A DNA stretch of 64,000 nucleotides, taken from Nitrospirota bacterium (lineage in GTDB: Bacteria > Nitrospirota > Thermodesulfovibrionia > Thermodesulfovibrionales > Magnetobacteriaceae). Position numbers and translations under genes: made by a program. Of this stretch, positions 1-64,000 are shown piece after piece (within the stretch, counting starts at the first letter, position 1; each line of letters starts with the position of its first letter). The notes under the pieces were generated by a model. That model saw nothing but the letters and a program-made list of their open reading frames with translations. It made no database searches and was not told where the DNA came from. The DNA is taken from contig JAMOAZ010000007.1 of NCBI GenBank assembly GCA_039908505.1, positions 22,317-86,316 on the forward strand, read 5' to 3'.

Positions 1-1507
1 AGCGAATGAAGTACCATGACGAATCCACAAATGTGTCCATTGTGTCGGTGTCGCGCCTGGCTGGGCCATTACATTTCGGGCACTTTACCGCAACAAAGCT
101 CTCAACCGCTGCAAGCGGGGAGCCACCCATGCCCTTTAGCTCTATATTTTCGGGCAGAATTACCGGCAGTTCGTCAAACGGTACGGGCAGAGCGCCGCAG
201 TTTTCACAGTAAATAACAGGGATTGGCGTCCCCCAGTAGCGCTGTCTTGATATACCCCAGTCACGCAGTTTATACTTGACAGAGGCAGTGCCGATTCCTT
301 TTTCCTCTATGTATTCGTTTATCCTTATGATGGCCTCTTTGTTTGGGAGGCCGGTGAAATCTCCTGATTCTACGAGTATGCCTTCGCCCTCATATGCCTC
401 AGCAAGCGGCTTGAGTTTACTGACGGCATCGGCGGGGGCTATTACCTGTTTGATTGTTAGATTATGTGCCGTTGCAAACTCGAAATCCCTGCTGTCGTGT
501 GCAGGGACGGACATTATAGCGCCCGTGCCGTATTCCATCAGCACGAAGGCGGCAACATATATAGGGATGCGCTCGGCGTTGATCGGGTTTATAGCGTATT
601 TACCCGTGAACAACCCCAGCGTGGTTTGTGCTGTGGCGGCGTCCTGCTTATCGTACTCTGTCCTTATGTGCCTCAATCCCTCCTGATTTTCTGTAAGAGA
701 TGCGGCAAGCGGGTGTGCCGGTGAGAGACATACAAATGTGGCACCGAACAGGGTATCAGGGCGTGTTGTGAATATCCTTATCTTTATATCAGAGTTCTCA
801 ACGGGGAAGTCCAGCTCTGCCCCAAGGCTCTTGCCTATCCAGTTTTTCTGCATCGCAACCACATGGTCAGGCCAGCCTGATAGTGTATCGCACCCGGCAA
901 GCAGTTCCTCGGCGTAGGCGGTTATCTTAAAAAACCACTGCTCAAGTTCCTTTTTAGATACGACGCTGTCACAGCGCCAGCACTTGTCCTCAATAACCTG
1001 TTCGTTTGCAAGGACGGTGCTGCATTGCCCGCACCAGTTTACCGATGAGTTTTTCTTATATGCAAGGCCCCGTTCAAGCATTTTAATAAAGAACCACTGG
1101 TTCCACTTATAATATTGCGGCGTACATGTGGCCAGCTCACGCGACCAGTCGTAGCTGCATCCAATCTTGCCAATTTGTTTTTTCATGTATTCAATATTAT
1201 CAAGCGTCCACTTTGAGGCGGGTGTACCGTGCAGTATGGCGGCATTTTCGGCAGGCAGCCCAAAGGCGTCCCATCCCATCGGGTGGAGTACGTTAAAACC
1301 CCTCATCCTCTTGTAGCGTGTGATTACGTCTCCGATGACATAGTTTCTGATATGCCCCATGTGAATCTTTCCAGAGGGATAGGGAAACATCTCAAGGCAG
1401 TAGAATTTCTTTTTAGAGACATCCCTGACGGTTGAGTCCACACCGGTCTCATGCCAGAGTTCCTGCCACTTCTTCTCTATTGCAATAGGATTATACTTCT
1501 CTTCCAA
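1..1507 (-). CDS. leuS: Leucyl-tRNA synthetase, N-terminal part (runs off window start)
   Basis: Manual minus-strand translation from TTG at 1507 (AGGAGG SD upstream): MEEKYNPIAIEKKWQELW...KFYCLEMFPYPSGKIHMGHIRNY...HPMGWDAFGLPAENAA, a class Ia HIGH motif typical of LeuRS. Absent from the ORF track because it has no stop in the window. Confidence 0.97.
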   Translation of the reverse strand, partial: MEEKYNPIAIEKKWQELWHETGVDSTVRDVSKKKFYCLEMFPYPSGKIHMGHIRNYVIGDVITRYKRMRGFNVLHPMGWDAFGLPAENAAILHGTPASKWTLDNIEYMKKQIGKIGCSYDWSRELATCTPQYYKWNQWFFIKMLERGLAYKKNSSVNWCGQCSTVLANEQVIEDKCWRCDSVVSKKELEQWFFKITAYAEELLAGCDTLSGWPDHVVAMQKNWIGKSLGAELDFPVENSDIKIRIFTTRPDTLFGATFVCLSPAHPLAASLTENQEGLRHIRTEYDKQDAATAQTTLGLFTGKYAINPINAERIPIYVAAFVLMEYGTGAIMSVPAHDSRDFEFATAHNLTIKQVIAPADAVSKLKPLAEAYEGEGILVESGDFTGLPNKEAIIRINEYIEEKGIGTASVKYKLRDWGISRQRYWGTPIPVIYCENCGALPVPFDELPVILPENIELKGMGGSPLAAVESFVAVKCPKCNGPARRDTDTMDTFVDSSWYFIR

Positions 1508-1635
1508 AATATGGCCTCCTCTAAAATATACCGTATATTAAACAACCGCTGCTGGCAAAGTAAACACCCGCCGTCTACGTGATTTAGTTTGATACGTCTC
1601 TTCCGGTATTTAGCACAGCCGCAGCGGTCAAGTAT

Positions 1636-1665
1636 TTGACAATTGTGAAAATAACCAATTATACT
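1636..1665 (+). promoter_or_regulatory. sigma70-like promoter for the patatin-MFS-DsrE operon
   Basis: TTGACA (1636-1641), 18 nt, TATACT (1660-1665); 32 nt upstream of the ATG at 1698, with AAGGA SD. Confidence 0.65.
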
Positions 1666-1697
1666 GGTTTATCAAGTAAATCATTAAGGATGGTTTT

Positions 1698-3530
1698 ATG
1701 AAAAACGAAGTGAAACGACTTATTGCCTTAGGCGGAGGCGGCCCTGCCGTAGGGTTGGCCCTTGGTGTATTGAAGCGTATGTCAGAGTGTCAGGATATTC
1801 GATTTGATGTGTGGACCACAGCTTGTGCAGGCGCATGGCTTGGGATGGCTTATAACGTCGCTCCCGAAGGCAAAGAATATGAAAACGCCCTGAGATTCTG
1901 CCAAAACAATATGAGACCTGACAATCTCAATGCCTCATTCCCGATACCGGCTCAGTTTGTGCCTGACTTTATGGGAATGATTGAGAATACTTTCGAATAT
2001 CTCAAGGATCCTAAATCCCTTGAACATTTAAACGTCCCTCAATACTGGCCAAAGGCCCTCCATCACATGATTGAACTGATGACTGACCAGTCCAAATGGA
2101 CCAAATGTGAGATAAACCCCATGATATTAAATGACATACTTGCGGTTAATCCCATCAGCCGACTCATGATTTCAGTACTCTTCAGAAGCGGGATAACTGG
2201 GCTTGCCCGCATGTATTATGACGACTGCAAGTATAAGGAAAATGCCCTGATTTATAGCATAGATGAGGCATTTAAGCCCGGCAGACCAGTCATATACCAC
2301 AACGCCTATAATCTGACAGACTGCTGCGTGGAGTTATTTGTCAACTCAACTGCCCATCCAAAATATAAACCCATGTCTATGAAAAGTCTGCGCGCTGGTT
2401 CGGCGCTGCCCTATATCATCGAACCTATTGAACTGGACGGCAAGATGTACTGTGAAGGTGCAATGGTCGATACTATTAACTTTAAGGATATAATCAGAAA
2501 CCACCCCGATTTGGATGAGATTTGGGTGGTACGCCTGCTCAATCTTAGTCAGATCAAGGCCCCAAAGTCTCTGCTGGACTCGCTGAATAACCTGATTATG
2601 CTCTTTGCTGCCAGCATGTCCGAAGACGCTATCTCTATGTTGAGATTCCGGCTGGAAAAACGCCGCATGAGAACCCGTGTTATCGAAGTACCGGTTATGG
2701 GAGATATACTTTACGAATGGTCAGAAAGCAACCTTGAGCAGAGCATAGAACACGGCTACCGCGAGGCAGACAGTATTGTCGGCAGATACAAGCCACGCTA
2801 CATCATGACCCCCCAGTTTAATACAATGAAGGTCATCACACGTCGTGCCTCCGCACATACAACTATCGGCGATGAGCATCTGATGAGCGAGACCGCCCTC
2901 TATGCCGCCGCTAAACAATCAGGACAGCCATTTAAGATTATCTTCCAGGAGCTGGCATCTATAGTAGCCATGATTGTCCCGCATATGGATATTGCCAGAA
3001 AATCCTGCGACCATAAGATGGCTGACGAGGTGCAGTCCTACGAAGACGAGATGGAATCAAGGGCAGTTATGCTCACAGACGCACTAGAGATTCTCTACTC
3101 TGAATTCACAGATTTTAGGGAGCGGGAGCTGGCCAAGATATGTATTAACTTAACTGAGCTTATCTATGCCTTGAGCAGAGATGCCGCAGAATTTATCCTC
3201 AACGTGATTGCTTACAGCGGGAATGACAACATTACCAGCCATAGCAGGAACTTTATTGAATCCATAGACATAACACTAATGACACTGGAAGATACACTAA
3301 AAGAACCCTCTGCCGAAAACTTTGCTGTCATTATGAAAATGGCATATGACCGCAGCGGCATGATGATAGACTACCGCAACGATTTTCTGGCCGCCAATGC
3401 CGGTGTCAGTTCAAAGGAGGTGGCTGAGATATTTGTCTTAACTGATCTTGCAGAGAAGTTCTTCGACAATGTCCTCAGAGTGGTCAGAAAGTATGAACGT
3501 TACATTAACTATGAAAAACATCTGAAATAG
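1698..3530 (+). CDS. Patatin-like protein with Cys at the nucleophile position, fused to a C-terminal PhoU-like helical domain
   Basis: Gly-rich LGGGGPAVG oxyanion loop; TACAGA at the GxSxG position (C43); YCEGA at the DGG position (E253). The C-terminal ~240 aa are helical and resemble the cytoplasmic PhoU-like domain of Na/Pi cotransporters (by eye). Confidence 0.75.
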   Translation: MKNEVKRLIALGGGGPAVGLALGVLKRMSECQDIRFDVWTTACAGAWLGMAYNVAPEGKEYENALRFCQNNMRPDNLNASFPIPAQFVPDFMGMIENTFEYLKDPKSLEHLNVPQYWPKALHHMIELMTDQSKWTKCEINPMILNDILAVNPISRLMISVLFRSGITGLARMYYDDCKYKENALIYSIDEAFKPGRPVIYHNAYNLTDCCVELFVNSTAHPKYKPMSMKSLRAGSALPYIIEPIELDGKMYCEGAMVDTINFKDIIRNHPDLDEIWVVRLLNLSQIKAPKSLLDSLNNLIMLFAASMSEDAISMLRFRLEKRRMRTRVIEVPVMGDILYEWSESNLEQSIEHGYREADSIVGRYKPRYIMTPQFNTMKVITRRASAHTTIGDEHLMSETALYAAAKQSGQPFKIIFQELASIVAMIVPHMDIARKSCDHKMADEVQSYEDEMESRAVMLTDALEILYSEFTDFRERELAKICINLTELIYALSRDAAEFILNVIAYSGNDNITSHSRNFIESIDITLMTLEDTLKEPSAENFAVIMKMAYDRSGMMIDYRNDFLAANAGVSSKEVAEIFVLTDLAEKFFDNVLRVVRKYERYINYEKHLK

Positions 3531-3550
3531 AGGGCGCAGAGGCTTGTCTA

Positions 3551-4963
3551 ATGACGGATAAGATAACAGATAAGAAGAAACAGTGGCTTGTCGTATTCAG
3601 TTTGTCTATTGGAATCCTGATGGCCTCGCTTGATTTTTCCATAGTAAACGTATCTCTGCCAACCATTACTGGGTATTTTGGGACAAACACAGATACGGCC
3701 TCATGGGTGGTGCTTTCATATTTTCTGGCAAATATGGGCTTGACCCTTGTTGTTGGAAGGGTTGGGGATATCTGGGGTTTTAAGAAAATATATGTCTGGG
3801 GCATGGCGCTTTTTACGCTGTCATCGTTTATGTGCGGCGCATCGCAGTCAATAGAGATGCTTATAATCTCGCGGGTTATGCAGGGGATTGGAGGTGCAAT
3901 GTTTTCCACCCTGGTCTTAGCCATGATAAGCGCCTATCTGCCCGCTGAGTTTCGCGGTAAGTATATTGGTATAGTAAGCATGTGCAAGTCTCTTGGTGTG
4001 ATGATGGGGCCGGGGATAGGCGCCCTGATTACCTCATATGTCAGTTGGAAGTGGGTGTTCTTTGTCAATATCCCATTTGGGATAGCGGCCTTTGCCAGTG
4101 CCGCAGTGCTGCTTAGGCAGGATACCGCTAAAAAAGATCATGCAAAATTCAGGATTGGAGAGGTCCTGCTGCTCATTGTTTCTCTGACTATATTTTTCTA
4201 TATAACGTCCTCGGGCGAGACACTTGGGTGGCTGTCACCGTTAGTGCTGACGCTGTTGGTGGCCTCAGGGTTTGGAATCGTGATGTTTGTCCGCACGGAG
4301 TTAAAGATTGACTCACCGCTGATAAACCTCTCGTTACTGAAGATTTCAGGCTTGTCGATGGGGTTGATTGCAAATACGCTCAGGTTTGTAATCATCTTTG
4401 GGATGAATTTTCTGCTACCGTTTTACTTTGAGATAGGGCTTAATATTTCATTAAAAGTCTCTGGCCTGCTTCTTATGATACCCTCTGGCCTGATGGTCGT
4501 GATGAGTCCTTTTACAGGGAGGTTGTCAGACAGGGTCGGCGCACAAATGCTGTGTGTCTTTGGCATGGCCTTAAGTGTTGTGTGTTTTATAATGCTGACA
4601 TTGGGCGGTTCTCAGGCCGCGCTTTGGTATGTTGTAATGTCAATGGTCGTATTGGGGCTGAGTTCAGGATTTTTTTCTTCTCCAAACGATGTACTCATAA
4701 TGAGCCATGCCCCAAAGGGGATGGAAGGCTTGGTGTCCAGTCTGAACATTATGGCCAACAGGGTTGGCGGGACAATAGGCATTATTGTTTTCCAGAATGT
4801 TGTGTCACTGTCTATGCCCCAGGGCATGGACATAAGGCCTGGTGTACCACAGGCAGTCCTTCACAGGGCATTTGAGAATTCCTTCATTGCCGCTGCCGTA
4901 CTCTCGGCAATTGTAATCGTGTTTTCATTCCTTGCAAAGGACGCAAAAAAGAATGCCGTATGA
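3551..4963 (+). CDS. MFS drug:H+ antiporter, DHA2 (EmrB/QacA) family
   Basis: 14-TM hydrophobic pattern; motifs LDFSIVNVSLPTI, GRVGDIWGFKK, GPGIGALI, WKWVFFVNIPFG. Confidence 0.93.
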   Translation: MTDKITDKKKQWLVVFSLSIGILMASLDFSIVNVSLPTITGYFGTNTDTASWVVLSYFLANMGLTLVVGRVGDIWGFKKIYVWGMALFTLSSFMCGASQSIEMLIISRVMQGIGGAMFSTLVLAMISAYLPAEFRGKYIGIVSMCKSLGVMMGPGIGALITSYVSWKWVFFVNIPFGIAAFASAAVLLRQDTAKKDHAKFRIGEVLLLIVSLTIFFYITSSGETLGWLSPLVLTLLVASGFGIVMFVRTELKIDSPLINLSLLKISGLSMGLIANTLRFVIIFGMNFLLPFYFEIGLNISLKVSGLLLMIPSGLMVVMSPFTGRLSDRVGAQMLCVFGMALSVVCFIMLTLGGSQAALWYVVMSMVVLGLSSGFFSSPNDVLIMSHAPKGMEGLVSSLNIMANRVGGTIGIIVFQNVVSLSMPQGMDIRPGVPQAVLHRAFENSFIAAAVLSAIVIVFSFLAKDAKKNAV

Positions 4964-4989
4964 ATTTAAGCTTTAAAAGGAGCTGAACT

Positions 4990-5403
4990 ATGTTTGATAT
5001 TAACGTAACACTGGAAAAATCTTACACGGTTTTCGATATGGACCGTCTTAGCTTTGATGCAGACTTGCCGCTGGGAATCAAATATATGCGTTTTCTGGCG
5101 AAGCACAATAAAGACCTTCAGGGCAGCAGTGATATAGTTGCCATATTTCACGGTGATGCCTGCCACATGGTACTTACAGATGATACATACAATGCCTATA
5201 GAAAGATATCATACGGAAATCCATATAAAACAATGCTCAAAGAGCTGATTGCCGAAGGCGTGGGGATTGAAATCTGTGGTGTTACCATGAGAAATCACTC
5301 ATGGACAAAAGAGCATCTCATTGCCGGTGTGAAAATAAACTCCAACGGGCTGTTACGGCTGATTCAGTTGGGACAAAAGGGATATGTCTTGATTCGCCCA
5401 TAA
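4990..5403 (+). CDS. DsrE-family (DsrE/F-like) protein
   Basis: VAIFHGDA, GVGIEICGVTM with the conserved Cys, and C-terminal GLLRLIQLGQKGYVLIRP typical of DsrE-like proteins. Confidence 0.8.
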   Translation: MFDINVTLEKSYTVFDMDRLSFDADLPLGIKYMRFLAKHNKDLQGSSDIVAIFHGDACHMVLTDDTYNAYRKISYGNPYKTMLKELIAEGVGIEICGVTMRNHSWTKEHLIAGVKINSNGLLRLIQLGQKGYVLIRP

Positions 5404-5448
5404 AATAATATGTCAATTTCTCAGCGCTAAATGTTATTATACCAACTA

Positions 5449-5676
5449 ATGAAGCGGTTAATCTTTATTGCAGCATTAGTCATGTTGTTGGGCTCCTGCG
5501 GGGGTGATAGCCCCAAGTCTATGTTCGATACGGCCCAGCTTGAAGAACTCCAAAACAATCCCAAGCACGCCATAGAGATATACGAAGAGATCGTAAACAA
5601 ATACCCAAACACCGAATTCGCCAAAAAATCCAAAGAACGCATTGAAAAACTCAACCAGCCTGCCCAATCAAAATAA
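5449..5676 (+). CDS. Small lipoprotein with TPR/BamD-like helical repeat
   Basis: Start moved to ATG 5449: MKRLIFIAALVMLLGSC is a lipobox signal; AIEIYEEIVNKYPNTEFAKKSKERI is TPR-like. Confidence 0.75.
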   Translation: MKRLIFIAALVMLLGSCGGDSPKSMFDTAQLEELQNNPKHAIEIYEEIVNKYPNTEFAKKSKERIEKLNQPAQSK

Positions 5677-5682
5677 CATGCT

Positions 5683-6273
5683 ATGTTAGCCGGTCTCACT
5701 GGTAATATCGGAAGCGGGAAGACCACTGTGCTTGGGCTGTTTGCTAAACTGGGGGCGTGCACCACCAGCGCTGACGAAATAGTTAAGCGTCTGCTTGGTG
5801 AGGATGAAATCAAACAACAGATACGGGCAGCGCTTGGAAGCGGCGTGTTCTGTGGCGATGACACCCTTGACAAACAGAAGACCGCAGCGCTTGTATTCAA
5901 TAACCCTGAGCTGCGAAAAACTCTTGAGGGGATTGTCCATCCTGCCGTAATGAGAGAAATAAAACAGTTCGCCAACCTGAACACCGGTGATATAACTGTT
6001 GCTGAGATCCCACTGCTCTTTGAAGGCGGTTTTGAGGCCGAGGTCGATGTTATTATCACTGTTACCGCCCCCAAAGGGCTTGTCTTCGATAGACTTGGTA
6101 AAAAAGGCGGCTTGCCTGAAGATGATGTCATAAAAAGGCTTGCCTGCCAAATCCCGGACGAACAAAAGACAGCAAATTCAGACTTTGTCGTCGTCAACTC
6201 CGGCGACATCGCCTTTGCTGAACAGCAGGTAAGGGAAATCTACCGGCTGTTACGACATCGGTGCAATGTTTAG
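5683..6273 (+). CDS. coaE: Dephospho-CoA kinase
   Basis: GLTGNIGSGKTT P-loop, ADEIVK, VFNNPELRKTLEGIVHP, EIPLLFE. Confidence 0.95.
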   Translation: MLAGLTGNIGSGKTTVLGLFAKLGACTTSADEIVKRLLGEDEIKQQIRAALGSGVFCGDDTLDKQKTAALVFNNPELRKTLEGIVHPAVMREIKQFANLNTGDITVAEIPLLFEGGFEAEVDVIITVTAPKGLVFDRLGKKGGLPEDDVIKRLACQIPDEQKTANSDFVVVNSGDIAFAEQQVREIYRLLRHRCNV

Positions 6274-8028
6274 GGCACACAGAAGCGGCATATAGATAGT
6301 GAAACACGCCCCGTCTTTTGTATTAGCGAACTCCAGCCTGCCGTTCATGTTTTTTTCAATAATATTCTTGGACATGTAGAGGCCAATCCCTGTGCCTTTG
6401 TCTCCTTTTGTGGTCACATATGGTTCAAACAACTTTTTTACGATTGTCTCCTTTACACCGCCGCCGTTGTCACATATCTGTACTACGGCATTTTCTACTT
6501 CCCCGGTTATCTTTATAGTTATACGCCCACGCTCCATTGCCCCTTTTAGCTGCCGCTTTCGCTCTATTATGGCGTCTCTTGAGTTGTTTACTAAGTTTAA
6601 TATGGCCTGCTTGAATTCGTTTGGATAGCCCCAGATGACCGGGTCTCCGTCGCACTGTATCGTGGCGTCTATGTTTCTGTTAATGAACTGCAGATATATC
6701 AGCGCCAGAATGTCCTCAACCGCCTTTTTTACCCTGAAAGCGGTCATTTCCTTTGCAGGTTTGAAGAAATTCCTGAAGTCTTCGACTGTCTCAGCCATAT
6801 AGTTGATGAGCTTCATCGATTCGACAATTACATTATTGACATATGGGCGGTCGATTTTGTTGTCATCAAGGTCATCTTCCATATTTTGAACCAGCAGGGC
6901 TAGTGTGTTCAGGGGCTGTTTCCACTGGTGGGCAATGGCACTTATCATCTCCCCCATTGCAGCCATTTTGGATTGCTGAATCAGAAGGCGTTCCTGGACT
7001 AATCTCCTCTCCGCCTCTTTCTGAAATTTATTGCCCAATGTCAGGTTTAACTCACGCAGATTTTCCTCCGCTTTAATGCGCCGCTTATAGTTTCGATATG
7101 CCTCGATTATGTTGCCGCAGGCGCAGCTAAATGGATGAAGAAATTCAACAAGCCCCTCATCATAGCCGCCCTCTCTGTTTGCTATTGCAGCAAGCCCCAC
7201 AAGGTCACTGCCGCAATATATCGGAATCCCCAGAAATGACCTCAACTGAGGATGCCCCTCTGGAAGAGTCCCACGGCGAGGGTCACTTGGCGGGTCAGAC
7301 GATATTACCGCCTCGCCAGTCTTTATTATGGAGCCGATTAAGTTGTCCATATTGTGAAATTCAAATCCATCTTCCAGGTGTTCATTAAACATCTTTCGCG
7401 TCTCTTCGTTCCACGCGATGTTAGAAACTGCAAAGGTACTCAGGTATTCATTGCCTTTTTCATCCAGCAATATCTCTCCTATTATTCCAAACTCGCTGCT
7501 TGTCAGAGACAACAGCACCGCAAGCAGCTCATTCATCAGCGCACGGGGTTTTGGTGAGAGTATGAACTTCGACTGGATGTAGCGTATAGCATCGAGAAGA
7601 TTGTTAGAGCGTACCAGGTTGTCAGCGGCGAGGGCGCGTTCACGTTCTGTTTGGTTTTTTTTGAGCGCGTACCTGATGGACTTATACAGTGTGTCCGGGT
7701 TAAGATTATCTCTGAGCAGATAGTCTGACACACCAAGTTTCATTATCTCAACCGCTGCCGCTTCAGTACCGTTTGCAGCGACCACTATGACAGGTATCTT
7801 TAAATGCCCGACCCCATTCTGAAGTTTTACTAAAAACTCATGCCCGGCCTCGCCAAAACAATTATAACTTAACACAATACAGCCACACGTGTACTTGTCA
7901 CAGTGGCGCAGCCCTTCCTCTAATGACCAAACACTCAGAAGTTGGACAGACTCTGACAACCGGCTGCAAAGTCCCTTTGTAACTGTATCAGGCACATTGC
8001 CAATGATGAGAATGTTTAACTGTTGCAT
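6250..8028 (-). CDS. Hybrid sensor histidine kinase (degenerate receiver + GAF + HisKA + HATPase)
   Basis: N-terminal REC-like fold; GAF (SFLGIPIYCGSDLVGLAAIAN); H-box IAHQWKQPLN; N box NLVNNSRDA; G boxes DNGGG, FEPYVTTKG, GTGIGL. Confidence 0.9.
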   Translation of the reverse strand: MQQLNILIIGNVPDTVTKGLCSRLSESVQLLSVWSLEEGLRHCDKYTCGCIVLSYNCFGEAGHEFLVKLQNGVGHLKIPVIVVAANGTEAAAVEIMKLGVSDYLLRDNLNPDTLYKSIRYALKKNQTERERALAADNLVRSNNLLDAIRYIQSKFILSPKPRALMNELLAVLLSLTSSEFGIIGEILLDEKGNEYLSTFAVSNIAWNEETRKMFNEHLEDGFEFHNMDNLIGSIIKTGEAVISSDPPSDPRRGTLPEGHPQLRSFLGIPIYCGSDLVGLAAIANREGGYDEGLVEFLHPFSCACGNIIEAYRNYKRRIKAEENLRELNLTLGNKFQKEAERRLVQERLLIQQSKMAAMGEMISAIAHQWKQPLNTLALLVQNMEDDLDDNKIDRPYVNNVIVESMKLINYMAETVEDFRNFFKPAKEMTAFRVKKAVEDILALIYLQFINRNIDATIQCDGDPVIWGYPNEFKQAILNLVNNSRDAIIERKRQLKGAMERGRITIKITGEVENAVVQICDNGGGVKETIVKKLFEPYVTTKGDKGTGIGLYMSKNIIEKNMNGRLEFANTKDGACFTIYMPLLCALNIAPMS

Positions 8029-8104
8029 GATTATATCCCAAGGTAAGAGCCTTTCCTATCCTGTTCACCCCCGGCGTTAGCTGATTAATAATATTGGACT
8101 GTAA

Positions 8105-8177
8105 AGGCGGCGGCCGGATTTGAACCGGCGCATAAAGGTTTTGCAGACCTCCCCCTTAGCCGCTTGGGTACGCCGCC
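8105..8177 (-). tRNA. tRNA-Cys (GCA)
   Basis: Reverse complement has acceptor stem GGCGGCG/CGCCGCC, anticodon loop CT-GCA-AA, T-arm GGTTCAAATCC and discriminator U; CCA not encoded. Confidence 0.96.
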
Positions 8178-8230
8178 ATTGCTGACATAAATATAACATA
8201 AACAGACATTTCTTTTCCATCAGAATATAT

Positions 8231-10720
8231 TTATGACTTTAAAAATATCCTGCGGTCTCTAAGTATGAAATAATTGAATATCAACATACCAACCGGTATC
8301 AACAGGAGCGTAAATCTCTGTAACTTATCTTTATATTTAAAAACTACGCTGTGGCTGCCGGTGTTGTTGATTGCTATGGATTGAAACGCAATGTTGGCCC
8401 TGTATATCTTTGTGTCCTGACCATCGACATTGGCCCTCCAGTTTGGGTCGTAGTTGTTTGATACAACGACAGAGACCGGTGTGGTAAGCTCCAGGGTAAG
8501 GCTGATTTCATCAGGGGAGTAATGGTTAAGCGTTATCCTGTTTTTCTTAAATTGTTCGTCATCTGTGCCATCAGGTAAAGGTGGAGGCGTGTCCGCTGCC
8601 GAAAAATAAACCGTATTAACCAGCTCCGCCCCCTGCGTCTGAATTAGTGTATCATAGACGGCCTTATCTGTCTCCAGTGTTTTAATGTTTTTCACAAGGT
8701 AGGCCCTGTCAAAGGCGGCATTAAACCTGACCACTACGATCTTTTTTGAGTAAAGTTTCATCAGGTTGCCAATTGCCCCGGGTTGTTCCTCGACAGTACT
8801 GCCAGCGAAAATCGTATTAAATATGCCGCCTGGCTGGGAAGCGATACCCCTTGCAACGATATATCTTATATTCAGAAAAGAATACGGGTAAAATAATGTG
8901 TTTGAAGTAAAGTTTGAAATAAAGAGGTTATACCAGTTGCTGTCAAAATAAGGAAGAAACCCGGGGTCTGAAAGCTGCGGGGCTATTACAACTTTGAAAA
9001 AGTCCCTGTAGTATTTGTTAAAAAGCGGACCTCTGGCGTCTGGGGTCTCAAACCCCTGTGTCTGTATATATGGAATTGTCGTATAGTCAACCGATGCCAG
9101 CCTGAAGGGGCCATATTGATTATAGCTGTTCTCCTGTTTAATACCCTCCAGCGCTTTAACATTGGGAAATACGCTGATATAAGGCACGTACTCCTCTTCG
9201 AAAAACCTTGTAAATCTCACCTGAAAAAACAGTATAACACCAATTGTAATAATCAGTATGCCTGCTAGCTGCCCCTTTTTCTGAGCGCCTGAGAGCTTAT
9301 CGCTATACCAGAAAAAGGCCCACACCGAAACTAGTAATAGTGGGGCAAGCGAAACTAAATCCACAATCCCGATTTTCCTCGGACTGAAATAGAATACCGC
9401 AGCAGCAGCAGCGCAGCAAAACAAGAAGGCAAAGACAGGGTTTTTCGCCAACATTGGAAATGAAAAGACCACCCTATTTTCTGCCGTTAAAACCATCAGC
9501 GATATGAAGACAGCGCTTCCAACGTTCAGCATAAGAAGCTGAGCCCCCTGTGTCTCGATTGCCTTTGCAATAAATACTGCAAAAAACGTATAGGCAGCGC
9601 CCACGGCTACCCCAATCAGAAAGCGTTTGGCAAGGGTCTGGTCTCTGACAACCGTATCAATTGCTATAATCGCTGCCATTGTCATCACAATAGGAAATAC
9701 TGTGGTTATATGACCGAGGTCCATCTTCTCAAAAAGCGTACCCCTGAATATAATATTCACTGCCGGAGAGAACAGGGCTGATAAAAATACCACTATGGCA
9801 ATAACTATTAAAGACCGCCGTACCCTGAACGATTTGTCCATTATGGCAATCGCACCGGCAAGCGGAGTGAGCGTCATAGTTTGCAGCGCTGAACCGACAA
9901 ACCCATTATAAAGATTTTTCAGAAATCCCAGATACGACACCGCTTCATATGTATACGTCCTGTGTGAAAACGGTATGTACTTATACAGGCTATAAAGCAC
10001 CGGCACACACACAAGGATATATCCAAACCACACAAGCGATGTCTTTATCAGCATCCTTAGCCTCGCATTTTGTCCTTCGGGCTGTAGCAGCGCTATTATC
10101 AGCGCTTCTAAGATGAAAAAATACGGCAGCGTCAGCACTGGATACGACAGCGCCACAAACAGGTTTAACCCTAACAGCTTCAGTACTAATGAACCCCTAT
10201 TTGCACATTGCATGGAATCCCAGCTCCACGCAAAATACAGAGGAAAGCAATAGCTAAACGTATACAGGACAAACAGACTTGACAACTGCATGTTCAGGGC
10301 AAAGTACACCCCGCCAACAGCCGCCACCCACCCTGTCACGCTCATATATCCACTGAGAAATCTGTACATCCCTACCCCAGCCGCCGCCATCATAGTGATG
10401 ACCATTGCGCCGTACACTGCCCACAGCGGTACGACCTGAGCCGCTATATTCAGGATGTAGAACGGGCTGTGATGCCATGCGTATGCCGGCGCCCCGCCAG
10501 GCCAGTTCGGATACCAGAAATACGGGCCATGCCTGAATAACAGCTCCCCCATCGGCTTATATCTTGGAAAATCTGTCTCGAATATATCATGAAGCTGTAT
10601 CGCCGCCAATGGCCCCAAGGTCAGCTTGTCTATGAAAAACACCGCCGCAATGATTATAAAAAACAGGACAGCCCTCTTTCTGTCTTTTAAGATGTACTCT
10701 TCTATGTATTCTTTAAACAT
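8231..10720 (-). CDS. YfhO-like polytopic membrane protein (GT-C type glycosyltransferase candidate)
   Basis: More than 12 TM segments, periplasmic loop after TM1 with an acidic HD motif, and the YfhO-type C-terminus NYDPNWRANVDG..IYRANIAFQSIAI..GSHSVVFKY plus a final TM. Confidence 0.75.
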   Translation of the reverse strand: MFKEYIEEYILKDRKRAVLFFIIIAAVFFIDKLTLGPLAAIQLHDIFETDFPRYKPMGELLFRHGPYFWYPNWPGGAPAYAWHHSPFYILNIAAQVVPLWAVYGAMVITMMAAAGVGMYRFLSGYMSVTGWVAAVGGVYFALNMQLSSLFVLYTFSYCFPLYFAWSWDSMQCANRGSLVLKLLGLNLFVALSYPVLTLPYFFILEALIIALLQPEGQNARLRMLIKTSLVWFGYILVCVPVLYSLYKYIPFSHRTYTYEAVSYLGFLKNLYNGFVGSALQTMTLTPLAGAIAIMDKSFRVRRSLIVIAIVVFLSALFSPAVNIIFRGTLFEKMDLGHITTVFPIVMTMAAIIAIDTVVRDQTLAKRFLIGVAVGAAYTFFAVFIAKAIETQGAQLLMLNVGSAVFISLMVLTAENRVVFSFPMLAKNPVFAFLFCCAAAAAVFYFSPRKIGIVDLVSLAPLLLVSVWAFFWYSDKLSGAQKKGQLAGILIITIGVILFFQVRFTRFFEEEYVPYISVFPNVKALEGIKQENSYNQYGPFRLASVDYTTIPYIQTQGFETPDARGPLFNKYYRDFFKVVIAPQLSDPGFLPYFDSNWYNLFISNFTSNTLFYPYSFLNIRYIVARGIASQPGGIFNTIFAGSTVEEQPGAIGNLMKLYSKKIVVVRFNAAFDRAYLVKNIKTLETDKAVYDTLIQTQGAELVNTVYFSAADTPPPLPDGTDDEQFKKNRITLNHYSPDEISLTLELTTPVSVVVSNNYDPNWRANVDGQDTKIYRANIAFQSIAINNTGSHSVVFKYKDKLQRFTLLLIPVGMLIFNYFILRDRRIFLKS

Positions 10721-10766
10721 GAGAGTCTAAGCGGTGAATTAAGAGACAGGTTCAATGCGGCCCTGG

Positions 10767-11927
10767 TCATATCCCTTTTAAGGAGTTGTGTAGATAGTCT
10801 ATTTCATTTCTTATATCAACAGGGTGGTTGCCGATGAAAAAGCCGCAGTCATGTGCTATGTCGGCCTGTGTTGAGCTTAACACCTCGTAATCAAAATACT
10901 TTATTACGTCGTGTCTTAGTATGTTGCCGCCGGTGATGATCCTATATTCGATTCCCGCGTTTTTCAGGGCATTAAGGACTGCGCCTCTGTCTGTGTGCGA
11001 GTCAGGGTTTACTATCATTGTAAAACAAAACCATGAGCTTTGCCCAGTCTCCTTTTGAATGATAAAGCGCTTGTCGTCTTTAAATATGCTTACAAAATGG
11101 GCGGCATTTGCCCGTCTTGCACTGAGAAAGACATCGAGTTTTTTAAGCTGAACCTTGCCAATAGCCCCCTGCATCTCCATTGGGCGGACATTATAGCCCG
11201 GCAGGATAAACCGGTATGCCTCGTAGAAATCACTCTCTTTCTTTTCAAAAATCGGACTGCCCTCCGGCTGCCCACGGCACCAGCCATGATTGCGGATTGA
11301 CCTGCAGAGGCAGTCACTTTCAAAGTCATCAGTTAAAATAAGGCCGCCTTCCATAGTAGATATGTGATGAGAGAAAAATGTGCTGAATGTTCCTACAAGG
11401 CCAAACGTCCCCGTATAACGGTTATCATACACTGCCCCCATTGATTCGCAGTTGTCCTCGAACAGGATAAGATTATGTTTTTGGCATATCTCCATTATTT
11501 TATCAAAGCGGCACGGATTGCCAAGTATGCTTACTGCCACAATCATCCTTGTCCTGGGTGTTATCGCCTGCTCAAGCTGCTCTACATCTATGTTGAGTGT
11601 GTTAATGTCTATATCGACAAACCTGAGTTTGAGGCCGTACTGATGCAGGGGATAAAACGTAGTTGCCCACGAAATACACGGCACTATTACCTCATCGCCC
11701 GGTCTTAACGGCCTTTCCTTACGGTAAAACAACGCGGCAACGGCCACAAGATTTGCCGACGAGCCAGAGTTTACCATGCAGGCGTATCTGCGTCCGAACA
11801 ATGCGGCAAACTCCGCCTCAAACTCTGAGACGTGTCTTCCCATTGTAAACATGTCACTGTCTACGACTGAGGTGATTGCCGCCTTTTCCTCATCGCCAAA
11901 GGTGGAAGATGTCAGGGAGAGTCTCAT
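10767..11927 (-). CDS. colD: ColD-type PLP-dependent NDP-4-keto-6-deoxy-sugar 3-dehydratase (DegT fold)
   Basis: DegT/DnrJ fold (VNSGSSANL, EDNCES) with FSTFFSHHISTMEGG: His in place of the PLP Lys, the ColD signature. Confidence 0.8.
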   Translation of the reverse strand: MRLSLTSSTFGDEEKAAITSVVDSDMFTMGRHVSEFEAEFAALFGRRYACMVNSGSSANLVAVAALFYRKERPLRPGDEVIVPCISWATTFYPLHQYGLKLRFVDIDINTLNIDVEQLEQAITPRTRMIVAVSILGNPCRFDKIMEICQKHNLILFEDNCESMGAVYDNRYTGTFGLVGTFSTFFSHHISTMEGGLILTDDFESDCLCRSIRNHGWCRGQPEGSPIFEKKESDFYEAYRFILPGYNVRPMEMQGAIGKVQLKKLDVFLSARRANAAHFVSIFKDDKRFIIQKETGQSSWFCFTMIVNPDSHTDRGAVLNALKNAGIEYRIITGGNILRHDVIKYFDYEVLSSTQADIAHDCGFFIGNHPVDIRNEIDYLHNSLKGI

Positions 11928-12925
11928 TGTGGTCTCCTTTGAGGTTGATAGACTATGATTTTCGAGCCGTCAAAATCAAAACTAAAAGGCACGTGCAGGT
12001 AATCGTTGAGTTCCTGTTTAAAACTGTTTTGTCTTTCCTGTTCTACAAAGAATACCATAAAGCCGCCCCCGCCTGCCCCTAACAGTTTCCCGCCAATTGC
12101 CCCGCTGTTCATGGCGCGCTCATAGATAGAGTCAATTTCTGAATTTGATACCCTGTTTGACAAGGTTTTCTTAAGGAGCCATGATTGATTCATCAGTTGT
12201 CCAAACTCCCTTAGGTCTCTGCCGCTGTTCACCAGTATATCATAGGCCTCGTCTACCATGTCTTTCATCTGTGTGAGGTTTTTTTCATTTTTCGAGATAT
12301 TTTTAATCTTATCTCCTGCCACTTCAGAGGCGATTCTTGATATACCGGTGTAAATCAATACAAGGCTCCGTTCAAATTCTACGAGTCTCTCAGGCTTAAT
12401 AATTATAGGCTCTACAATTATCTTGCCGTTTGCCAGAAAGTTAATAACGTTGAGGCCGCCGTGGGCGGCAAATGTCTGGTCCTGTGAGCCGACGTTCTCT
12501 TTGATCAGCTCCTGTTCGATATAAATGGACTCGCGCATCAAATCATCTTTAGAGGCGATACGCCCCTGCAGGGCATAGAGGCTGTGAATCAGGCCGACTG
12601 TGAAGGCAGAGCTTGAGCCCATCCCGCTTCTTGCCGGGATGTCACCGTCGTGGTGGATTGATACGCCGTAGTCAACCTTGAAATACTTCAGTGTCTCCCG
12701 CACGGAGGGGTGCATGATGGTGTTTATGTCGCTGACATTTTCTATTTTAGAGTAGACTATTCTGTGTTTATGGTCAAAAAACGGCGGCAGCCGCCTGACG
12801 CTTAGGTAGCAGTACTTATCCACACAGGTTCCAAGCACCTTGCCGCAGTGTCTCAGGTAGTAGTCCGGGTAGTCGGTACCGCCGCCGAAAAATGAAATCC
12901 TATGTGGGGTTCTTGATATTATCAT
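11924..12925 (-). CDS. hddA: GHMP kinase, D-glycero-alpha-D-manno-heptose-7-phosphate kinase family
   Basis: RTPHRISFFGGGTDYP, DIPARSGMGSSSAF, VGSQDQ, GGKLLGAGGGGF. Confidence 0.85.
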   Translation of the reverse strand: MIISRTPHRISFFGGGTDYPDYYLRHCGKVLGTCVDKYCYLSVRRLPPFFDHKHRIVYSKIENVSDINTIMHPSVRETLKYFKVDYGVSIHHDGDIPARSGMGSSSAFTVGLIHSLYALQGRIASKDDLMRESIYIEQELIKENVGSQDQTFAAHGGLNVINFLANGKIIVEPIIIKPERLVEFERSLVLIYTGISRIASEVAGDKIKNISKNEKNLTQMKDMVDEAYDILVNSGRDLREFGQLMNQSWLLKKTLSNRVSNSEIDSIYERAMNSGAIGGKLLGAGGGGFMVFFVEQERQNSFKQELNDYLHVPFSFDFDGSKIIVYQPQRRPQ

Positions 12926-13647
12926 TGTCGCTGTACATCCAAAAGATAATCACCTGCGATATTATACGTCTCCGGCACACCTATGTCAATAAACCTGCCG
13001 TTAAAGCGGTATCCAAAACAATTACTGTCACTGGTGTCACTGGGCAAAAGCGACGGCAGGAACTCCCTCTCAAGTGATATGACTACACCCTCAGGGCAGT
13101 TATTGAACAACGCCCTGTTAAACACATATATGCCAGCGTTGATTAGGCCGTCTACAGACGTCTTTTCGTGAAATGACACAACCCTGCCAACGGCGTCAAG
13201 GGCAACCGTGCCATATCTGCCGCAGTCTTTCATCTCCTTAAGGGCAATGCTCAAAGAGGCGCTGCGTTGTAAATGCACTGAGACGAAATCCTTAATATCA
13301 ACTCCGGCAAATGTATCACCGTTTAGGGCAATTACCTCTGGGGTTTTTGTATATTGAACGGCCTTTTTGAGTGCCCCACCGGTGCCAAGCAACTGCTCTT
13401 CGACTGAAAACAGGATTTCAAAACTATACCTGCCAGTGCCCCCGTAGTGCCCGATTATCTTATCGGCCATAAATCCAACTGCAATAACCACCCTCTTTAT
13501 GAAATCATATTGGCTTAAGTGTCCAAGCAGTATATCAAGAAACGGTCTGCCGTTGACCGGGGCCATGACCTTTGGCAGGGCATCAACGACCGGCCTTAAG
13601 CGTGTACCAAGCCCACCGGCCAGGATTATTGCGTCTGTTGATTGCAC
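12922..13647 (-). CDS. hddC: Sugar-1-phosphate guanylyltransferase, HddC-like
   Basis: ILAGGLGTRLRPVV..PKVMAPVNGRPFL, EEQLLGTGGA, INAGIY, FIDIGVPETY; coupled to hddA. Confidence 0.8.
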   Translation of the reverse strand: MQSTDAIILAGGLGTRLRPVVDALPKVMAPVNGRPFLDILLGHLSQYDFIKRVVIAVGFMADKIIGHYGGTGRYSFEILFSVEEQLLGTGGALKKAVQYTKTPEVIALNGDTFAGVDIKDFVSVHLQRSASLSIALKEMKDCGRYGTVALDAVGRVVSFHEKTSVDGLINAGIYVFNRALFNNCPEGVVISLEREFLPSLLPSDTSDSNCFGYRFNGRFIDIGVPETYNIAGDYLLDVQRQ

Positions 13648-14936
13648 CTTATGACTACAGCCGAGGACTGCCCGCCTATGCCGTAGCTTATTGATAAGAA
13701 CTTATCGCTGTGGCACGGCTGATGGGTGTTTGAGAATTTCAGGTGTGGGTATTCCTTTTCCATTTCGCTTTCATTAAAGTTAAGTGTGGCTGGCACGATG
13801 GAGTCCCTGACGCCAAGTACCGAAAATATTATCTCAGCAATGTCGCTTGCTGCGGCCATGTGCCCGGTATATGGCTTCAGGGCGCATAGTGCTGCAGGGA
13901 AGGGTCCTGCTGCGGCAGCGATTGAATTGAGTTCTGAGCGGTCGCCTTTCTTTGTGCCGCTTCCGTGCGGGGATATAAAGGCGAGGTCTTCTATCTTTAC
14001 CCCGGAGTTAGTGAGCGCTTCGTTTATACATAGCATGGTTACGCGCTCCGGTACGCTGACTGCCGGGCCTTCGGCATGTTCTATGGCATTTCCAAATCCC
14101 ATGATTGTCCCATATATGACAGCGCCGCGCCTTTGCGCGCTTTGTCTTTCCTCAAGCACAATGGCAGCCCCTCCCTCACCTGGGATAAAGCCATCTCTCT
14201 TTTTATCAAACGGCCTGTAGGACTTCACACCGGCGGCACAGCCTGATAGCAGGCCAAGCCCCTCCAGCTCATACATGGGGATTTCGGTAATCCAGTTTCC
14301 ACACCCTGCGCTTACGGCTATATCTGCCTTGCCCTGACGTATGGCCCTTGCGGCAAGCTCCAGCGACTGCCCCCCGCAGGGCGACAGACTGGTCAGCGTG
14401 GTATTTGGCCCCTTAAAATCAATTAATGCCGACAGCGCGCTAAACAGGTTATTAGATATAGACTCAAGCAGAAAAAATGGATTTACCTTGTTCAGGGTCA
14501 ATGTGTTGAGCTTCGCTGAATCAATATCTCTCCAGCGTCCGTTGGTGGCCTCCTTCGTAGCGTGATAAAAGAAATCATATCCAATTTTAGTGAAATCCCC
14601 TGTTGCTATAAACAGCGCCCTGCGTCCAGGGGGTATGCCGTTCATATCTGGAAACCCAATGCTGCTGTTTTTTATGGCGTCAAGCGAGGCGGCAAATCCA
14701 AGCGTTGAGCCTCTGTTTAGAAATTTCATCTGGCTTGTCAGCTTCTTCGGTATCTCAAATGGATACGCGAATGCCTCAACCTTGCCATAATATTGCATTG
14801 CCCTCGGGCAGCCTTCCTGTGGATAGTGAGCTACTCCGGTTTTGAGGGCACGGATGTTCCTCCAATTTTCCTCAATTCCAAACCCAAGTGATGTTACAAG
14901 CCCCATGCCGGTTATTACTACTTCTCTTTTTTCCAT
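13626..14936 (-). CDS. Divergent beta-ketoacyl-ACP synthase (FabF-like)
   Basis: VVITGMGLVTSLG; catalytic Cys in SPCGG; His in SPHGSGT and in LKPYTGH; GEGGAAIVLE; C-terminal SYGIGGQ. Confidence 0.88.
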   Translation of the reverse strand: MEKREVVITGMGLVTSLGFGIEENWRNIRALKTGVAHYPQEGCPRAMQYYGKVEAFAYPFEIPKKLTSQMKFLNRGSTLGFAASLDAIKNSSIGFPDMNGIPPGRRALFIATGDFTKIGYDFFYHATKEATNGRWRDIDSAKLNTLTLNKVNPFFLLESISNNLFSALSALIDFKGPNTTLTSLSPCGGQSLELAARAIRQGKADIAVSAGCGNWITEIPMYELEGLGLLSGCAAGVKSYRPFDKKRDGFIPGEGGAAIVLEERQSAQRRGAVIYGTIMGFGNAIEHAEGPAVSVPERVTMLCINEALTNSGVKIEDLAFISPHGSGTKKGDRSELNSIAAAAGPFPAALCALKPYTGHMAAASDIAEIIFSVLGVRDSIVPATLNFNESEMEKEYPHLKFSNTHQPCHSDKFLSISYGIGGQSSAVVIRCNQQTQ

Positions 14937-14939
14937 TGT

Positions 14940-15389
14940 TTAAAGACTCAGCTCTCTTGTTAGTATTTTAAAAAACCTGCGTTCCTTGTCAATGTCTGCA
15001 ATTTCGGCAAGTGGGACAATTGTGCCGCTGAACTCAGCCACTGCCTTTTTCTTGCCCATGACCGTACCGACAGCCTTAAAAGACGCCCTGTCATGTTCAA
15101 CAGTGACGGCCTCAACTGCAAGTTCTACCTGATCTCCAGGCAGGGCAAACCCATAAAACTTGCACTTGTCCACAGTCTCCGGCAAAAACCATCCCTTAAA
15201 ATCTGATGACGCCGCCGTAAGCCACCCCGCAAGCTGCGACAGTGCCTCTACCATCAGCACCCCCGGCATCACCGGATTCCCCGGGAAATGAAACTCCAGA
15301 AAATCCTCTGTCATCGCCACATTCTTTATTCCCCTGATCTTGTCATTTCCACTCCACTCCAATATCCTGTCTACTAATAAATATCTCAA
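14940..15389 (-). CDS. fabZ: 3-hydroxyacyl-ACP dehydratase (FabZ/FabA hot-dog family)
   Basis: LLVDRI, HFPGNPVMPGVLMVEALSQ. Confidence 0.9.
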   Translation of the reverse strand: MRYLLVDRILEWSGNDKIRGIKNVAMTEDFLEFHFPGNPVMPGVLMVEALSQLAGWLTAASSDFKGWFLPETVDKCKFYGFALPGDQVELAVEAVTVEHDRASFKAVGTVMGKKKAVAEFSGTIVPLAEIADIDKERRFFKILTRELSL

Positions 15390-15394
15390 ATTCG

Positions 15395-15772
15395 TTATCC
15401 CCCTAATAATATTACAGATGACACGGCGTACTCCGGCGTATGAGAGATAGTGACGGATGCCCCTGAGGCATTCAGCCTCCTCATCAGGTTGTCCAGCCAG
15501 CCGTTGAGCCTCAGTGCAGGGCGCCCTGAGGGCATGACAGATATTTCTATCCTGCGAAAAATGCCAATGGCTGTAAACCCTGAACCGATAGCCTTTAAAA
15601 ACGCCTCCTTTGCGGCAAACCGCCCGGCAAAGTGTACATAAGGGTCCCTGTGGCTCAGGCAGTACCTCTGCTCCTCCTGTGTGAATATATCCTCAACGAA
15701 GACCGCGCTCCTGTCCATCGTTTCCCGCAGCCTGTCCACATTAACTATGTCAATCCCGTGATAAAGGCGCAC
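15395..15772 (-). CDS. acpS: Holo-ACP synthase (phosphopantetheinyl transferase)
   Basis: GIDIV, FTQEE, AGRFAAKEAFLKA, GRP, ISHT; GTG start overlaps the fabG TAG. Confidence 0.93.
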   Translation of the reverse strand: MRLYHGIDIVNVDRLRETMDRSAVFVEDIFTQEEQRYCLSHRDPYVHFAGRFAAKEAFLKAIGSGFTAIGIFRRIEISVMPSGRPALRLNGWLDNLMRRLNASGASVTISHTPEYAVSSVILLGG

Positions 15773-16527
15773 TATGATACCGTCATTCCGCCGTCAACGG
15801 GGATTGCCTGCCCGGTTATGTAGCCTGAAAGGTCTGAGGCAAGAAACACGGCAAGACCTGCCACATCATCCGGGGTGCCATAGCGCCCAAGGGGAATCGC
15901 TGAGAGCAGCGCATCTCCCCCCCTCTTCCTTGCCCTTGCACTCATGTCTGTTAGTATCATGCCCGGCAATATGGCATTGACTAAAATCCCTTTGGGGGCA
16001 AGTTCAACGGCACAGGCCTTTGTAAATGAGACCACACCGCCCTTTGACGCCGCGTAGTTGGCCTGCCCGCGTGTACACTTAATTGCCACAATACTTGCAA
16101 TATTTATGATTCGACCGCTGTGGTTTGCCATCATCTGCTCTGCGGCATATTTTGAACACAAAAACGTCCCCCGCAGATTTATATCAAGCACCTTGTCCCA
16201 GTCGGAGTACTCCATTGCTATTAACAGATTATCTTTGATTACACCGGCGTTGTTTACCAGTATGTCGAGTTTCCTGTGTGTCTTTCTAATGTAGTTGAAC
16301 ATGGCCGTGACCTCGTCTTCTTTTGAGACATCGGCCTTAAATGTATCTGCTGGTTGTGCTGAGGACTGAGCTATTTCAGACTGTAAGGACACGGCTGCGT
16401 CTGCGGATTTGGAGTAATTAATAATCACAGCAGCCCCGGCCTCAGCTAATTTCAGGCAAATCTGCCGCCCTATCCCACGCGCACCACCTGTGACAAGGGC
16501 AGTCTTACCGGTTAAGTCTATGTTCAT
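15772..16527 (-). CDS. fabG: 3-oxoacyl-ACP reductase (SDR)
   Basis: TGGARGIG, NNAGVIKD, YAASK, VNAILPG, ITGQAIPVDGG. Confidence 0.88.
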   Translation of the reverse strand: MNIDLTGKTALVTGGARGIGRQICLKLAEAGAAVIINYSKSADAAVSLQSEIAQSSAQPADTFKADVSKEDEVTAMFNYIRKTHRKLDILVNNAGVIKDNLLIAMEYSDWDKVLDINLRGTFLCSKYAAEQMMANHSGRIINIASIVAIKCTRGQANYAASKGGVVSFTKACAVELAPKGILVNAILPGMILTDMSARARKRGGDALLSAIPLGRYGTPDDVAGLAVFLASDLSGYITGQAIPVDGGMTVS

Positions 16528-16530
16528 CTC

Positions 16531-16854
16531 TTATCCAACTAGTGGCCTTCCCTGAGCGTCTTTATTGATATTGCCGGTTAGTATTAAAATCCCTTCAACT
16601 ATGCCCCATAGACCGCCGACACCGGCAGTTATTAGGGTTGCAAATATCTGAAGAACCCCAATGCCTGTATAGCCAAGATAAAAACGGTGTACGCCTAACC
16701 AGCCCAGGAATATCCCTAAGAGTCCGGCAGTTATTTTCTCCTTTGTGTAGCCGGATGAGCCGGTAACTTGCGGTTCACCTGAGAGCTGTGTCCCGCACTT
16801 TTCACAAAAGTGCGCACTGTCCGAAACATGGTTTCCACAATTTCTGCAGTACAT
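16531..16854 (-). CDS. Zinc-ribbon + TM2 domain membrane protein
   Basis: CRNCG..FCEKCG zinc ribbon; KITAGLLGIFLGWLGVHRFYLG TM2 motif; SD GGAGG. Confidence 0.9.
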   Translation of the reverse strand: MYCRNCGNHVSDSAHFCEKCGTQLSGEPQVTGSSGYTKEKITAGLLGIFLGWLGVHRFYLGYTGIGVLQIFATLITAGVGGLWGIVEGILILTGNINKDAQGRPLVG

Positions 16855-16895
16855 AATCGCATCCCTCCTAATGTTTGCCGCACAAGTGACGCATA

Positions 16896-16925
16896 ATTTT
16901 ATGTCAGAGCAGCGGATTTTGTCAA
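16896..16925 (-). promoter_or_regulatory. sigma70-like promoter of the TM2-fabG-...-yfhO operon
   Basis: Minus strand TTGACA (16925-16920), 18 nt, TAAAAT (16901-16896). Confidence 0.7.
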
Positions 16926-16996
16926 ATCATTAATTATTCACAGGTCAATCACCGTACTACTTTTAACTCAACCCCAAATGCTACAATACCTGCAGC

Positions 16997-17851
16997 ATGT
17001 CTAAGCAATATGACAAGATAATAAAGGAAGTTCTGAAAGATGTCATAGACACCATGTTAACGAGCGTAATTGGGCTGAAAGCCGTTAAATCCACATCCGT
17101 AGAAACCAAACTGCAGATAACGAACGAGCGTGAGGCCGATTTTATTGTTATGGTAGAACTGGAAGATGCTTCGCAGTGTCTGGTACATATAGAATTCCAG
17201 ACCACGAACTATGCTAAGATGGCATATAGGGAGCTGCGTTACTGGGTTTACATCACAGAAGTTTACGATATTCAGCCGCTACAGTATGTGTTTTACATAG
17301 GCAACGAGCCACTTACAATGCCTGACATAATCAAAACGAAGACGGTCGACTATCGTTATAATCTTATAGATATGCGAAATGTGGATTGCGATAAATTTTT
17401 ATATTCAAACAGACCGGAAGAGGTTATAATCGCAATCTTGTGCAATTATCAAAAGAAAGGTGTTAAAATATTTATAAGAGAGATATTGAGTAGACTTAGG
17501 GATCTAGTGCCGGAGGAAACGCTTCGGGGCAAGCACATAAGACAGGTGGAAGTGTTGTCGCAGTTGAGGGATTTACAGGACGAAGTATGTAAGGAGGCAG
17601 AGGCTATGGCAATAATGTATGATATGGAGAGAGACGTAAGGTTCAAGCAGGGATTGGCCGAAGGGCAGCGCAAGGGGCTGCTTGAAGCAATTGAGTTAGG
17701 GCTTGAGCTTAAATATGGGGCATTCGGGCTTGAGCTAATGAATATGGCTAGTGCGGTGGATTCTATAGATAAGTTGGAAGCTCTTAAAAATCTTATTAAA
17801 AAAGCCAGCTCGTTGGATGAATTGAGAGGGTTTTTTAGGGAAAACATATAA
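16997..17851 (+). CDS. Rpn-family recombination-promoting nuclease/putative transposase (PD-(D/E)XK)
   Basis: YDKIIKE, READFIV..HIEFQ nuclease motif; C-terminal YDMERDVRFKQGLAEGQRKGLLEAI tail. Confidence 0.8.
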   Translation: MSKQYDKIIKEVLKDVIDTMLTSVIGLKAVKSTSVETKLQITNEREADFIVMVELEDASQCLVHIEFQTTNYAKMAYRELRYWVYITEVYDIQPLQYVFYIGNEPLTMPDIIKTKTVDYRYNLIDMRNVDCDKFLYSNRPEEVIIAILCNYQKKGVKIFIREILSRLRDLVPEETLRGKHIRQVEVLSQLRDLQDEVCKEAEAMAIMYDMERDVRFKQGLAEGQRKGLLEAIELGLELKYGAFGLELMNMASAVDSIDKLEALKNLIKKASSLDELRGFFRENI

Positions 17852-17978
17852 TGTTTAATCACAATACACTAACTTTTCAGGCTTTTCAGGACTTGAGAGG
17901 GGTTTCCTATGACATCATAGTGCGTTTGCCCTGTAGAGAGTATCGATTTAATGTCTGCTAACATGTTATGATTGGAGT

Positions 17979-18521
17979 GTGAAAATGAAGCCGAAAACAA
18001 AAAATATACTACTGCTTGCTGCTATGCTGATAGTCTTGTCTGGTTGTGGATACACGCTCGTCACTAAGGCAGAGAGACCGTATACGTCAATACGTATCGG
18101 CAAGATTATCAATAATACCTCTACGCCAAAGCTCCAGGACATACTCTATGATGCCCTTGCCTCCGAATTTTTAAAACGCGGTGTCACTATCTCTGACAGC
18201 TCAGACTTTTCTCTGGAAGGGAATATCTATTCCTACAGATTAACCGCCGTTGCTGAGAAGAAAAAATATGCCGCCCAATATGAAGTTGCCATTAAAGGCT
18301 CGTTTAAACTTAAGGACAAAAACGACAATGTAACAAAAGAGATAAAGGACATCTCATCGCCATTCATAGAGTCGTTTGAAAGCCAGGATGCAGTCAACTC
18401 AATAATTGCCTCAAAAGAGCAGCATGACGAGGCTGCAATGCGCTCATTAGCGGTCTATCTGGTCTATGAGCTGACCGTATCGCTACCAAAACCTGTCACA
18501 AGTGAACACTCCCCCAAATGA
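17979..18521 (+). CDS. lptE: LPS assembly lipoprotein LptE
   Basis: Lipobox VLSGCGY, LptE-like alpha/beta pattern, directly upstream of holA. Confidence 0.8.
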   Translation: MKMKPKTKNILLLAAMLIVLSGCGYTLVTKAERPYTSIRIGKIINNTSTPKLQDILYDALASEFLKRGVTISDSSDFSLEGNIYSYRLTAVAEKKKYAAQYEVAIKGSFKLKDKNDNVTKEIKDISSPFIESFESQDAVNSIIASKEQHDEAAMRSLAVYLVYELTVSLPKPVTSEHSPK

Positions 18522-19405
18522 GCCTTTTGCAGCTTGATGATGAGAAAGGATTTCCATCCCCCGTATATCTGCTGAACTATAAGGATTACTTCTATCAGGT
18601 GGAATCCCTCAGAATGCTCAGAAGCAGTGTGCGAGACATCACATTTAATTTTGACGTTTATGACTTAGAGCCGGGCGACGAACATGCCACGATGGCAGAA
18701 ATAACAGACACACTTATGATGGCCTCTCTGTTTGCTGCCCGCAGGTTCATATGTGTAAAGAATTTTCAGAAGGCGCTGAAGGGCGACATAACCCGTCTGA
18801 CCAGATATGTGGAAAATCCATCACCAACATCAGTCCTGTTTCTGTTTAATCAACTGCCAGATAAATCTAATAAACCTAAGGGTGACAAGCCCCCCCTGCC
18901 GTTTGCTGTTAAGACTATTACGCTGGACTTCAATGAGCGTGAACTTCTCGACTGGGGGCAAAAGAAAGTCCAGTCATATGGATGCACTATAACCAGAGAG
19001 GCCCTCAGATTTCTCAAAGAGATATGCGGGGATTCAGCCTCTAAATTTTCAAATGAACTCGATAAGCTCCCCCTCCTGGGTAAGAAAAAAATAGACGAGA
19101 CGGACGCTGCTGAGGCTGTGTTTGGAACAAAGACTTACACGATATTTAACGTGACCGATGCAATCGTCAAGGGCAACAGGTCTAAGGCTGTTGCAATGTA
19201 TGCAGAGATTCGCGATGGACTTGATGAGTTAATGACACTTGGGGCGCTCAACTGGAAATTGGAAAAAGAAATTCATGCAGATACCCCAGCCTTTATGAAG
19301 TGCTGCGAACAGTTAAACGATGTAAACAAACGGCTAAGAGGCGCAAACCAGCGCTATCCCCTTGAGCTTCTCATATACAACCTAAGCAGTCCTCCGGCTA
19401 ACTAA
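18518..19405 (+). CDS. holA: DNA polymerase III subunit delta
   Basis: PVYLL, FNFDVYD, ASLFAARRFICVK, NELDKL, TIFNVTDAI; 4-bp overlap with lptE. Confidence 0.85.
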   Translation: MSLLQLDDEKGFPSPVYLLNYKDYFYQVESLRMLRSSVRDITFNFDVYDLEPGDEHATMAEITDTLMMASLFAARRFICVKNFQKALKGDITRLTRYVENPSPTSVLFLFNQLPDKSNKPKGDKPPLPFAVKTITLDFNERELLDWGQKKVQSYGCTITREALRFLKEICGDSASKFSNELDKLPLLGKKKIDETDAAEAVFGTKTYTIFNVTDAIVKGNRSKAVAMYAEIRDGLDELMTLGALNWKLEKEIHADTPAFMKCCEQLNDVNKRLRGANQRYPLELLIYNLSSPPAN

Positions 19406-19422
19406 CAGGGGGCTGTCCTTAT

Positions 19423-21066
19423 ATGTACGAAACCGCAATGAAAATAATCGGCGATATGCCCTTAAATGAGCGAGAGCCGCTGCTTGAGCTGCTGTCGTCT
19501 GATTTATCGCCGTCTGAGTTTTCTGCTGCTGTATTAAACCTTGAACAACTCATAGATTTGTCAAAATACCGCCCTGAGATAGCTGAAGCGCTCATTGAAG
19601 CAACCGGCATATGCGATGCTGTGCCGGAGGTTTACGAAGATTTCAGACCCGTAGTCTATGATGGTGCATTTTTCATTCTCACTGGAATCTCGCAAGCGCG
19701 TCTCCTTCGCATAATAAACGCCCAGTTCATAGTCGGCATGGATGTTTCCCCGGGAGAGAGGCTGATAGCGCTTGTCAGGGACATCCCCATGCTCTATAAA
19801 CTCGGGCAGATAATGGCCAGAAATCCACACATCGACGAGCAGTTCAGACACTGGCTGACCTTGCTTGAGGGCGGTCTGATTCACATAGATATTTCCACTA
19901 TAAGGGCGATTATAGAGCAGGAGATAGGCTCAGACCTGCACTCCCGCACACTGGTTCTCTCAGATAGTGTCATCTCCGAGGCCAGTGTTGCCTCTGTGGT
20001 TTCATTTACATTGCAGGAGGCGGAGGCGCTCAGCACAGGGGTGTTTAAGGTTATCAAGCCTGATGTGCCCGGGTTTCTTGATGAGGACATGAAGCTGCTT
20101 GACGCACTGGCTGAGTTCTATACCAAAAACAGGGAAAGTTACGCACTTGGAGATTTTAAGTTCACAGACACGTTTAAGGACGTAAAATATGCCCTGTCAA
20201 AGGAAGCAGATTTGCGCAACGAACAGCGAAATATGAAACTGGCCGGAGAGTTCTACAGGCATAACCGGAGGATAATAATCCCGCAGCCGCAGCCCTTTTC
20301 GACAAAAAAGGTGACGGCTATGCAGTTTATTGACGGGAAAAAGATTACAGAGGCGGACACAGACCAAAAGCAATGCGCCGTAGAGTTGTTTAATGCTGTA
20401 GTCACTGACTGTCTTTTCGCTGATGCAGTGGATTCACTATTCCACGGCGACCCTCATGCAGGAAATATCCTTATCGTAAAAGACGCACGAATGGGGTTTC
20501 GTATTGCCCTTGTTGACTGGAGTCAGACGGGTACTCTAACAAAGATGGCACGTGCCTCGGTGTTGAAACTTGCCTCTGGAATAATTACAAATAACCACAG
20601 CATAATACTTGACGCCGTTAATACCCTGTCTGAAGGCGGCGTCGGCGGTGGGGCAGCACTCTCAGCAGTGATAGATGAACTCAGCAAGCCCGCCTCAGGC
20701 ACTACAGGCGGCGTAATGGCCGGAGTAATGACCGACATAATGACTGGGATAATGGATAGAGCGCTAAATCTCCTTGACCGCCTCGTGCTGCGCGGCGTAA
20801 AGTTTCCCGCTGATTTGTTGTTGTTTCGAAAGGCGGTTTTCACCCTCAACGGTGTCCTCTTATCGCTTGACCCGGAATTTGACCAGGACAGTTGTCTAAT
20901 TAATTATATGTTCAGACTTTTGGCAGAGGAGATGCCGCAAAGGTGGTTTAATGTGTTTTTCCCATATGCGGATAGCCCGTTTAACTACCGGAGCCTGATG
21001 TCAAATGCAGAATTATTTACGCTTGGCGTCATGCTTGTGACCACACGTTTGAGGCCGGTCTTTTAA
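19423..21066 (+). CDS. AarF/ABC1/UbiB-family atypical kinase
   Basis: KLGQIMA, SEASVASV, VFKVIKP, EADLRNE, FHGDPHAGNI. Confidence 0.85.
   Translation: MYETAMKIIGDMPLNEREPLLELLSSDLSPSEFSAAVLNLEQLIDLSKYRPEIAEALIEATGICDAVPEVYEDFRPVVYDGAFFILTGISQARLLRIINAQFIVGMDVSPGERLIALVRDIPMLYKLGQIMARNPHIDEQFRHWLTLLEGGLIHIDISTIRAIIEQEIGSDLHSRTLVLSDSVISEASVASVVSFTLQEAEALSTGVFKVIKPDVPGFLDEDMKLLDALAEFYTKNRESYALGDFKFTDTFKDVKYALSKEADLRNEQRNMKLAGEFYRHNRRIIIPQPQPFSTKKVTAMQFIDGKKITEADTDQKQCAVELFNAVVTDCLFADAVDSLFHGDPHAGNILIVKDARMGFRIALVDWSQTGTLTKMARASVLKLASGIITNNHSIILDAVNTLSEGGVGGGAALSAVIDELSKPASGTTGGVMAGVMTDIMTGIMDRALNLLDRLVLRGVKFPADLLLFRKAVFTLNGVLLSLDPEFDQDSCLINYMFRLLAEEMPQRWFNVFFPYADSPFNYRSLMSNAELFTLGVMLVTTRLRPVF
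20713..20760 (+). repeat. Four degenerate 12-bp tandem units inside the AarF gene
   Basis: GTAATGGCCGGA GTAATGACCGAC ATAATGACTGGG ATAATGGATAGA (VMAG VMTD IMTG IMDR). Confidence 0.7.
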
Positions 21067-21120
21067 ATTTTGATGAAATACGTGTGGCGAACTATTTTTT
21101 ACCATGACGTAATATTTTTC

Positions 21121-21150
21121 TTGACATTCAAACAATGCTTTAGATAAGAT
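21121..21150 (+). promoter_or_regulatory. sigma70-like promoter upstream of adk-sat
   Basis: TTGACA (21121-21126), 18 nt, TAAGAT (21145-21150); implies a leader of about 190 nt. Confidence 0.55.
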
Positions 21151-21349
21151 ATTGCGTCAATCGTGTGCGTGCAAGAGACAGCGGCATTTTATGGGTGAGA
21201 GTACTTTAAAAAGACGGCTGCATCGGCGATTGAAGCAAGGTGGCACGGGTGGCACAGTGGTTGAGGAGTATGTAAAGAGCACTTGTTAAAGCGGTAAGAA
21301 AGTCTTTGTAATTATAACGCTTAGAATTAATATATATTTGGAGGTACGT

Positions 21350-21997
21350 ATGAAGATTGTGTTACTTGGGGCGCCTGGGGCAGGCAAAGGTACGCAGGCA
21401 AAGAAGCTGATAGACAAGTATGGAATACCACAGATTTCAACCGGTGACATCTTGAGGCAGGCGGTTGCTGACCAGACGCAGCTTGGGAAAGAGGCAAAAT
21501 CATATATGGACAGTGGTGGGCTGGTACCTGATAGTGTGGTTATCGGGTTGGTAAAGGAGAGGCTTTCGCAGGCTGACTGCAAGAAAGGATTTATTCTGGA
21601 CGGTTTTCCGAGGAACACAGCGCAGGCCGAGACGCTTGACGGGGTGTTGGCATCGGTTGGAATGCAGCTTGAAGTAGCTCTCAGCGTTGATGTAGATTTC
21701 GACGTTCTGTTAAAGAGGCTCACCGGAAGGCGCACATGCAAGAGCAAGGACTGCGGGCAGATGTATAATGTATATTTTTCAGCGTCGAAAAAAGACGGCG
21801 TCTGTGACAAGTGCGGCACAGAACTCTATCAAAGGGACGACGACAAAGAGGAGACAATAAAAAAGAGGCTTGACGTGTACAAGGCGCAGACAGAGCCGCT
21901 TATCGATTACTACACAAAAAAGGGAATTTTAAAGAGGGTAGAGGGCGTCGGCGACATTAACGAGATATTCAATAAGATTTGTTCAATCTTAAAATAA
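21350..21997 (+). CDS. adk: Adenylate kinase
   Basis: GAPGAGKGTQA, ISTGDILR, GFILDGFPR, Zn-lid Cys; start set at ATG 21350 after GGAGG. Confidence 0.97.
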   Translation: MKIVLLGAPGAGKGTQAKKLIDKYGIPQISTGDILRQAVADQTQLGKEAKSYMDSGGLVPDSVVIGLVKERLSQADCKKGFILDGFPRNTAQAETLDGVLASVGMQLEVALSVDVDFDVLLKRLTGRRTCKSKDCGQMYNVYFSASKKDGVCDKCGTELYQRDDDKEETIKKRLDVYKAQTEPLIDYYTKKGILKRVEGVGDINEIFNKICSILK

Positions 21998-22055
21998 ATA
22001 TGTATTAGTATGTGTTACGCAAGGTAAACACAAAAAACTAAGGAGGAGTTAAGAA

Positions 22056-23282
22056 ATGGCATTAGTCAAACCACACGGCAAAAATAAGACATTGATGCCC
22101 TTGAAGCTGGAGGGTGCAGCATTAGAAGCGGAAAAGGCGAAGGCAAAGGGCCTGACACAAGTGCGCATGTCATCAAGAGAGACGGGCGACCTGATAATGT
22201 TAGGCATAGGCGGTTTTACTCCGCTTGAAGGTTTTATGGGGCATGACGACTGGAAAGGCGTGTGCGATAGCTATAAGTTGGCAGACGGCGTATTCTGGCC
22301 GATACCAATAACCCTGTCAACGAGCAAAGGTCAGGCAGACAGCTTAAAGGCCAATGAGGAAGTAGCCCTGGTCGATGAGTCAACCGGCGAGATAATGGGC
22401 ACGATGGTAATAAAAGAGAAATACACGATAGACAAGGTCCACGAGTGTAAGCAGGTATATAAGACAGACGACAAGGCGCACCCCGGTGTAGCAATGGTCA
22501 TGGCACAGGGCGATGTAAACCTTGCAGGCCCGGTAAAGGTATTAAGCGAAGGCTCGTTCCCGACGGAATTTGCTGGTGTATATCTGACACCAAAAGAGAC
22601 CAGAAAGATATTTGAGGACAAGGGCTGGTCAAGAGTCGCGGCGTTTCAGACAAGGAACCCGATGCACCGCTCGCACGAATACCTTGCAAAGCTCTCACTG
22701 GAGATTTGCGACGGCCTGATGATTCATTCACTGCTTGGTAAGCTGAAACCCGGCGACATCCCTGCCGATGTAAGAGGCAACTGTATCGATACACTAATAA
22801 AGTACTATTTTGTTAAGGACACATGCGTACAGGCAGGCTACCCGCTGGATATGAGATATGCAGGACCCAGAGAGGCGCTCTTACATGCGCTCTTCAGGCA
22901 GAACTATGGTTGCAGCGACCTGATAGTAGGAAGAGACCACGCAGGCGTTGGCGACTACTACGGCCCGTTTGATGCACATCACATATTTGATGAGATACCG
23001 GCAGACGCCCTTGAGACAAAGGCATTAAAGATAGACATGACGTTTTACTGTATGAAGTGCGACGGTATGGCGTCAAACAGGACATGCCCTCACGACAAGG
23101 CAGACAGGTTGAACCTCAGCGGCACTGCCCTGAGAAAAATGCTTTCGGAAAATACAGATGTACCCGATCACTTCAGCCGTCCAGAGGTATTGGCGATACT
23201 CCAGAAGTACTATGCCGGCCTTACAGAAAAGGTTGAGATAACGCTGCACAAGCACTCAACTGGAGAGAGCGCGAAGAAATAG
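22056..23282 (+). CDS. sat: Dissimilatory sulfate adenylyltransferase
   Basis: [55 protein letters not shown]. Confidence 0.97.
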
Positions 23283-23288
23283 CTTAAG

Positions 23289-23314
23289 AAGGGGGGTAAC
23301 CGTACCCCCTTTTT
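23289..23314 (+). terminator. Intrinsic terminator after sat
   Basis: GGGGGTA-ACCG-TACCCCC hairpin followed by TTTTT. Confidence 0.8.
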
Positions 23315-23434
23315 CATTTATTATAACGATAAGGAAAAAGGAGGTGAAGGTCGCAGCTTACACCCTAGTAGATGGCGACATAAATTAAATCTTGGCTTTT
23401 TAAGCCAAAATATTTTGCAAGGAGGTATATTTAT

Positions 23435-23860
23435 ATGCCGAGTTTTGTAATGACAGAAAAGTGTGACGGCTGTAAAGGGCAGGAAAGAACAGCCTGTATG
23501 TACATCTGCCCAAACAATCTTATGAAGCTTGACCGCGACAGGATGAAGGCGTTCAACCAGGAAACTGAGCAGTGCTGGGAATGCTACAACTGTGTAAAGA
23601 TTTGCCCGCAGCAGGCGATCGAGGTCAGAGGATATGCGGACTTTATTCCACTTGGCGGCAACGTAATACCAATGAGGGGTTCGGATTCCATAATGTGGAC
23701 TGTTAAGTTCAGAAGCGGTGCATTAAAAAGGTTTAAGTTCCCGATCAGGACAACGGCAGAGGGTTCGATAGATCCGTACAAAGGTAAGCCGGAAGCGGAC
23801 TTTGCGAATTTAAAGAAGCCCGGATTTTTTAACATGACAACGGTAAAAACCTTAAAATAA
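23435..23860 (+). CDS. aprB: Adenylylsulfate reductase beta subunit
   Basis: MPSFV..KCDGCKG..TACMYICP, CWECYNCVKICPQQAIEVRGYADF, IMWTVKFR. Confidence 0.97.
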   Translation: MPSFVMTEKCDGCKGQERTACMYICPNNLMKLDRDRMKAFNQETEQCWECYNCVKICPQQAIEVRGYADFIPLGGNVIPMRGSDSIMWTVKFRSGALKRFKFPIRTTAEGSIDPYKGKPEADFANLKKPGFFNMTTVKTLK

Positions 23861-23878
23861 AACTTAGGAGGCTATACG

Positions 23879-25852
23879 ATGGAATTAGAAACATGTACAT
23901 TTGCGTACTGTCAAAGACCTGAGATGATAGAGGTCGAGACCGACATTCTGTTAATCGGCGGCGGTATGGCTAACTGCGGCGCGGCATACGAGGCGGTGCG
24001 TTGGGCAACACCAAAGGGATTAAAGGTAACGATGGTAGATAAGGCAGCAGCCGACAGAAGCGGCGCGGTAGCGATGGGCCTTTCTGCAATCAACACATAT
24101 TTGGGCGAGAACGACCCTGTCGACTATGTAAAATACGTTAGAGGCGACCTGATGGGCATCATCAGAGAGGACCTCGTATATGACTGCGGCAGACACGTTG
24201 ACGATTCAGTGCACCTCTTTGAAGAATGGGGCCTCCCTGTATGGAAGAGGGCAGAAGACGGTCACACATTAGACGGCGCACAGCCCGCAAAGAAGCTTAC
24301 CGAAGGCGGCAAGCCTGTAAGAAGCGGTAAGTGGCAGATAATGATAAACGGCGAGTCCTACAAGGTAATCGTAGCCGAAGCAGCGAAGAAGGCGCTTGAG
24401 ATAAACAGGGCAGCAACCGGCCAGGAAATCAATCTCTATGAGAGAGTGTTTATTGTAAAGCTCCTCCTCGACGCTAACGAGCCGAACAGAGTAGCGGCAG
24501 CGGTAGGATTCAGCGTAAGAGAGAACAAGGCATACATGTTTAAGGCAAAGTGTATGTTATTGGCATGCGGCGGTGCAGTTAACGTATTCAGGCCGCGTTC
24601 CGTTGCTGAAGGACAGGGCAGGGCATGGTACCCGGTATGGAACGCTGGAACGACATACGCATTAGCGGCTCAGGTAGGCGCAGAGCTGGTGCTTATGGAA
24701 AACAGGTTCGTACCTGCAAGATTTAAAGATGGTTACGGCCCGGTTGGTGCGTGGTTCTTGTTCTTCAAGGCAAAGGCAACCAACTCCCTCGGCGAAGACT
24801 ATTGCGTAACTCACTTTGAAAGCACAAAGGCATTATATGGCAAATATTGCAGCGACCCGCACAAGCTCGGCACTGCTATCAGAAATCACATGATGATGAA
24901 CGACATGAAGGCCGGTAAAGGCCCGATTCTCATGAACACCCATCTGGCAATGGCAGAGCTCGGAAAGACCATGGACGCCAAGCAGATAAAGCACCTTGAG
25001 GCAGAGGCATGGGAAGACTTCCTCGATATGTGTATTGGACAGGCCGGAGTGTGGGCAGGAAACAACATCGAGCCGGATAAGGCCCCGTCTGAAATCATGC
25101 CGACAGAGCCGTATCTCCTCGGTTCACATGCAGGCTGCGCCGGTATATGGGTAAGCGGTCCTGACGATTTAGGCGCCCCGAAAGAATGGTGCTGGGGATA
25201 TAACAGAATGACCACCGTAAAGGGTCTCTTCACAGCCGGCGACGGCGTCGGAGCATCCGGACACAAGTTCTCCTCAGGCTCACACGCTGAAGGAAGACAA
25301 GCCGCTAAGTCAATGGTAGCATTCTGTCTCGATAACGCCTCATACAAGCCAGCAGTAGCTAAGTCAACCGAAGAGCTCATCGGAGAGCTTTATCTCCCGT
25401 TTGAGATATTCGAAAAATACAAGAACTACAGCACAGACACAAACACAAACCCATACTACATCAGACCAAAAATGCTTCAGGCAAGACTGCAGAAGATAAT
25501 GGACGAGTATGTAGCTGGCGTATCGACATACTACATGACCAGTAAGACTCTGCTTGACGCAGGCTTAAAGCATCTGATGCTCCTCAAAGAAGACTCGATT
25601 AGAATGGGTGCAGCAGACCTCCACGAGCTGATGAGATGCTGGGAAAACTATCACAGAATCTGGACAGGTGAGGCCCATGCAAGGCACATACTCTTTAGGG
25701 AAGACTCCAGATACCCGGGCTACTACTACAGGGGAGACTTCAACCTCATAGACGACCAGAACTGGAAATGCTTTACAATATCGAAGTTCAACCTCCAGAC
25801 CGGTCAATGGGAGATGTCCAAGAGAGATTACGTACAGTTGATTCCTGACTAA
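23879..25852 (+). CDS. aprA: Adenylylsulfate reductase alpha subunit
   Basis: DRSGAVAMGLSAINTY, GKWQIMINGESYK, GRAWYPVWNAG, RFKDGYGPVGAWF, GHKFSSGSHAEGR. Confidence 0.98.
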   Translation: MELETCTFAYCQRPEMIEVETDILLIGGGMANCGAAYEAVRWATPKGLKVTMVDKAAADRSGAVAMGLSAINTYLGENDPVDYVKYVRGDLMGIIREDLVYDCGRHVDDSVHLFEEWGLPVWKRAEDGHTLDGAQPAKKLTEGGKPVRSGKWQIMINGESYKVIVAEAAKKALEINRAATGQEINLYERVFIVKLLLDANEPNRVAAAVGFSVRENKAYMFKAKCMLLACGGAVNVFRPRSVAEGQGRAWYPVWNAGTTYALAAQVGAELVLMENRFVPARFKDGYGPVGAWFLFFKAKATNSLGEDYCVTHFESTKALYGKYCSDPHKLGTAIRNHMMMNDMKAGKGPILMNTHLAMAELGKTMDAKQIKHLEAEAWEDFLDMCIGQAGVWAGNNIEPDKAPSEIMPTEPYLLGSHAGCAGIWVSGPDDLGAPKEWCWGYNRMTTVKGLFTAGDGVGASGHKFSSGSHAEGRQAAKSMVAFCLDNASYKPAVAKSTEELIGELYLPFEIFEKYKNYSTDTNTNPYYIRPKMLQARLQKIMDEYVAGVSTYYMTSKTLLDAGLKHLMLLKEDSIRMGAADLHELMRCWENYHRIWTGEAHARHILFREDSRYPGYYYRGDFNLIDDQNWKCFTISKFNLQTGQWEMSKRDYVQLIPD

Positions 25853-25884
25853 GCGGTGAAATAGCAAGACGAAGTACACAGGAG

Positions 25885-25921
25885 GAAGGGGGGACGGCGT
25901 TCCCCCTTCTGACCTTTTTTT
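25885..25921 (+). terminator. Terminator/attenuator between aprA and qmoA
   Basis: GAAGGGGGGA-CGGCG-TTCCCCCTTC hairpin with a T7 run shortly after. Confidence 0.7.
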
Positions 25922-25955
25922 GGAGTCCGTAGCTTAAAAGAGAGTGGAGGATTTT

Positions 25956-27224
25956 ATGTCAGACGAGAAGGGTTCGGCCATCGTAGTAATAGGAGGTGGG
26001 ATAAGCGGGCTAACCACGGCGATAGAAGCGGCAGAAGCAGGCCAACGTTCGGTAATAGTGGAGAGAAATCCGTATTTGGGTGGAAGGGTAGCGCAGTTAA
26101 ACCGGTATTTCCCCAAGTTATGTCCGCCATACTGTGGATTAGAGGTAAATTTTAAGAGGATAAAGCAGAATCCCAAGATATCTGTTTATACGTCGGCAGA
26201 AATAGAAAGTGTTCAGGGAAGCGAAGGCAATTTTAAGGTTAAGATAAAAATCAATCCAAGATATGTAAATACCAAATGTACGGCATGTGGTGACTGTGTA
26301 AAGGTATGTCCTATAGAGAGAAGCAATAGTTTTAATTTTGGAATCGATAAGACAAAGGCGATATATCTGCCCCATGAGTTATCCTATCCAATGAGGTTTG
26401 TAATAGATGCCAGCCCTGGTGTATGTCCTGGAAAGTCATGTTCAAAATGCGTATCGGTTTGTAAGTATAATGCAATCGACCTTGATATGAAGGCAGAGAC
26501 AGTTGAGATAAATGCGTCAAGCGTTGTGTATGCAACAGGCTGGAGTCCGTATGATGCAGCGAAGATGGATAATCTTGGCTTTGGAAAGGTGAAAAACGTA
26601 GTAACCAATATGATGATGGAGCGCATGGCAGCGCCTAATGGCCCGACGAAAGGAAAAATTCTGAGGCCCTCGGACAACAAGCAGGTAAAAACGGTGGCGT
26701 TTGTGCAGTGTGCTGGCTCAAGAGACGAGAATCATCTGGCGCATTGTTCATCGGTGTGCTGCATGGCATCCCTAAAACAGGCTACGTATGTTAGGGAGAG
26801 CGACCCTGACACAAAGGCCTTTATATACTATATAGATTTGAGAGCGCCGGGGAGGTATGAAGACTTTTTGAAAAAGATTCAGGCCGACGCTAGCGTAATG
26901 ATGATAAAAGGTAAGGTAGCAAAGATAGAGGAAGACGCCGAGACTTTAGACCCCATCGTAACAGTGGAAGACATAACAGGTGGCAAAAAGATCACACAGA
27001 AAGTTGATATGGTTGTACTGGCAACGGGCATGGAGCCATCCTTGAAGACGGCAAATGTCAGCACAAACGTAAAACTGGACGAAAACGGCTTCGTCGATGC
27101 CGATGCACAAGCGGCAGGCATCTACGCTTCTGGGGTTGCCAAAAGGCCAAACGACGTTACAACGTCACTACAGGACGCCACTAGCGCGGCCTTGAAGGGC
27201 ATTCAATCCGCGGTGAGGAGGTAA
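25956..27224 (+). CDS. qmoA: QmoA (HdrA-like flavoprotein)
   Basis: IGGGISG FAD motif, YFPKLCPPYCGLE, FVQCAGSRDENHL..CS.VCC; start set at ATG 25956 after GGAGGA; follows aprA. Confidence 0.93.
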   Translation: MSDEKGSAIVVIGGGISGLTTAIEAAEAGQRSVIVERNPYLGGRVAQLNRYFPKLCPPYCGLEVNFKRIKQNPKISVYTSAEIESVQGSEGNFKVKIKINPRYVNTKCTACGDCVKVCPIERSNSFNFGIDKTKAIYLPHELSYPMRFVIDASPGVCPGKSCSKCVSVCKYNAIDLDMKAETVEINASSVVYATGWSPYDAAKMDNLGFGKVKNVVTNMMMERMAAPNGPTKGKILRPSDNKQVKTVAFVQCAGSRDENHLAHCSSVCCMASLKQATYVRESDPDTKAFIYYIDLRAPGRYEDFLKKIQADASVMMIKGKVAKIEEDAETLDPIVTVEDITGGKKITQKVDMVVLATGMEPSLKTANVSTNVKLDENGFVDADAQAAGIYASGVAKRPNDVTTSLQDATSAALKGIQSAVRR

Positions 27225-27227
27225 ACG

Positions 27228-29450
27228 ATGGGATTAGGTGTTTACATATGTACAGACTGTGGTATAGGTGAGTCGTTAAACATAGAAGCCCTTCAAAAGA
27301 TTGGAGGCAAAAAAGGCACTTGCAAGACACATCCGTTTCTGTGCAGCAAGGAAGGCGTAGACCTTATAAAGAACGACATAAACAATGAAGGCGTAAATAA
27401 GATAGTCATAGCGGCGTGCAGCCAGCGCGTCAACACGGACATGTTTGACTTCGACCCACTCCTGTATATAACGGAGAGGGTAAATCTGCGTGAGCATGTG
27501 GTATGGATGCAGCCCCCGAACGACCCCAAGACTCAGGCAATGGCTGAAGACTATGTGAATATGGGTATAGTACGTGCAAATAAGTCAGAGCCGCCTGTTC
27601 CGAAGACAACAGACGTAACACGGGTAGTGCTGATTATTGGCGGTGGAGTCACGGGGCTGACGGCTGCCCTTGAGATTGAGAAGGCTGGCTACAAATCAGT
27701 GGTGGTGGAAAAATCAGGGGCGCTTGGCGGCTGGTCAAAAAAGAGTTTTAAGACATATCCGGCAAAGGCCCCCTATGACAAACTCCTTGTCCCTGCAATC
27801 GACACGAAGATTAAGGCGGTCAGCTCAAGTCAAAACATCACGGTACATCTGGACAGCGCAATAACCTCGATAGAGGGCGAGCCTGGCATGTACGATGTAG
27901 AAATAGACAAAAAGGGCGCTAAGGAGACATTTAAGGCGGGTGCCGTAATCCTTGCAACCGGCTGGAAACCCTATGACGCAAATAATCTCGTACAATACGG
28001 CTATGGCAGATTTAAAAATGTCATAACGAATGTTGAGATGGAAGACCTTGCATCAAAAGGAAAGATAACGAGGCCCTCAGACGGCAAGACGGCAAAGAAT
28101 GTGCTGTTTGTCCAGTGTGCCGGACAGAGAGATGAAAATCACGTCCCATATTGCTCATCAGTTTGCTGCAATGTCTCCCTGAAGCAGGCAAAATATGTGA
28201 GAGAGGCCAATCCTGATGCGGGCGCCTTTATCATCTATAAGGATATGCGGGCAACCGGCGTATATGAGAACTTTTACAAGGCGATGCAAAATGATGAAGG
28301 CATATTCCTTGCCAAAGGTGAGGTAAAGGGGATAGAGGAAGAGGCAGATGGCAGCCTGATAGTCATCGTCGATAATCAGCTCCTCGGCAAGGAGATGAAA
28401 ATAAGGGTTGACGTTGTGGTATTGGCTACTGGAATGGTTTCTTCGATGCTGCCCGAAGGAAAGGCCGTCAACGACCTGACGAAAGAGTATATAGGTGAAA
28501 TGGTAAAAAAGAAGACGCAGGACGGTGAGATCGAAGAGCTTATGCCGATACCCCATATAATGAATCTGAAATACCGGCAGGGGCCTGAGATCCCTCACTT
28601 AAAGTATGGCTTTCCAGATTCCCACTTTATATGTTTCCCGTATGAGACCAGAAGGACGGGCATCTATGCTGCCGGTGCAGTGAGAAGTCCGATGGATTCG
28701 CACCAGTCGTCCGTTGATGCTGCCGGTGCCGCGCTAAAGGCCATACAGTGTATAGAGTTGACTGCACAGGGTAAGGCAGTGCATCCCAGAGCAGGGGACA
28801 TGTCGTTTCCTGAGTTCAGGCTTGAGAGTTGCACTCAGTGCCGCCGCTGTACGGTTGAGTGTCCGTTTGGTGTGCTTGATGAGGATGAAAAGGGAACGCC
28901 GAGAGAGCATCCTTACCGCTGCCGCCGTTGTGGAACCTGTATGGGTGCGTGTCCGCAGAGGATAATCTCCTTCAGCAACTACAGTGTGGATATGGTATCA
29001 TCTATAATGAAATCTGTTGATGTACCATCGGAGGGTGACGAACCGTTTATCATTGCCCTGATATGTGAAAACGATGCCTATCCTGCGTTAGACATGGCGG
29101 GGTTGAATCGGGTACGTTTAAATCCGAACTACAGGTTTGTATCTCTGAGGTGTCTTGGCGGGACGAATCTTGTGTGGATAACCGACGCGCTTTCAAAGGG
29201 TGTGGATGGAGTGCTTTTGATGGGCTGCAAGTACGGTGATGACTACCAGTGTCACTTTGTAAAGGGCAGTCAGGTAGCAAGCGAGCGTCTGAGCAAGGTG
29301 CAGGAGACTTTGGGCAGGCTGATGCTTGAGTCTGAGCGTGTTCATCAGATACAGCTTCAGATAAACGAGTGGGATACGCTTCCGAAGATAATGGAAGAGT
29401 TTTCAGAGAAACTAAAAGGATTTGGACCGAATCCATACAAGGGATTCTAA
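27228..29450 (+). CDS. qmoB: QmoB (HdrA-like + 2x[4Fe-4S] + MvhD domain)
   Basis: FVQCAGQRD, FICFPYETRRTGIYAAG, CTQCRRCTVECPFG, CRRCGTCMGACP, CENDAYPALD, GCKYGDDYQCHF. Confidence 0.95.
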   Translation: MGLGVYICTDCGIGESLNIEALQKIGGKKGTCKTHPFLCSKEGVDLIKNDINNEGVNKIVIAACSQRVNTDMFDFDPLLYITERVNLREHVVWMQPPNDPKTQAMAEDYVNMGIVRANKSEPPVPKTTDVTRVVLIIGGGVTGLTAALEIEKAGYKSVVVEKSGALGGWSKKSFKTYPAKAPYDKLLVPAIDTKIKAVSSSQNITVHLDSAITSIEGEPGMYDVEIDKKGAKETFKAGAVILATGWKPYDANNLVQYGYGRFKNVITNVEMEDLASKGKITRPSDGKTAKNVLFVQCAGQRDENHVPYCSSVCCNVSLKQAKYVREANPDAGAFIIYKDMRATGVYENFYKAMQNDEGIFLAKGEVKGIEEEADGSLIVIVDNQLLGKEMKIRVDVVVLATGMVSSMLPEGKAVNDLTKEYIGEMVKKKTQDGEIEELMPIPHIMNLKYRQGPEIPHLKYGFPDSHFICFPYETRRTGIYAAGAVRSPMDSHQSSVDAAGAALKAIQCIELTAQGKAVHPRAGDMSFPEFRLESCTQCRRCTVECPFGVLDEDEKGTPREHPYRCRRCGTCMGACPQRIISFSNYSVDMVSSIMKSVDVPSEGDEPFIIALICENDAYPALDMAGLNRVRLNPNYRFVSLRCLGGTNLVWITDALSKGVDGVLLMGCKYGDDYQCHFVKGSQVASERLSKVQETLGRLMLESERVHQIQLQINEWDTLPKIMEEFSEKLKGFGPNPYKGF

Positions 29451-29470
29451 AATAACAGGGAGGTATGCAC

Positions 29471-30640
29471 ATGGGTGATGCAGTGTTCACACCTGACATT
29501 GGGTTTGTTCGGGGCTTAAAGGAGGGCGGCGCCGACACTATGAAGCAGTGTTATCAGTGCGCGACGTGCTCTACGGTATGCGACCTGACACCGGCTGACA
29601 ACCCGTTTCCAAGAAAAGAGATGATAATGGCCCAGTGGGGGTTAAAGGAAGAGCTGTCGGCAGACCCGGACATCTGGCTTTGCCACAACTGTAACGACTG
29701 CTCAAAGTACTGTCCCCGCGGTGCAAGACCGGGTGATGTCTTATCGACATTGAGAAAGGCCGTAATAGCCGAGAACGCCTTCCCGAGGTTTATGGGCACG
29801 ATAGTGGGAAATGCAAAGCTGCTCTTAGTGGCGTTGTTGATTCCAGTGGCGCTGTTTCTTGCCTTGTTAAATGCCACCGGGCACTTAAACATACCGGCTG
29901 GCGATGTGGTCTTCAACAAATTTTTCCCGATTCCACTTGTCGATGCGATATTTGTAACGACGGCGATGTGTGTAGTGTTTGTGTTTGCTATAAGCGTGAG
30001 CAGGTTTTGGGGCAAACTCAATGTAAATCCATATAAGCTGATGGCACATAGTATGTTAATACCAAGTTTAATAGAGACCCTGAAGGAGATTGTATTTCAC
30101 AAGAAGTTTCAGAAATGCGGCGCTAATGCAGACAGGACGTGGACGCACAGGCTGATTGTAGCAGGGTTCATAGGTCTGTTCATACAGACAAACTGGGCGG
30201 TATTTAACTTGTATGTGCTGAAGTGGGAAACGCCGTTTCTGAAGGACGACCCAAATATGATGATGATTCTGGGGTCACAGGCAGCGGTGATGATGTACTA
30301 TGCGGTCTACAAGATATTCGGCAATACGAGTGCCCTGCTGTTGTTAATAGGGTCACTGATGCTGTTTGCCAATCGAATGAAGGACAAGGGTGTGAACAGC
30401 GTATCATCGTCTTTTGACTGGGTATTTGCGGTGATGGTGTTTTTGGTATGTATAACGGGGTTGCTGTCAGAGTTTTGCAGGTTTGCGAACAATGCACAGG
30501 TGGCCTATCCTATGTACTTTATTCATCTGGTATGCGTGTTTTACATAATAGCGTACCTGCCGTACTCGAAATTGGCGCACATGGTATATAGGACGACTGC
30601 GATTGTGTACGCGAAAATGGCAAATCGGGACGTAATGTAA
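29471..30640 (+). CDS. qmoC: QmoC (HdrC-like Fe-S domain + HdrE-like membrane cytochrome b)
   Basis: CYQCATCSTVC, WLCHNCNDCSKYCPRGARPGD, TM helices, YFIHLV, LPYSKLAHMVYR; ATG 29471 fits SD spacing better than 29465. Confidence 0.95.
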   Translation: MGDAVFTPDIGFVRGLKEGGADTMKQCYQCATCSTVCDLTPADNPFPRKEMIMAQWGLKEELSADPDIWLCHNCNDCSKYCPRGARPGDVLSTLRKAVIAENAFPRFMGTIVGNAKLLLVALLIPVALFLALLNATGHLNIPAGDVVFNKFFPIPLVDAIFVTTAMCVVFVFAISVSRFWGKLNVNPYKLMAHSMLIPSLIETLKEIVFHKKFQKCGANADRTWTHRLIVAGFIGLFIQTNWAVFNLYVLKWETPFLKDDPNMMMILGSQAAVMMYYAVYKIFGNTSALLLLIGSLMLFANRMKDKGVNSVSSSFDWVFAVMVFLVCITGLLSEFCRFANNAQVAYPMYFIHLVCVFYIIAYLPYSKLAHMVYRTTAIVYAKMANRDVM

Positions 30641-30642
30641 GG

Positions 30643-30675
30643 CCAGTAAATTACCAGTAAATTACCAATAAATTA
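30643..30675 (+). repeat. 3 x 11-bp tandem repeat after the qmoC stop
   Basis: CCAGTAAATTA CCAGTAAATTA CCAATAAATTA. Confidence 0.9.
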
Positions 30676-30678
30676 ACA

Positions 30679-30716
30679 GACGCCTCAATCTGTGCCAAGC
30701 GGGCGATTGAGGCGTC
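30679..30716. other. Perfect 12-bp inverted repeat between qmoC and the YkgJ-like gene
   Basis: GACGCCTCAATC (30679-30690), 14 nt, GATTGAGGCGTC (30705-30716). Confidence 0.85.
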
Positions 30717-30745
30717 AAAACACATCGGAGAGAGTGGGAGAGAGA

Positions 30746-31567
30746 GTGAAAGAAATCTACGAGAAATTAAATAAAGACCCGGAAAGAAGGGGAGAACTTG
30801 GGCCTGAGAGCCGTTTTAAGTTCAACTGCCACAAGGGAATAGCATGTTTTAATAAGTGTTGTGGTGAACTGGAGATATTCCTATCGCCCTATGATGTACT
30901 AAGATTGAAGAGGCGGTTTGGCAAGACCAGCGGGGAGTTTCTCGTTGAATATACTGATATGGTGGTAACGGATAAGAACAAGTTGCCGTTTATTAAATTA
31001 CGAATGGCAGAGGGCAAGCAGTGTAAGTTTGTAACAAAGGAAGGCTGTTCGATATATGAAGACAGACCATTGGCGTGCAGGTACTATCCCTTGGGGTTTG
31101 CGATAGGCAAGCGGACGATGACTGAGGGAGAGGATTTTTATTTTCTGATAGAGGAGAGTTTTTGCAAGGGATTTAAAGAGGACAAAGAGTGGGTGGTGAA
31201 GGACTGGCGCGAACGGGAAGGGATAGCCAAATATGAGGCGATGAACAGCGACTGGATAGAGGTAATCCTCAATAAAAAATTACTGGGAAAATCCGTCGTC
31301 CCTGATGAAAAGACAATAAGCATGTTTATACTTGGTGCATACGATGTGGACGCCTTCAGGGTATTTGTGCATGAGAGCAAGTTTTTACAGATATTTGATT
31401 TAAACGATGAAGAGCTACAGTTAATCACAGAAAACGAAGAAGAGCTAATGAAGTTTGCCCACAGATGGCTGAGATATGCCCTGTTCAGAGAGCCGACAAT
31501 GTACCTGAAAAACAGAGACGACTCCAACCCACCGCAAGGTAACTGCGGTTGCAATACCTGCACATAA
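30746..31567 (+). CDS. YkgJ-family (UPF0153) cysteine-cluster protein
   Basis: FKFNCHKGIACFNKCC, LSPYDVLRL, CKFV...GCSIYEDRPLACRYYP, ESFCKG; likely start GTG 30746 after GGAG (the track start at 30692 lies inside the hairpin). Confidence 0.85.
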   Translation: MKEIYEKLNKDPERRGELGPESRFKFNCHKGIACFNKCCGELEIFLSPYDVLRLKRRFGKTSGEFLVEYTDMVVTDKNKLPFIKLRMAEGKQCKFVTKEGCSIYEDRPLACRYYPLGFAIGKRTMTEGEDFYFLIEESFCKGFKEDKEWVVKDWREREGIAKYEAMNSDWIEVILNKKLLGKSVVPDEKTISMFILGAYDVDAFRVFVHESKFLQIFDLNDEELQLITENEEELMKFAHRWLRYALFREPTMYLKNRDDSNPPQGNCGCNTCT

Positions 31568-31865
31568 TTTCAACAGAATCTGACCGGCATATATAGTTGT
31601 CAGCGTAGAGGAGGAGATCAGTCCTATCAACCTAATTTGTGTTTCAGCGGATGTTCATGACTAAAAGCCATTAAAAATCATACAGAAAGGGGACTTAGAG
31701 CAAAACGCAACAATAATCAGCCACAAATACAGAAAACATAATACAATATTATACCAGACAATACGTAGTAATATACTTTATAGTGTACTAAATATATATG
31801 TATGTCGGTGAGTCAATTTTATACGTAAATGGTAAGATGTCGTGGCTCGGTATCTGCTGCGAGAG

Positions 31866-32120
31866 TCATACCGCGAGGGGGAAAAGGTCAGGCATCGCCT
31901 GTGTCATCAGTGCCTTCAGATTCTCTGTGGCCTTCGCTATGAATGCTGCCCTGCCTTCCCTCAGCTTCTCTTGTTCCTTATCATGAATTTTCGATAAATA
32001 ACTGAATACTACCGATTCCGACGGCGTCGTCCTTTTACGCTCTTTACGAAATCTTCTCTGTATCGCTCGTCTTTCTCTTCGACTTAGTCCCGACCTTTTG
32101 TGTCTTAATATTTCACCTCG
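31866..32120 (-). pseudogene. Fragment of a probable IS1380-family transposase
   Basis: Manual translation without a start codon: RGEILRHKRSGLSRRERRAIQRRFRKERKRTTPSESVVFSYLSKIHDKEQEKLREGRAAFI, resembling the N-terminal half of IS1380-type transposases as I recall them; no DDE region. Confidence 0.5.
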
Positions 32121-32337
32121 TTGGTGTTAGTTTTTTGTGTCCAACCTTATTCTAATATCCCGAATAGTCAGGTAACAACGAGGTCCATTATTTTTTTGAT
32201 GGTGAATCAAGGGACTCTTGTAACGCTATGCTTGGGGGATATAACGGTATCTAAGCGGTTTAGGGTTATTTGATATGGAAAATGTGAAACAAAAGGAGTA
32301 TGTGTACATACTCCTTTTGTTATGGTGAATTCAGCTA

Positions 32338-32775
32338 TTATACTTTCTTTAATTGTGCGCCGCAGCGGCATTTACCGGGCTTGTCCGACACTGTATTGCA
32401 CGTACAGCCATCGGAGCAGCCACACGCATACAGCCCTTTAATGCTTACCTTCTTCACTATCTTGCCACAGCCGCACTTCGTAGGGTCATCTTTGTCCAGT
32501 TTGCACGAACAGCCCTTTCCACACGTACACAAGAGTGTCTCATCGCCCTCTATCTTCAGTACATGCATCTGTACAAGGTCTTGCCCGCAGGTACATTTGC
32601 CGGGCTTTGTCATTACGGTATCACACGTACACGTATCACCGCAGTTGCATACGTATAGTATATCGCCTGGTTTACGCTTGGAAGCTCCCTTCTTCTTACC
32701 TTCAGCATATGCCAGGCCAGTACTCAGTATCAGCACTAAAAACAACGACAAATACACAAAAACTCTTTTCTTCAT
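32338..32775 (-). CDS. Exported Cys-rich protein with three (CxC)3 repeats; metallothionein/heavy-metal-binding-like
   Basis: Signal peptide ending AYA; SD AAGGAG; 18 Cys as 9 CxC pairs in three repeats; repeats 1 and 3 share Y.C.C...C.C.TV..KPGKC.CG..L. Confidence 0.8.
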   Translation of the reverse strand: MKKRVFVYLSLFLVLILSTGLAYAEGKKKGASKRKPGDILYVCNCGDTCTCDTVMTKPGKCTCGQDLVQMHVLKIEGDETLLCTCGKGCSCKLDKDDPTKCGCGKIVKKVSIKGLYACGCSDGCTCNTVSDKPGKCRCGAQLKKV

Positions 32776-32814
32776 AAGATTCTCTCCTTGTAAAATATAT
32801 TCTTACTGTGAGTT

Positions 32815-32844
32815 AACTTAACATAGTTGGCTATTGCTTGTCAA
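32815..32844 (-). promoter_or_regulatory. sigma70-like promoter for the Cys-rich gene
   Basis: TTGACA (32844-32839), 18 nt, TAAGTT (32820-32815). Confidence 0.5.
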
Positions 32845-32991
32845 ACACCGCTAATTATCTGTAATTACCGGCGCACAAAAGACCCGTATAGGTCGCTGCC
32901 GTTGATTAATTTACTCTGAATGAAAGTCTGGATTGACTAAAATCGATATACAAACACACCACCACCTATCACCAGAAATTCTGGTTAAGGT

Positions 32992-33113
32992 AATTTGAAA
33001 AGTGGCCGGTCAACCTGATAGTTATTGGCGGTTGTAATCACTGTTTCCCAATGATTCACGTGCTGCAACTTTGTTTGCCCAAACCCCCGTGACCAGCCCT
33101 TTTCTTTTTAATT
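32992..33113 (-). ncRNA. Candidate structured RNA (long imperfect hairpin with central internal loop)
   Basis: Nested pairings 32997-33002/33099-33104, 33004-33012/33090-33098, 33031-33034/33066-33069, 33036-33043/33049-33056; two mismatches become G-U on the minus strand. Confidence 0.35.
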
Positions 33114-33133
33114 ATTGCGGATTGCCTAGCGTA

Positions 33134-33340
33134 CTAATCTATGATTGCTACGTTAGTTGCCCTCAATCCTTTCTTGTCGTGTTCAACGTCGAAAGAAACC
33201 ATCTGTCCTTCCTCTAACGTTTTAAACCCGCTGGTCTTAATAGCTGAATAGTGGACAAAGACATCCTCTCCATCGCTCTTGCTAATGAAACCATACCCCT
33301 TGCTGACGTTGAACCATTTTACTTTTCCTTCAAATGACAT
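33134..33340 (-). CDS. csp: Cold-shock protein (CspA family)
   Basis: [33 protein letters not shown]. Confidence 0.96.
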
Positions 33341-33388
33341 GTTGAAACACTCCTTACTGCTTGCTTAGCCCTTTAAAAGGGCATTTAT

Positions 33389-33418
33389 ATGGTAACTTTA
33401 TCACAGCAAAAAAGTCAA
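33389..33418 (-). promoter_or_regulatory. sigma70-like promoter for csp
   Basis: TTGACT (33418-33413), 18 nt, TACCAT (33394-33389), followed by a GCCCTT/AAGGGC leader hairpin. Confidence 0.55.
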
Positions 33419-33486
33419 CGATAAAAATAATATTTTTTTAAGCCGACATCTCCGCCCTGTTTTCCATATTATTTCCAGTATTGGTC

Positions 33487-36024
33487 TTATCTCAGTTTTA
33501 CACCAAGACAGATGCCAAGCCGCTCATAATTGTCCAGCCACCTGCGGGCTGTGTCATCTGCACCTGCTGCCCTGTCCATCATTACAGACCTCAGCTCTTT
33601 TCCTATAATAAAATATATATTTTGCACCTTCCACAGATTAGGCTCTATAGAGAGGGATTTCAGTATATCGGCTACCTTGCCTGTCTTTTCATATAACTCT
33701 GCATATTCCCGCTGTACGAACAGTGTCTCTGCAAGATAGTTTATCAGTGCTGTGGCATGATAGCTAAGCTTGTATGTGTCTATTGCGATGTTCCATTTCC
33801 TGATTTCGTCGCTTATGCCCTGGAGCTTTACTATATCGATGGATTTAGATTCAAATATAGTCATCAGGTCTTTCTCAATGGTATATGCGGCGGCAATCGT
33901 CAGGGATTTGGGCAGCGGCACGGAAAGTCCCCTGTAGAAATCCATAAGCGGGTAGTGGCTTTCGTATATTTGTCTGTACTGAGCGTCAATTCCATTATTT
34001 GGCTCACCTGTGGGACCTTGTGAGAGTATATCGAGGATTCTTCTTTGTCCGTCTCTAAACAGGTGTGAAAAGGAGTAGTTCTCACTGCTGAAGTGCGTTT
34101 GCATCAGGCTGATAACTGTTGGGATAAGACCCTTGCCGAAGGCATCTGTCAACTGTACCTTAATCGCGCTGAAATCAGTGTCATTTGAGAAGTCCTTAAT
34201 TCTGCAGCTTATACTGTGGTCATCGAGATTTAAAACTGCATAGACGAGCGTGCGCTCATCCCATGTTATCTCAGAGGTTATCTTAATCTTGCCTGTGGCA
34301 AACCTCATAGTACACGTGGTAACCTCATCATATGACAGACGCTCTACCGTATAGCAAAACAAGCTTAAACGCACTGGATTGTGTTCAAAAAGAGATGAGA
34401 TTGCGTAGTGGGCGGCAGCACGCATAATATCCACCTTTGACGGCTTTACAAACTCCTCATACGGATAGGCACCAGAGCTGAATACATTGCTTCGTGCGTG
34501 GCGGAGCTTTTCTATATATTCACCCTCAAGGGAAATACCGGTCAAGTCTTGTGCATACTGCATTGCCCGTGCGGCATAGTCCATTATTTGAACTGTCTCG
34601 ATACCGGATATTTCATCAAAAAACCACCCGCAGCTTGTGTACATGAGCATGGAGTTGCGCTGCATCTCAAGCAGTTTTAGTACCCTTGTCCGGTCTTTCA
34701 TTGTGAGGTTCGTAAGGGCGTGGCGGTCTATGAAGGCGTTGACTGTTGCCCTGCTTCTGTCGAGAATCACCTCTATGTAATCGTTACGGGCATCCCAGGG
34801 GGATTTTAAATATTTCCCTCCTTCTATTTCAAATATACCGGCAAGCCTGTCTCTGAGCCAATCCATAGCGTCTCGCAGGGGGCGCCGCCATTGTTGTGAC
34901 CACCCATGATGCATTCCACTGCAGCAGCCACAGTCATTCATCCACCTTCCTATGCCGTGAACACAGCTCCATGACGAGCCGTCGTAGATTTCCACCTCGT
35001 ACACTGGCGGGTATTTCTCAAGGTATTGCCCATAGTTCGTCAGCTTGACCCCCGTGCTGGATTCTATTACGTGCAGGCAATATGTCAGGGCCATCTCCCC
35101 TCTATTGTGGTGATGACCGTATGTCTCGCCGTCTGTGGCTATGTGGACTATCTGTGGAAAATCTCTTGTGTCTGTAAAAGCAGAGGTAAGTCTGTAAGCG
35201 AAATTTCCGCCATCGTGTAAAACGCCGCTAAAGGCAATGTCACCTGATATTGGTCCATCATAGAAAAACAGGGTAATTGTCCTGCCAGAGGGGAGTCTGC
35301 ACAGGTAGGGCATTGCAGGGTCAATCCGACCATTGCTTACGTCTGTCCAGAGGTCTTGGTCCCGTGTTTCCTGCTCTTCCATAATTACTGGCATGTCGGC
35401 CATTTCATCATCAGCGGCCTCATCGTCAGAAGAAGGGTTAGTCTCGGGTTTTTTTACCCTTGATGCCTGGCGAGGGGCAAGAATTGTGTACAATATCCCA
35501 TTGTCCACTAGAATGTCGAGGGTTTCCCTGTCAACTGCGGTCTCGGCAAGCCAAATCCCCTCAGGCCTCCTTCCAAATCGTGCCTCAAAATCCCGTATTC
35601 CCCATATCACCTGTGTTATCTTATCGAACTGATTGGCTAGCGGCATAATCATGTGGTTATATACCTGTGCTACCGCTGAACCGTGCCCTGAGAATCTCTC
35701 CATACTAAGCTTGTCCGCCTCAATGATGGCGCGATACACATCAGGGTCATGTCTTTGCAGCCACGACAGCAGCGTCGGCCCAAAGTTAAAACTCATCTTC
35801 GAGTAGTTGTTAATAATACCGGTGACCATTCCCTCGTGGTCGAGAATTTTTGATGCGGCATTGGCGGCATAACACTCAGCCGTAATACGCTCATTCCAGT
35901 TGTGATAGGGGGCAGCCGAGTCCTGATACTCAACTTCCTCAAGCCACGGGTTTTCGCGCGGAGGCTGGTAAAAGTGCCCGTGTATACATATATACCTTTC
36001 CATATGGCTATTGTCTTTTTCCAT
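33487..36024 (-). CDS. Glycoside hydrolase family 57 with DUF3536-type C-terminus
   Basis: CIHGHFYQPPRENPW, SFNFGPTLLSW, YNHMIMPL, GIWLAETAVD, ATDGETYGHH, MYTSCGWFFD; start set at ATG 36024. Confidence 0.92.
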   Translation of the reverse strand: MEKDNSHMERYICIHGHFYQPPRENPWLEEVEYQDSAAPYHNWNERITAECYAANAASKILDHEGMVTGIINNYSKMSFNFGPTLLSWLQRHDPDVYRAIIEADKLSMERFSGHGSAVAQVYNHMIMPLANQFDKITQVIWGIRDFEARFGRRPEGIWLAETAVDRETLDILVDNGILYTILAPRQASRVKKPETNPSSDDEAADDEMADMPVIMEEQETRDQDLWTDVSNGRIDPAMPYLCRLPSGRTITLFFYDGPISGDIAFSGVLHDGGNFAYRLTSAFTDTRDFPQIVHIATDGETYGHHHNRGEMALTYCLHVIESSTGVKLTNYGQYLEKYPPVYEVEIYDGSSWSCVHGIGRWMNDCGCCSGMHHGWSQQWRRPLRDAMDWLRDRLAGIFEIEGGKYLKSPWDARNDYIEVILDRSRATVNAFIDRHALTNLTMKDRTRVLKLLEMQRNSMLMYTSCGWFFDEISGIETVQIMDYAARAMQYAQDLTGISLEGEYIEKLRHARSNVFSSGAYPYEEFVKPSKVDIMRAAAHYAISSLFEHNPVRLSLFCYTVERLSYDEVTTCTMRFATGKIKITSEITWDERTLVYAVLNLDDHSISCRIKDFSNDTDFSAIKVQLTDAFGKGLIPTVISLMQTHFSSENYSFSHLFRDGQRRILDILSQGPTGEPNNGIDAQYRQIYESHYPLMDFYRGLSVPLPKSLTIAAAYTIEKDLMTIFESKSIDIVKLQGISDEIRKWNIAIDTYKLSYHATALINYLAETLFVQREYAELYEKTGKVADILKSLSIEPNLWKVQNIYFIIGKELRSVMMDRAAGADDTARRWLDNYERLGICLGVKLR

Positions 36025-36202
36025 TGTATAACTATAGCACATATTTGTAATTAGCGCAATCACCTGTGTTTCTCAGTCTGAATTTTTACCCCTCAAAATA
36101 ACTAATGGCGGTTTCAGAATCAAATAATTAAAAATCTCACATGCAAGCGCATACAATGTGGTGAGATTTGGGTTGGAAGGAACTTTTTAGGTTGTGATAT
36201 AA

Positions 36203-36589
36203 GGGGATAATTCTATCATCGACATATATTGCTATATTGTAGAACTCAAGGAGAACCCGAATTACGATACAAAGTCAGCAGCAATGGAACATCAGTCTAT
36301 GCACCAGTTTATAAGCAAAAATGCTTACGTATTGCCTTCTACTGTTTCCAGCCATTTCTGTGCCTTTAATGCACCAGACAGGACGGCTATTGTGAAGGGA
36401 TTTAAGAACAAAATAGACATTAAAGAAGCATTGACCGGAAGAGGATTTTGCGAATTGTTTGGGCTGGATTACCATGAGGTTATTCATACAATAGAGACCG
36501 ATAGGAAAGCGAATCTTGACTACTTTTTAAGTGAATTGGTTAAATGCAAAGATATTGCAGATTCTCTTGAAATCAAATTAATGGGTTAA
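36203..36589 (+). pseudogene. C-terminal remnant of a type II restriction endonuclease-like PD-(D/E)XK protein
   Basis: The frame is open upstream of ATG 36284 to a TAA at 36200 and reads DIYCYIVELKENPNYDTKS (D...ExK-like), then GRGFCELFGLDY; AT-rich; no cognate DNA methylase. Confidence 0.45.
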
Positions 36590-36696
36590 CTAAATCTCAA
36601 ATTAATGGTTCATTTAATTAGAAAATTTAAACTAGGATACTGCCATCACCCGGATTTTCTTGCGAAAAATATTTCTTATGTTCTATTATTACATAT

Positions 36697-37506
36697 ATGG
36701 ACGAGCAGTCGAAAAATCACGGGAAAGTCTTTGGCAAGCTGTGGGACAGTATACATGGCGGGTATTTTTCTAATAAAGAAGTGGCGGACCATATGGTTTC
36801 AGCCGTCCTCAGCCGCATAAACCCTCTGTCACCGCCCACCACAATCGCAGACCTCGGCGGTGGAACCGGCTTTGTTCTGAAAGAACTTGCCGCCAGATTA
36901 AACACACTCCCAATTCACCCAGATCGCCCGATTCGCCCAATTCATCTAATTAACATAGACACATCAAGCTCACAGTTAAGCGCAAGCGCAGCCGGGCAAA
37001 TCTGTACAATCCACTGTCCTGTTGAGGATGTTGCGCGGGAGACGCTGCTGTCAGAAAACGGCACACTGCTATTTATAATGCGCTTTGTGCTGCATTACTT
37101 TGGCAGAGACGGCATAGAAAACGCCCTGCTGCATATCAGGCGACAGATGCGCCCAGGGGAGTGTTTTATCCACCAAACCGCATGTTTTGAAGCCACCGCC
37201 CACGCCGCTCTTTTAAATGAACTCTTTCGGAGCACCGGCCTTGACAAATGGTTCCCGTCTGTCCATGAACTAAGCGGTATACTAAGTGCCAGTGGTTTTA
37301 CCCAGATACTGATTAAAGATATGCCGGCCTTGCCTGTAACCTCACGCGATTTTGCTGAAAGATATGACATCGACGATAAAAAACTATTGGAGATAGGCCA
37401 GAATATCAGGGCCAGAGATGGTGATGTTCCCGGAGTTTTTGAAAGCAATGGTCGTGAGTTTACGTTTTATCTCCACTGCCGGATATTTATCTCCGAGGCG
37501 GTGTAA
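36697..37506 (+). CDS. Class I SAM-dependent methyltransferase (small-molecule type)
   Basis: IADLGGGTG SAM motif, NIDTS, MRFVLHY. Confidence 0.85.
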   Translation: MDEQSKNHGKVFGKLWDSIHGGYFSNKEVADHMVSAVLSRINPLSPPTTIADLGGGTGFVLKELAARLNTLPIHPDRPIRPIHLINIDTSSSQLSASAAGQICTIHCPVEDVARETLLSENGTLLFIMRFVLHYFGRDGIENALLHIRRQMRPGECFIHQTACFEATAHAALLNELFRSTGLDKWFPSVHELSGILSASGFTQILIKDMPALPVTSRDFAERYDIDDKKLLEIGQNIRARDGDVPGVFESNGREFTFYLHCRIFISEAV

Positions 37507-37595
37507 TACATGAGATGCAGCTCATGACACATGAAAACCTGCCCCCCTCATTCTGTTATTTGACACATCATCTCAGTTAAAGGTAGAATATCACT

Positions 37596-38120
37596 ATGGA
37601 AATGCTTACAATCGAACGAGATTTAGATTTAACGGAGATAATCAACGGGGAGGAAGTTGTGACGCCAAGCCCATCGTGGATACATCAGGAAATTAGCGCT
37701 AATCTATTCAGAAAAATAGATGCTCACGTAGAACAAAAAGGTTTGGGACGGGTTTATTACTCTCCACTAGACGTGATATTCGAGGATGGTACAAACCGTC
37801 TTCAACCGGATTTGTTGTTTATTTGTAAAAAAAACAGACCTGCTGTTATCACAGACTGGGTACGCATCACTCCGGATATGGTATGCGAGATAGTATCACC
37901 AGGTAGTTATGACAGGGATGTGTCTGCTAAGAAGGCGATATACGAGAAATACGGTGTGTCCGAGTACTGGGTTGTCTTACCAGACTTTAGGGCTGTCGAG
38001 GTCTTAATCATTAACAACGCTAAGTATGTAAGACATTCATACGCAGAGCTTGAGGGCATTGTTACGTCAAAAGTTATTGAGGGCCTGCAAGTGAATATTA
38101 AAGATATATTCGAAGACTAA
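37596..38120 (+). CDS. Uma2-family endonuclease-like protein
   Basis: EIINGE..PSP..HQ, LQPDLLF, PDMVCEIVSPG, KKAIYEKYGVSEYWVV. Confidence 0.93.
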   Translation: MEMLTIERDLDLTEIINGEEVVTPSPSWIHQEISANLFRKIDAHVEQKGLGRVYYSPLDVIFEDGTNRLQPDLLFICKKNRPAVITDWVRITPDMVCEIVSPGSYDRDVSAKKAIYEKYGVSEYWVVLPDFRAVEVLIINNAKYVRHSYAELEGIVTSKVIEGLQVNIKDIFED

Positions 38121-38165
38121 TCCTTTCGTGCTGGCGGCTGGCGGATAATATTGCTGTGGATAATA

Positions 38166-39659
38166 TTATTGAATAGCGTCTCTGGGTGGTATGGGCGTGT
38201 TTGCCCCGTCGTCATAGCGATCAACATCAAGCGTATAGCGCCTGAGGTTGTCAAAATCATGGTCGTCACCCTGCTTTACAGCGTTAGGCGCGGGTTTAAA
38301 ACCGCTAGCTGACACCGTTTTTGCTACTGTGTCCGCTATGGCGTTAACGATTAAGTCATAACCCTCCTTATTAAGATGGCAGCATGAGTCAATATATACC
38401 TGTGTTTTGACTGCTTTAAACATTAATGTCAAATCGGTGAAATTAACCCCCGCCTTATGCAGCCCCACACCCCCGGCACGCATATATGGAAACCCACGTT
38501 CGACTTCCTGCTTAAATGGGGATGATGTGGCAAGCGCCACTGATACCTCCTCTGCTGACAGAGGCTTGCTGCCAATAAAATATTGATTCGGCTGAAGAAA
38601 TTGAAAATACATACCCCCCTGATTTGCTATCAGGTTGTTTAACATAACAGAGCTTCTTTGCCAGTGCCTTACTATGTCGATATATAGGTCTCGTACCGTT
38701 TTATATTGCTGGTCAGTACCCAGGAACGCAGTCCCGCACTGTGTCGAACGTATCTTGTGAAGCTCACCTACATCGCCAGAGACTATGAGTTTTGTCAGCG
38801 CTGCCTCACTTGCCTCTTTCTTTTGCTTGGCTCCAGCATCGAGTACCTTCCACATCAGATTTCCTGTGGCTGTGTGGGAAGGCAGCCATGAGGAAAATAT
38901 TAAAGAGGCATCTGTTCGGCGTTTTTCAGCCAGCGCTATCATGGCCATGGCAATCTCCTGGTCTTTTGATATCTTTCTCTCCGTCAGGGTTCTCCAGCCG
39001 CGCGGGAAATGAAACGGTATACCGTCCTGAATGTTATGGTGGGCAAGTGGGAGGACTATTTCGTTAAATCCATCAAGGTTAATAAGAATGTCAAAATTGC
39101 CGCCCTGCGCGATGATGTCAGAGACGACATGCAGTTGTTGGGGTTGTTTGTATGCCAGACTTGCTATATTTATTAGTATCACCTTTCTGCCCTTAAACTC
39201 TGGAATTTCACTCAGGTGTTTTACCAGTGTATCTTCCGCCAGCACCGTCATAACTGTGGCTACCGAGCCACCCGTAACGCCGACCAACAAGTTCTGTTCA
39301 CTTCTTTGCTGCACGGGGTCATTTTTGCCAAAAAAGCCATACCTGTTTCTGTCGATTTTGATTTTATCGAGTCCGATGATGTTTTTAAGACGCTCATCAG
39401 GGATTTCATCCAGCACATAACCATAATACGGGTGTAACAGATGAAATAACTTGACAGCGGGTATGTTCATGTTGCCAGCATCCGTGCGCATGGATTTGAT
39501 TATACCATGTCGATCGTTTTCTAACTGCTCAAAAGACATCCACGACTTGTATATCACTCTGTATGTAACATAAGAGGACAGCTCAACAAAGGCAGTTACC
39601 GCTGATATTAAGATTGCGTAAAGCAGCGCCTGCCTTAGTGTTTTGTTTGATTGGGACAT
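38166..39659 (-). CDS. Membrane-anchored SGNH/GDSL-like hydrolase-fold protein
   Basis: N-terminal TM; GVTGGSVA, NLDGFNE, FLQPNQY, YIDSCCHLN (DxxH-like). Confidence 0.65.
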   Translation of the reverse strand: MSQSNKTLRQALLYAILISAVTAFVELSSYVTYRVIYKSWMSFEQLENDRHGIIKSMRTDAGNMNIPAVKLFHLLHPYYGYVLDEIPDERLKNIIGLDKIKIDRNRYGFFGKNDPVQQRSEQNLLVGVTGGSVATVMTVLAEDTLVKHLSEIPEFKGRKVILINIASLAYKQPQQLHVVSDIIAQGGNFDILINLDGFNEIVLPLAHHNIQDGIPFHFPRGWRTLTERKISKDQEIAMAMIALAEKRRTDASLIFSSWLPSHTATGNLMWKVLDAGAKQKKEASEAALTKLIVSGDVGELHKIRSTQCGTAFLGTDQQYKTVRDLYIDIVRHWQRSSVMLNNLIANQGGMYFQFLQPNQYFIGSKPLSAEEVSVALATSSPFKQEVERGFPYMRAGGVGLHKAGVNFTDLTLMFKAVKTQVYIDSCCHLNKEGYDLIVNAIADTVAKTVSASGFKPAPNAVKQGDDHDFDNLRRYTLDVDRYDDGANTPIPPRDAIQ

Positions 39660-39704
39660 TCTTTAGTCAACTACTATTTGCTACCAGTATTTGTTTCTAG
39701 GCAC

Positions 39705-40193
39705 TTACCGGCCACAGTCCGACGTACCGCCCTTGATTTTCTCTATCGCATGAGGCAGGACATCCAGTATTACGGCGAGGTTTTCCCTTACTGCCTTTAC
39801 ACTTCCCGGCAGGTTTACTATTAATGAGCTGCCGCGCGTGCCTGCCACAGCCCGGGAGAGCATAGAGCGGCGTGTCGCCTTAAGACCCTCGGCACGCATT
39901 GTCTCCCCTATGCCGGGTATCTCCTTATCTACCACCTCAAGCGTGGCATCAGGTGTTACATCGCGTGGTGAAAGCCCCGTACCGCCGGTTGTTATCACAA
40001 GGTCAACCTTTTGTGTCAATTCGATTAGTCGTGCCTTGATTTGTTCCTTTTCATCGGGGATTATTTCAGTAAAGAGAACCTCAGCCCCGATTCCCCTGAG
40101 TAATTCACATACGACCGGGCCGCCTTCGTCTACGCGCTGCCCTGTTGAGCCTTTGTCACTGATTGTCAGTACTGCTGCGGTTATGCCTGTCAT
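39705..40193 (-). CDS. mog: Molybdopterin adenylyltransferase MogA/MoaB family
   Basis: LTISDKG..DEGG, TTGGTGLSPRDVTPDAT, SRAVAG, NLPGS. Confidence 0.92.
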   Translation of the reverse strand: MTGITAAVLTISDKGSTGQRVDEGGPVVCELLRGIGAEVLFTEIIPDEKEQIKARLIELTQKVDLVITTGGTGLSPRDVTPDATLEVVDKEIPGIGETMRAEGLKATRRSMLSRAVAGTRGSSLIVNLPGSVKAVRENLAVILDVLPHAIEKIKGGTSDCGR

Positions 40194-40651
40194 TTTATCA
40201 TCACTTTATCGCCTGGCATAATTTCCCCGCCCTCTATGACACGCACAAAAATTCCCTCAGAGGGCATTACACAGTCCCCGGCCTGATAATATATCGCGCA
40301 TCTGTTGTGACACTCCTTGCCGATTTGTGTTATCTCGACCTCGACTGACCCTCCGATAGTCATCCGCGTACCTATGGGCAGTGTGGGAAGCGGTATCCCT
40401 TCTGTTGTGATGTTCTCAGCAAAGTCGCCGCAGTCAACGTCAAGGCCCATTGCCTGCATTTTTATTATACTTTCTATGGCAAGCAGACTGACCTGCCTGT
40501 GCCACTGCCCTGAGGCGTGGGCATCTCCTTCGATGCCAAAGTTTGCTATCAGCACAGCCGATTTGACAGGTGTCTTTCTCTCACCCTTTCCTTTGCTGGT
40601 GTTTACTGAGACTATTTTGCCAGTTCTTCCGCTCACTATTAATATTAACAC
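40190..40651 (-). CDS. MOSC domain protein
   Basis: GIEGDAHA..HRQVSLLAIES, GDFAENIT, TQIGKECH..C, MPSEGIF; true start may be the GTG near 40636. Confidence 0.9.
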   Translation of the reverse strand: MLILIVSGRTGKIVSVNTSKGKGERKTPVKSAVLIANFGIEGDAHASGQWHRQVSLLAIESIIKMQAMGLDVDCGDFAENITTEGIPLPTLPIGTRMTIGGSVEVEITQIGKECHNRCAIYYQAGDCVMPSEGIFVRVIEGGEIMPGDKVMIK

Positions 40652-40704
40652 AATATGGACAGTTTTTTGTCGATAATTTATGATACAATTGTGTCTTGCG
40701 GTAC

Positions 40705-40713
40705 TGCTATAAT
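40705..40713 (+). promoter_or_regulatory. Extended -10 promoter for the FG-GAP/uppS operon
   Basis: TG-C-TATAAT. Confidence 0.6.
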
Positions 40714-40746
40714 GTGAGGACTAAAATTTGAGAGGGGTGGCCTAAT

Positions 40747-42486
40747 ATGACTAAAGATACGACCCAAGATATCAAGATTTCGGCATATGCCGTTGTGATT
40801 GCTTTGTGCCAGGTCTTATACCTGCTAACATTTATTAACGGCGCATTCGGGGCTGTTGGGGGATATGATGACCCACTGAAACCACTTACCGATAAAACAG
40901 TCAAATTTTTTAACCCGCTCACACTAAAAGTTGATGCTGTCAAAGGCACTGCCCTCACCCTCAGAGGTGACACATCAGAAAAGGCCGTACCAGGTACCAG
41001 ATTTGAAATCTTCAGACAAGGCGCCATGTTCTATCACCCTGTCACGAACGAACCGCTTGGACATTTCGAGGACTTCATTGGCTCAATTGAGATAACAGGC
41101 GTAAAACCTGACGGCGAGACGGCGGCAAGTCTCATAAAAGGCACTCCAAAAAAAGGCGATATTGCACGCCTGTCTAAGTCAAAGATCAGGGCGCTGTTCT
41201 ACCAGGACAAGTCCATCGATTGGTTCCTCGGTGATGTTTACTACAGACAGCTCAAACAAAGCGGCCGCTTCGAGCTTATCGACACGGCTATAGATGCTGA
41301 AAACACCGCCGCACTGTTTGAGGAGGCAAAAAAGCTGGGCGCCGATGTGCTTATCCTGATTGAAGGCTCAAAAAAAGATGAGATCAGGGATGAGAACAAA
41401 TACCTGAAGCAGCGCATCTACTGGGTCTCTGATAAAAAGGAAGTGTCTTCAGATACCGTAGCAATATCAGAGACATATCTTCAGGATGTCATTGCTGCGG
41501 CAGACATATTCCTGTCCGCGATGAATGAACCGGTTCTTACGTATCGTATGCCCATTGGGTATGACCTGATGACAATAGGCAATATCAACGGCGGCAGTGA
41601 TGTGGACCTTATCTTCAGCACTGGCTCTGACCTTGCAGTTTACAAGCCCGGCGTTGATATGAACAAGATAATGGAACTCAAGGGTGACAAGATGAGCGAT
41701 AACGTATATATTGACGTTATAGATATAAACAAAGACGGCAGAGACGAAATCATAGTAACTGCAATGGCCTATGACGGCGCAAGGGCGTTTATCTATGGAG
41801 TTGAGGGCGGGCAGCTTAAGTTGTTGTGGAAGGCCAGCGGCTTTTTAAGGGTATATGGCAATAAACTCCTGTTTCAGCGCTACACCCCCAGAGAAGGACA
41901 AGTCGGCAATGTTGACTATATAGTTTGGGACAGCAATCATTTCAAAGAGGAAGGACAGTTAAAACTGCCATCCGGGGTTAATCTCTATGATTTTGTCTAT
42001 CTTGCACCCGCCGCAGAGGACGCTAAATCTGAACCCGTGACATTATTCTACGACAACGCTAACCACCTCGTTGTGAAGAACTCCGCCGGGACACGCATCT
42101 GGCGCAGCAAGGGCAGCATGGGCGGCTTTATCAGGGAGTACAATATCCCTGGCCCGACTATCATGGTAGAAGGAGGCAAGTGGCACATAAGCGACAAGAT
42201 GTTCCTGTATCATAAAAAAGGCATTGTTATCAGGAGAATCCCGTTTGCCCTGACCTCGGCGTCATTGGGTTATAAGAAATCATATATAATGAGCTACGGG
42301 TTTAACGGTATCTCAGTCGAAGAGAACACACTTGTCGGTGCGGTAGCTGGGAATATAATAGACTATACGATATACAAAGACAGGATTTATGTATTAGCAA
42401 GACCAATACTGGGGCTTAATCTGTCTGGGATGCTCAAGGGAGAAAACCCCCTTGTGACCAATCTGTTTATATATAAATTGTTATAG
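40747..42486 (+). CDS. Exported protein with FG-GAP/VCBS-like repeats
   Basis: N-terminal TM/signal; GNINGGSDVDLIF, IDINKDGRDEIIV; beta-rich C-terminal half. Confidence 0.7.
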   Translation: MTKDTTQDIKISAYAVVIALCQVLYLLTFINGAFGAVGGYDDPLKPLTDKTVKFFNPLTLKVDAVKGTALTLRGDTSEKAVPGTRFEIFRQGAMFYHPVTNEPLGHFEDFIGSIEITGVKPDGETAASLIKGTPKKGDIARLSKSKIRALFYQDKSIDWFLGDVYYRQLKQSGRFELIDTAIDAENTAALFEEAKKLGADVLILIEGSKKDEIRDENKYLKQRIYWVSDKKEVSSDTVAISETYLQDVIAAADIFLSAMNEPVLTYRMPIGYDLMTIGNINGGSDVDLIFSTGSDLAVYKPGVDMNKIMELKGDKMSDNVYIDVIDINKDGRDEIIVTAMAYDGARAFIYGVEGGQLKLLWKASGFLRVYGNKLLFQRYTPREGQVGNVDYIVWDSNHFKEEGQLKLPSGVNLYDFVYLAPAAEDAKSEPVTLFYDNANHLVVKNSAGTRIWRSKGSMGGFIREYNIPGPTIMVEGGKWHISDKMFLYHKKGIVIRRIPFALTSASLGYKKSYIMSYGFNGISVEENTLVGAVAGNIIDYTIYKDRIYVLARPILGLNLSGMLKGENPLVTNLFIYKLL

Positions 42487-42502
42487 GGAGCTGGAGGTTT
42501 AA

Positions 42503-43216
42503 TTGACAGACCATACCATACCCAAACATGTGGGTATAATAATGGACGGTAACGGCAGGTGGGCCAACCAAAGGGGTATGCCGCGCGTTGAAGGACACCG
42601 TAAAGGGGCAGGGCGGACAAAGGAGATAATAGAAGCCGCCGCCGACTTAGGCATTAAAACCCTTACCCTCTATGCCTTTTCAATAGAAAACTGGAAGAGA
42701 CCGCATGACGAAGTTATAACATTGATGGACCTGCTCGATTTTTATCTTAAAACCGAAATTGAAGACCTGTTAAACAAGGGGCTGGTCTTTAAGGTTATCG
42801 GCAACAAGGAAAAACTCCCCGACAACATACAGTATCTGGTGGAAGAGGCAGAGCGTATAACCGGCAGTAACACCGGCATGAACCTGATGATGGCAATCAG
42901 CTACGGCGGCAGGGATGAGATAGTCAGGGCAGTAAAGAGATTCATCGAAAAAGGCGGCGACATGGACGAGGTAAACGAGGAATCCTTTGAGGAAAACCTT
43001 GATACCGGAGGCGTAACACCGGTGGATTTGATAATCAGAACAGGCGGTGAAAAGAGAATCAGCAATTTCCTTGTCTGGCAGGCCGCGTATGCCGAGTTGT
43101 TTTTCACTGATACGCTGTGGCCGGATTTTACGAAAGAGGAATTCATCTATGCCATCGAAGACTATAAGCTCAGGCAGCGGCGCTTTGGTATGATTCCCGA
43201 TAAGGCTGAAACATAA
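42503..43216 (+). CDS. uppS: Undecaprenyl diphosphate synthase
   Basis: HVGIIMDGNGRWA, YAFSIENWKRP, DLIIRTGGEKRISNFLVWQ. Confidence 0.97.
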   Translation: MTDHTIPKHVGIIMDGNGRWANQRGMPRVEGHRKGAGRTKEIIEAAADLGIKTLTLYAFSIENWKRPHDEVITLMDLLDFYLKTEIEDLLNKGLVFKVIGNKEKLPDNIQYLVEEAERITGSNTGMNLMMAISYGGRDEIVRAVKRFIEKGGDMDEVNEESFEENLDTGGVTPVDLIIRTGGEKRISNFLVWQAAYAELFFTDTLWPDFTKEEFIYAIEDYKLRQRRFGMIPDKAET

Positions 43217-43220
43217 TCAG

Positions 43221-44012
43221 ATGTTAAAAAGGCTCATTGTTGCAGCAATACTGCTTCCACTTCTCTATGCGTACATAATGTATCTGCCAAGCAACTATTT
43301 CCTGATACTGATGTTCATTGCGGCGTTTATTTGCATGGAGGAATTCCTCCTGATGTACGGTGTAAAGGCTCTGTACCGGCACGTATTCTCCGCAGTTGGA
43401 CTAATTCCCCTCTATATGACATATCTGTTTAACGAGATACCAGCCTATGTGTTTGCTGCGACATTCATGTTATGCACTACGATTAGGCTGTTTGACCGCA
43501 AGGGGCCGGACAACGCCCTGTTTGATATAGCCCCGTTTCTGACGGGTTTGTTTTACATACCGGTGTCTCTGAGTTATTTTATCAAACTCAGGGCAATTGG
43601 CCCGGAGATCATTATGTTTTTAATGCTTGTGATATGGGGGGCAGACAGCGCTGCCTTGTACATCGGTAAGGCTATAGGCCGAAGAAAACTCTACGAAAGC
43701 ATTAGCCCAAATAAAACAGTCGAAGGGGCAGTTGCTGCGCTCATAGGCGGGGCTGCCTCGGCGGTGATATTAAAGCTCGGCTTCAAAATCAGAATGGATT
43801 ATATGACAGCCGCAGCGATAGGCATAGTGTTGGGGGTATTTGGTATCATAGGTGATCTGATTGAGTCAATGTTTAAAAGGGAAAGAAACATCAAGGACTC
43901 TGGGAGCTTTCTGCCCGGGCATGGAGGGATGCTTGATAAAGTGGACGGGATGCTTGTGGCGGCCCCTGTGCTGTATTATTTGATATTGTTTCTTAATAAA
44001 CGTCATGGATAA
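43221..44012 (+). CDS. cdsA: Phosphatidate cytidylyltransferase
   Basis: WGADSAALYIG, ISPNKTVEG, GDLIESMFKR..IKDSG..LPGHGGMLDKVD. Confidence 0.96.
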   Translation: MLKRLIVAAILLPLLYAYIMYLPSNYFLILMFIAAFICMEEFLLMYGVKALYRHVFSAVGLIPLYMTYLFNEIPAYVFAATFMLCTTIRLFDRKGPDNALFDIAPFLTGLFYIPVSLSYFIKLRAIGPEIIMFLMLVIWGADSAALYIGKAIGRRKLYESISPNKTVEGAVAALIGGAASAVILKLGFKIRMDYMTAAAIGIVLGVFGIIGDLIESMFKRERNIKDSGSFLPGHGGMLDKVDGMLVAAPVLYYLILFLNKRHG

Positions 44013-45225
44013 AGGCGGTAACGGCACAAAAAATATAACACTATTGGGAAGCACAGGCTCGATAGGGCAGAGTGCGCTTGAGGCTGTCAGAAACTCTGGC
44101 GGCAGATTCAAGGTAGTCTCCCTTGCCGCCAATAAGAGTGTGGAATTGTTAAAGCAGCAAATCCTTGAGTTCAGGCCAGAGATAGCGGCAGTTGCAGACG
44201 AACACAGCGCCATAGCGCTAAGACAGTGGGTCAAAGACACCGGTATTAATGGCATTAATGACACTCATGGGAAAGTAATTAAGGTACTCAGCTCACAGGA
44301 GGGCGTCTGTGAGGCAGCGGCATACGAAAACTCTGACTTTGTCATATCTGCAATTGTCGGGGCATCCGGCCTCAGACCAACCCTTGCCGCTATCAAAGCG
44401 GGCAAGGACATAGGGCTGGCAAATAAAGAGACCCTCGTTATGGCCGGCGCTGCTGTAATGGAAGAGGTCAAAAACAATAATGTAAAGATGCTTCCTGTGG
44501 ACAGCGAACACAGCGCCATATTCCAGTGTTTGGATGGCCGCCCACAAACACATATAAGGAGGCTTATCCTGACGGCCTCCGGAGGGCCGTTTTTTGGCAG
44601 AACCAAGTACGAACTAAAAACAGTAACGGCAGCCGATGCCCTTAAGCACCCCAACTGGAGCATGGGAAATAAGATAACCGTTGACAGCGCAACCCTGATG
44701 AACAAGGGGCTTGAGGTGATAGAGGCGCACCATCTGTTTGGCTTTGCGCCCAGCTCTATAGACGTGCTAGTTCATCCGCAAAGCATAGTACACTCACTTG
44801 TGGAGCTGGTTGACGGCACTTTGCTTGGGCAGTTTTCTGTCCCTGATATGAAAGGGCCAATAGCCTATGCAATGGCATATCCAGACAGGATGGAAAACGT
44901 GATACAGGGGCTGCGCCTTGAGGAAATCTCCGCTTTAACATTTCATAAGCCAGACACCGGGGCATTCCCGTGTCTGCCCCTTGCATATGAGGCACTAAAG
45001 GCAGGCGGCACAATGCCAGCGGCCCTGAACGCGGCAAACGAAGAGCTGGTCTGTTTGTTCTTAAACGGTATTATTAATTTTACGCAGATACCTGTTATTA
45101 TAGAAGAGGTGATGATGAGACACAACGTAGCTGAGGCCAGACTTGACGCAGTTTTTGAGGCGGATAGATGGGCAAGGCACGCTGTAAGAGAAATTGTGAA
45201 AGAAAAATATGGCGGGGGTAATTAG
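44005..45225 (+). CDS. dxr: 1-deoxy-D-xylulose-5-phosphate reductoisomerase
   Basis: LGSTGSIG, LANKETLV, PVDSEHSAIFQ, HPNWSMGNKITVDSATLMNKGLE. Confidence 0.98.
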   Translation: MDKGGNGTKNITLLGSTGSIGQSALEAVRNSGGRFKVVSLAANKSVELLKQQILEFRPEIAAVADEHSAIALRQWVKDTGINGINDTHGKVIKVLSSQEGVCEAAAYENSDFVISAIVGASGLRPTLAAIKAGKDIGLANKETLVMAGAAVMEEVKNNNVKMLPVDSEHSAIFQCLDGRPQTHIRRLILTASGGPFFGRTKYELKTVTAADALKHPNWSMGNKITVDSATLMNKGLEVIEAHHLFGFAPSSIDVLVHPQSIVHSLVELVDGTLLGQFSVPDMKGPIAYAMAYPDRMENVIQGLRLEEISALTFHKPDTGAFPCLPLAYEALKAGGTMPAALNAANEELVCLFLNGIINFTQIPVIIEEVMMRHNVAEARLDAVFEADRWARHAVREIVKEKYGGGN

Positions 45226-46308
45226 ATGACGATAGTGTACGCGGTACTGCTCTTAGGGGTATTGATATTTGTCCATGAGCTTGGGCACTTTATTTTTGCA
45301 AAGGCAGTGGGAATAAAGGTAACGAAGTTTTCTCTGGGGATGGGACCAAAGTTAATAGGCAGGAAATACGGCGACACGGAGTATGTGCTGTCGGCATTCT
45401 TGATTGGCGGCTATGTGAAGATGCACGGTGATGAGATGGCAAGCTCTGCAGATGCCCAGGATATAGAGGAAAAGGACAGGGCATTTTTTACCCAGCCAAT
45501 TTATAAGCGGGCCTTGGTGGTGGTGGCGGGGTCATTGTTCAACATACTCTTTGCGGTACTGTTGTTCAGCCTCATATTTCTTACAGGTGTGCCGAGGTAT
45601 CTCTCAGTAGTCGGCGATGTGGGAAAGGACACACCGGCAATGCGTGCAGGTCTAAAACCCGGCGACGTGATAACGCAAATAGGCACCACCCAGATACAGT
45701 ACTGGGAAGAGATGACGGAGATTATACACGAAAACCCCGGCAAACCCCTCGATTTCACAATCAAAGGGACAGACGGTACAAGCAGAAACATCACAATAAC
45801 GCCGGAGTCAAAACTGTCAAAGAATATCTTCGGTGAGGAGATACGCATGGGGCTGATTGGCATATCCCCAAGCGGAGACTCCAACAAGGTAGCTTATGGC
45901 GTCTTTGATTCCATAGTCATGGGATTTGTAAAGACATGGGAAGTAATCGTGCTGTTGCTGCTTTCTATTGTGAAACTCTTCCAGAGCGTCATACCGGCAA
46001 ACACAATAGGCGGCCCTATTATGATATTTCAGATGGCGGCCAAGCAGTCATCGGGCGGCTTTCTGAGTTTTATAATGTTCATGGCCGTAATCAGCATAAA
46101 CCTGGGCGTGTTTAACCTGTTTCCGATACCAATACTGGACGGCGGGCACATGGTCTATCTGGCTATCGAGGCACTAAGGAAGAAGCCGTTGAGTGAGCAG
46201 GCCATTGCCATATCTCAAAAAATAGGGCTGGCACTGCTGCTTATGCTGATGGCCTTTGCGATGTATAATGATGTAGTACGCATTTTTACGGGAGAAAAAC
46301 TGCCATAA
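45226..46308 (+). CDS. rseP: RIP metalloprotease RseP
   Basis: FVHELGHF, PDZ domain, NLFPIPILDGGH. Confidence 0.96.
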   Translation: MTIVYAVLLLGVLIFVHELGHFIFAKAVGIKVTKFSLGMGPKLIGRKYGDTEYVLSAFLIGGYVKMHGDEMASSADAQDIEEKDRAFFTQPIYKRALVVVAGSLFNILFAVLLFSLIFLTGVPRYLSVVGDVGKDTPAMRAGLKPGDVITQIGTTQIQYWEEMTEIIHENPGKPLDFTIKGTDGTSRNITITPESKLSKNIFGEEIRMGLIGISPSGDSNKVAYGVFDSIVMGFVKTWEVIVLLLLSIVKLFQSVIPANTIGGPIMIFQMAAKQSSGGFLSFIMFMAVISINLGVFNLFPIPILDGGHMVYLAIEALRKKPLSEQAIAISQKIGLALLLMLMAFAMYNDVVRIFTGEKLP

Positions 46309-46315
46309 CGAGAAG

Positions 46316-46720
46316 ATGCCCGACATAATTGATATAAGGATATACTACGAGGACACTGACTGTGGCGGTGTGGTTTACTACGGCAAGTACCTGGGGTTTT
46401 TGGAGAGGGCGAGGACTGATTTCCTTGAAAAACGGGGGATAAAAATCCTTGACCTGATGAACGAGGGGATATATTTCGTCGTCGTAAGCGTAGATATCAG
46501 GTATCACAAACCGGCCAGATACGCTGACACAATAAACATCTATACAGAGATAGAAGAGATAACGTTCGCCTCAATAACCTTTGTGCATAAACTATACCTC
46601 AACGGCACACCACTATCTACCGCAAAAGTAAGACTGGCAACCGTCGGGGCACGACCAAACGAAACAGAACTTAAGCCAAGAAAAATGTCCAAAGACCTGA
46701 TTGAGGCGTTGAAAACCTAA
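46316..46720 (+). CDS. YbgC/FadM-family acyl-CoA thioesterase
   Basis: RIYYEDTDCGGVVYYGKYLGFLERART. Confidence 0.92.
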   Translation: MPDIIDIRIYYEDTDCGGVVYYGKYLGFLERARTDFLEKRGIKILDLMNEGIYFVVVSVDIRYHKPARYADTINIYTEIEEITFASITFVHKLYLNGTPLSTAKVRLATVGARPNETELKPRKMSKDLIEALKT

Positions 46721-46767
46721 TGAAAGGGGAAGACAGAAAGTCTGTTACAGTCAAAGCAGGAGACACA

Positions 46768-47094
46768 ATGGAATACTCAAGTTCTGGTCAATTTAATATC
46801 CCGAACACAACAAAAAATGAACTATTATCAAAACTCTCCTCAATACGCAGAGAGTTGCATGAGCGCTTCACGGTTGGGCGTATAGGCATATTCGGCTCAT
46901 ATGTCAGAGGCACTCAGCACCCTGACAGCGATATAGATGTCATCGTTGTGCTTGAAAGACCTACCTTTGATAATTACATGGAACTGAAGTTTCACCTTGA
47001 AGAGTTTCTTGGACAACCTGTTGATCTTGTGATGGCTGATACAGTCAAACCACGAATCAAGCCAGTTATTGAGCGGGAAGCCATTTATGTATAG
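46768..47094 (+). CDS. Minimal nucleotidyltransferase (MNT antitoxin)
   Basis: GIFGSYVRG....DSDIDV, LEEFLGQPVDLV; ATG 46768 follows AGGAG. Confidence 0.9.
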   Translation: MEYSSSGQFNIPNTTKNELLSKLSSIRRELHERFTVGRIGIFGSYVRGTQHPDSDIDVIVVLERPTFDNYMELKFHLEEFLGQPVDLVMADTVKPRIKPVIEREAIYV

Positions 47095-47377
47095 GGACTA
47101 TCGTTTATATTTAGAAGATATCCTTGAAGCAATAAGCCGGATTAAACAGTATACAAGAGGAAGGGATTACGAGAATTTCATTAGTGACACGAAAACTCAG
47201 GATGCTGTAGTACGAAACCTTGAAATCATTGGTGAAGCAGCAGGGCGATTACCTAAGTCATGCCTTCTGGCCGCTCCCGAAACACAATGGCGCAAAATCG
47301 TTGGCATTCGTAACATTCTCACTCATGAATATTTTGGGGTTTCCTTTCCAATCGTTTGGGATATTGTTCAAACCTAG
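47087..47377 (+). CDS. DUF86/HEPN toxin, apparently C-terminally truncated by an amber stop
   Basis: YLEDILEAI, DAVVRNLEIIGEA, RNILTHEY (R-x4-H); TAG at 47375, and the frame continues 16 codons to TAA 47426. Confidence 0.85.
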   Translation: MYRDYRLYLEDILEAISRIKQYTRGRDYENFISDTKTQDAVVRNLEIIGEAAGRLPKSCLLAAPETQWRKIVGIRNILTHEYFGVSFPIVWDIVQT

Positions 47378-47480
47378 CTCGATACATTGGAGACAACATG
47401 CAGGTCACTCCTTGACAATGCCAAATAAGCAATACCATAGTAGAGGGGAAAATGAGACAATCTGAAGTAAGAGAAACTCA

Positions 47481-48758
47481 GTGAAAAGGGTGGCTGTAAC
47501 AAGAAACATACATAGAAGGCTGATAACTCGTCTGCTTCTGGGCTGGGTTGTCTTGTCCATAGTACTTGGAGCGGTTGTGTATTTCATCAAGATAGCGGAG
47601 ATTGACGATCGTGTTACTGACCTTGCAATATCCGAATCCCTATTAATAATAAAAGACAAGCGGTATTTTTCCACACACCTGTCCGAAGCAGATTATAACT
47701 TATTGCGTCAAAATCTCAGGCAGCATATTGAAGACGGCAATTTCATTGTCCTCGAACTCTATACCTCAGAACATAAGAAACTCTTCGAGGTCTCCTCTGA
47801 AGACAAATCTGCAGTAGAGGCGCACGATAAATATATCGAACCGAAAGAAAAGCCTGTTCACTTTGCTGATAAACTCACCTATGTAAGGTTTTTCATACAC
47901 GGCCGTATCTACTTACAGTTTGTTGTGCCGCTATTTGACAGCAATAAAAAGAAATACGGCTATTTAGAGGGTATTTACCGTACAGACAACGAGGCAATGA
48001 GGGATATTAAAAATATTCTCATAGGCTCTTTACTCTTAGTAGTTGTGACGGTTCTTGTAACAGTGGCCATCTTTTATCCAATAATTATGTCGATGAACAA
48101 GGATTTGATAAAACTCACCGTTGACCTGTCAATCTCAAACATCGGGATGCTTGAGGCGTTGGGCAGCGCCATTGCCAAAAGGGACAGCGACACAAACAGC
48201 CACAACTACAGGGTTACTATTTATGCCGTCACGCTTGGAGCTGCGTTGGGCTTAAAAGATGATGAGATGCGAAGCCTAATTAAGGGCTCATTTCTCCACG
48301 ATATAGGGAAAATCGCCATATCTGACAATGTTTTACTAAAACCTAGCAAGCTCACTAAAGATGAGTTTGAGCATATGAAAAACCACACCATTCACGGCCT
48401 TGATATAGTAGGAAGATACGCATGGCTCAGAGAAGCGATAGATGTAGTGGTATACCATCACGAGAAATATGACGGAAGCGGCTATTCAGGACTTAAAGGG
48501 GAAGACATCCCGTTTAACGCAAGGGTCTTTGCGATAGCCGACGTATTTGACGCCCTAACGTCTAAACGTCCATATAAAGAACCATACTCTTATGAAAAGG
48601 CCATTGGGATACTAAAAGAAAACTCAGGGAAACACTTCGACGCAGGGCTGTTGGATGTCTTCATAGACCTGTCTATTGAATTGTTCGAAAAGATGGGCAA
48701 TGCAGATGACGAAATCCTTGAGAAAACCCTGGCTGAGCTGATACGTAAGTATTTCTAA
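47481..48758 (+). CDS. Membrane-bound HD-GYP domain protein (c-di-GMP phosphodiesterase-like)
   Basis: Two TMs flanking a periplasmic domain; HNYRV, LHDIGK, HHEKYDGSGY, IADVFDALTSKRPYK. Confidence 0.9.
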   Translation: MKRVAVTRNIHRRLITRLLLGWVVLSIVLGAVVYFIKIAEIDDRVTDLAISESLLIIKDKRYFSTHLSEADYNLLRQNLRQHIEDGNFIVLELYTSEHKKLFEVSSEDKSAVEAHDKYIEPKEKPVHFADKLTYVRFFIHGRIYLQFVVPLFDSNKKKYGYLEGIYRTDNEAMRDIKNILIGSLLLVVVTVLVTVAIFYPIIMSMNKDLIKLTVDLSISNIGMLEALGSAIAKRDSDTNSHNYRVTIYAVTLGAALGLKDDEMRSLIKGSFLHDIGKIAISDNVLLKPSKLTKDEFEHMKNHTIHGLDIVGRYAWLREAIDVVVYHHEKYDGSGYSGLKGEDIPFNARVFAIADVFDALTSKRPYKEPYSYEKAIGILKENSGKHFDAGLLDVFIDLSIELFEKMGNADDEILEKTLAELIRKYF

Positions 48759-48785
48759 CCCTATTTCTAATCCTATTTCTAACCT
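48750..48785 (+). repeat. 3 x 12-bp tandem repeat reiterating the terminal codons Tyr-Phe-stop
   Basis: TATTTCTAACCC TATTTCTAATCC TATTTCTAACCT. Confidence 0.9.
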
Positions 48786-48793
48786 GGGCAGCC

Positions 48794-50716
48794 CTACTGC
48801 AGATACAGGAAGTTCCTCGTGCTCTCATCGTAAGCGATGATGATACTGTCTTTGGGTTTGAGGTCCTTTAAAACATGTATCTCACTCTTCTTTTCCGGGA
48901 ACAATGTCTCTTCTATTTTAAATCTTACATTGGCCTTCTCAGGGTTTATCATGACCTCGTCATACACAAATACGGCAGAATCCCTTCTGATGCCACGAGG
49001 GTTGAATACCTTTGAGTATATCTCTTTTTGATTTACGGTAATGTCCACCTTGATAGGAGAGCGTTCGCTTGCCACAGATGGGGTTGACCTGTACTTAAAC
49101 GATAGAATGATAGCGCTTTTGTCTGTAGGATAAAATGCCATCTTGAAGTCTGTCAGCGGGAACAAAAGAATAACCGGTACGAGGAGCAGTATAGAGGAAA
49201 CGGCATAGTTCAGCTTGTTTAGTCCCTTTACAACAATCTTTTCCTGTTTTTTACCGCCTTGTATGTCCTTAATAAACGAATCTACCTCTGAAGTTATGTC
49301 TGTGGTAGATGTAGTCATCAATATTCTCACCCTCGATAGGTCTATATCCTGGTTAAGATATGGTTTTCTCTGCCTGCTGTACCGCTCAATAGTCCACCTG
49401 CTGCCTTCTCTGTATTGGCAGTCATCTTTTTCACAGCCCACAAGCAGCACTCCTTTCACCCCTGCGGCAAGCATATCTTTTGGGAAGTTGGGATGGACAG
49501 AGCCGATACATGGGACGGTATATGTTAATACGCTGCTTGTGGCGTTTGCCGCACTGGAACACAGCAGCACAACAAATTCAGGTGATTTTTCTTTTATCTC
49601 ATCAAGCATCGACTGCCACTGAAACCCTGGCATGGTAATCGATTTGAAGCTGCACGACCCTATACATATAGCGCAGCTTGCACATTTATTTTCATTAAGC
49701 ACAGACTTCATTTTTCCATCGAGAGTCCTGCTCATGATAACCGCCTCATATGGGCAGTCCATATAACAGCGCTCGCAACCTGTACATCTATCCTTGTCTA
49801 TCGTAACGACAGCCGGACGTAATCCCCTGATTATCCAAGGAAAAAGACATATGACAATGGTACCGACGCTTACAACAAGCCACATCGTAGAAAGCGGCAT
49901 CACCTTCATAAGCGGATATATGAAGAAATATGCCCAGTCAATTGAGATATCGAATGGTATTTTTGTGAGACTTGCCTCAGGGTCGCTCTTTGCAGAGAAA
50001 ACAATGCTTACAAGCACCAGATACACAGTAAGGCTTATCCACAGGTACCTTGGCGGCACAATCCTTGGCCTTGCGTTTCTCAGTACGTGTATCCACAAAA
50101 CAAACACAATGCCAATGGTCAGCGCCACGTGGAAGTACAGAATCATTCTGAACATACCGCCAAGCAGCTTAATATCAGAGCCAAAAAATGTACTCATTAT
50201 AGAGTGACCGAATATTGGCAGGTACGAAAGAAACTTGCCGGTAAGTATTCCGATAAGCTGTGCCTTGGTGTCCCACACAAGTATATAGCCGGAGATTCCT
50301 ATGATAAGAAAAATCCCAACCCCTAACAAGCCGGTAATCCAGGCCACCCACCTGTAGCTGCGAAAACGGTCTGTCACAAGTACATGCGCCATATGAGCAA
50401 TAGAGACAAATATTATACCGGCTGAGGTATACCTGTGCAGCCCGCGCATAATATTTCCAATAAAAGAATTAGAGATTGCCGTGACCGAGGAATAACAATA
50501 GCGTGGGTCTATCTTATAAAAAATATACAGATAAATCCCTGAGATTGTATCAAGGACAAGCAGAAAGATGGCAATTGCCCCCAGCCAGTAAAGCGGATTC
50601 AGTTCATAAGAAAACGCCTTGCTGAATGCTGTTGATAGTATATGATATAATCTCTGAAGTGTTGCTGTTTTTGAGTGTTCTTGTGCTGGATTATCCGCAT
50701 GTTTAGCTTTACTCAT
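48794..50716 (-). CDS. Cytochrome b/b6-like domain fused to a 2x[4Fe-4S] ferredoxin and an MvhD/FlpD-like domain
   Basis: Four heme His (RGLH, SIAH, LYFH, LWIH), ISGYILVWD; CTGCERCYMDCP and CASCAICIGSC; VPCIGSVHP..GVKGVLLVGCEKDDCQYREG. Confidence 0.88.
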   Translation of the reverse strand: MSKAKHADNPAQEHSKTATLQRLYHILSTAFSKAFSYELNPLYWLGAIAIFLLVLDTISGIYLYIFYKIDPRYCYSSVTAISNSFIGNIMRGLHRYTSAGIIFVSIAHMAHVLVTDRFRSYRWVAWITGLLGVGIFLIIGISGYILVWDTKAQLIGILTGKFLSYLPIFGHSIMSTFFGSDIKLLGGMFRMILYFHVALTIGIVFVLWIHVLRNARPRIVPPRYLWISLTVYLVLVSIVFSAKSDPEASLTKIPFDISIDWAYFFIYPLMKVMPLSTMWLVVSVGTIVICLFPWIIRGLRPAVVTIDKDRCTGCERCYMDCPYEAVIMSRTLDGKMKSVLNENKCASCAICIGSCSFKSITMPGFQWQSMLDEIKEKSPEFVVLLCSSAANATSSVLTYTVPCIGSVHPNFPKDMLAAGVKGVLLVGCEKDDCQYREGSRWTIERYSRQRKPYLNQDIDLSRVRILMTTSTTDITSEVDSFIKDIQGGKKQEKIVVKGLNKLNYAVSSILLLVPVILLFPLTDFKMAFYPTDKSAIILSFKYRSTPSVASERSPIKVDITVNQKEIYSKVFNPRGIRRDSAVFVYDEVMINPEKANVRFKIEETLFPEKKSEIHVLKDLKPKDSIIIAYDESTRNFLYLQ

Positions 50717-50750
50717 GTTTTTATAATATGCTTTAATATAACACTATTGA

Positions 50751-50766
50751 TATGATATATATCATA
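50751..50766. promoter_or_regulatory. Perfect 16-bp palindrome with an FNR/Dnr-like core between divergent genes
   Basis: TATGATATATATCATA contains TGAT-N4-ATCA. Confidence 0.35.
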
Positions 50767-50777
50767 GCATATGACAG

Positions 50778-52535
50778 GTGCTTCATTCTAAAATTAACGG
50801 GAAAAGGAGAATCTGCGTGTACACAACATTGACCAGAGTTTTTATCATCATTGCTGTCTTGTTCGGGTTGTTGACTTATGGGTCTGCAGATAATACTACC
50901 CTTTCAATAGCGCATATCAATGACACGCACAGTCATCTTGAACCATCCAACGTATCACTGACATATAACTCGAGCCCTTTTGTTGTGAGTGCCGGAGGAT
51001 TCCCCCTGATTACCAGTGCCATTTCTGCCCTCAGAGAATCCCGCCCTAACCTACTGTTGCTTCATGCAGGTGATGTGTTTACTGGAACTGTATTCTTTTC
51101 GAAATATCAGGGACTTGCCGACGTAGATTTCCTTAACGCGATGCACCTTGATGCCATGACAACGGGCAATCACGAATTCGACAAAGGGCCTTCAGTCCTT
51201 GCCGCATTTATCAAAAAGGCGACCTTCCCCGTAGTATCTGCAAACCTTGAAATATCTATGGAATCTCCGCTTTACAGCCTGATTAAACCCTATACAATCT
51301 TAGAGAAAAACGGCCGCAGGATAGGCATTGTCGGCCTTACAACCTCTGAGACGCCGTCCATATCCAAGCCAGGCAATTTGGTTAAGTTCAAAGATGTTGT
51401 AAAATCAGCCGAGGCAGCCGTCTCTGACCTAACCAGCCAGGACGTGAATATTATAATTATACTGTCACACATAGGCTATGAAAATGACCTTGAGCTTTCC
51501 CGCGCAGTACCAGGGGTGGATGTTATCGTAGGCGGGCATTCACATTCACTGTTGGGGGATGATACGCTGAGTCAGATTGGCCTTCAACCGGTTGGGCCAT
51601 ACCCGACAGAAGTACGTGGCACAGATAACTCTACCGTATTGATTGTCACGGCATGGGAGTTTGGAAAGATACTTGGCCATATGGATATCGATTTTGACGC
51701 TGACGGCAGGATTGTCTCATATCGGGGGAATCAGGCTGTTATCCTTCCGGAGGAACCGGAAAACAGGACGCCTGAGCTGGCAGAGTTTTATCAATCGACG
51801 GCAAACGGGAAGATTACCTCAAACCCGCGTTTTCAGTTAGTTAAGGCAGACCCCTCAGCAGCACTCAAACTCGATAAGTATAGCGCTCCTATTAAAGGCT
51901 TCATGAGCGGAACGGTTGCTTATGCCGAGGATACCCTTAAACGTGCGAACAATCAGGGGCCGGGGCCGATTATTGCCGACAGTATGCTCCAAAAAACTAC
52001 TGACTTAGGGGCTGATATTGCAATTATGAACTCCGGAGGTGTGCGAATTGACATGCCAAAGGGGAATATCTCAATAGCCGACGCCTACTCCCTCATGCCC
52101 TTTAACAATACGATATATGTCCTGAAGCTCAAAGGTCATCAGATAAAAGATGCCATAGAGTCAACCATAGAGTTTCAGATAAATAAAATGAAAAAACCTC
52201 CATTTGTATACGCCTCCGGCCTTAGATTTACTCTGGACATGTCAAAACCAGCAGGGGAGCGCGTCAAAGCCATGGAGGTAAAGGAACAGGGGACACAGAC
52301 ATATGTGCCAGTAAAAATGAATAGTTTTTACAAGATAGCCGTAAGCGAATACATTGCCAAAGGGGGCGACAATTTTATGTCCATACAGGGGACTGAGGCA
52401 GTTTCCCCGTTGAAGGCGGCAAGTTCTGCTGTTGATACAGGATTTGTAGACTCAGAGGTATTTATTGAATATATCAAGTCACAAAAAAGGCTGAAAAATC
52501 CAACCGAACAGAGGATTCGTATGATTAATAGATAA
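50778..52535 (+). CDS. Exported 5'-nucleotidase/UDP-sugar hydrolase
   Basis: HINDTHSH, LHAGDVFTG, GNHEFD, LSHIG, VGGHSH, NSGGVR, MPFNN, GGDNF. Confidence 0.93.
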   Translation: MLHSKINGKRRICVYTTLTRVFIIIAVLFGLLTYGSADNTTLSIAHINDTHSHLEPSNVSLTYNSSPFVVSAGGFPLITSAISALRESRPNLLLLHAGDVFTGTVFFSKYQGLADVDFLNAMHLDAMTTGNHEFDKGPSVLAAFIKKATFPVVSANLEISMESPLYSLIKPYTILEKNGRRIGIVGLTTSETPSISKPGNLVKFKDVVKSAEAAVSDLTSQDVNIIIILSHIGYENDLELSRAVPGVDVIVGGHSHSLLGDDTLSQIGLQPVGPYPTEVRGTDNSTVLIVTAWEFGKILGHMDIDFDADGRIVSYRGNQAVILPEEPENRTPELAEFYQSTANGKITSNPRFQLVKADPSAALKLDKYSAPIKGFMSGTVAYAEDTLKRANNQGPGPIIADSMLQKTTDLGADIAIMNSGGVRIDMPKGNISIADAYSLMPFNNTIYVLKLKGHQIKDAIESTIEFQINKMKKPPFVYASGLRFTLDMSKPAGERVKAMEVKEQGTQTYVPVKMNSFYKIAVSEYIAKGGDNFMSIQGTEAVSPLKAASSAVDTGFVDSEVFIEYIKSQKRLKNPTEQRIRMINR

Positions 52536-52634
52536 GTGGAGTTTCCACTCTCATATGGTGGGAGATATTGTGGAAGAGTATGTTTAAGGCAGGAGAGATA
52601 AAATTTATTCCCATGTACTAAGGAGGACATTTTA

Positions 52635-53396
52635 ATGAAAGGGAAAGCAGCAGTAATCGCAGCCATATTTGTTGCATTTATGGCTGTAGTAATGGGCGAG
52701 AGTTATGGCGCATCAGAGGCCGATGTCGGGCAAAAGGTATATGACAGAAGATGCGCATTCTGTCACGGGCGAAGTGGTAACGGCGATGGCACAGCGGAGT
52801 TTGTCTATAAGAAAGACAAGGGGAAAATCTGGAAGTTGTATCCGCGTGATTTTACACAGGGTGTTTACAGGTTCAGGTCAACGCAAACCGGAAGCCTGCC
52901 TACTGACGAAGACCTCATGCGCATATTGACTGTAGGCATTCCACGCTCAAGTATGCCAGCAACAAATGACCTGTCAGACATGGAGAAAAAAGCGGTAATA
53001 GCATACCTCAAGACCTTGTCAAGGAGATGGAAAGACGAACAGCCCGGAGTATCAATCTCTGTAGCTGCAAAGCCAGATTGGGTTGGCACGCCGGAGTCAG
53101 TGGAAAAAGGCGCACAGGTGTGGAAGGAGATGAAGTGCTGGGAGTGCCATGGTGAAAGGGGCAAGGGTGACGGTCCAAAATCAATGGACATTAAAGATGA
53201 CCAAAAAAGGCCAATTCTTCCGTTTGACTTCACAATTGGCGCTCTAAAAAGAGGCACTACGGACAAAGATATCTATCTGGCGTACACAACCGGTCTTGAC
53301 GGTACGGGAATGCCTTCATATGAAGACTCACTCGATGAGGAGAAGCGCTGGCATCTGGTGTCTTATACATTAAAACTAATGGGAAAGATAAAATAA
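52635..53396 (+). CDS. Exported diheme c-type cytochrome
   Basis: Signal peptide; CAFCH and CWECH; PRDFT, MP axial-ligand motifs. Confidence 0.92.
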   Translation: MKGKAAVIAAIFVAFMAVVMGESYGASEADVGQKVYDRRCAFCHGRSGNGDGTAEFVYKKDKGKIWKLYPRDFTQGVYRFRSTQTGSLPTDEDLMRILTVGIPRSSMPATNDLSDMEKKAVIAYLKTLSRRWKDEQPGVSISVAAKPDWVGTPESVEKGAQVWKEMKCWECHGERGKGDGPKSMDIKDDQKRPILPFDFTIGALKRGTTDKDIYLAYTTGLDGTGMPSYEDSLDEEKRWHLVSYTLKLMGKIK

Positions 53397-53414
53397 GGAC
53401 GGGAGGTGATAGTC

Positions 53415-53588
53415 ATGGCAGAAGAACCGGCAGGATTCATACAGAAGTTACTTGATAATCCCATAGGACTGTTGATACTTTCAAACGCAGTATTACTGGT
53501 TGTCTACTTTTTATGGGGATTATATAAGATAGAGACAATAGGTCCAATTCCTACTGCGCTGAAAGAAATAATATTAGGAGGTAAGTAA
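53415..53588 (+). CDS. Small single-TM subunit of the heme-copper complex (subunit IIa/III-like)
   Basis: One hydrophobic helix; GGGAGG SD; stop abuts the subunit II start. Confidence 0.7.
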   Translation: MAEEPAGFIQKLLDNPIGLLILSNAVLLVVYFLWGLYKIETIGPIPTALKEIILGGK

Positions 53589-53589
53589 A

Positions 53590-54120
53590 ATGGCACTAAC
53601 CGCACCAGAAAAAGGATGGTGGCATAAAAAGGTATCGAGCGACGAAAAGACGTGGGTAATATTTGCAGCAATCGTTGCGCTGTCTCTCTTTATGTTAATG
53701 GTTGCATGGCATTTACTGGGTAAACAAAACCCATCGTATATCGTCTATTCAACATCACCCGATGAGTTCTATAAACTAGCCCAGGCAAACTGGGAAAAAT
53801 ACAAAGTTGGCGAAGAGTCCGGTATTCCGGTTGTGAAGCCGCCTGCAGACAGCGATGTGTTTATTCTTGCTTCTACATGGAAATGGGAGCCGGTCTTAGT
53901 ACTCAAAAAAGGCGCGAACTACAGATTTCATGTATCTTCAATGGATCTCCTGCACGGCTTTTCCATACAACCTGTGAATATGAATTTTGCTATTCACCCG
54001 GGGTATGACTATGTTCTAACGTTCAAACCGACATCCAGCGGCGATTTCAGGTTAGTCTGCAATGAGTACTGCGGGCCTGGGCATCATGCAATGATTGGAA
54101 AAATAAAAGTTGAAGACTAA
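53590..54120 (+). CDS. Heme-copper superfamily subunit II, B-family-type, CuA-containing
   Basis: Single TM; DLLHGF and CNEYCGPGHHAM CuA ligands. Confidence 0.93.
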   Translation: MALTAPEKGWWHKKVSSDEKTWVIFAAIVALSLFMLMVAWHLLGKQNPSYIVYSTSPDEFYKLAQANWEKYKVGEESGIPVVKPPADSDVFILASTWKWEPVLVLKKGANYRFHVSSMDLLHGFSIQPVNMNFAIHPGYDYVLTFKPTSSGDFRLVCNEYCGPGHHAMIGKIKVED

Positions 54121-54138
54121 GATGAAGGAGGATTTAAG

Positions 54139-55818
54139 ATGTCTTTTTTAAAATGCGATATCACTGGGTTTAACGTAGACAAACGCGTGTTACCCTTGAT
54201 AAAAGCAAACGCGGTGGTTTCTGTGGTTTCCCTTCTTTTAGCCGTACTAACCGCCATGCTGGTGCTTTTTACAAGGTGGCAGGTCGTTCATCTGCTACCG
54301 GTTGACTGGTATTACAGGATACTTACGCTGCATGGATTAGTGGCGCTTGTGGTGTGGATAGTGTTTTGGGAGATGGCTGGGCTTTATTTTGGCTCTACAA
54401 TAGTGTTGAACGCACGGCAGGTTGCACCCGGGGTGGGATGGCTTGCCTTTGTGCTCATGGTAGTGGGGACGGCACTGGTTTCCTTTGCGGTTTTAACCGG
54501 CAGGGCAGACGTGCTTTTCACCTCATACGTGCCGCTTAAGGCAAATCCAATTCATTATCTTGGTATAATACTCTTTGCAGTTGGCGCCCTAATTGTTTGT
54601 GGACTGTTTTTTGCAAATATTATCACAGCCAAAAAGGAAAAGACCTATGGTGACGGGCCGCTTCCCCTGTTCAGTTTTGGTTTGCTTACGGCAGCGATTT
54701 TGGCTGTCGGTACGCTATTGTCAGGAGCCGCTATTTATGTGCCAGTATTTCTCTGGTCATTAGGTTTAATCCAGTCTGTGGACAGTATTGTTTACAGGGT
54801 GGTATTTTGGGGCTTCGGGCATTCCGCCCAGCAGGTTAATGTTGCTGCGATGATATCGATATGGTATCTTGGGGCATTTCTCACAGTCGGCGGCACGTCT
54901 ATAAACGAGAGGGTAAGCAGGATGGCGTTCTTGTTTTATATGATTGGTATAAATCTCGCATCGGCTCACCATCTGCTTGTTGACCCGATTCCATCACCGG
55001 CATGGAAGATAGTAAACACCAGTTATTTTATGTATCTGGCCGTCCTTGCCTCTATGATACACGCCTTTGCAGTACCATCGGCGATTGAGGTTGCTCAGAG
55101 GAGGAGGGGGTATACAAAGGGACTGTTTGACTGGCTTAAGAACTGTCCATGGGGAAATCCAGCCTTTGTTGCGGTCTTTTTGGCCGTAGTTACCTTTGGA
55201 TTCATCGGAGGTATTACCGGTGTCATCAACGGTATGGAGCAGACCAACATGGTAGTTCATAATACGCTGGCGATTCCAGGTCATTTCAAAGGCACAGTAG
55301 TAAGCGGAACGACGCTTACGTTTATGGGTGCTACGTACTATCTGATTCCGCTTATATTCAGGAAAAAGATATCGTTCTTTGGTGTGGCCAAGGCGGCACC
55401 GTGGTTATTTGCAATCGGCATCGTGCTGCTTTCTGCCGGACTCTCTACGCTTGGTTATCTTGGAGTACCGAGGAGACATTGGGATACAACATTTTCCGGT
55501 GGGCCGTTTACCTACACATATCCTCCGATTGCGGACTTTTTATGGGTAGTAGCGGTAATTGGCGGCGTGATAGCATTCTTGGGTGCTATGGCATGGATTT
55601 TAGTAGTGGTTATTTCTGTATTTTTCGGAAAGCCGGTTACAGGGCCGGTAGACATGCAGCTGCCACTGGCTTCACCGCTTCCACCTGAGACTAAGTCACA
55701 TGAGTCAAAATTCGTTGCCCCGGGGACATTCGCGCTCACAATTATATTTATGTTAGCGTTTTTGATCTTTGCAACTATAAACTGGGGATGGTTAAGCATG
55801 ATGTGGGAGGTCAAGTAG
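54139..55818 (+). CDS. Heme-copper superfamily subunit I, B-family-derived; probable eNOR-type nitric oxide reductase
   Basis: H65; H228 in FWGFGHSAQQ with Gln232 at the Tyr cross-link position; H277-H278; H382-F-K384. Confidence 0.8.
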   Translation: MSFLKCDITGFNVDKRVLPLIKANAVVSVVSLLLAVLTAMLVLFTRWQVVHLLPVDWYYRILTLHGLVALVVWIVFWEMAGLYFGSTIVLNARQVAPGVGWLAFVLMVVGTALVSFAVLTGRADVLFTSYVPLKANPIHYLGIILFAVGALIVCGLFFANIITAKKEKTYGDGPLPLFSFGLLTAAILAVGTLLSGAAIYVPVFLWSLGLIQSVDSIVYRVVFWGFGHSAQQVNVAAMISIWYLGAFLTVGGTSINERVSRMAFLFYMIGINLASAHHLLVDPIPSPAWKIVNTSYFMYLAVLASMIHAFAVPSAIEVAQRRRGYTKGLFDWLKNCPWGNPAFVAVFLAVVTFGFIGGITGVINGMEQTNMVVHNTLAIPGHFKGTVVSGTTLTFMGATYYLIPLIFRKKISFFGVAKAAPWLFAIGIVLLSAGLSTLGYLGVPRRHWDTTFSGGPFTYTYPPIADFLWVVAVIGGVIAFLGAMAWILVVVISVFFGKPVTGPVDMQLPLASPLPPETKSHESKFVAPGTFALTIIFMLAFLIFATINWGWLSMMWEVK

Positions 55819-55822
55819 CCAT

Positions 55823-56629
55823 TTGAAGAGATTTCTCCTGACAGTTTACGTGGCTTTTACTGTCCTTACTGGCAGCGTCTGTGGCTATGGAGAGAAACTC
55901 ACATCGCCTAACGAGAAAGAGACGCTGGGCAAAGCAGTACCCAACGTAAGACTGTTTGACTCCTACGGCAAAGAGCGCACCATGATGGAAATAGTAGGGG
56001 GCAAACCCCTTATTATATCCATTATTTACACAAGGTGTGAGACGGCGTGCATTGTCATCACCGACGCTCTTACGTCAGTTGTTGAGAAGATGGGAGATAT
56101 TGGAAAGAACTATAATGTCCTTAGTCTCTCGTTTGACCCTTCGGACACACCAGAGATGCTGGCAAAGTTCAGGACGACATGGGGGCTTAACGCAACCGGA
56201 TGGATAGTTGCAAGCGGTCAGGACAGTGAATTGAAAAGGCTGCTGAGTGCAATTGGATTTTCGTATAAACTTGACAAGGGGACGGGTGAGTTCATTCATC
56301 CCAACCTCCTTGTCATACTTACCCCTGATGGCAGGATATCGAGATATATCTACGGCGTGAACTATGATGACAAGAATCTGAAATTGACTCTGTTAGACGC
56401 CAAAAGGGGCACTTCGACATTGAGCGTTATGGAAGGGGTGCTACTCTGGTGCTATCAATATGACCCTGTGACTGGTGCATATACCTTTGATTGGCCATTT
56501 TTACTTGAGCTCATAAGCGGGATTGCCTTTTTTATGTCCCTGTTATTTTTTTTCTTTGCCAAAAAAGTAGTCAGCTGTTTACGTAAATTTGCTGGTTCTA
56601 TGATTGAACAGAAAAGTCTGTCAGAATAG
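55823..56629 (+). CDS. SCO-family copper chaperone
   Basis: YTRCETAC (CxxxC), SLSFDPSDTP, FIHP, C-terminal TM. Confidence 0.92.
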   Translation: MKRFLLTVYVAFTVLTGSVCGYGEKLTSPNEKETLGKAVPNVRLFDSYGKERTMMEIVGGKPLIISIIYTRCETACIVITDALTSVVEKMGDIGKNYNVLSLSFDPSDTPEMLAKFRTTWGLNATGWIVASGQDSELKRLLSAIGFSYKLDKGTGEFIHPNLLVILTPDGRISRYIYGVNYDDKNLKLTLLDAKRGTSTLSVMEGVLLWCYQYDPVTGAYTFDWPFLLELISGIAFFMSLLFFFFAKKVVSCLRKFAGSMIEQKSLSE

Positions 56630-56734
56630 CCTGCCTTATATATTTTCATAAATATTTCGTTTTTAGAGAGGTTTCGTTTATAATACCCCCAAGATGAGAA
56701 AGATGAAAGAATACAAAATACTTCTCAGGCCATT

Positions 56735-57691
56735 ATGCAAGCCGTAGAGAGAAAAGGGCCACTTCGGATAGGTCTCATAGGCGTTGGATATTTCGGTAAA
56801 CACCACGGGCGTATCGTTACTGAGCTTGAAGGTGCCATGCTGACCGCCGTATGCGACATAGACTTTTCAAGGGCAGAGGAGGCCGCGAAAAAATATCACT
56901 GTCAGGCGTTTGCCACTGTCGATGACGCTCTACCCTCCTCGGATGCCTTTATCATAGCAACCCCCACGCAGACACACAGCGGCATTGCTATGAAGTGTCT
57001 GCGGGCAGGTAAGCATGTTTTTGTTGAGAAGCCCATAACAGAGGCTGTTGACGAGGCCAGTCAATTGATAGATGAGGCCAATAAGCGCGGCCTCATACTT
57101 CAGGTTGGACATGTGGAAAGATATAACGCCGGAGTGAGAAAGCTGAGTACATTGCTGGATTCACCATCATATATCGAGACCCAGCGGCTGTCACCGCTTA
57201 TAGAACGTGCGGCAGGCATAGATGTTACCCTTGATCTGATGATTCACGACATTGATATTGTGCTTTCCATTGCCAAATCACCGGTTAAGTCTATAAATGC
57301 TGCCGGGGCAAGTGTATTAACCGGCTGCATAGACACGGCAAAGGCATGGATTGAGTTTGACAGCGGGCTTAAGGCACTTTTAACTGCTGGCAGATTATCC
57401 ACAGATAAACGGAGGACGTTGACGGTATCGCAGAGAAACGAATGCCTGTTATTGGATTATCAAAGCGGCATGATAACAAAATATATAAGAAATGGTTCGA
57501 CGATAAAGGCAATCCCCATGGATGAGCCGCCTATGGCAGAGCCACTAAAAGAAGAGCTCAGGAGTTTTACCGAGAGCGTCTTAACTGGGAAAAAACCGGT
57601 AGTAACCGGTGAGTGCGGGCGAAAGGCTCTAAGCCTTGCCCTCAGTATAGGAAATATAATAAGGGAAAGCGTAAGTAGTGTGATGATATGA
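56735..57691 (+). CDS. Gfo/Idh/MocA oxidoreductase, GnnA-like (UDP-GlcNAc 3-dehydrogenase)
   Basis: GVGYFGKHH, HVFVEKPI, QVGHVERYN, DLMIHDID; context upstream of lpxB. Confidence 0.8.
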   Translation: MQAVERKGPLRIGLIGVGYFGKHHGRIVTELEGAMLTAVCDIDFSRAEEAAKKYHCQAFATVDDALPSSDAFIIATPTQTHSGIAMKCLRAGKHVFVEKPITEAVDEASQLIDEANKRGLILQVGHVERYNAGVRKLSTLLDSPSYIETQRLSPLIERAAGIDVTLDLMIHDIDIVLSIAKSPVKSINAAGASVLTGCIDTAKAWIEFDSGLKALLTAGRLSTDKRRTLTVSQRNECLLLDYQSGMITKYIRNGSTIKAIPMDEPPMAEPLKEELRSFTESVLTGKKPVVTGECGRKALSLALSIGNIIRESVSSVMI

Positions 57692-58779
57692 TACCTATGT
57701 TGGATTTGAGAAAGGAGTTCCTCGATATCGAGGATGAGGTTGTTGCTGCGGTGATTGATGTACTCAAGGGCACGAGATATGTGTTAGGCCCTGAGGTGGA
57801 GGCATTTGAGAGGCGCTTGGCCGAATATCACGGGCTGTCCTACGGCGCTGGTGTGGGTTCAGGTACCGGGGCGTTGTTTTTAAGCCTAGCATCCCTTTCT
57901 ATATCACCGGGTGACGAGATTATTACAACACCGTTTACTTTTTTTGCTACAGTTGAGAGCATTCTGTATGTCGGCGCTAAACCGGTCTTTGTCGATATTG
58001 ACACAAAAACGCTGAATATCGACGTGGACTTAATTGAAGCAAAGATAACGAAAAAGACAAAGGCAATCATGCCGGTGCATCTTTTCGGACTGCCATGTGA
58101 TATGAAACGCATCATGGCGCTGGCAAAGAAGTACAATCTATATGTAATTGAAGACTGTGCACAGTCCTTCGGCTCATCGATAGATGGAAAACTTACCGGC
58201 ACGTTTGGCAATGCAGGGTGTTTTAGTTTTTATCCAAGCAAGAACCTTGGCTGCTATGGCGACGGCGGGGCGGTTGTCATGGACAGTCAGCAGATGTATG
58301 AAAATATACTGGCTCTGAGGAATCACGGCTCACGGGGAAACTATATCCACAGCGTAGTTGGTTTTAACAGCAGGCTTGATGAAATTCAAGCGGCGATACT
58401 GCTGATAAAACTCACAAAGGTTGAGCGTAACAATGCAATGAGAAGAGAAAACGCTGCACTCTATTCGTCGCTTTTAAGCAGCTCTGTGATGTGTCCTTAT
58501 ATCCCCGAAGGATATGTGAGTAATTATCATCAGTACACGGTACGCTCTCCTCACAGAGATAAAATAAAGGAAGCCCTGCACGCTGCCGGTATATCATCGG
58601 TAGTCTACTATCCGCTGCCGATTCACTTACAAAAACCGCTGGAGCAGTTCGGTTTTAGAAAGGGGGACTTCCCTGTTGCCGAGACTGCCTCGCAGCAGGT
58701 GTTGTCGCTTCCCGTGTACCCTGGTCTGAGCAAAGAGGCAATTGGGATGATTTCCGAAGTAATAATAAAATGCCTGTAA
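57688..58779 (+). CDS. DegT/DnrJ aminotransferase, GnnB-like
   Basis: VGSGTGAL, VIEDCAQSFG, FSFYPSKNLGCYGDGG (PLP Lys present), NSRLDEIQAA. Confidence 0.85.
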   Translation: MIPMLDLRKEFLDIEDEVVAAVIDVLKGTRYVLGPEVEAFERRLAEYHGLSYGAGVGSGTGALFLSLASLSISPGDEIITTPFTFFATVESILYVGAKPVFVDIDTKTLNIDVDLIEAKITKKTKAIMPVHLFGLPCDMKRIMALAKKYNLYVIEDCAQSFGSSIDGKLTGTFGNAGCFSFYPSKNLGCYGDGGAVVMDSQQMYENILALRNHGSRGNYIHSVVGFNSRLDEIQAAILLIKLTKVERNNAMRRENAALYSSLLSSSVMCPYIPEGYVSNYHQYTVRSPHRDKIKEALHAAGISSVVYYPLPIHLQKPLEQFGFRKGDFPVAETASQQVLSLPVYPGLSKEAIGMISEVIIKCL

Positions 58780-59903
58780 GGGTTATGATAATTGCAGGGG
58801 AGTCATCAGGTGAGCTATATGGCGCTATGCTTGCCAGGAGACTCAAGGAGATGTGGCCAGACTTATTACTTTTAGGCATAGGCGGAGAGAAAATGGAGGC
58901 TTCCGGTGTGGAGCTTCTAAGTGGCATTAACAGCGCCTTTGGTGGTGTCGGGGCGTTGTCATCAGTAAAGCATTTGATAGCATCCTATAAAAAGCTCAAA
59001 GATGTCTTTAAGACCATTCGGGTTGATGTGGTAGTGCTTATTGATTTCCCAGATTTTAATCTGAAGGTGGCAAAGGCTGCCAAGAAAAGCGGTATAAAAG
59101 TCCTCTACTATGTAAGTCCACAGGTGTGGGCATGGAGGATGGGCAGGATAAAGAAAGTTGCACGCAGAAGCGATGTTATTGCCGCTATACTGCCTTTCGA
59201 GCCTGAAATCTATGCGAAGGAAAATGTCTACTGTGAATTCGTTGGGCACCCCATTGTCGAGGAATTAAATACCCATGTGATTGACAAAAACGCCTTAATG
59301 AGGGAATTCTCTCTTGATGCAGAGCGCCCGGTGATAGGGATGCTTCCGGGCAGCAGGACGGGTGAGCTTGGCAGACATCTGCCAGTGCTTATTGATACCA
59401 TAAAAATACTGAAATCTCAGCGCCCTGAGTTTCAGTATCTGATGCCCATTGCCCCGAATCTGACAATAGGCGAGTTTGGTCAGATGTTTGCCGAGTTAGC
59501 GGCGCTGGATGTAAAACTAATAGATGGACGGGCGGTTGAGGTGCTGTCGATATGTGACCTGGCCGTAGTGAAATCTGGGACTGCTGCATTTCAGGCCGCG
59601 CTCATAGGCGTACCGATTGTGGTTATCTATAAGATGGCCGCGCTGGACTATAATATTATCAAAAGGATAATTGAAGTTAAGTATATAAATCTCGTCAATT
59701 TGATTTATGACGCCCCTGTGGTAAAGGAACTCATTCAGGAGATGGCAGTCCCTGAGGCAATAGTAGGGGAATTATTAAAACTGTACGAAGACATTGACTT
59801 ACGCAGCGAAACGCTTGAGAAGTTTAAACGCTTGAGAGAGATATTTGACCAGAAGAATCCGACAAACCGTGTTGCTGAACTGATTGCACAATTGATTGCC
59901 TAA
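58770..59903 (+). CDS. lpxB: Lipid A disaccharide synthase
   Basis: AGESSGELYG, IDFPDFN, YYVSPQVWAWR, FVGHP, LPGSR..E, KSGT. Confidence 0.96.
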   Translation: MPVRVMIIAGESSGELYGAMLARRLKEMWPDLLLLGIGGEKMEASGVELLSGINSAFGGVGALSSVKHLIASYKKLKDVFKTIRVDVVVLIDFPDFNLKVAKAAKKSGIKVLYYVSPQVWAWRMGRIKKVARRSDVIAAILPFEPEIYAKENVYCEFVGHPIVEELNTHVIDKNALMREFSLDAERPVIGMLPGSRTGELGRHLPVLIDTIKILKSQRPEFQYLMPIAPNLTIGEFGQMFAELAALDVKLIDGRAVEVLSICDLAVVKSGTAAFQAALIGVPIVVIYKMAALDYNIIKRIIEVKYINLVNLIYDAPVVKELIQEMAVPEAIVGELLKLYEDIDLRSETLEKFKRLREIFDQKNPTNRVAELIAQLIA

Positions 59904-59909
59904 GTAACC

Positions 59910-61166
59910 ATGACATTTATCTACCGAATATTATATTTTACTGCCCTTTTAGCGCTTGTCCCACTTGAGTACTTTAGGAGGCCGAAGGGTTTAAGAGCGC
60001 GTTGGTTTTCAGAGAGACTGGGCAGGATTGACTTCACAAAAAAGGATACCTCATCCCCCACAATCTGGATTCATGCGGTATCGGTAGGGGAGACCATAAC
60101 GGCTGTCTCGCTCATACGCCGCATCGTTACTGAGATAAGCCCGCACATTGTCCTCTCCACAGTAACCGACACGGGGCAGCAGATGGCAAAGGATAAGCTA
60201 CCTGAGGGCGTGAAGGTCATCTATGTACCATTTGACAGTAAATCGGCGGTAAGGCGGGCGATTAAGGCAGTAAATCCTGACATATTTATTGTAATGGAGA
60301 CAGAGTTATGGCCGTGTATATTCAGTGAGATGAAAAAACAAAACATACCGGTTGTGATATTAAATGGCCGCATATCTGAAAAATCCTTCGGGGGATACAG
60401 GAAGATACGCTTTTTTATGAAACATGTTCTGCGCAGCGTAACGTTGTTTGGAATGCAGAGTGAGATATACTCTGAAAGAATCAAGGCAATGGGAGCTGAC
60501 ACCCCGGCGGTTAAGACATTGGGGAATTTCAAATTCGACACTGCGCCGTCACCTGAAATCCCACAGTGGGCGCTAAGGCTTACACATCCTATACTTGTAA
60601 TTGGCAGCACACACGAAAAGGAAGAGGCCATTTTAATAGGCACACTAAGGAGGCTCCAGGCAGACATTGAGAGCTTGTCAGTGGTCATGGCCCCACGCCA
60701 TCCACAGCGGTTTGACGAGGCAGCCGCGATTTTGGACTCAGCAGGTATTCCATTCGTAAGAAGAAGCCAGTTGTCAGACACAGCCACAGCGCCTGCGTCA
60801 TTTGTCCTGCTTGATACGATAGGGGAGTTGGCGTCGGTTTACGGGGCTGCCGATGTCTGTGTAATGGGCGGGAGTTTTGTACCAAAGGGTGGGCATAACC
60901 TGCTTGAGCCGGCCTATTGGGGAAAGCCCATAGTGTGCGGCCCGCACATGGAGAATTTCCCGATGACGGTGGAATTCACAGATGCCAATGCCGCCGTTAC
61001 CGCTGATGTCGATAATACCGGTGACCTGTACGATATACTTTTTGCGCTGCTTTCAGATGAGGCAGTAAGACTTGAAATGGGCAGCATGGCCAGAGAACTC
61101 TATCAAAAAAACTCAGGGGCTATCGACAACGCCCTCAGGGAATTAAAGACAATCCTCCGGCGATAA
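59910..61166 (+). CDS. waaA: Kdo transferase
   Basis: WIHAVSVGE, METELWP, NGRIS, GNFKFD, GSTHEKEE, APRHPQR, DTIGEL, GGHNLLEPA. Confidence 0.96.
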   Translation: MTFIYRILYFTALLALVPLEYFRRPKGLRARWFSERLGRIDFTKKDTSSPTIWIHAVSVGETITAVSLIRRIVTEISPHIVLSTVTDTGQQMAKDKLPEGVKVIYVPFDSKSAVRRAIKAVNPDIFIVMETELWPCIFSEMKKQNIPVVILNGRISEKSFGGYRKIRFFMKHVLRSVTLFGMQSEIYSERIKAMGADTPAVKTLGNFKFDTAPSPEIPQWALRLTHPILVIGSTHEKEEAILIGTLRRLQADIESLSVVMAPRHPQRFDEAAAILDSAGIPFVRRSQLSDTATAPASFVLLDTIGELASVYGAADVCVMGGSFVPKGGHNLLEPAYWGKPIVCGPHMENFPMTVEFTDANAAVTADVDNTGDLYDILFALLSDEAVRLEMGSMARELYQKNSGAIDNALRELKTILRR

Positions 61167-61369
61167 TGCCAAAACGAGTTCGCAGTAAATCTCTAAGCAC
61201 TGCTTAAGCAAAAAAATATATTGAATAAGAGCAATGGTTGAGCAGGTGGTATCACATTAACCTCAGGATATAATAATAGTCATGCAGTAATCAAATGCCC
61301 AACGGAGAGGCTGCCCAGTGAGAAGCCGACTATGGAGTTAATCGCTGCTGATTCAGACTCATAAAATCA

Positions 61370-61401
61370 AGAAAGGCAAGGGCGCAAACCCTTGCCTTTC
61401 T
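61370..61401 (-). terminator. Intrinsic terminator for the small-peptide genes (possibly bidirectional)
   Basis: Perfect 13-bp stem AGAAAGGCAAGGG/CCCTTGCCTTTCT with a 6-nt loop; U-rich tail on the minus strand. Confidence 0.85.
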
Positions 61402-61422
61402 ATGTGCAACCTTGAGAGAGAG

Positions 61423-61599
61423 TTACTTCTTCTCTTCTTTCTTCTCTTCTTTCTTAGCGTCTTTCGCATCTTTCTTAGCGTCTTTCATATCTTTCTTAGC
61501 GTCAGGGGCAGGGGCTGCTGGCTTGTCTTCTGCGAATACTGCGCTGGTCATTGATAATGCAAACAGGGCTGCTACGAGTAAGGTCATCAGTTTCTTCAT
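61423..61599 (-). CDS. Small exported Lys/Asp/Ala-rich peptide (58 aa, not in ORF track)
   Basis: MKKLMTLLVAALFALSMTSAVFA|EDKPAAPAPDAKKDMKDAKKDAKDAKKEEKKEEKK; SD AAGGAG. Confidence 0.85.
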   Translation of the reverse strand: MKKLMTLLVAALFALSMTSAVFAEDKPAAPAPDAKKDMKDAKKDAKDAKKEEKKEEKK

Positions 61600-61639
61600 T
61601 TTGGTCTCCTTTTAGTTAGTTAGTTTTATATTCTACGGC

Positions 61640-61855
61640 TTAGTGAGCTGCCGGTGCTGCGTCATCAGCCTTTGCGGCCTTTTTGCTCTTTTTGCCTTTT
61701 TTGGCTTTCTTGCTCTTCTTCGCTACCGTTACGTCATCGGTCTTAGGGGCTTCCATCGCAGGGGCTCCAGCCGCTGGTGCATCTGATGCAAACGATACTG
61801 CGCTAAAGGACACAAGCATTGCTAAACTGAACAACATCGCAAATATTTTCTTCAC
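61640..61855 (-). CDS. Small exported Ala/Lys-rich peptide (Asr-like low complexity)
   Basis: Signal peptide ending SFA; KKSKKAKKGKKSKKAAK tract; SD AGGAGG. Confidence 0.85.
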   Translation of the reverse strand: MKKIFAMLFSLAMLVSFSAVSFASDAPAAGAPAMEAPKTDDVTVAKKSKKAKKGKKSKKAAKADDAAPAAH

Positions 61856-61943
61856 TTTTTACACCTCCTTTTAAATTAGTTATATGTTTTACGCTTGCTT
61901 CGCTTTCTTTTATCCTGTTCGTTCTCTTGACATTATAGTATAT

Positions 61944-61959
61944 TGCAAACATCGTGCCA
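61944..61959 (-). promoter_or_regulatory. sigma54 (RpoN) -24/-12 promoter
   Basis: Minus strand TGGCAC-GATGT-TTGCA, an exact consensus match, about 90 nt upstream of the ATG at 61855. Confidence 0.8.
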
Positions 61960-62082
61960 ATCATTAGTTGGTGAGTTTGCTGGCATTTACACCTATAACC
62001 ACTGCAGCTCTGTTCCTATATAGTAATTCTCATCCTTATATGAGGAAGTGTGGGTTGCAGACTTGTGAGTGCTGCAGTGTAT

Positions 62083-63510
62083 TTATTTCTTTAATATTCC
62101 TTCAACCGTCTTAATCTCTATAATACTATTCTTGCCTACTTGTCCAAATACGCTGCCATGGATTAACAAAATCGTATCTCCTTGCATGGCAAATTCCCTC
62201 TCCTGGACGAACTCATTTGCTTTTCTTTCGAGTTCTTCCTTTGATTTGATAGTTGTATCTAGGACAGGTATTACGCCCCAGTACAGGTGCATCCTTCTCA
62301 CCGCTTCGATGCTTGGCGTGAAAATTATAATTGGTGCAAATGGTCTGCTTTTGGAAAGATATACAGAAGTTCCCCCTGAGGGCGAATAGGCGCATATTGC
62401 CTTGACAGCTAAATCCCTGGAAAACTGCAATACTGCCCGAGATATGGCATTATGCACTTCAGTGGATGTATTGATATGTACCCAGTTCCATTTAGGAGGG
62501 TGTTGTTTTAAATACTTTTCAGTTGTCCTGGCAATATGTTTCATGGTTTTTACCGTTACTATGGGATACTTGCCTACTGCTGTTTCACCTGAGAGCATCA
62601 CTGCATCTGTACCATCTATAACCGCATTTGCTACATCTGTTACCTCTGCACGGGTTGGGAACGGGCTTTCTATCATGGATTCGAGCATTTGTGTTGCCGT
62701 TATTACATATCTGTCAGCTGCATTTGCCTTGTGTATGATTTGTTTTTGCAGCAATGGTACCTCGGCAAGGTCCATTTCCACTCCAAGGTCTCCCCTGGCA
62801 ACCATCACCCCGTCAGCTTCATGGATTATCTCATCTATATGGGCTATGGCCTCGGGTTTTTCTATTTTTGCGATAATCCGTATATCCTTAGCGCCCACTA
62901 TGTTACGCAGTTGTCTTATGTCATTTGCATCCCTGACAAAGGAAAGTGCAACGAAATCTACCTTTTCGCTGAGGCCAAATTCCAGGTCATCCCTGTCCTT
63001 GTCTGTAAGCGCCGGAGAGGATATTTTACTGCCGGGGAGGTTCATGCCCTTAGAACTTTTTAAAAGTCCGCCTCTTATAACTGTACAAAAAACCTGAGCC
63101 TTATCCACACTATCCACTCTTAATTCCATAGAGCCGTCATCAAGGAGTATTTTCTCGCCAGGATGTACATCCCTTGTCAATAATTCGTATATACATGAAA
63201 AGCGCTCCTCAGTGCCTATGACATTCTCAGTGACAATAGATACTTTTGCACCTTCCAATAGCTGTACCCCACCAGGCTGCATTTTCCCTGTACGGATTTT
63301 AGGACCGCAGAGGTCCTGCAACAGGGCAACCTCTATGCCGATTTTCTGGGATACCCTTCTGATTAAATCTATCCTTTCCTTGTGTTCAGCATGAGCGCCA
63401 TGAGAGAAGTTCAATCTGAAAACATCCACACCTGCCTTTATCAATTCTTCTACACCCTTATCATTTGATGTCTCAGGGCCTAAGGTGGCAACAATTTTTG
63501 TATAAGTCAT
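62083..63510 (-). CDS. pyk: Pyruvate kinase
   Basis: TKIVATLGP, FRLNFSHG, DLCGPKIR, IAKIEK, MVARGDLGVE, ATQMLESM, PTRAE, DAVMLSGETA; start set at ATG 63510. Confidence 0.97.
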   Translation of the reverse strand: MTYTKIVATLGPETSNDKGVEELIKAGVDVFRLNFSHGAHAEHKERIDLIRRVSQKIGIEVALLQDLCGPKIRTGKMQPGGVQLLEGAKVSIVTENVIGTEERFSCIYELLTRDVHPGEKILLDDGSMELRVDSVDKAQVFCTVIRGGLLKSSKGMNLPGSKISSPALTDKDRDDLEFGLSEKVDFVALSFVRDANDIRQLRNIVGAKDIRIIAKIEKPEAIAHIDEIIHEADGVMVARGDLGVEMDLAEVPLLQKQIIHKANAADRYVITATQMLESMIESPFPTRAEVTDVANAVIDGTDAVMLSGETAVGKYPIVTVKTMKHIARTTEKYLKQHPPKWNWVHINTSTEVHNAISRAVLQFSRDLAVKAICAYSPSGGTSVYLSKSRPFAPIIIFTPSIEAVRRMHLYWGVIPVLDTTIKSKEELERKANEFVQEREFAMQGDTILLIHGSVFGQVGKNSIIEIKTVEGILKK

Positions 63511-63643
63511 AGCATTTTCCCGGGGGTATTTTATTGTACGCTTAAAATAAGCTATAAATATTAACATTAACACTTTATATAAGTATACCTGCTATAATAC
63601 TCAATTAATTCGTCGGCTTACTATGAAGGAGATTTAAGCCTCA

Positions 63644-64000
63644 ATGATTCTAAGTAACGAGTCGTGGTCAGAGTTAAAAGACTCGCTTGTCAGATTTTTC
63701 TTTAACGAACTGCTTCTGAAGATACTTATCACGCTGCTTACGTTTAGCGCGGTTTATCTGTTTTGTGAGAAACTTAACAGTTACCTATTAATTAAGGTCA
63801 TAGTCCACATGAGGTCATCATACGACAACAACCCTCGTCTCTATTTCCACAACAAAAGGGGAGAAATAGACATAGAGAACTCCGTAATGTCGCATATTAA
63901 CCAGTCGGAGGGTTTTAGAGACCTGAAATTCAAAATCCCAAAGGAAATAAAAGACCCAATGGTAATGAGCTTCTTTGTAGGTGAAAAGGCCGGGGTCATA
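63644..64000 (+). CDS. Hypothetical membrane-anchored protein, partial (runs off window end)
   Basis: Open frame MILSNESWSELKDSLVRFFFNELLLKILITLLTFSAVYLFCEKL...; AAGGAG SD; TG-C-TATAAT at 63590-63598. Confidence 0.65.
   Translation, partial: MILSNESWSELKDSLVRFFFNELLLKILITLLTFSAVYLFCEKLNSYLLIKVIVHMRSSYDNNPRLYFHNKRGEIDIENSVMSHINQSEGFRDLKFKIPKEIKDPMVMSFFVGEKAGVI

Follow-up and report, generated by a model that had tools for sequence, protein, structure and literature searches.

An exported protein of three six-cysteine modules related to the heavy-metal-binding domain: a candidate periplasmic soft-metal buffer in Nitrospirota

The question raised by this locus is what a small exported protein with 18 cysteines does in the periplasm of an anaerobic bacterium, and in particular whether it belongs with the metallothioneins, as suggested in the preliminary description of the window (the whole 64,000-nucleotide stretch of Nitrospirota DNA that was analysed). 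The coding sequence, taken from the ORF list and the sequence, occupies positions 32338..32775, stop codon included; the ORF is the one that had been described, and its strand, which had not been given, is minus. It starts with ATG and encodes a product of 145 amino acids (from the N- to the C-terminus, MKKRVFVYLSLFLVLILSTGLAYA EGKKKGASKRKPG DILYVCNCGDTCTCDTVMTKPGKCTCGQDLVQMHVLKIEGD ETLLCTCGKGCSCKLDKDDPTKCGCGKIVKKVSIK GLYACGCSDGCTCNTVSDKPGKCRCGAQLKKV).

The ORF is a real gene that evolves under purifying selection, with dN/dS values of 0.13–0.21 against relatives, and these values, the 18 cysteines that are invariant in 113 homologues, and the homology of the modules place it far beyond chance. 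The last nucleotide of a ribosome-binding site, AGGAGAG (32782..32788, minus strand, read from the sequence), lies 6 nt ahead of the ATG, and AAGGAGG-type sites are found at the equivalent place upstream of the gene in relatives. Further upstream, the sequence contains a putative sigma-70-like promoter of the gene's own (32815..32844, minus strand), in which the −35 element TTGACA (32839-32844) is separated by an 18-nt spacer from the −10 element TAAGTT (32815-32820); the pattern TTGACA-N18-TA(T/A)(G/A)(T/C)T is kept in the related loci L009, L010, L017 and L019, and the element is not among the calls of a consensus promoter scan. A terminator-like hairpin of the upstream gene cspA, called by the terminator scan at 32881..32894 (minus strand), sets the cysteine-rich gene apart as a transcription unit of its own. 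Downstream, 19 nt past the stop codon, a perfect 12-bp hairpin read from the sequence, AAAAGGAGTATG-TGTA-CATACTCCTTTT (32291..32318, no strand assigned), may terminate transcription in both directions, that of this gene and that of the qmo cluster converging on it; the terminator scan missed it because the T-run is short. The 173-aa ORF that runs antisense to the gene (32300..32821, plus strand) was dismissed as a side effect of a coding strand rich in Cys and Lys; in 24 loci, such an antisense ORF almost caused the ORF caller to overlook the gene. Public sequencing runs were searched for expression evidence, and the stretch is present in none of them.

The protein begins with a signal peptide of the Sec type (residues 1-24, MKKRVFVYLSLFLVLILSTGLAYA; 32704..32775, minus strand), in which the sequence displays a positive n-region (MKKR), a 17-residue hydrophobic core (VFVYLSLFLVLILSTGL) and an AYA/E cleavage motif; the N-terminus contains no twin-arginine motif. 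These n-, h- and c-regions and the AxA site bear out the export that had been proposed, and the N-termini of the relatives agree, with a hydrophobic region in 182 of the 192 full-length sequences and a lipobox in 40 of these. The signal peptide is followed by a flexible Lys-rich linker (residues 25-37, EGKKKGASKRKPG; 32665..32703, minus strand; pLDDT below 50 for residues 23-33) that shows little conservation in alignments A1 and A2, and then by three modules with the identical spacing C-x-C-x3-C-x-C-x9-C-x-C, all encoded on the minus strand: module 1 (residues 38-78, YVCNCGDTCTC...KPGKCTCGQDL plus a beta strand; 32542..32664) with C43, C45, C49, C51, C61 and C63, which are invariant; module 2 (residues 79-113, LLCTCGKGCSCKLDKDDPTKCGCGKIV; 32437..32541) with C83, C85, C89, C91, C101 and C103, which are invariant in alignment A2; and module 3 (residues 114-145, LYACGCSDGCTCNTVSDKPGKCRCGAQLKKV; 32341..32436) with C118, C120, C124, C126, C136 and C138, also invariant. 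This arrangement matches exactly the series CNC-CTC-CTC, CTC-CSC-CGC and CGC-CTC-CRC given earlier. Out-of-register tblastn matches show that the three modules share a common origin; these internal-repeat matches, rather than second genes, account for the extra hits that could be mistaken for tandem paralogues. The mature protein (121 aa, 12.9 kDa) contains 18 Cys (14.9%) in nine CxC motifs, 20 Lys, 16 Gly, one His and two aromatic residues, both Tyr; the scarcity of aromatics and the lack of CxxCH that had been noted hold for the mature protein. Abundant Lys and scarce aromatics are characteristic of metal-thiolate proteins.

Homologues number 361 at E<=1e-3 and form about 318 clusters at 50% identity, every one annotated as 'hypothetical'. 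The hosts are anaerobes of the Nitrospirota, Desulfobacterota and Acidobacteriota and include reducers of sulfate and of metals as well as sulfur disproportionators. The 113 homologues in which all 18 Cys are invariant span 48–96% identity, although the alignment columns average only 54% identity. Module 2 is the best-conserved module across the family; in the distant members (alignment A3), C85, C89, C91, C101 and C103 are invariant and C83 is nearly so. No entry matches the protein in searches of Pfam, NCBIfam and the PDB: when the protein or the family profile is searched against PDB sequences, only chance-level similarities appear (an antibody signal peptide, Avr1 and the TUM1 sulfurtransferase, E = 0.13), and plasmid-borne metal-resistance islands yield no match either. 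A link to magnetosomes is ruled out by the spread of the family across many non-magnetotactic lineages. This is a conserved, unnamed and unannotated family that the domain databases overlook.

The likely origin of the modules can be gleaned from the distant members of the family. The KPGKC..CG..L ending had been likened to the heavy-metal-binding domains of efflux adaptors, and the likeness holds up, in that distant members carry, at the same positions, four-Cys units that are positive for the Pfam domain HMBD (PF19335; gathering threshold 23.6 bits), with scores of 39.4 (P0264), 35.9 (P0204), 28.8 (P0228) and 23.8 bits (P0177). The ending itself is present in modules 1 and 3 but not in module 2, which has DPTKCGCGKIV instead. 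In full-length family alignments, the threshold-passing units stand in place of module 1 or module 3: module 1 aligns position for position with the HMBD units of P0204, P0177 and P0228, the high-scoring unit of P0264 is equivalent to module 3, and alignment A3 sets YVCNCGDTCTCDTVMTKPGKC-TCGQDL opposite YVCP-----DCHVTALQAGKCPKCGKDM. The Pfam scan of the whole window protein gives no HMBD match at E<=10; for module 3 alone, HMBD is the sole Pfam match, below the threshold (14.9 bits, E = 0.026), and only 3 of 72 six-Cys units match the domain (best E = 1.7e-4). The HMBD motif Y-x-C-P-M-H ... P-G-x-C-P-x-C-G-M-x-L is not found in the window protein, which has Y-x-C-x-C-G-x-x-C-x-C ... P-G-K-C-x-C-G-x-x-L, with no Met or His. 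Shared with the HMBDs of LpCopA (8OVL) and of SilB, a periplasmic adaptor of RND systems, are the Y-x-C start on strand 1 and the P-G-K-C...C-G-x-x-L/M knuckle followed by a beta strand, whereas the differences lie in a five-residue insertion with two extra Cys in knuckle 1, CxC in place of CPxC in knuckle 2, Cys where HMBD has Met/His ligands, and the three-module, free-standing, exported architecture as opposed to a single module on a pump. An HMBD-type unit matches the N-terminal domain of LpCopA in the PDB (8ovl, 3rfu), a three-stranded sheet with a rubredoxin-knuckle CPxCG and with M44, C59 and M61 as Ag(I)/Cu(I) ligands, which resembles the N-terminal domain of SilB (PMC11970713). When the motifs are compared by eye (C42-x-M44 versus YVC43-N-C45), C45 of the window protein appears to sit in the place of ligand M44. 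Judged from these alignments and motifs, each module is a derived HMBD rubredoxin-knuckle domain, a relation newly recognised here. A description of PF19335 as a ferredoxin-like MxCxxC domain (PMC13254101) is at odds with the Pfam model used and was set aside.

The AlphaFold model, which is metal-free, is beta-rich, with a pLDDT of about 91 for residues 50-145; its sole helix is the signal peptide, which is of low pLDDT and lies apart from the body, and the mature part is built of beta structure and coil. Each of the three modules is predicted to form a strand-loop-strand-knuckle-strand unit, and module 3 modelled on its own reaches a pLDDT of 81.7. So confident a prediction of order argues for a defined fold. 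A Foldseek search of the PDB with the full model finds nothing below E = 0.46, the matches being generic small barrels of the KOW/SH3/Tudor-like kind; the best match of the single module, the LID region of a Bacillus adenylate kinase, is non-significant (TMq 0.49, E = 3), and 8ovl is not among the matches listed for either query. The match to the LID, which holds a structural Zn-Cys4 site, would fit the predicted knuckle fold.

Among known thiolate-rich proteins, the closest in composition are the metallothioneins. The generic traits of that class (small size, Cys-rich CxC/CxxC sequence, few aromatics) are present, with the Cys content at the low end and the size at the high end, and with SmtA/BmtA and the plant Ec/PEC proteins (PF02068) the window protein shares CxC and CxCGxxCxC motifs, about 15% Cys, richness in Lys and Gly and near absence of aromatics. 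It differs from them in being exported, larger (12.9 kDa in the mature form) and predicted to adopt an ordered three-module beta fold, and the best match among the Pfam and NCBIfam models, Metallothio_PEC, scores 14 bits where the threshold is 31.8 (E = 0.065), with none in NCBIfam. The metallothionein-like label thus describes the Cys-rich composition well but conflicts with the predicted fold, and the protein falls into no metallothionein family. NosL and SCO1/SenC, which are neighbours of the family in several lineages, likewise handle periplasmic Cu(I) via Cys/Met, NosL with a C-x-x-C-G-M knuckle and SCO1 with a CxxxC motif, but the bodies of the proteins are not homologous, and these chaperones bind one or two ions, compared with 18 Cys in three modules here. 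The copper storage proteins of the Csp1 type, for which, as for the window protein, Cu(I) buffering or storage for cuproenzymes is proposed, are also extracytoplasmic and rich in Cys thiolates, but they are helical and exported by Tat, whereas the window protein has a Sec signal and modelled beta knuckles, with no four-helix bundle in the model and no sequence relationship to Csp1. The earlier remark that characterised bacterial metallothioneins are cytoplasmic overlooks these exported, Cys-lined four-helix bundles, such as the periplasmic copper storage protein of N. gonorrhoeae (PMC12510493).

The cysteine-rich gene stands alone in most genomes, that of the window included. A conserved operon was rejected after four look-ups returned four differing neighbourhoods; BLAST clustering of neighbours at 78 loci yields no family in more than 9 loci, and the top ones are kinases and ABC ATPases of a generic kind; the 116 flanking genes are spread over 104 Pfam families, each represented at no more than 4 loci; and about 87% of the loci, the window among them, have no metal-related neighbour. 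In the window, the gene adjoins sat-aprBA-qmoABC, but a functional link was rejected: the gene and qmo are convergent, with the hairpin between them, and the arrangement recurs in 0 of 80 related loci and is missing even beside the 96%-identical homologue in Ca. Magnetominusculus xianensis HCH-1. Service to the CuA enzyme, as proposed in the preliminary description, is conjecture, given that the CuA oxidase cluster, in which subunit II with its CuA domain is encoded at 53590-54120, lies 20 kb from the gene and has its own SCO1 and that the neighbourhood is not conserved. Genes for NosL, SCO1/SenC or a Cu-exporting P-type ATPase are neighbours at about 10 of 80 loci in only about five independent lineages, figures given as raw counts. 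At L089/L016, the gene is tightly flanked by two NosL genes within a NosR/D-NosF-NosY ... HMA-ATPase-DsbD_2 cluster; at L023, L068 and L074, it is followed by NosL and MacB/FtsX-ABC genes, with SCO1; and at L063, L075 and L084, it is convergent with a FixI-type ATPase gene, beyond which lie FixH and FixG. NosL is a Cu(I) chaperone (PMC6530538, PMC8457098). For the Cu/Zn/Fe role put forward at the outset, these neighbours lend copper some independent support; no evidence favours iron, or the polysulfide role proposed alongside it.

With a probability of roughly 55%, the protein is an HMBD-derived, thiolate-rich buffer, store or chaperone of soft metals in the periplasm, and the metal is probably Cu(I). 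We infer metal binding as such, together with the identity of the metal, the stoichiometry and the partners. The protein would be small and soluble (a lipoprotein in some relatives), exported unfolded by Sec, and its mature part would consist of three tandem HMBD-derived rubredoxin-knuckle modules. In each, the first knuckle would have been expanded from C-x-x-C to C-x-C-G-x-x-C-x-C and the second shortened from C-P-x-C-G to C-x-C-G, and the module would therefore offer six thiolates, with the surrounding lysines compensating their charge. In the reducing periplasm of anaerobes, the 18 thiolates would bind soft metal ions, Cu(I) in the first place and possibly Zn(II)/Cd(II), with each module perhaps taking one or two ions or forming a small metal-thiolate cluster; the protein could shield the metal from sulfide, and sensitive targets from the metal, and could trade metal with specialised chaperones, NosL and SCO1 for example. 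Several points count against this: the window protein itself scores below the HMBD threshold, neither fold search yields a significant match, most loci lack a metal-related neighbour, and the copper-related neighbours are confined to about five independent lineages. In addition, C1, C4, C5 and C6, the ones of the six module Cys that the four-Cys variants retain, could hold structural Zn, and a disulfide could form within C2-G-x-x-C3.

In the leading alternative, which we regard as unlikely, three zinc-ribbon or disulfide-stapled knots stabilise a compact extracytoplasmic protein with a non-metal job, the binding of a partner, for example as an adaptor, inhibitor or envelope component. The Cys retained in the four-Cys variants are the classical structural zinc-ribbon set, and these variants resemble classical zinc ribbons, with weak Zn_ribbon matches; like zinc ribbons and rubredoxins, the modules carry two knuckles on a small beta scaffold, differing from both in the six Cys per module, the CxC spacing, the extracytoplasmic location and the tandem triple arrangement. 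The well-ordered, beta-rich model, unlike a disordered metallothionein, the adenylate kinase LID as the nearest, if non-significant, structural analogue, with its structural zinc site, and the lack of metal-related neighbours at most loci are also in keeping with a scaffold. However, scaffolding alone would hardly account for the additional pair of Cys in each module, which does not vary among the 113 closest homologues, the parent HMBD binds Cu(I)/Ag(I) in a functional and not a structural site, the loci share no conserved partner gene, and the hosts are strict anaerobes with reducing periplasms, for which the thioredoxin-like and DsbD_2 genes of one cluster would supply reductant.

A redox role is less probable still, be it as an oxidant-scavenging thiol/disulfide buffer or as a rubredoxin-type Fe(Cys)4 electron carrier of the periplasm. 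The knuckles are rubredoxin-like, rubredoxins and rubrerythrin appear among the weak PDB matches of the four-Cys unit, at L001 the gene lies among those for Fur, catalase-peroxidase, MsrB and MsrA, and a few loci have thioredoxin-like and AhpC/TSA-family neighbours. Yet the oxidative-stress context is confined to that one locus, no redox partner is conserved, the adjacency to qmoABC in the window is not conserved even among the closest relatives, and the signal is of the Sec and not the Tat type, and therefore would not export a pre-assembled Fe centre. A carrier of sulfane sulfur (persulfides, polysulfides) or handler of metal sulfides in the periplasm of sulfur-cycling anaerobes is highly improbable: the lifestyles of the hosts, the adjoining sat-aprBA-qmoABC genes of the window and the placement of the L089 gene within a nosDFY-like cluster, of the kind thought to furnish sulfur for the CuZ centre, would suit it, but the apr/qmo setting does not recur at the related loci, genes of the rhodanese, Sud or Sox type are not recurrent neighbours, the sole sulfurtransferase similarity is at chance level, and the module shares its ancestry with a metal-binding domain and not with sulfur carriers.

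The soft-metal reading also has a bolder version, tentative and with the odds well against it, in which the HMBD copper-sensor knuckle has become a Cys6 site holding a polynuclear Cu(I)-thiolate cluster in each module (e.g. Cu4S6, up to about 12 Cu per protein). The family would then be a new class of periplasmic metallothioneins with which sulfide-producing strict anaerobes keep copper bioavailable and from precipitating as copper sulfide, in a pool that feeds NosL, SCO1, CuA/heme-copper oxidase or N2O reductase.

The supply and control of thiophilic metals in the periplasm of strict anaerobes that dwell in sulfide are poorly understood. Copper, which CuA/heme-copper oxidases and N2O reductase require, should be trapped there as insoluble sulfide, and a conserved, exported protein with 18 thiolates that stems from a copper-binding module would be a concrete candidate for its control. 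If the cysteines are purely structural, the finding shrinks to a new small repeat protein of the zinc-ribbon kind. The proteins define a family of about 300 clusters that has escaped annotation and is absent from current domain databases and, if the soft-metal reading is true, they would show a sensor domain for a single ion, HMBD, evolving into a multi-thiolate storage module.

The minus-strand gene at 32338-32775 (145 codons) encodes an exported protein in which the signal peptide, Lys-rich linker and 18 Cys in three repeats of the preliminary description are all found, along with the scarcity of aromatics and the lack of CxxCH; the strand is the sole supplement. The predicted Sec signal peptide (MKKR, VFVYLSLFLVLILSTGL and AYA, before E) contains no twin-arginine motif and is followed by the linker EGKKKGASKRKPG. 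The three modules, with Cys at residues 43/45/49/51/61/63, 83/85/89/91/101/103 and 118/120/124/126/136/138, share the identical spacing C-x-C-x3-C-x-C-x9-C-x-C. The mature protein of 121 residues contains 18 Cys (14.9%), 20 Lys, 16 Gly and a single His, its only aromatics are two Tyr, and CxxCH is absent.

The gene is real and conserved. Screening 5.8 billion proteins yielded 361 relatives, nearly all of 135-150 aa and all annotated as 'hypothetical' or 'secreted protein', the closest (96% identity) coming from Candidatus Magnetominusculus xianensis. Across 113 aligned relatives (48-96% identity), not one of the 18 Cys varies, while the mean column identity is 54%, and dN/dS is 0.13-0.21 versus five relatives. 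With a profile run against 1.84 billion cluster representatives, the family extends to 318 clusters (E<=1e-3). The 111 relatives in species-representative genomes come from anaerobic Nitrospirota (Thermodesulfovibrionia including magnetotactic genera, Dissulfurispiraceae and Ca. Sulfobium), Desulfobacterota (Desulfuromonadales, Desulfobulbales and Desulfosarcina/Desulfococcus) and Acidobacteriota (Holophagae, Aminicenantes and Vicinamibacterales). The family is extracytoplasmic throughout because 182 of the 192 full-length relatives carry an N-terminal hydrophobic region (40 have a lipobox). Module number varies: one member (P0157) has four modules, and a sub-family with two modules (about 127 aa, VGDxVYVCxCG...; P0174, P0181, P0206, P0208, P0218 and others) has a Cys-free, beta-like spacer of about 30 residues between the Cys6 modules in place of the middle one.

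The gene has a ribosome-binding site (AGGAGAG, 32782-32788), a promoter-like element kept in the nearest relatives (TTGACA-N18-TAAGTT, 32815-32844) and a perfect 12-bp hairpin immediately 3' of the stop codon (32291-32318). Upstream on the same strand lie cspA and a GH57/DUF3536 gene; a terminator-like hairpin of cspA detected in a terminator scan (32881-32894) sets the Cys-rich gene apart from cspA. The opposite strand contains a longer ORF (32300-32821, plus, 173 aa), most probably a side effect of coding-strand bias, which can mislead length-based gene callers; the true gene was missed in 24 of 80 loci.

Sequence searches of Pfam, NCBIfam and the PDB with the protein or the family profile assigned no family membership, and the protein falls below threshold for HMBD (PF19335) and every metallothionein family. 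Module 3 alone matches HMBD as its sole Pfam hit, below threshold (14.9 bits, E = 0.026). In many distant members, a four-Cys unit, e.g. YVCPDCHVTALQAGKCPKCGKDM or YYCTMCHNEISDKPGKCPVCGMEM, stands in for module 1 or module 3. Such units exceed the Pfam HMBD threshold of 23.6 bits in P0264 (39.4), P0204 (35.9), P0228 (28.8) and P0177 (23.8). In the family alignment these units fall at the exact positions of the six-Cys modules (window YVCNCGDTCTCDTVMTKPGKC-TCGQDL versus YVCP-----DCHVTALQAGKCPKCGKDM in a distant member), which identifies the six-Cys module as an altered HMBD-type unit. It differs from HMBD in two respects: the first knuckle is expanded by five residues bearing two more Cys, whereas the second is one residue shorter (CxC instead of CxxC). 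The four-Cys variants keep C1, C4, C5 and C6; the added C2 and C3, paired as C-G-x-x-C in the expanded loop, are nonetheless invariant across the 113 closest relatives.

In the PDB, an HMBD-type unit finds a match in Legionella CopA, at its N-terminal domain (8ovl, 3rfu). By NMR this domain is small, a sheet of three strands with two loops, of which one carries the rubredoxin-knuckle CPxCG; M44, C59 and M61 serve as its ligands for Ag(I) and, by inference, for Cu(I), and a likeness to the N-terminal domain of the adaptor SilB in its Ag(I)-bound form is noted (PMC11970713). When the motifs are compared by eye (C42-x-M44 versus YVC43-N-C45), C45 of the window protein would stand where CopA has its ligand M44. 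Confidence in the AlphaFold model is high for the mature part (pLDDT ~91 for residues 50-145), and the model consists of three strand-loop-strand-knuckle-strand units, the signal peptide being the sole helix. Foldseek found no significant PDB match for the whole model or a single module; the nearest, non-significant, analogue of one module lies in Bacillus adenylate kinase, in its LID region (E = 3, TMq 0.49). This LID holds a Zn-Cys4 site, a likeness that fits a knuckle fold and proves nothing.

No partner gene is conserved across the family: four neighbourhood look-ups gave four unrelated neighbourhoods, the most frequent neighbour family occurs in at most 9 of 78 loci, and 116 immediately flanking genes belong to 104 Pfam families. 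Yet copper-related neighbours occur in about 10 of 80 loci, which represent some five independent lineages. By a rough estimate, no more than a few percent of randomly chosen genes would have such neighbours; against this background the enrichment is suggestive and falls short of proof. Two Nitrospirota MAGs have the gene between two genes for NosL, whose role as a Cu(I) chaperone is established (PMC6530538, PMC8457098); its immediate neighbours there are 24 and 13 nt away. The long same-strand cluster (locus L089, 119-18441, equal to L020; also L016) runs from a NosR/NosD fusion, NosF, NosY, two CarboxypepD_reg proteins, a transglutaminase-core and a thioredoxin-like protein, through NosL, a 103-aa unknown, the Cys-rich gene, the second NosL, MacB/FtsX and an ABC ATPase, to a 335-aa unknown membrane protein, a TRASH/ATPase-cat_bd peptide, an HMA P-type ATPase and DsbD_2; NosZ is not visible in this interval. 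In three Desulfobacterota loci (L023, L068, L074) NosL-MacB/FtsX-ABC comes next after the gene and SCO1/SenC is close by, in three more Nitrospirota loci (L063, L075, L084) the gene is convergent with a FixI-type Cu-ATPase that precedes FixH and FixG, and in L065 an upstream protein appears CusA-like on visual inspection of its N-terminal sequence. The combination of NosL, MacB/FtsX permease, ABC ATPase and a ~335-aa membrane protein without a Pfam family recurs in Desulfobacterota and Nitrospirota, often with SCO1 nearby (L023 898-3510, L068 6680-9295, L074 3196-6839, L065 7802-11021), and may represent an undescribed periplasmic copper-handling transporter.

In the window, the downstream, convergent neighbour is a complete dissimilatory sulfate-reduction module (22056-31567, plus; ATP sulfurylase, AprB, AprA, QmoA, QmoB and QmoC, then a 291-aa CxxCxxCC protein, PF03692), preceded by an adenylate kinase gene (21338-21997). 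The qmo side adjoins the Cys-rich gene in none of the 80 related loci; the order GH57-cspA-gene is common to the window and two loci (L017, L019), with cspA alone also in L012. At the 96% identical homologue of Ca. Magnetominusculus xianensis HCH-1 (L009), compared with 29465-36063, the flanking 6 kb in each direction contain no qmoC, cspA or GH57 gene; therefore, the gene and its promoter are placed differently in the two genomes. Elsewhere, the window encodes an unusual membrane-anchored 640-aa fusion of an N-terminal cytochrome b domain with 4Fe-4S dicluster and FlpD/MvhD-like domains (48794-50716, minus), a DsrE/DsrF-like sulfur-relay protein (4990-5403, plus) adjoining an MFS transporter and a patatin-like phospholipase, and three large ORFs without a Pfam family at E<=1e-5 (8231-10720, minus, 829 aa; 38166-39659, minus, 497 aa; 40747-42486, plus, 579 aa).

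The 'CuA enzyme' that the protein had been proposed to serve corresponds to a heme-copper oxidase cluster in this sulfate reducer (52635-56629, plus), with a di-haem cytochrome c, CuA-type subunit II (53590-54120, plus, 176 aa, motif CNEYCGPGHHAM), COX1 and the copper chaperone SCO1/SenC. With this gene content, the genome does need periplasmic copper; the cluster lies 20 kb from the Cys-rich gene and no link between them is demonstrable.

The suggested HMBD resemblance and the idea of metal binding stand, and metal binding of some kind is probable. Given a parent module that is a Cu(I)/Ag(I) binder and the recurrence of copper chaperones and exporters as neighbours, high-affinity Cu(I) binding is the most likely role, with specificity for copper held at somewhat less than even odds. 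The protein would cross the membrane unfolded via Sec and fold in the reducing periplasm, where each module would offer six thiolates; these could accommodate one ion at C1/C4/C5/C6 with another at C2/C3, or else form a binuclear M2Cys6 centre or a Cu4S6 cluster. Lysines balance metal-thiolate charge in metallothioneins, and the flanking lysines would do so here. Among the rivals, a purely structural scaffold stapled by zinc or disulfides, with some other function, is unlikely, and a periplasmic redox or Fe-rubredoxin-like role is less likely still; the proposed iron found no support. The polysulfide proposal found none either, and a sulfur or polysulfide carrier is very improbable. The preferred reading, to which we assign a probability of roughly 0.55, is a periplasmic high-affinity buffer, store or relay for soft metal, Cu(I) and possibly also Zn or Cd.

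By analogy, the window protein would work most like a metallothionein or copper store built of HMBD-like modules. Exported Cys-rich periplasmic copper stores, the Csp1-type proteins, already exist (PMC12510493), so the concept is not new; the window protein is unrelated to them in fold. What is new is the Cys6 module, its free-standing triple architecture, and an unannotated family restricted to anaerobes.

Follow-up and report, generated by a model that had tools for sequence, protein, structure and literature searches.

In the 64-kb window (the whole stretch of DNA analyzed here), a gene for a cytochrome b fused to iron-sulfur domains lies close to the genes for a heme-copper oxidase of the eNOR type, which raises the question of whether this fusion protein provides the eNOR with its electrons. 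Few N2O-forming enzymes are as abundant in environmental data as eNOR, which has 2,709 metagenome matches (PMC11214002). NO reductase activity and heme As have been biochemically demonstrated for the R. marinus eNOR only, and the purified enzyme reduced NO with artificial donors (PMC11214002). The first-pass annotation placed the fusion gene next to the eNOR operon; both indeed share the same neighborhood, but the fusion gene is divergent from the eNOR genes and a 5'-nucleotidase gene lies between them. The features of the locus are the following:

48794 to 50716, minus strand: fusion gene of 640 aa encoding cytochrome b, ferredoxin, MvhD, transmembrane helix and beta-sandwich in this order (ORF list and translation, Pfam, AF2)
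50752 to 50765, no strand assigned: perfect palindrome ATGATATATATCAT, 36-49 bp 5' of the fusion start codon, in the 61-bp divergent intergenic region
52635 to 53396, plus strand: periplasmic diheme cytochrome c gene, first of the eNOR genes (Pfam Cytochrom_C and Cytochrome_CBB3 on two stretches)
53415 to 53588, plus strand: 57-aa ORF for a single-helix membrane protein, directly 5' of eNOR subunit II (read from the sequence)
53590 to 54120, plus strand: eNOR subunit II with CuA site H...CNEYCGPGHHAM (translation; weak COX2 and CoxB matches)
54139 to 55818, plus strand: eNOR subunit I with GHSAQQ, HH and GHFK (translation; Pfam COX1, E=3e-59)
55823 to 56629, plus strand: SCO1/SenC copper chaperone (Pfam, E=5.5e-12)

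The subunit I sequence retains the three His metal ligands and carries, within GHSAQQ, a Gln at the position of the cross-linked Tyr of oxidases, a replacement that is diagnostic of eNOR (PMC8756737), while its GHFK motif corresponds to the His/Lys type of low-spin ligand known from some eNORs (PMC11214002). Subunit II is of the cupredoxin type and its CuA motif is complete. By the sequence criteria of PMC8756737 and PMC11214002, the oxidase encoded at 53590-55818 qualifies as a predicted eNOR. The diheme cytochrome c gene, which is kept at the same position in two related loci (L169 and L170), encodes a candidate carrier between the fusion protein and CuA. The 57-aa ORF gave no match in a Pfam scan, and ORFs of 57-61 aa occupy the equivalent position in L169, L170, L001 and L005.

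The fusion protein was dissected by profile searches, structure prediction with AF2 (whole-protein model with pLDDT 93.4 and pTM 0.91) and an alignment of 80 family sequences, which delimited 5 parts:

49829 to 50620, minus strand: di-heme cytochrome b core, residues 33-296 (profile search, Foldseek, alignment)
49631 to 49810, minus strand: 2x[4Fe-4S] ferredoxin domain, residues 303-362, cytoplasmic (Pfam Fer4 families, profile matches)
49259 to 49576, minus strand: MvhD/FlpD-type [2Fe-2S] domain, residues about 381-486, cytoplasmic (Pfam PF02662)
49151 to 49207, minus strand: seventh TM helix, residues 504-522, which leads the chain to the periplasmic side again (AF2; basic residues before the helix)
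48797 to 49147, minus strand: C-terminal beta-sandwich, residues 524-640 (AF2 domain model, pLDDT 87)

The core has the fold of the cytochrome b6 plus subunit IV pair of b6f and of bc1 cytochrome b. Pfam Cytochrome_B covers residues 33-212 (E=1.4e-10), the family profile search matched cytochrome b6 at E=6e-40 and also bc1 cytochrome b, and the best Foldseek matches were bc1 cytochrome b chains. All four heme His reported by the first-pass annotation (H94, H108, H196 and H210, on helices B and D) are invariant in the 80 sequences, forming the same bis-His ligand set as in b6f and bc1, with the 13-residue spacing of bc1 in both helices. The cd-loop W-D pair is likewise shared, W148 being present in 75 of the 80 sequences and D149 in all of them. 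AF2 places only helices A to F (A 41-66, B 85-114, C 120-147, D 182-212, E 223-239 and F 275-295) before the ferredoxin domain, compared to 8 helices in bc1 and 4+3 in b6 plus subunit IV, and Pfam Cytochrom_B_C was not detected in the fusion protein. A Qi site of the heme-cn type was ruled out, as the Cys is absent: Trp stands in place of b6 Cys35, and the fusion protein would therefore have no heme cn.

The Qo-type motif of the window protein is I259-D260-W261-A262, followed by Y263. A profile of the helix E-F segment built from 19 sequences matched b6f subunit IV at E=1.8e-5 with the family 'lDWf' opposite 'PEWY', which bears out the earlier reading of the PEWY site as IDWAY; the same segment used as a single sequence gave no match against PDB sequences. 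Across the family the motif is hydrophobic-D-W-F, with Asp in 77/80 and Trp in 76/80 sequences and Pro in none of the 80, in contrast to the P-E/D-W-Y of b6f and bc1, where F or A takes the last position here.

The iron-sulfur part was also correctly recognized in the annotation, which had listed two 4Fe-4S motifs and an MvhD-type Cys set. Both ferredoxin motifs (C311/314/317/321 and C345/348/351/355) are invariant in the 80-sequence alignment, as are C386, C403 and C428 of the MvhD set, with C433 present in 75/80. PF02662 matches residues 390-485 well above its gathering cut-off (48.4 bits against 22.3, E=1.2e-12). In profile searches, the ferredoxin domain matched the C-terminal ferredoxin domain of HdrA (5odc_A residues 575-649) and the MvhD domain matched the MvhD chains 5odc_D and 8rvu_F, while the NCBIfam HdrA2 match to the fusion protein involves HdrA2 residues 569-769. 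The two domains together share 26% identity over 164 aa (E=3e-12) with the C-terminus of the QmoB encoded in the window (27228-29450), so that the annotation was right in seeing the same module in both proteins. This two-domain module is common to HdrA plus MvhD in Mvh-Hdr (PDB 5ODC), where it passes electrons one at a time from or to a flavoprotein and a partner enzyme, and to the C-termini of HdrA2 and QmoB. Nothing beyond the module is shared, since the fusion protein has no FAD-binding thioredoxin-reductase-like domain and carries the module on a membrane cytochrome.

From domain homology only, HdrA or QmoA might be proposed as partners of the fusion protein, and the first-pass annotation had suggested that it may connect sulfur and NO metabolism. 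We reject a sulfur-NO link via Qmo or Hdr for lack of synteny. Gene-family clustering of 86 target-centered loci found no Mvh hydrogenase, Hdr, Qmo or Apr genes among the conserved neighbors (the greedy ORF caller used there took antisense ORFs in high-GC loci, clusters 11, 12 and 15), and the sat-aprBA-qmoABC cluster of the window lies about 20 kb away from the fusion gene.

Beyond the MvhD domain, the basic residues ahead of helix 504-522 orient it in line with the positive-inside rule, and the C-terminal beta-sandwich would accordingly be periplasmic. The seventh helix and the beta-sandwich were absent from the first reading of the gene sequence. In the window protein the sandwich comprises about 115 aa, has neither Cys nor a metal motif, gave no Pfam match and found no PDB fold match at E<1e-3. 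TssJ, CBM41/20 and the luminal domain of HGSNAT were considered as kin and discarded (E>1e-3, TM<0.45), being generic folds from which no function can be deduced. An HMM of this domain was positive in 105 of 166 loci, fused in 59 and present as its own ORF in 46; in the short-form relatives it is encoded on a separate ORF immediately 3' of the fusion gene.

A single search returned 393 homologues of the fusion protein, and 337 representative clusters were counted separately (50% identity, E<=1e-30); given these numbers the architecture is, at the level of sequence, far from a chance assembly. Co-occurrence with eNOR was counted by tblastn, accepting as subunit I those proteins at least 45% identical to the one of the window. 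Starting from the fusion protein, eNOR subunit I was found within 10 kb in 73 of the 86 loci fetched, and in 8 of the 13 loci without it the contig ends at or within 2.2 kb upstream of the fusion gene. Starting from eNOR, the fusion gene was found in 48 of 80 metagenome contigs; 18 of the 80 extend for 6 kb or more on each side, and 17 of them have the fusion gene. The two genes thus co-occur in about 94% of informative loci in both directions, and the tie to eNOR that the annotation had proposed stands. The H-x3-Q plus HH signature of eNOR was recognized in 64 neighboring oxidases of the related loci.

The fusion gene accompanies the genes for eNOR subunits II and I and for Sco1 in at least 10 phyla, being found with eNOR in Nitrospirota, Aquificota, Bacteroidota, Proteobacteria, Nitrospinota, Rokubacteria, Gemmatimonadota and others. 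The usual gene order is II, I, [heme O synthase or HCO-like paralog], Sco1, fusion gene, with sco1 mostly directly 5' of the fusion gene and often overlapping it (median gap -2 bp; same strand in 49/61). Other genes of these operons encode heme O synthase, heme A synthase, PCuAC and an HCO-like paralog without metal ligands, although ctaA is present in only 8/87 loci and ctaB in only 17/87. Neighboring genes in the relatives include nirS, nirJ, nos genes and Crp/Fnr and Rrf2 regulators, and a hemerythrin gene lies 3' of the fusion gene in 22 proteobacterial loci. In Ca. Magnetobacterium (L003 and L004) the fusion gene is not adjacent to eNOR, and in Magnetobacterium and Magnetominusculus it abuts a UbiA-family (heme O synthase-like) gene.

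Variants of the protein extend its architecture on both sides of the membrane. In three representatives the beta-sandwich is followed by a class-I cytochrome c domain; one of the three is encoded within a COX2-COX1-fusion-Sco1-Sco1-PCuAC cluster, and these cytochrome c-fused variants have lost the Qo Trp. A Polaromonas paralog has cytoplasmic 2Fe-2S, FAD and NAD-binding domains (FNR-like) in place of the ferredoxin-MvhD module. The cytochrome c module therefore appears in three forms, as its own gene (window), fused to subunit II (Chitinophagaceae) or fused to the fusion protein, a pattern typical of successive members of one electron-transfer chain. The single-chain connection from cytoplasmic Fe-S to the periplasmic side envisaged in the annotation fits the AF2 model (pLDDT 93, pTM 0.91), the cytochrome c-fused members and the FNR-like paralog.

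Upstream of the fusion gene, the perfect palindrome at 50752-50765 is a candidate operator of the Crp/Fnr family. It is the sole exact ATGAT-N4-ATCAT in the window, where 0.14 would be expected, and ATGAT-N4-ATCAT is also found 36-60 bp 5' of the orthologue in L003, L004, L169 and L170. The FNR box TTGAT-N4-ATCAA, scanned with at most 2 mismatches, showed no enrichment in the window (37 found against 43 expected) and was not conserved in Aquificota intergenic regions. Unlike the FNR box, the narrower ATGAT-N4-ATCAT is conserved in Nitrospirota relatives. A search for RNA runs containing the sequence found none.

The architecture itself has been seen before. Kao and Hunte described in 2014 a 'PDWF-FeS clade' of cytochrome b with a 4Fe-4S domain and MvhD and with no Rieske gene in the cluster, comprising three sequences to which neither function nor genomic partner was given, and a sister form with ferredoxin and flavin oxidoreductase (PMC4122944). 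On its domain order, its D-W-F type motif and its missing Rieske gene, the window protein is a member of this clade, except that the first motif position is not Pro in our 80-sequence sample. PMC4122944 describes neither a linkage to eNOR nor a seventh helix, a beta-sandwich in its fused or its split form, or members fused to cytochrome c. More recently, cytochrome b and Fe-S genes were reported in the eNOR operon of Ferrigenium straubiae, with their proteins detected under denitrifying conditions, as 'rather unusual' genes and possible Ferrigenium markers (bioRxiv 10.64898/2026.01.22.701106). The same two gene types thus adjoin eNOR there, in one operon, and here across many phyla; our literature search found no report of a pan-phylum linkage between the fusion gene and eNOR. 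The statement of the annotation that it knew of no biochemical characterization agrees with our literature search, which found none, but the architecture has been known since 2014 (PMC4122944) and was seen in one eNOR operon in 2026 (10.64898/2026.01.22.701106).

Two further systems offer functional analogies. They concern the position of the cytochrome b in an oxidase operon and the logic of the wire that we propose below. SoxC of the Sulfolobus SoxABCD quinol oxidase, reportedly described by Luebben et al. in 1992, is said to be a Rieske-less cytochrome b homologue that serves as electron entry to a heme-copper enzyme encoded in the same operon, a setting that resembles the one found here. 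SoxC is devoid of Fe-S and MvhD domains, and the O2 reductase that it serves has no CuA in its subunit II, whereas the fusion protein has both domains and the eNOR subunit II has CuA. In the NADPH oxidase (NOX)/ferric reductase family and in MsrQ-Fre, the electrons of a cytoplasmic donor (FNR-like or flavin) cross a six-helix di-heme b domain to reach an acceptor that is periplasmic or external. By analogy this would be the same logic as in our proposed wire, and the layout is repeated in the Polaromonas paralog (cytochrome b plus 2Fe-2S, FAD and NAD domains), although the fold is unrelated (ferric-reductase domain) and has no Fe-S clusters and no quinone pocket.

As a multi-cofactor membrane protein that nearly always accompanies eNOR, the fusion protein is an obvious candidate for the eNOR electron donor. 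We therefore propose, with a probability of about 0.5, that it would be a dedicated transmembrane electron-transfer subunit of the eNOR system, Rieske-less and complex-III-like, built on a cytochrome b6/subunit-IV scaffold. The two b hemes of the six-helix core would span the membrane, and the two [4Fe-4S] clusters and the MvhD [2Fe-2S] cluster follow directly after helix F on the cytoplasmic side. The resulting wire would run [2Fe-2S] - [4Fe-4S] - [4Fe-4S] - heme bH - heme bL - periplasmic cytochrome c - CuA - eNOR active site, with a quinone at the retained Qo-type pocket after heme bL. The direction that we think most likely is outward, from a cytoplasmic reductant to eNOR, with quinol as a possible second entry; this reductant may be a flavoprotein or ferredoxin docked on the MvhD domain, or NAD(P)H in the case of the Polaromonas FNR-like paralog. 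The beta-sandwich probably docks at the periplasmic face, in the place of the Rieske head, or on eNOR subunit II. The donor role is supported by the architecture, the cofactor ligands, the two-way synteny, the Rosetta-stone fusions, the denitrification and regulator neighbors, the promoter palindrome and the detection of the Ferrigenium proteins under denitrifying conditions. Against it, the purified R. marinus eNOR reduced NO with artificial donors (PMC11214002); an ordinary bc1 or ACIII with cytochrome c could serve a CuA-type eNOR, so that a private donor is not strictly required; a wire from low-potential Fe-S to cytochrome c would be energetically wasteful; and the loci L003 and L004 have the fusion gene away from eNOR. 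In addition, the conserved Qo Asp-Trp argues that quinol chemistry may matter, and a plain wire would leave this pair unexplained.

In an unlikely reading, the fusion protein and eNOR would form a Rieske-less quinol-bifurcating supercomplex. Quinol would be oxidized at the Qo-type pocket, the very high potential of NO reduction would pull one electron to cytochrome c, CuA and eNOR in place of the Rieske protein, and the other would pass via hemes bL and bH and the Fe-S/MvhD domains to cytoplasmic ferredoxin or NAD(P)+. The cost of making low-potential reductant, as reduced ferredoxin or NAD(P)H, would then be borne by NO reduction. In favor of this reading, conservation reaches about 95% at the Qo Asp and Trp and the cd-loop is kept (W148 75/80, D149 invariant), the low-potential chain is extended into the cytoplasm to end in a partner-docking MvhD or FNR-like module, and autotrophs in need of reduced ferredoxin or NADH are numerous among the carriers (e.g. 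Aquificota, Nitrospirota, Gallionellaceae). Bifurcation has already been suggested for the Ferrigenium genes (bioRxiv 10.64898/2026.01.22.701106), and a similar idea has been put forward for anammox Rieske/cytochrome b complexes (PMC12954380). However, no Rieske or other cofactor is placed to take the first electron, the beta-sandwich having neither Cys nor a metal motif, and the step from heme bH to Fe-S or NAD+ would be steeply uphill, against the membrane potential. FNR-like modules with an N-terminal 2Fe-2S normally work from NAD(P)H to the acceptor, which also counts against bifurcation, as do the cytochrome c-fused variants without the Qo Trp and the fact that the family is equally common in heterotrophs (e.g. 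Chitinophagaceae, Rhodospirillales). The gene order raises instead the improbable option of a maturation factor that would bring cytoplasmic reducing power to eNOR assembly, for example to CuA loading by Sco1/PCuAC or to the conversion of heme O to heme A, as the fusion gene directly follows sco1, often overlapping it, in operons that also hold the genes for heme O synthase, heme A synthase, PCuAC and the HCO-like paralog without metal ligands, and abuts the UbiA-family gene in Magnetobacterium and Magnetominusculus. But two hemes and three Fe-S clusters would be a lot of machinery just to reduce thiols or copper, no such factor is needed by other oxidases with CuA or heme a, fusion to cytochrome c or to an FNR-like module speaks for steady-state electron flow, and the fusion gene tracks eNOR I and II closer than it does ctaA or ctaB.

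An inward redox loop of the NarI-NarH kind, with quinol oxidized on the periplasmic side, both electrons delivered to a cytoplasmic acceptor (e.g. an NO- or O2-handling di-iron protein) and mere co-regulation with eNOR, is very improbable in our judgment. A P-side quinol pocket, transmembrane hemes and a cytoplasmic Fe-S chain would suit its logic, and the 22 loci with a hemerythrin gene after the fusion gene could supply the acceptor; yet no cytoplasmic acceptor gene is conserved across the family or present in the window, the periplasmic beta-sandwich and the fused cytochrome c are left without a role, and the near-obligate pairing with the eNOR structural genes goes unexplained. That the protein belongs to an ordinary bc-type complex, with its Rieske subunit encoded elsewhere in the genome, we find hardly credible: the cytochrome b fold and heme ligands are canonical and the sequence seen is 64 kb of the genome, but in the AF2 model helices G and H are missing, with the Fe-S domains fused there instead, and no sequence of the 80 has the Qo Pro. 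The claim that the window has no Rieske gene is corroborated by an empty six-frame scan for the strict motif (CxHxGC...CxxH) and by Pfam scans of the larger window ORFs, which returned no Rieske family. Nor did a dedicated Rieske partner emerge from the relatives, as only 2 of the 166 related loci contain a Rieske-type motif, one of which belongs to a separate petB-like gene, and Kao and Hunte likewise found no Rieske protein in such clusters (PMC4122944).

If the fusion protein is the electron donor of eNOR, this could alter estimates of the energy gained from NO reduction and could account for the electron supply of eNOR in organisms that lack a suitable bc1 chain. If bifurcation, which we consider doubtful, were true instead, the supercomplex would couple denitrification to energy conservation in a new way and would put the Qo reaction to use independently for a second time. 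The fusion protein is in itself a natural experiment, a cytochrome b Qo pocket without a Rieske protein, and its carriers include cultured and partly tractable organisms such as Magnetospirillum magneticum AMB-1 and Hydrogenobacter.

The gene under study is a single uninterrupted ORF of 640 codons on the minus strand (48794-50716), encoding a cytochrome b fused to ferredoxin (Fd) and MvhD domains. Pfam searches of this fusion protein identified three domains:

Residues 33-212: Cytochrome_B
Residues 303-362: 4Fe-4S dicluster domain
Residues 390-485: MvhD/FlpD domain

Its NCBIfam matches (ExtP-type cytochrome b, cytochrome b6 and the C-terminal 200 residues of HdrA2) were all sub-threshold, and the protein therefore falls outside every curated equivalog. 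An alignment of 80 homologues bore out the four heme histidines, the two 4Fe-4S motifs and the MvhD-type cysteine set proposed by the first-pass annotation: the heme ligands H94, H108, H196 and H210 are invariant, as are all eight cysteines of the two CxxCxxCxxxC motifs and C386, C403 and C428 of the MvhD set, with C433 kept in 75/80. The family profile best matched cytochrome b6 (E=6e-40), followed by bc1 cytochrome b, and its later parts matched the HdrA C-terminal ferredoxin domain and the MvhD chains in Mvh-Hdr structures. The profile of the segment from helix D to the ferredoxin domain matched b6f subunit IV (E=1.8e-5) and put the family's 'lDWf' opposite 'PEWY', so IDWA(Y) had been correctly recognized as the Qo motif. 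Across the 80 family sequences the first position of this motif is hydrophobic throughout and Pro in none, Asp is present in 77 and Trp in 76, and the heme cn-binding Cys of b6 is replaced in the family by Trp, His or Tyr.

The AlphaFold2 model, computed with the 80-sequence alignment as input (pLDDT 93.4, pTM 0.91), presents a cytochrome b core of six helices, A to F, a ferredoxin domain starting eight residues past helix F, the MvhD domain, and 2 elements that had been overlooked, namely a seventh helix (residues 504-522) and an eight-stranded beta-sandwich (residues 524-640). With Foldseek, the whole model falls on bc1 cytochrome b chains. In the standard cytochrome b topology the chain starts in the cytoplasm and is back there once helix F ends, from which we infer that the Fe-S domains are cytoplasmic and the beta-sandwich periplasmic, with which the basic residues preceding helix 7 agree. 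The beta-sandwich of the window protein contains no Cys, belongs to no Pfam family and gave no significant match in a PDB fold search. An HMM nevertheless detected this domain in 105 of 166 related loci, either fused (59) or as a separate ORF directly 3' of a short-form gene that lacks it (46), which makes the beta-sandwich an integral component of the system.

Divergent from the fusion gene lie, in this order, the genes of a CuA-type nitric-oxide reductase (eNOR) and its surroundings:

50778-52535, plus strand: 5'-nucleotidase/NadN-like gene
Next in order: diheme cytochrome c
53415-53588, plus strand: 57-aa membrane ORF
53590-54120, plus strand: CuA subunit II
54139-55818, plus strand: heme-copper subunit I
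Next in order: Sco1

Subunit I carries GHSAQQ, with Gln at the position of the cross-linked Tyr of oxygen reductases, a replacement diagnostic for eNOR (PMC8756737), and GHFK, corresponding to the His/Lys low-spin heme ligation known in some eNORs (PMC11214002). The low-spin heme of this subunit I thus has Lys as its second axial ligand. Of 87 aligned neighbouring oxidases, 28 likewise have Lys and 59 have His. A scan of the whole 64-kb window found no Rieske motif, and a Rieske motif occurs in the flanks of only 2 of the 166 loci.

Several neighbouring genes deserve mention in their own right. The single-helix 57-aa ORF, directly 5' of subunit II and with no Pfam match, has counterparts of 57-61 aa in the corresponding place of Nitrospirota, Aquificota and Chitinophagaceae loci (L169, L170, L001 and L005) and may be an unannotated small eNOR subunit. 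The 5'-nucleotidase/NadN-like gene, whose SoxB similarity is sub-threshold, is shared with Ca. Magnetominusculus LBB02 (L169) and absent from L170 and other phyla, a pattern suggestive of insertion in one lineage. An HD_5/HD-GYP-type gene (47481-48758, plus strand) is convergent with the fusion gene and lies 35 bp from the stop codon of the latter; its product matches NF053512, the 'NosR family' c-di-GMP phosphodiesterase response regulator, below threshold (112 bits, cut-off 400). Just 5' of it, an overlapping pair (46720-47377, plus strand) encodes a MntA-like nucleotidyltransferase and a HepT-like RNase, a type VII toxin-antitoxin system. Three further ORFs had no Pfam match at the thresholds used: 8231-10720 (minus strand, 829 aa), 40747-42486 (plus strand, 579 aa) and 38166-39659 (minus strand, 497 aa).

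The linkage to eNOR was assessed from both sides. Starting from the fusion protein, at least 597 relatives were found at one genome per GTDB species; the best 80 were taken with 10-kb flanks and six loci were added from exact-protein look-ups. In 73 of these 86 loci, tblastn detected in the flanks a subunit I sharing at least 45% identity with that of the window. In 8 of the 13 remaining loci the contig breaks off at the fusion gene or no more than 2.2 kb upstream of it (subunit II being still present in one of them), and the informative exceptions are Ca. Magnetobacterium (L003, L004), L036, L046 and L083, the last with an oxidase of Tyr type. Starting from eNOR subunit I as the seed of a metagenome scan, the fusion gene was found on 48/80 contigs, and where at least 6 kb was available on both sides it was present in 17 and missing in 1. 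The co-occurrence that the first-pass annotation had named as a check holds in both directions.

In the oxidase alignment 64 neighbouring oxidases have H-x3-Q and the HH ligands, and another 21 belong to a shorter paralog that shows H..QF but not HH. Most often subunits II and I come first, then optionally a heme O synthase or an HCO-like paralog, and finally Sco1 and the fusion gene, with a median gap of -2 bp; on the eNOR-seeded contigs the operonic-downstream and divergent-upstream arrangements are equally frequent (23 each). The divergent layout of the window is common to its closest relatives, Ca. Magnetominusculus at 80% identity and a Nitrospirota contig at 58%, the latter with nirS, nirJ, nirF and the HCO-like paralog on the other flank. 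Relatives repeatedly have nos genes, heme A synthase and regulators of the Crp/Fnr and Rrf2 types near the fusion gene. Carriers include Nitrospirota, Aquificota, Bacteroidota (Chitinophagaceae), Alpha-, Beta-, Gamma- and Deltaproteobacteria, Nitrospinota, Rokubacteria, Gemmatimonadota, Actinomycetota and Chloroflexota.

The subunit-I paralog (425-530 aa), absent from the window, keeps the heme His and H..Q, has Phe after Gln and is without the HH metal ligands. eNOR clusters contain it repeatedly (L001 6191-7468, L170 10900-12306 and 19 other loci), and it probably corresponds to the 'eNOR scaffold protein of unknown function' of the Ferrigenium preprint. Separately, a UbiA-family prenyltransferase gene (heme O synthase-like) is convergent with the fusion gene in Ca. 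Magnetobacterium (L003/L004 11981-13815) and Magnetominusculus (L169 10928-11830), a pairing also kept where no eNOR lies next to it.

Upstream of the fusion gene, 36-49 bp 5' of its start, we found the sole exact copy of ATGAT-N4-ATCAT in the 64-kb window (0.14 expected by chance). Four other Nitrospirota loci have the identical palindrome 36-60 bp 5' of their orthologue, among them Ca. Magnetobacterium, which has no adjacent eNOR. It is also present 5' of the fusion gene in L036 (4074), in L121 (6421) between the divergently oriented fusion and eNOR genes, and in the divergent nos-cluster intergenic region of Aquificota (L001/L002/L009/L013, about 18517-18563). It looks like a candidate Crp/Fnr-family operator, and its distribution hints at a site for a shared denitrification regulator.

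The family also includes variant architectures. In three cluster representatives of 745-769 aa, the beta-sandwich is followed by a class-I cytochrome c domain (CxxCH), and Val or Pro stands in place of the Qo Trp; one of the three is located in a COX2-COX1-fusion-Sco1-Sco1-PCuAC cluster. Cytochrome c is joined to eNOR subunit II in Chitinophagaceae and is a free gene in the window. A Polaromonas paralog, followed by a split beta-sandwich ORF, has plant-type 2Fe-2S and FAD- and NAD-binding domains instead of Fd-MvhD. In 22 proteobacterial loci a same-strand hemerythrin gene (PF01814, 133 aa; for example L064 12124-12528) lies 3' of the fusion gene or the split beta-sandwich ORF, and its product could be an O2/NO-binding partner or sensor.

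A sulfur connection had also been proposed, and the window does contain a complete sat-apr-qmo cluster:

22056-30640, plus strand: sat-aprB-aprA-qmoA-qmoB-qmoC (ATP sulfurylase, APS reductase, Qmo complex)

Together with a DsrE-like gene (4990-5403) and the 80% match to Ca. Magnetominusculus, it suggests the genome of a sulfur-cycling magnetotactic Nitrospirota; a CxxCxxCC-domain gene follows the cluster. The fusion protein does share its Fd-MvhD module with the C-terminus of the window's QmoB (26% identity, E=3e-12), as had been claimed, but this likeness is module homology and not a genomic link. The earlier interpretation is partly supported: the tie to eNOR stands, and the sulfur link and the HdrA partner are not supported.

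We propose, with a probability of roughly 0.5, that the fusion protein is a partner subunit of eNOR. Its cofactors would form a wire between the cytoplasm and the periplasmic face, made up of the MvhD [2Fe-2S], two [4Fe-4S], heme bH, heme bL and a retained Qo-type pocket. The ferredoxin domain should adjoin heme bH, given its start eight residues after helix F, and in Mvh-Hdr (5ODC) the same two-domain module faces its partner with the MvhD cluster. Because of the near-obligate pairing with eNOR structural genes, and because cytochrome c modules move between fusion protein, subunit II and free gene, the periplasmic end would feed cytochrome c and CuA of eNOR. A precedent for such an entry subunit of a heme-copper enzyme is SoxC of SoxABCD, a Rieske-less cytochrome b homologue.

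As to direction, outward flow from a cytoplasmic reductant is a tentative choice, to which we give less than even odds; it is favoured because it is downhill, because the FNR-like paralog is of a type that normally oxidises NAD(P)H, and because NOX, ferric reductases and MsrQ-Fre offer established examples of di-heme b wires with this logic. A plain wire leaves unexplained why the Qo Asp and Trp are so strongly conserved. The main rival reading is that the Qo-type site may bifurcate. Quinol could be a second donor, and a bound quinone could relay electrons from heme bL to the periplasmic acceptor.

The cytochrome b-Fd-MvhD fusion itself is not new. Kao and Hunte described this domain order in 2014 under the name PDWF-FeS clade, noted that its cluster lacks a Rieske protein, and listed an Alicycliphilus form with ferredoxin and flavin oxidoreductase, giving neither function nor partner for the clade (PMC4122944). 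Cytochrome b and Fe-S genes of these types occur in the Ferrigenium straubiae eNOR operon; a 2026 preprint terms the genes 'rather unusual', detecting their proteins in the denitrifying proteome and proposing a quinol:NAD+ oxidoreductase and a supercomplex (bioRxiv 10.64898/2026.01.22.701106). The eNOR paper (PMC11214002) does not mention such genes in its main text, and our literature search found no biochemical or genetic study of the fusion protein, in agreement with the first-pass annotation. New here are the reciprocal eNOR linkage across phyla, helix 7 and the beta-sandwich, fused or split, the cytochrome c-fused forms and the conserved candidate operator. The fusion protein would represent a cytochrome b-type respiratory module that is new both in its composition and in its partner enzyme.

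Follow-up and report, generated by a model that had tools for sequence, protein, structure and literature searches.

A predicted eNOR-type nitric oxide reductase operon in a Nitrospirota genome

We have identified, in a 64,000-nt stretch of Nitrospirota DNA (hereafter the window), a five-gene operon predicted to encode an eNOR-type nitric oxide reductase, a B-family-derived enzyme that would convert 2 NO to N2O rather than O2 to water; we put the probability of this assignment at about 0.8. A sequence-only reading of the same DNA had made the same proposal, which now has four independent lines of support: a glutamine marker, a well-supported clade, B-family-like accessory genes (CuA subunit II, a subunit IIa-like protein and SCO1) and homologues embedded in nir/nos clusters. 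The eNOR family has already been described (Hemp & Gennis 2008; Murali et al. 2024, PMC11214002), and the operon adds a Nitrospirota member to it. The assignment to the family draws on the marker residue, on the clade and on how the operon is built, the Rhodothermus marinus eNOR being compared by description only.

Operon structure and accessory proteins

The five reading frames (Table 1) occupy positions 52635-56629, as in the sequence-only reading, and are separated by gaps of 1-18 nt. An AGGAGG-type ribosome-binding site precedes every start except that of the SCO1 gene, which is preceded, at a distance of 11 nt, by GGGAGG only. The same operon is kept in at least nine phyla, and its architecture matches that of the Ferrigenium straubiae eNOR operon (small subunit, II, I, SCO, cytochrome b/Fe-S; 10.64898/2026.01.22.701106).

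Table 1 Genes and diagnostic codons of the operon and of the neighbouring cytochrome b gene
Feature	Position	Strand	Characteristics
Cytochrome b/Fe-S/FlpD fusion, 640 aa	48794..50716	-	Pfam Cytochrome_B, Fer4 families, FlpD
Dihaem cytochrome c, 253 aa	52635..53396	+	Pfam Cytochrom_C and Cytochrome_CBB3, two matches each
60-aa membrane ORF, single helix	53406..53588	+	One predicted TM, residues 20-38
Subunit II, 176 aa	53590..54120	+	One TM helix and cupredoxin domain
Subunit I, catalytic, 559 aa, heme-copper superfamily	54139..55818	+	Pfam COX1, E=3e-59
Gln232 codon CAG	54832..54834	+	Replaces His-Tyr cross-link tyrosine (ba3 Y237)
Lys384 codon AAA	55288..55290	+	Replaces second axial His of low-spin heme (ba3 H386)
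SCO1/SenC-type copper chaperone, 268 aa	55823..56629	+	Pfam SCO1-SenC, E=5.5e-12

At its N terminus the first gene product has a signal or anchor helix; CxxCH occurs twice, at residues 40 and 168. Its best solved relative is 6H5L chain B (E=3e-51), and it probably donates electrons to CuA in the periplasm. Of 90 related loci, only 5 have a dihaem cytochrome c gene upstream of subunit II, all of them from Nitrospirota: four of the magnetotactic type (the window, L001, L009 and L015) and a groundwater Nitrospirae MAG (L008). The 60-aa ORF gave no match in the Pfam scan. ORFs of 41-60 aa lie directly 5' of subunit II in loci of Magnetomonas, Hydrogenobacter, Gemmatimonadota, Bacteroidota, Thermus, Defluviimonas and Thermomicrobium, a position that suggests a counterpart of subunit IIa, the small subunit of ba3-type oxidases.

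Subunit II scores 21.9 bits against Pfam COX2, slightly below the cut-off; in the PDB it matches ba3 subunit II best (E=1.8e-16), and the CuA ligands and E15 fall into register in that alignment. The ligand set is complete (H122, C157, C161, H165 and M168, in C157-N-E-Y-C161-G-P-G-H165-H-A-M168), which bears out the earlier claim of a CuA subunit, and E19 is the counterpart of E15 at the K-path entrance of ba3. The SCO1/SenC protein contains CETAC at 72-76, H159 and a C-terminal TM helix and is a probable CuA assembly factor; in 71 of the 90 loci an SCO homologue comes after subunit I.

Active site of subunit I

Subunit I is most similar, in both sequence and structure, to B-family and then to A-family oxidases. 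It matches the Thermus thermophilus ba3 subunit I with an E-value of about 1e-47 (phmmer) and ~30% identity, and the top Foldseek matches of its AlphaFold2 model (pTM 0.82) are ba3 oxidases at TM about 0.75, with T. thermophilus cytochrome ba3 (PDB 1EHK/1XME; TM 0.76) as the closest solved structure. cNOR and qNOR were absent from the 50 best structural matches. Likeness to ba3 extends to the ligands of the high-spin heme and non-heme metal, the CuA subunit II and the small-subunit arrangement. By alignment, H65 (ba3 H72) and K384 ligate the low-spin heme, H382 (ba3 H384) the high-spin heme, and H228, H277 and H278 (ba3 H233, H282 and H283) the non-heme metal.

The differences are concentrated in a few residues. 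The GHPxVY motif of helix VI in the ba3 type is replaced by GHSAQQ, with V236 becoming Q231 and the adjacent Y237 becoming Q232; elsewhere H386 is replaced by K384, T312 by H308 and T302 by M298, and Y296 is gained. The sequence-only reading had placed Gln232 at the position of the cross-link tyrosine, and both the phmmer and MAFFT alignments, together with the codon, agree. GHSAQQ, with Q232 at the tyrosine position, does not fit a ba3-type B-family O2 reductase; ba3 reduces O2, and the enzyme of the window is predicted not to. Gln232 occurs in 33/33 members of the clade described below and in none of 28 Tyr-bearing relatives, all of which have tyrosine, so it is not a chance substitution. 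In published tables this position is Y in O2 reductases, E in cNOR/qNOR, N in sNOR and Q in eNOR (Schwartz 2022, PMC8756737, Table A4).

A decaying or inactive oxidase remnant, with Tyr to Gln as a recent loss-of-function mutation, is effectively refuted by the conservation pattern. Beyond the missing tyrosine itself nothing speaks for it; Gln232 and 190 other positions are invariant across 12 homologues with identity down to 56%, the five frames are intact and tightly spaced with strong ribosome-binding sites at four, and the operon persists across those nine or more phyla.

The K-type proton path of ba3 is conserved, with S305, Y243 and subunit II E19 corresponding to S309, Y248 and E15, and with an invariant H308 at the T312 position. 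Two glutamates, E317 (AIEVAQ) and E367 (GMEQ), had been put forward as candidate extra metal ligands; both residues are present, but their proposed role was not supported. E317, where helix VIII ends on the cytoplasmic side, is conserved in ba3 and in all Tyr-bearing relatives; other lineages of eNOR have Y, P, L, M or Q in place of E367, which sits in a periplasmic-side loop.

Phylogenetic position

Neighbour-joining trees (not maximum likelihood) of 59-61 sequences, with diagnostic columns removed, recovered the 33 Gln-bearing sequences as monophyletic in 99.5% of 200 bootstraps and in 98% of 100, with all Tyr-bearing oxidases outside. The protein of the window thus falls in the Gln clade, apart from Tyr-bearing B-family oxidases, in line with the phylogenetic check that the sequence-only reading had proposed. 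The clade also includes N. pharaonis DSM 2160 (GHGSQQ; 36% identical, E=2e-102), genes of the Thermus thermophilus denitrification plasmid (44-46%), Thermomicrobium roseum (45%) and Defluviimonas (47%); Natronomonas is the genus of the first eNOR description. Identity to the named eNOR-clade members retrieved is only 36-47%. Every named homologue carries the database name 'cbb3-type' or 'cytochrome c oxidase subunit I', as had been anticipated for automated labels.

Nearest to the Gln clade are Tyr-bearing 'QY' sequences, followed by ba3-like 'VY' oxidases; the Gln clade and the 'QY' sequences form one group in 95.5% of bootstraps. The 'QY' sequences (Hodarchaeales P0123 and Thermoproteota P0134, 36-38% identical) share Q231, H308, Y243 and Y267 with subunit I of the window, but unlike it they keep the cross-link tyrosine, lack Y296 and have His/His heme ligation. 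They are probably K-family O2 reductases, a family placed beside eNOR by the FIND preprint (10.1101/592808).

Tyr296 and the search for a migrated tyrosine

The sequence-only reading had named a tyrosine supplied from another helix as evidence against its assignment, and an invariant, clade-specific tyrosine was indeed found. Tyr296, on helix VIII at roughly active-site depth, is present in 33/33 Gln-bearing sequences and in 0/28 Tyr-bearing relatives. Two residues further on is the position at which A- and B-family oxidases have the threonine hydrogen-bonded to a CuB histidine (bovine T309, ba3 T302). The residue of subunit I at the place where the C-family has its cross-link tyrosine, six positions ahead of the HH pair, is Ile271.

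A genuine O2 reductase, in which Tyr296 stands in for the lost tyrosine of helix VI, would have a parallel in the C-family, which takes its cross-link tyrosine from helix VII; the distribution of Tyr296 is the pattern expected of a migrated residue, its depth and its place two residues before the threonine position of A- and B-family oxidases are suggestive, and the K-type proton path is kept in subunit I. We nevertheless consider this reading very improbable. Models and alignments of eNOR-type families revealed no migrated tyrosine able to form the cross-link (Murali 2024, PMC11214002). Purified R. marinus eNOR shows no O2 reductase activity (PMC11214002); given the invariance of Tyr296 in the whole clade, that enzyme very probably has it too. 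A Magnetospirillum magnetotacticum family member is reported, as cited in PMC11214002, to lack oxidase activity. Homologous operons moreover stand in nir/nos clusters and not in clusters for aerobic respiration. We argue that Tyr296 probably does not restore oxidase chemistry, although it may take part in catalysis.

Comparison with other nitric oxide reductases

The characterised eNORs are those of R. marinus and the 'cytochrome a1-like hemoprotein' of M. magnetotacticum (PMC11214002); the former reduces NO, not O2 (PMC11214002). Shared between eNOR and the operon of the window are Gln at the cross-link position, B-family origin, a CuA subunit II, a K-type path with the conserved Ser, and SCO1 and cytochrome b/Fe-S genes. 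R. marinus eNOR contains a heme a derivative, and ctaA occurs in many eNOR operons; the operon described here differs in having neither ctaA nor a heme O synthase gene, in the operon or in the window, and in its own upstream dihaem cytochrome c gene.

[quoted passage not shown] Gln in place of Glu, the CuA subunit and the B-family best matches all speak against a cNOR/qNOR identity. The sNOR/bNOR enzymes are closer, being B-family-derived with CuA-type subunits and without the cross-link tyrosine; they have Asn at the diagnostic position (PMC8756737, Table A4), which Q232 does not match. No sNOR/bNOR sequence was found among the relatives retrieved.

Genomic context and host

The homologues point to denitrification. 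The homologue of Hydrogenobacter thermophilus (69% identical) has nosZ-L-D-F-Y on one side and nirS-nirJ-nirF-nirE-type genes on the other. In Gemmatimonadota a NirK-cytochrome c gene comes after the homologue, in Bacteroidota a Crp-family regulator and nirS border it, and Thermus copies adjoin nirS or nirK and an Rrf2-family regulator. Altogether, nirS or nirK was found within 10 kb in 19 of the 90 related loci (21 matches, two loci having both) and nosZ in five.

The window itself, all 64,000 nt of it, contains no nir or nos genes. The absence of a heme O/A synthase gene noted earlier was corroborated: three heme O synthase queries gave no tblastn match in the window at E<=0.01, and Pfam scans of 37 ORFs detected neither CtaB/UbiA nor CtaA, so that the suggested search for ctaA/ctaB and nir genes came back empty here. 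A heme O synthase gene lies within 10 kb in 15 of the 90 loci, including that of the closest genome, L015.

Subunit I is 93% identical to that of Ca. Magnetominusculus sp. LBB02 and 83% to that of Ca. Magnetomonas plexicatena. The closest genomes are those of magnetotactic Nitrospirota, and the host is likely to be one of them. This group is reported to have nap, nar, nirS, norBC and nosZ (PMC11344931); our literature search found no paper reporting eNOR in it.

The Lys384 subclade and the cytochrome b/Fe-S/FlpD gene

Three features had no place in the sequence-only reading: Lys384, Tyr296 and the cytochrome b/Fe-S/FlpD gene. The motif containing Lys384, PGHFK, occurs in 75 of the 120 closest homologues, and the Lys384-bearing core (Aquificota, Nitrospirota and Bacteroidota) is monophyletic at 100% bootstrap. 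The resulting His/Lys low-spin ligation has been stated for 'some eNORs' (Murali 2024, PMC11214002).

The fusion protein combines a b6/bc1-type cytochrome b domain (cytochrome b6 in the PDB, E=5e-12), two [4Fe-4S] motifs and an FlpD/MvhD-like domain. In the window a 5'-nucleotidase gene (50778-52535) stands between its gene and the operon; a homologue adjoins the subunit II/I genes in 77 of the 90 related loci. The gene also occurs in His/His lineages such as Gemmatimonadota and Defluviimonas and is therefore a trait of the family and not of the Lys384 subclade. The protein is a candidate electron-input or coupling partner of the enzyme.

These features could also fit a different reading, namely that the protein belongs to the eNOR family but its Lys384 subclade has diverged from respiratory NO reduction: it might only detoxify NO, reduce another small oxidant, or work as a redox module together with the cytochrome b/Fe-S/FlpD protein. 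The subclade does have its own invariant residues, K384 and E367, besides its full bootstrap support; a His/Lys low-spin heme would differ in redox potential; the operon has no nir/nos neighbours in the window; norBC is already reported in magnetotactic Nitrospirota (PMC11344931); and the tight link to a cytoplasm-facing Fe-S/FlpD protein in those 77 loci is left unexplained by a simple route from cytochrome c to CuA. We regard such divergence as unlikely, though less so than oxidase function. The copies most tightly embedded in nir/nos clusters are precisely those of the Lys384 subclade in Aquificaceae and Bacteroidota, its Q231, Q232, three histidines and Y296 are identical to those of the rest of the family, and the cytochrome b/Fe-S gene, as a family trait, does not set the subclade apart.

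Proposed function

As an eNOR, the enzyme would receive electrons in the periplasm from the co-encoded dihaem cytochrome c and pass them to the binuclear CuA centre of subunit II, presumably loaded by SCO1. From CuA they would move to the low-spin heme on His65 and Lys384 and then to the catalytic site, where the high-spin heme on His382 would face a non-heme metal on His228, His277 and His278; the literature suggests that this metal may be Fe or Cu. The redox-active cross-linked tyrosine, the source of the fourth electron for O2 reduction, is missing, and Gln232 occupies the position of the FeB-ligating Glu of cNOR, which suggests a site built for the two-electron NO reaction. Ser305, Tyr243, His308 and subunit II Glu19 keep a K-type proton path like that of ba3, leading in from the cytoplasm, so NO reduction is probably electrogenic. 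NO would be supplied by a nitrite reductase encoded outside the window, elsewhere in the genome.

With norBC already in relatives of the host, the enzyme of the operon may be redundant or specialised. Its predicted membership of the eNOR family means that the organism is probably able to turn NO into N2O, despite the oxidase label in the databases.

Gene organisation and annotation of the operon

The comparisons support the placement of the five plus-strand genes at 52635-56629 as a new member, in magnetotactic-type Nitrospirota, of the described and biochemically characterised eNOR family of nitric oxide reductases. The genes are separated by gaps of 9, 1, 18 and 4 nt. Each start but that of the SCO1 gene has an AGGAGG-type ribosome-binding site ahead of it; SCO1 has no more than GGGAGG, at a distance of 11 nt. 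Promoter and terminator scans at the operon returned consensus-level matches only. FNR/Dnr-type boxes (TTGAT-N4-ATCAA, at most two mismatches) matched 37 times against 43 expected, with none in the 99 nt upstream of the operon, and support no regulatory inference.

Features of the window and of related loci (L015, Ca. Magnetominusculus sp. LBB02; L002, Hydrogenobacter thermophilus)
Feature	Coordinates	Strand	Remarks
Dihaem cytochrome c	52635-53396	+	Pfam Cytochrom_C x2
60-aa single-helix protein	53406-53588	+	
Subunit II, cupredoxin	53590-54120	+	Pfam COX2 just below cut-off
Heme-copper subunit I	54139-55818	+	Pfam COX1, E=3e-59
Gln232 codon (CAG)	54832-54834		
Tyr296 codon	55024-55026		helix VIII
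Lys384 codon	55288-55290		
SCO1/SenC copper chaperone	55823-56629	+	Pfam SCO1-SenC
Cytochrome b/Fe-S/FlpD fusion	48794-50716	-	640 aa; cytochrome b (b6/bc1 N-terminal type), two [4Fe-4S] motifs, FlpD/MvhD-like domain
5'-nucleotidase/NadN-UshA-like, secreted	50778-52535		
HD-domain gene	47481-48758		
Dissimilatory sulfur gene set	22056-30640		next five rows
ATP sulfurylase (sat)	22056-23282		
AprA-like flavoprotein	23879-25852		
QmoA-like	25944-27224		
QmoB-like	27228-29450		
QmoC-like	29465-30640		
Large ORF, 829 aa	8231-10720		no Pfam match at E<=1e-6
Large ORF, 497 aa	38166-39659		no Pfam match at E<=1e-6
Large ORF, 579 aa	40747-42486		no Pfam match at E<=1e-6
Heme O synthase	L015 3459-4397		
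Second dihaem cytochrome c	L015 12727-13428		
Second COX1-like gene, 422 aa	L002 11668-12936		

Pipelines name the subunit I gene a cbb3-type or ba3-type cytochrome c oxidase with the GO term 'aerobic respiration', the mislabelling that the sequence-only reading had foreseen. The generic 'cytochrome c oxidase' name is explained by the NCBIfam models, all of which stay below their cut-offs for subunit I; even the best of them, CtaD_CoxA, gets 52 bits where 671 are required.

The subunit I proteins of Candidatus Magnetominusculus sp. LBB02 and Candidatus Magnetomonas plexicatena (CP049016) share 93% and 83% identity, respectively, with the one encoded here, and the operon and its neighbours are syntenic with both genomes. 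In the LBB02 locus, the closest among the listed genomes, a heme O synthase gene adjoins the cytochrome b/Fe-S gene, and SCO1 is followed by a second paralogue of the dihaem cytochrome c. The window has neither; the HD-domain gene takes the position of the heme O synthase. The dihaem cytochrome c strongly resembles PDB 6H5L chain B (E=3e-51), which serves as cytochrome partner in an HAO-like complex of Kuenenia stuttgartiensis. Only 5 of 90 related loci, each from Nitrospirota, have such a gene ahead of the eNOR genes.

Subunit I and II residues

The nearest solved structures are both subunits of Thermus thermophilus cytochrome ba3, a B-family oxygen reductase (E of about 1e-47 for subunit I and 1.8e-16 for subunit II). 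An AlphaFold2 model of subunit I (pTM 0.82) also matched ba3-type oxidases best (TM about 0.75), followed by A-family oxidases, with no cNOR or qNOR in the top 50. HMMER and MAFFT alignments agree on the residue equivalences: H65, H228, H277/H278, H382 and R445/R446 correspond to ba3 H72, H233, H282/H283, H384 and R449/R450, and Q232 to Y237. Glutamine thus does occupy the place of the tyrosine of the His-Tyr cross-link, as proposed from the sequence, and the CuA subunit II reported with it has its full ligand set (H122, C157, C161, H165 and M168). Glu19 of subunit II sits at the position of ba3 subunit II Glu15. The cross-link position is occupied by Y in oxygen reductases, E in cNOR and qNOR, N in sNOR and Q in eNOR (PMC8756737, Table A4, after Hemp & Gennis 2008).

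On the low-spin heme, Lys384 takes the place of the second axial histidine, ba3 H386 ('GHFK' versus 'GHFH'); 75 of the 120 closest homologues share this lysine. His/Lys ligation of the low-spin heme is on record for some eNORs (Murali et al. 2024, PMC11214002). Further clade-specific changes surround the active site in helix VII (I271, S275, A276) and helix VIII (N293, M298, A301). These, Lys384 and Tyr296 were overlooked in the sequence-only reading.

Family placement

Neighbour-joining trees were computed with the diagnostic columns 231, 232, 296, 367 and 384 removed. The set comprised the closest homologues, full-length 50%-identity representatives of a 1.8-billion-protein library, GTDB loci and named plasmid-borne genes. 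Gln-bearing sequences formed one clade in 99.5% of 200 bootstraps, and in 98% of 100 after Natronomonas was added. Marker and phylogeny together support the proposed eNOR-type NO reductase as the probable identity. The Rhodothermus marinus eNOR is not among the best 120 homologues of subunit I, nor among the best 80 of a longer series of GTDB loci.

The clade takes in Natronomonas pharaonis DSM 2160 (GHGSQQ, 36% identical, E=2e-102), Thermus thermophilus plasmid genes (44-46%), Thermomicrobium roseum (45%) and Defluviimonas (47%). The family was first described in the genus Natronomonas, and the eNOR set of the same source includes a Thermus sequence (PMC8756737). WP_015717644.1, the Thermus accession of Schwartz 2022, is not among the listed cluster members of the Thermus and T. 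roseum proteins, and a search seeded with the Defluviimonas protein yielded no sequences other than Rhodobacterales-type ones, with at least 80% identity.

Nearest to the Gln clade are Tyr-bearing sequences of Hodarchaeales and Thermoproteota, which have the Q231 equivalent together with the cross-link Tyr; the joint group has 95.5% support. This grouping fits the clustering of 'K-family' oxygen reductases with eNOR (preprint 10.1101/592808) and the proposed origin of eNOR from an oxygen reductase (PMC11214002). Lys384 sequences of Aquificota, Nitrospirota (the present one included) and Bacteroidota form a subclade at 100% support; Hydrogenobacter and Hydrogenivirga are cultivable organisms that carry this type. 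The Thermus plasmid eNORs also have Lys at this position but branch elsewhere, and the change may therefore have arisen twice.

Conserved residues and proposed mechanism

Two glutamates, E317 and E367, had been put forward as extra metal ligands; neither is supported as a ligand that defines the family. E317 is shared with ba3 and with 27 of 28 Tyr-bearing relatives outside the Gln clade. In the AlphaFold2 model, helix VIII (287-322) ends on the cytoplasmic side five residues after E317, just before an RRR-containing loop; the residue is thus distant from the metal site, and NO reductases are not alone in having it. Invariance of E367 is confined to the subclade of the present sequence and its near neighbours. 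Elsewhere in the clade the position holds Tyr (Thermus), Pro (T. roseum), Leu or Met (haloarchaea) or Gln (P0121), and the model places it with low confidence in a periplasmic-side loop between helices IX and X.

Tyr296 occurs in every one of the 33 Gln-bearing sequences, and the 28 Tyr-bearing relatives all lack it. C-family oxidases have their cross-link Tyr six residues ahead of the HH pair, where this protein has Ile271. Tyr296 stands two residues before what we take to be the helix VIII site hydrogen-bonding a CuB histidine (bovine T309, ba3 T302, here Met298), which would put it at about active-site depth. A genuine oxidase, in which Tyr296 made up for the lost cross-link Tyr, would leave exactly this pattern of conservation. 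We nevertheless hold this to be highly improbable: for these families Murali et al. (2024) report neither a migrated cross-link Tyr nor O2 reduction by the R. marinus eNOR (PMC11214002). That enzyme very probably also has Tyr296, since the residue is invariant from haloarchaea to Nitrospirota. For these reasons Tyr296 is read as a putative eNOR-specific active-site or channel residue rather than a restored cofactor.

The sequence shows a core of two subunits of B-family type, with CuA in subunit II. [quoted passage not shown] Gln232 stands where oxidases have the cross-linked Tyr and cNOR an FeB-ligating Glu. The non-heme metal would be iron, as the literature on NO reductases suggests (PMC11214002). 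Electrons would come from the co-encoded dihaem cytochrome c, and the enzyme would convert 2 NO to N2O while being unable to complete four-electron O2 reduction. Protons would be taken from the cytoplasm, which would make NO reduction electrogenic.

Genomic context of related loci

Pfam searches of 37 ORFs and tblastn detected no nir, nos, nor, ctaA or ctaB gene in the window, in line with the earlier remark that a heme O/A synthase gene is absent from it. Among the 90 related loci, nirS or nirK occurs within 10 kb in 19 (21 matches, with both genes in two loci), nosZ in 5, SCO1 in 71 and heme O synthase in 15. The Hydrogenobacter thermophilus operon (69% identical) lies between nosZ-nosL-nosD-nosF-nosY and nirS with heme d1 biosynthesis genes. 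On a Gemmatimonadota contig a NirK-cytochrome c fusion follows the eNOR-type operon. A Bacteroidota contig has the order Crp-family regulator, small subunit, II, I, UbiA (heme O synthase), SCO, cytochrome b/Fe-S and nirS, and on Thermus plasmids the operon adjoins nirS or a multicopper nitrite reductase-like gene, together with an Rrf2-family regulator. The architecture of the related loci is that of the Ferrigenium straubiae eNOR operon (10.64898/2026.01.22.701106).

Directly 3' of subunit I, H. thermophilus and 11 other loci (those of Aquificaceae and some of Bacteroidota, Nitrospirae MAGs and others) carry the 422-aa second COX1-like gene, which is absent from the window. This gene may encode what is called the 'eNOR scaffold protein' in Ferrigenium.

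A candidate cytochrome b/Fe-S/FlpD partner

A homologue of the cytochrome b/Fe-S/FlpD fusion adjoins the eNOR-type subunit II/I genes in 77 of the 90 loci, across many phyla, either divergent upstream or co-directional downstream. The 2026 Ferrigenium preprint calls such a neighbour 'rather unusual', whereas in this set it is the rule. In the window the 5'-nucleotidase gene lies between the fusion gene and the operon. It is also found in Ca. Magnetominusculus LBB02 (75% DNA identity) and not in Ca. Magnetomonas plexicatena or other phyla, and seems to have been inserted between two divergent genes that elsewhere are kept as a pair.

The eNOR and the fusion protein may generally form one membrane complex, in which the reduction of NO may be tied either to the quinone pool or to Fe-S electron carriers of the cytoplasm. 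It may serve reverse electron flow, for instance, or conserve additional energy. In the Lys384/Glu367 subclade of Aquificota, Bacteroidota and magnetotactic-type Nitrospirota this machinery could have been tuned. Since eNORs also include the purified 'cytochrome a1-like' protein of Magnetospirillum, a redox role might be shared among magnetotactic bacteria. We consider this joint reading of complex, tuned subclade and shared role rather unlikely.

Implications for magnetotactic Nitrospirota

The gain is incremental, because the eNOR family and its mislabelling are already published; a literature search found no paper on eNOR in magnetotactic Nitrospirota. The features of most interest are the cytochrome b/Fe-S/FlpD gene found next to nearly all such operons, the subclade with Lys384 and the invariance of Tyr296. 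Under the oxidase label, metabolic reconstructions of magnetotactic Nitrospirota would include an oxygen reductase that is probably lacking and overlook a predicted NO-reducing, N2O-producing and probably energy-conserving step; the reading of the group's niche at the oxic-anoxic interface and of its N2O contribution would therefore be altered. The assignment also touches on magnetite formation, as experiments with Magnetospirillum MSR-1 and AMB-1, cited in PMC11344931, closely link denitrification with magnetite biomineralisation.
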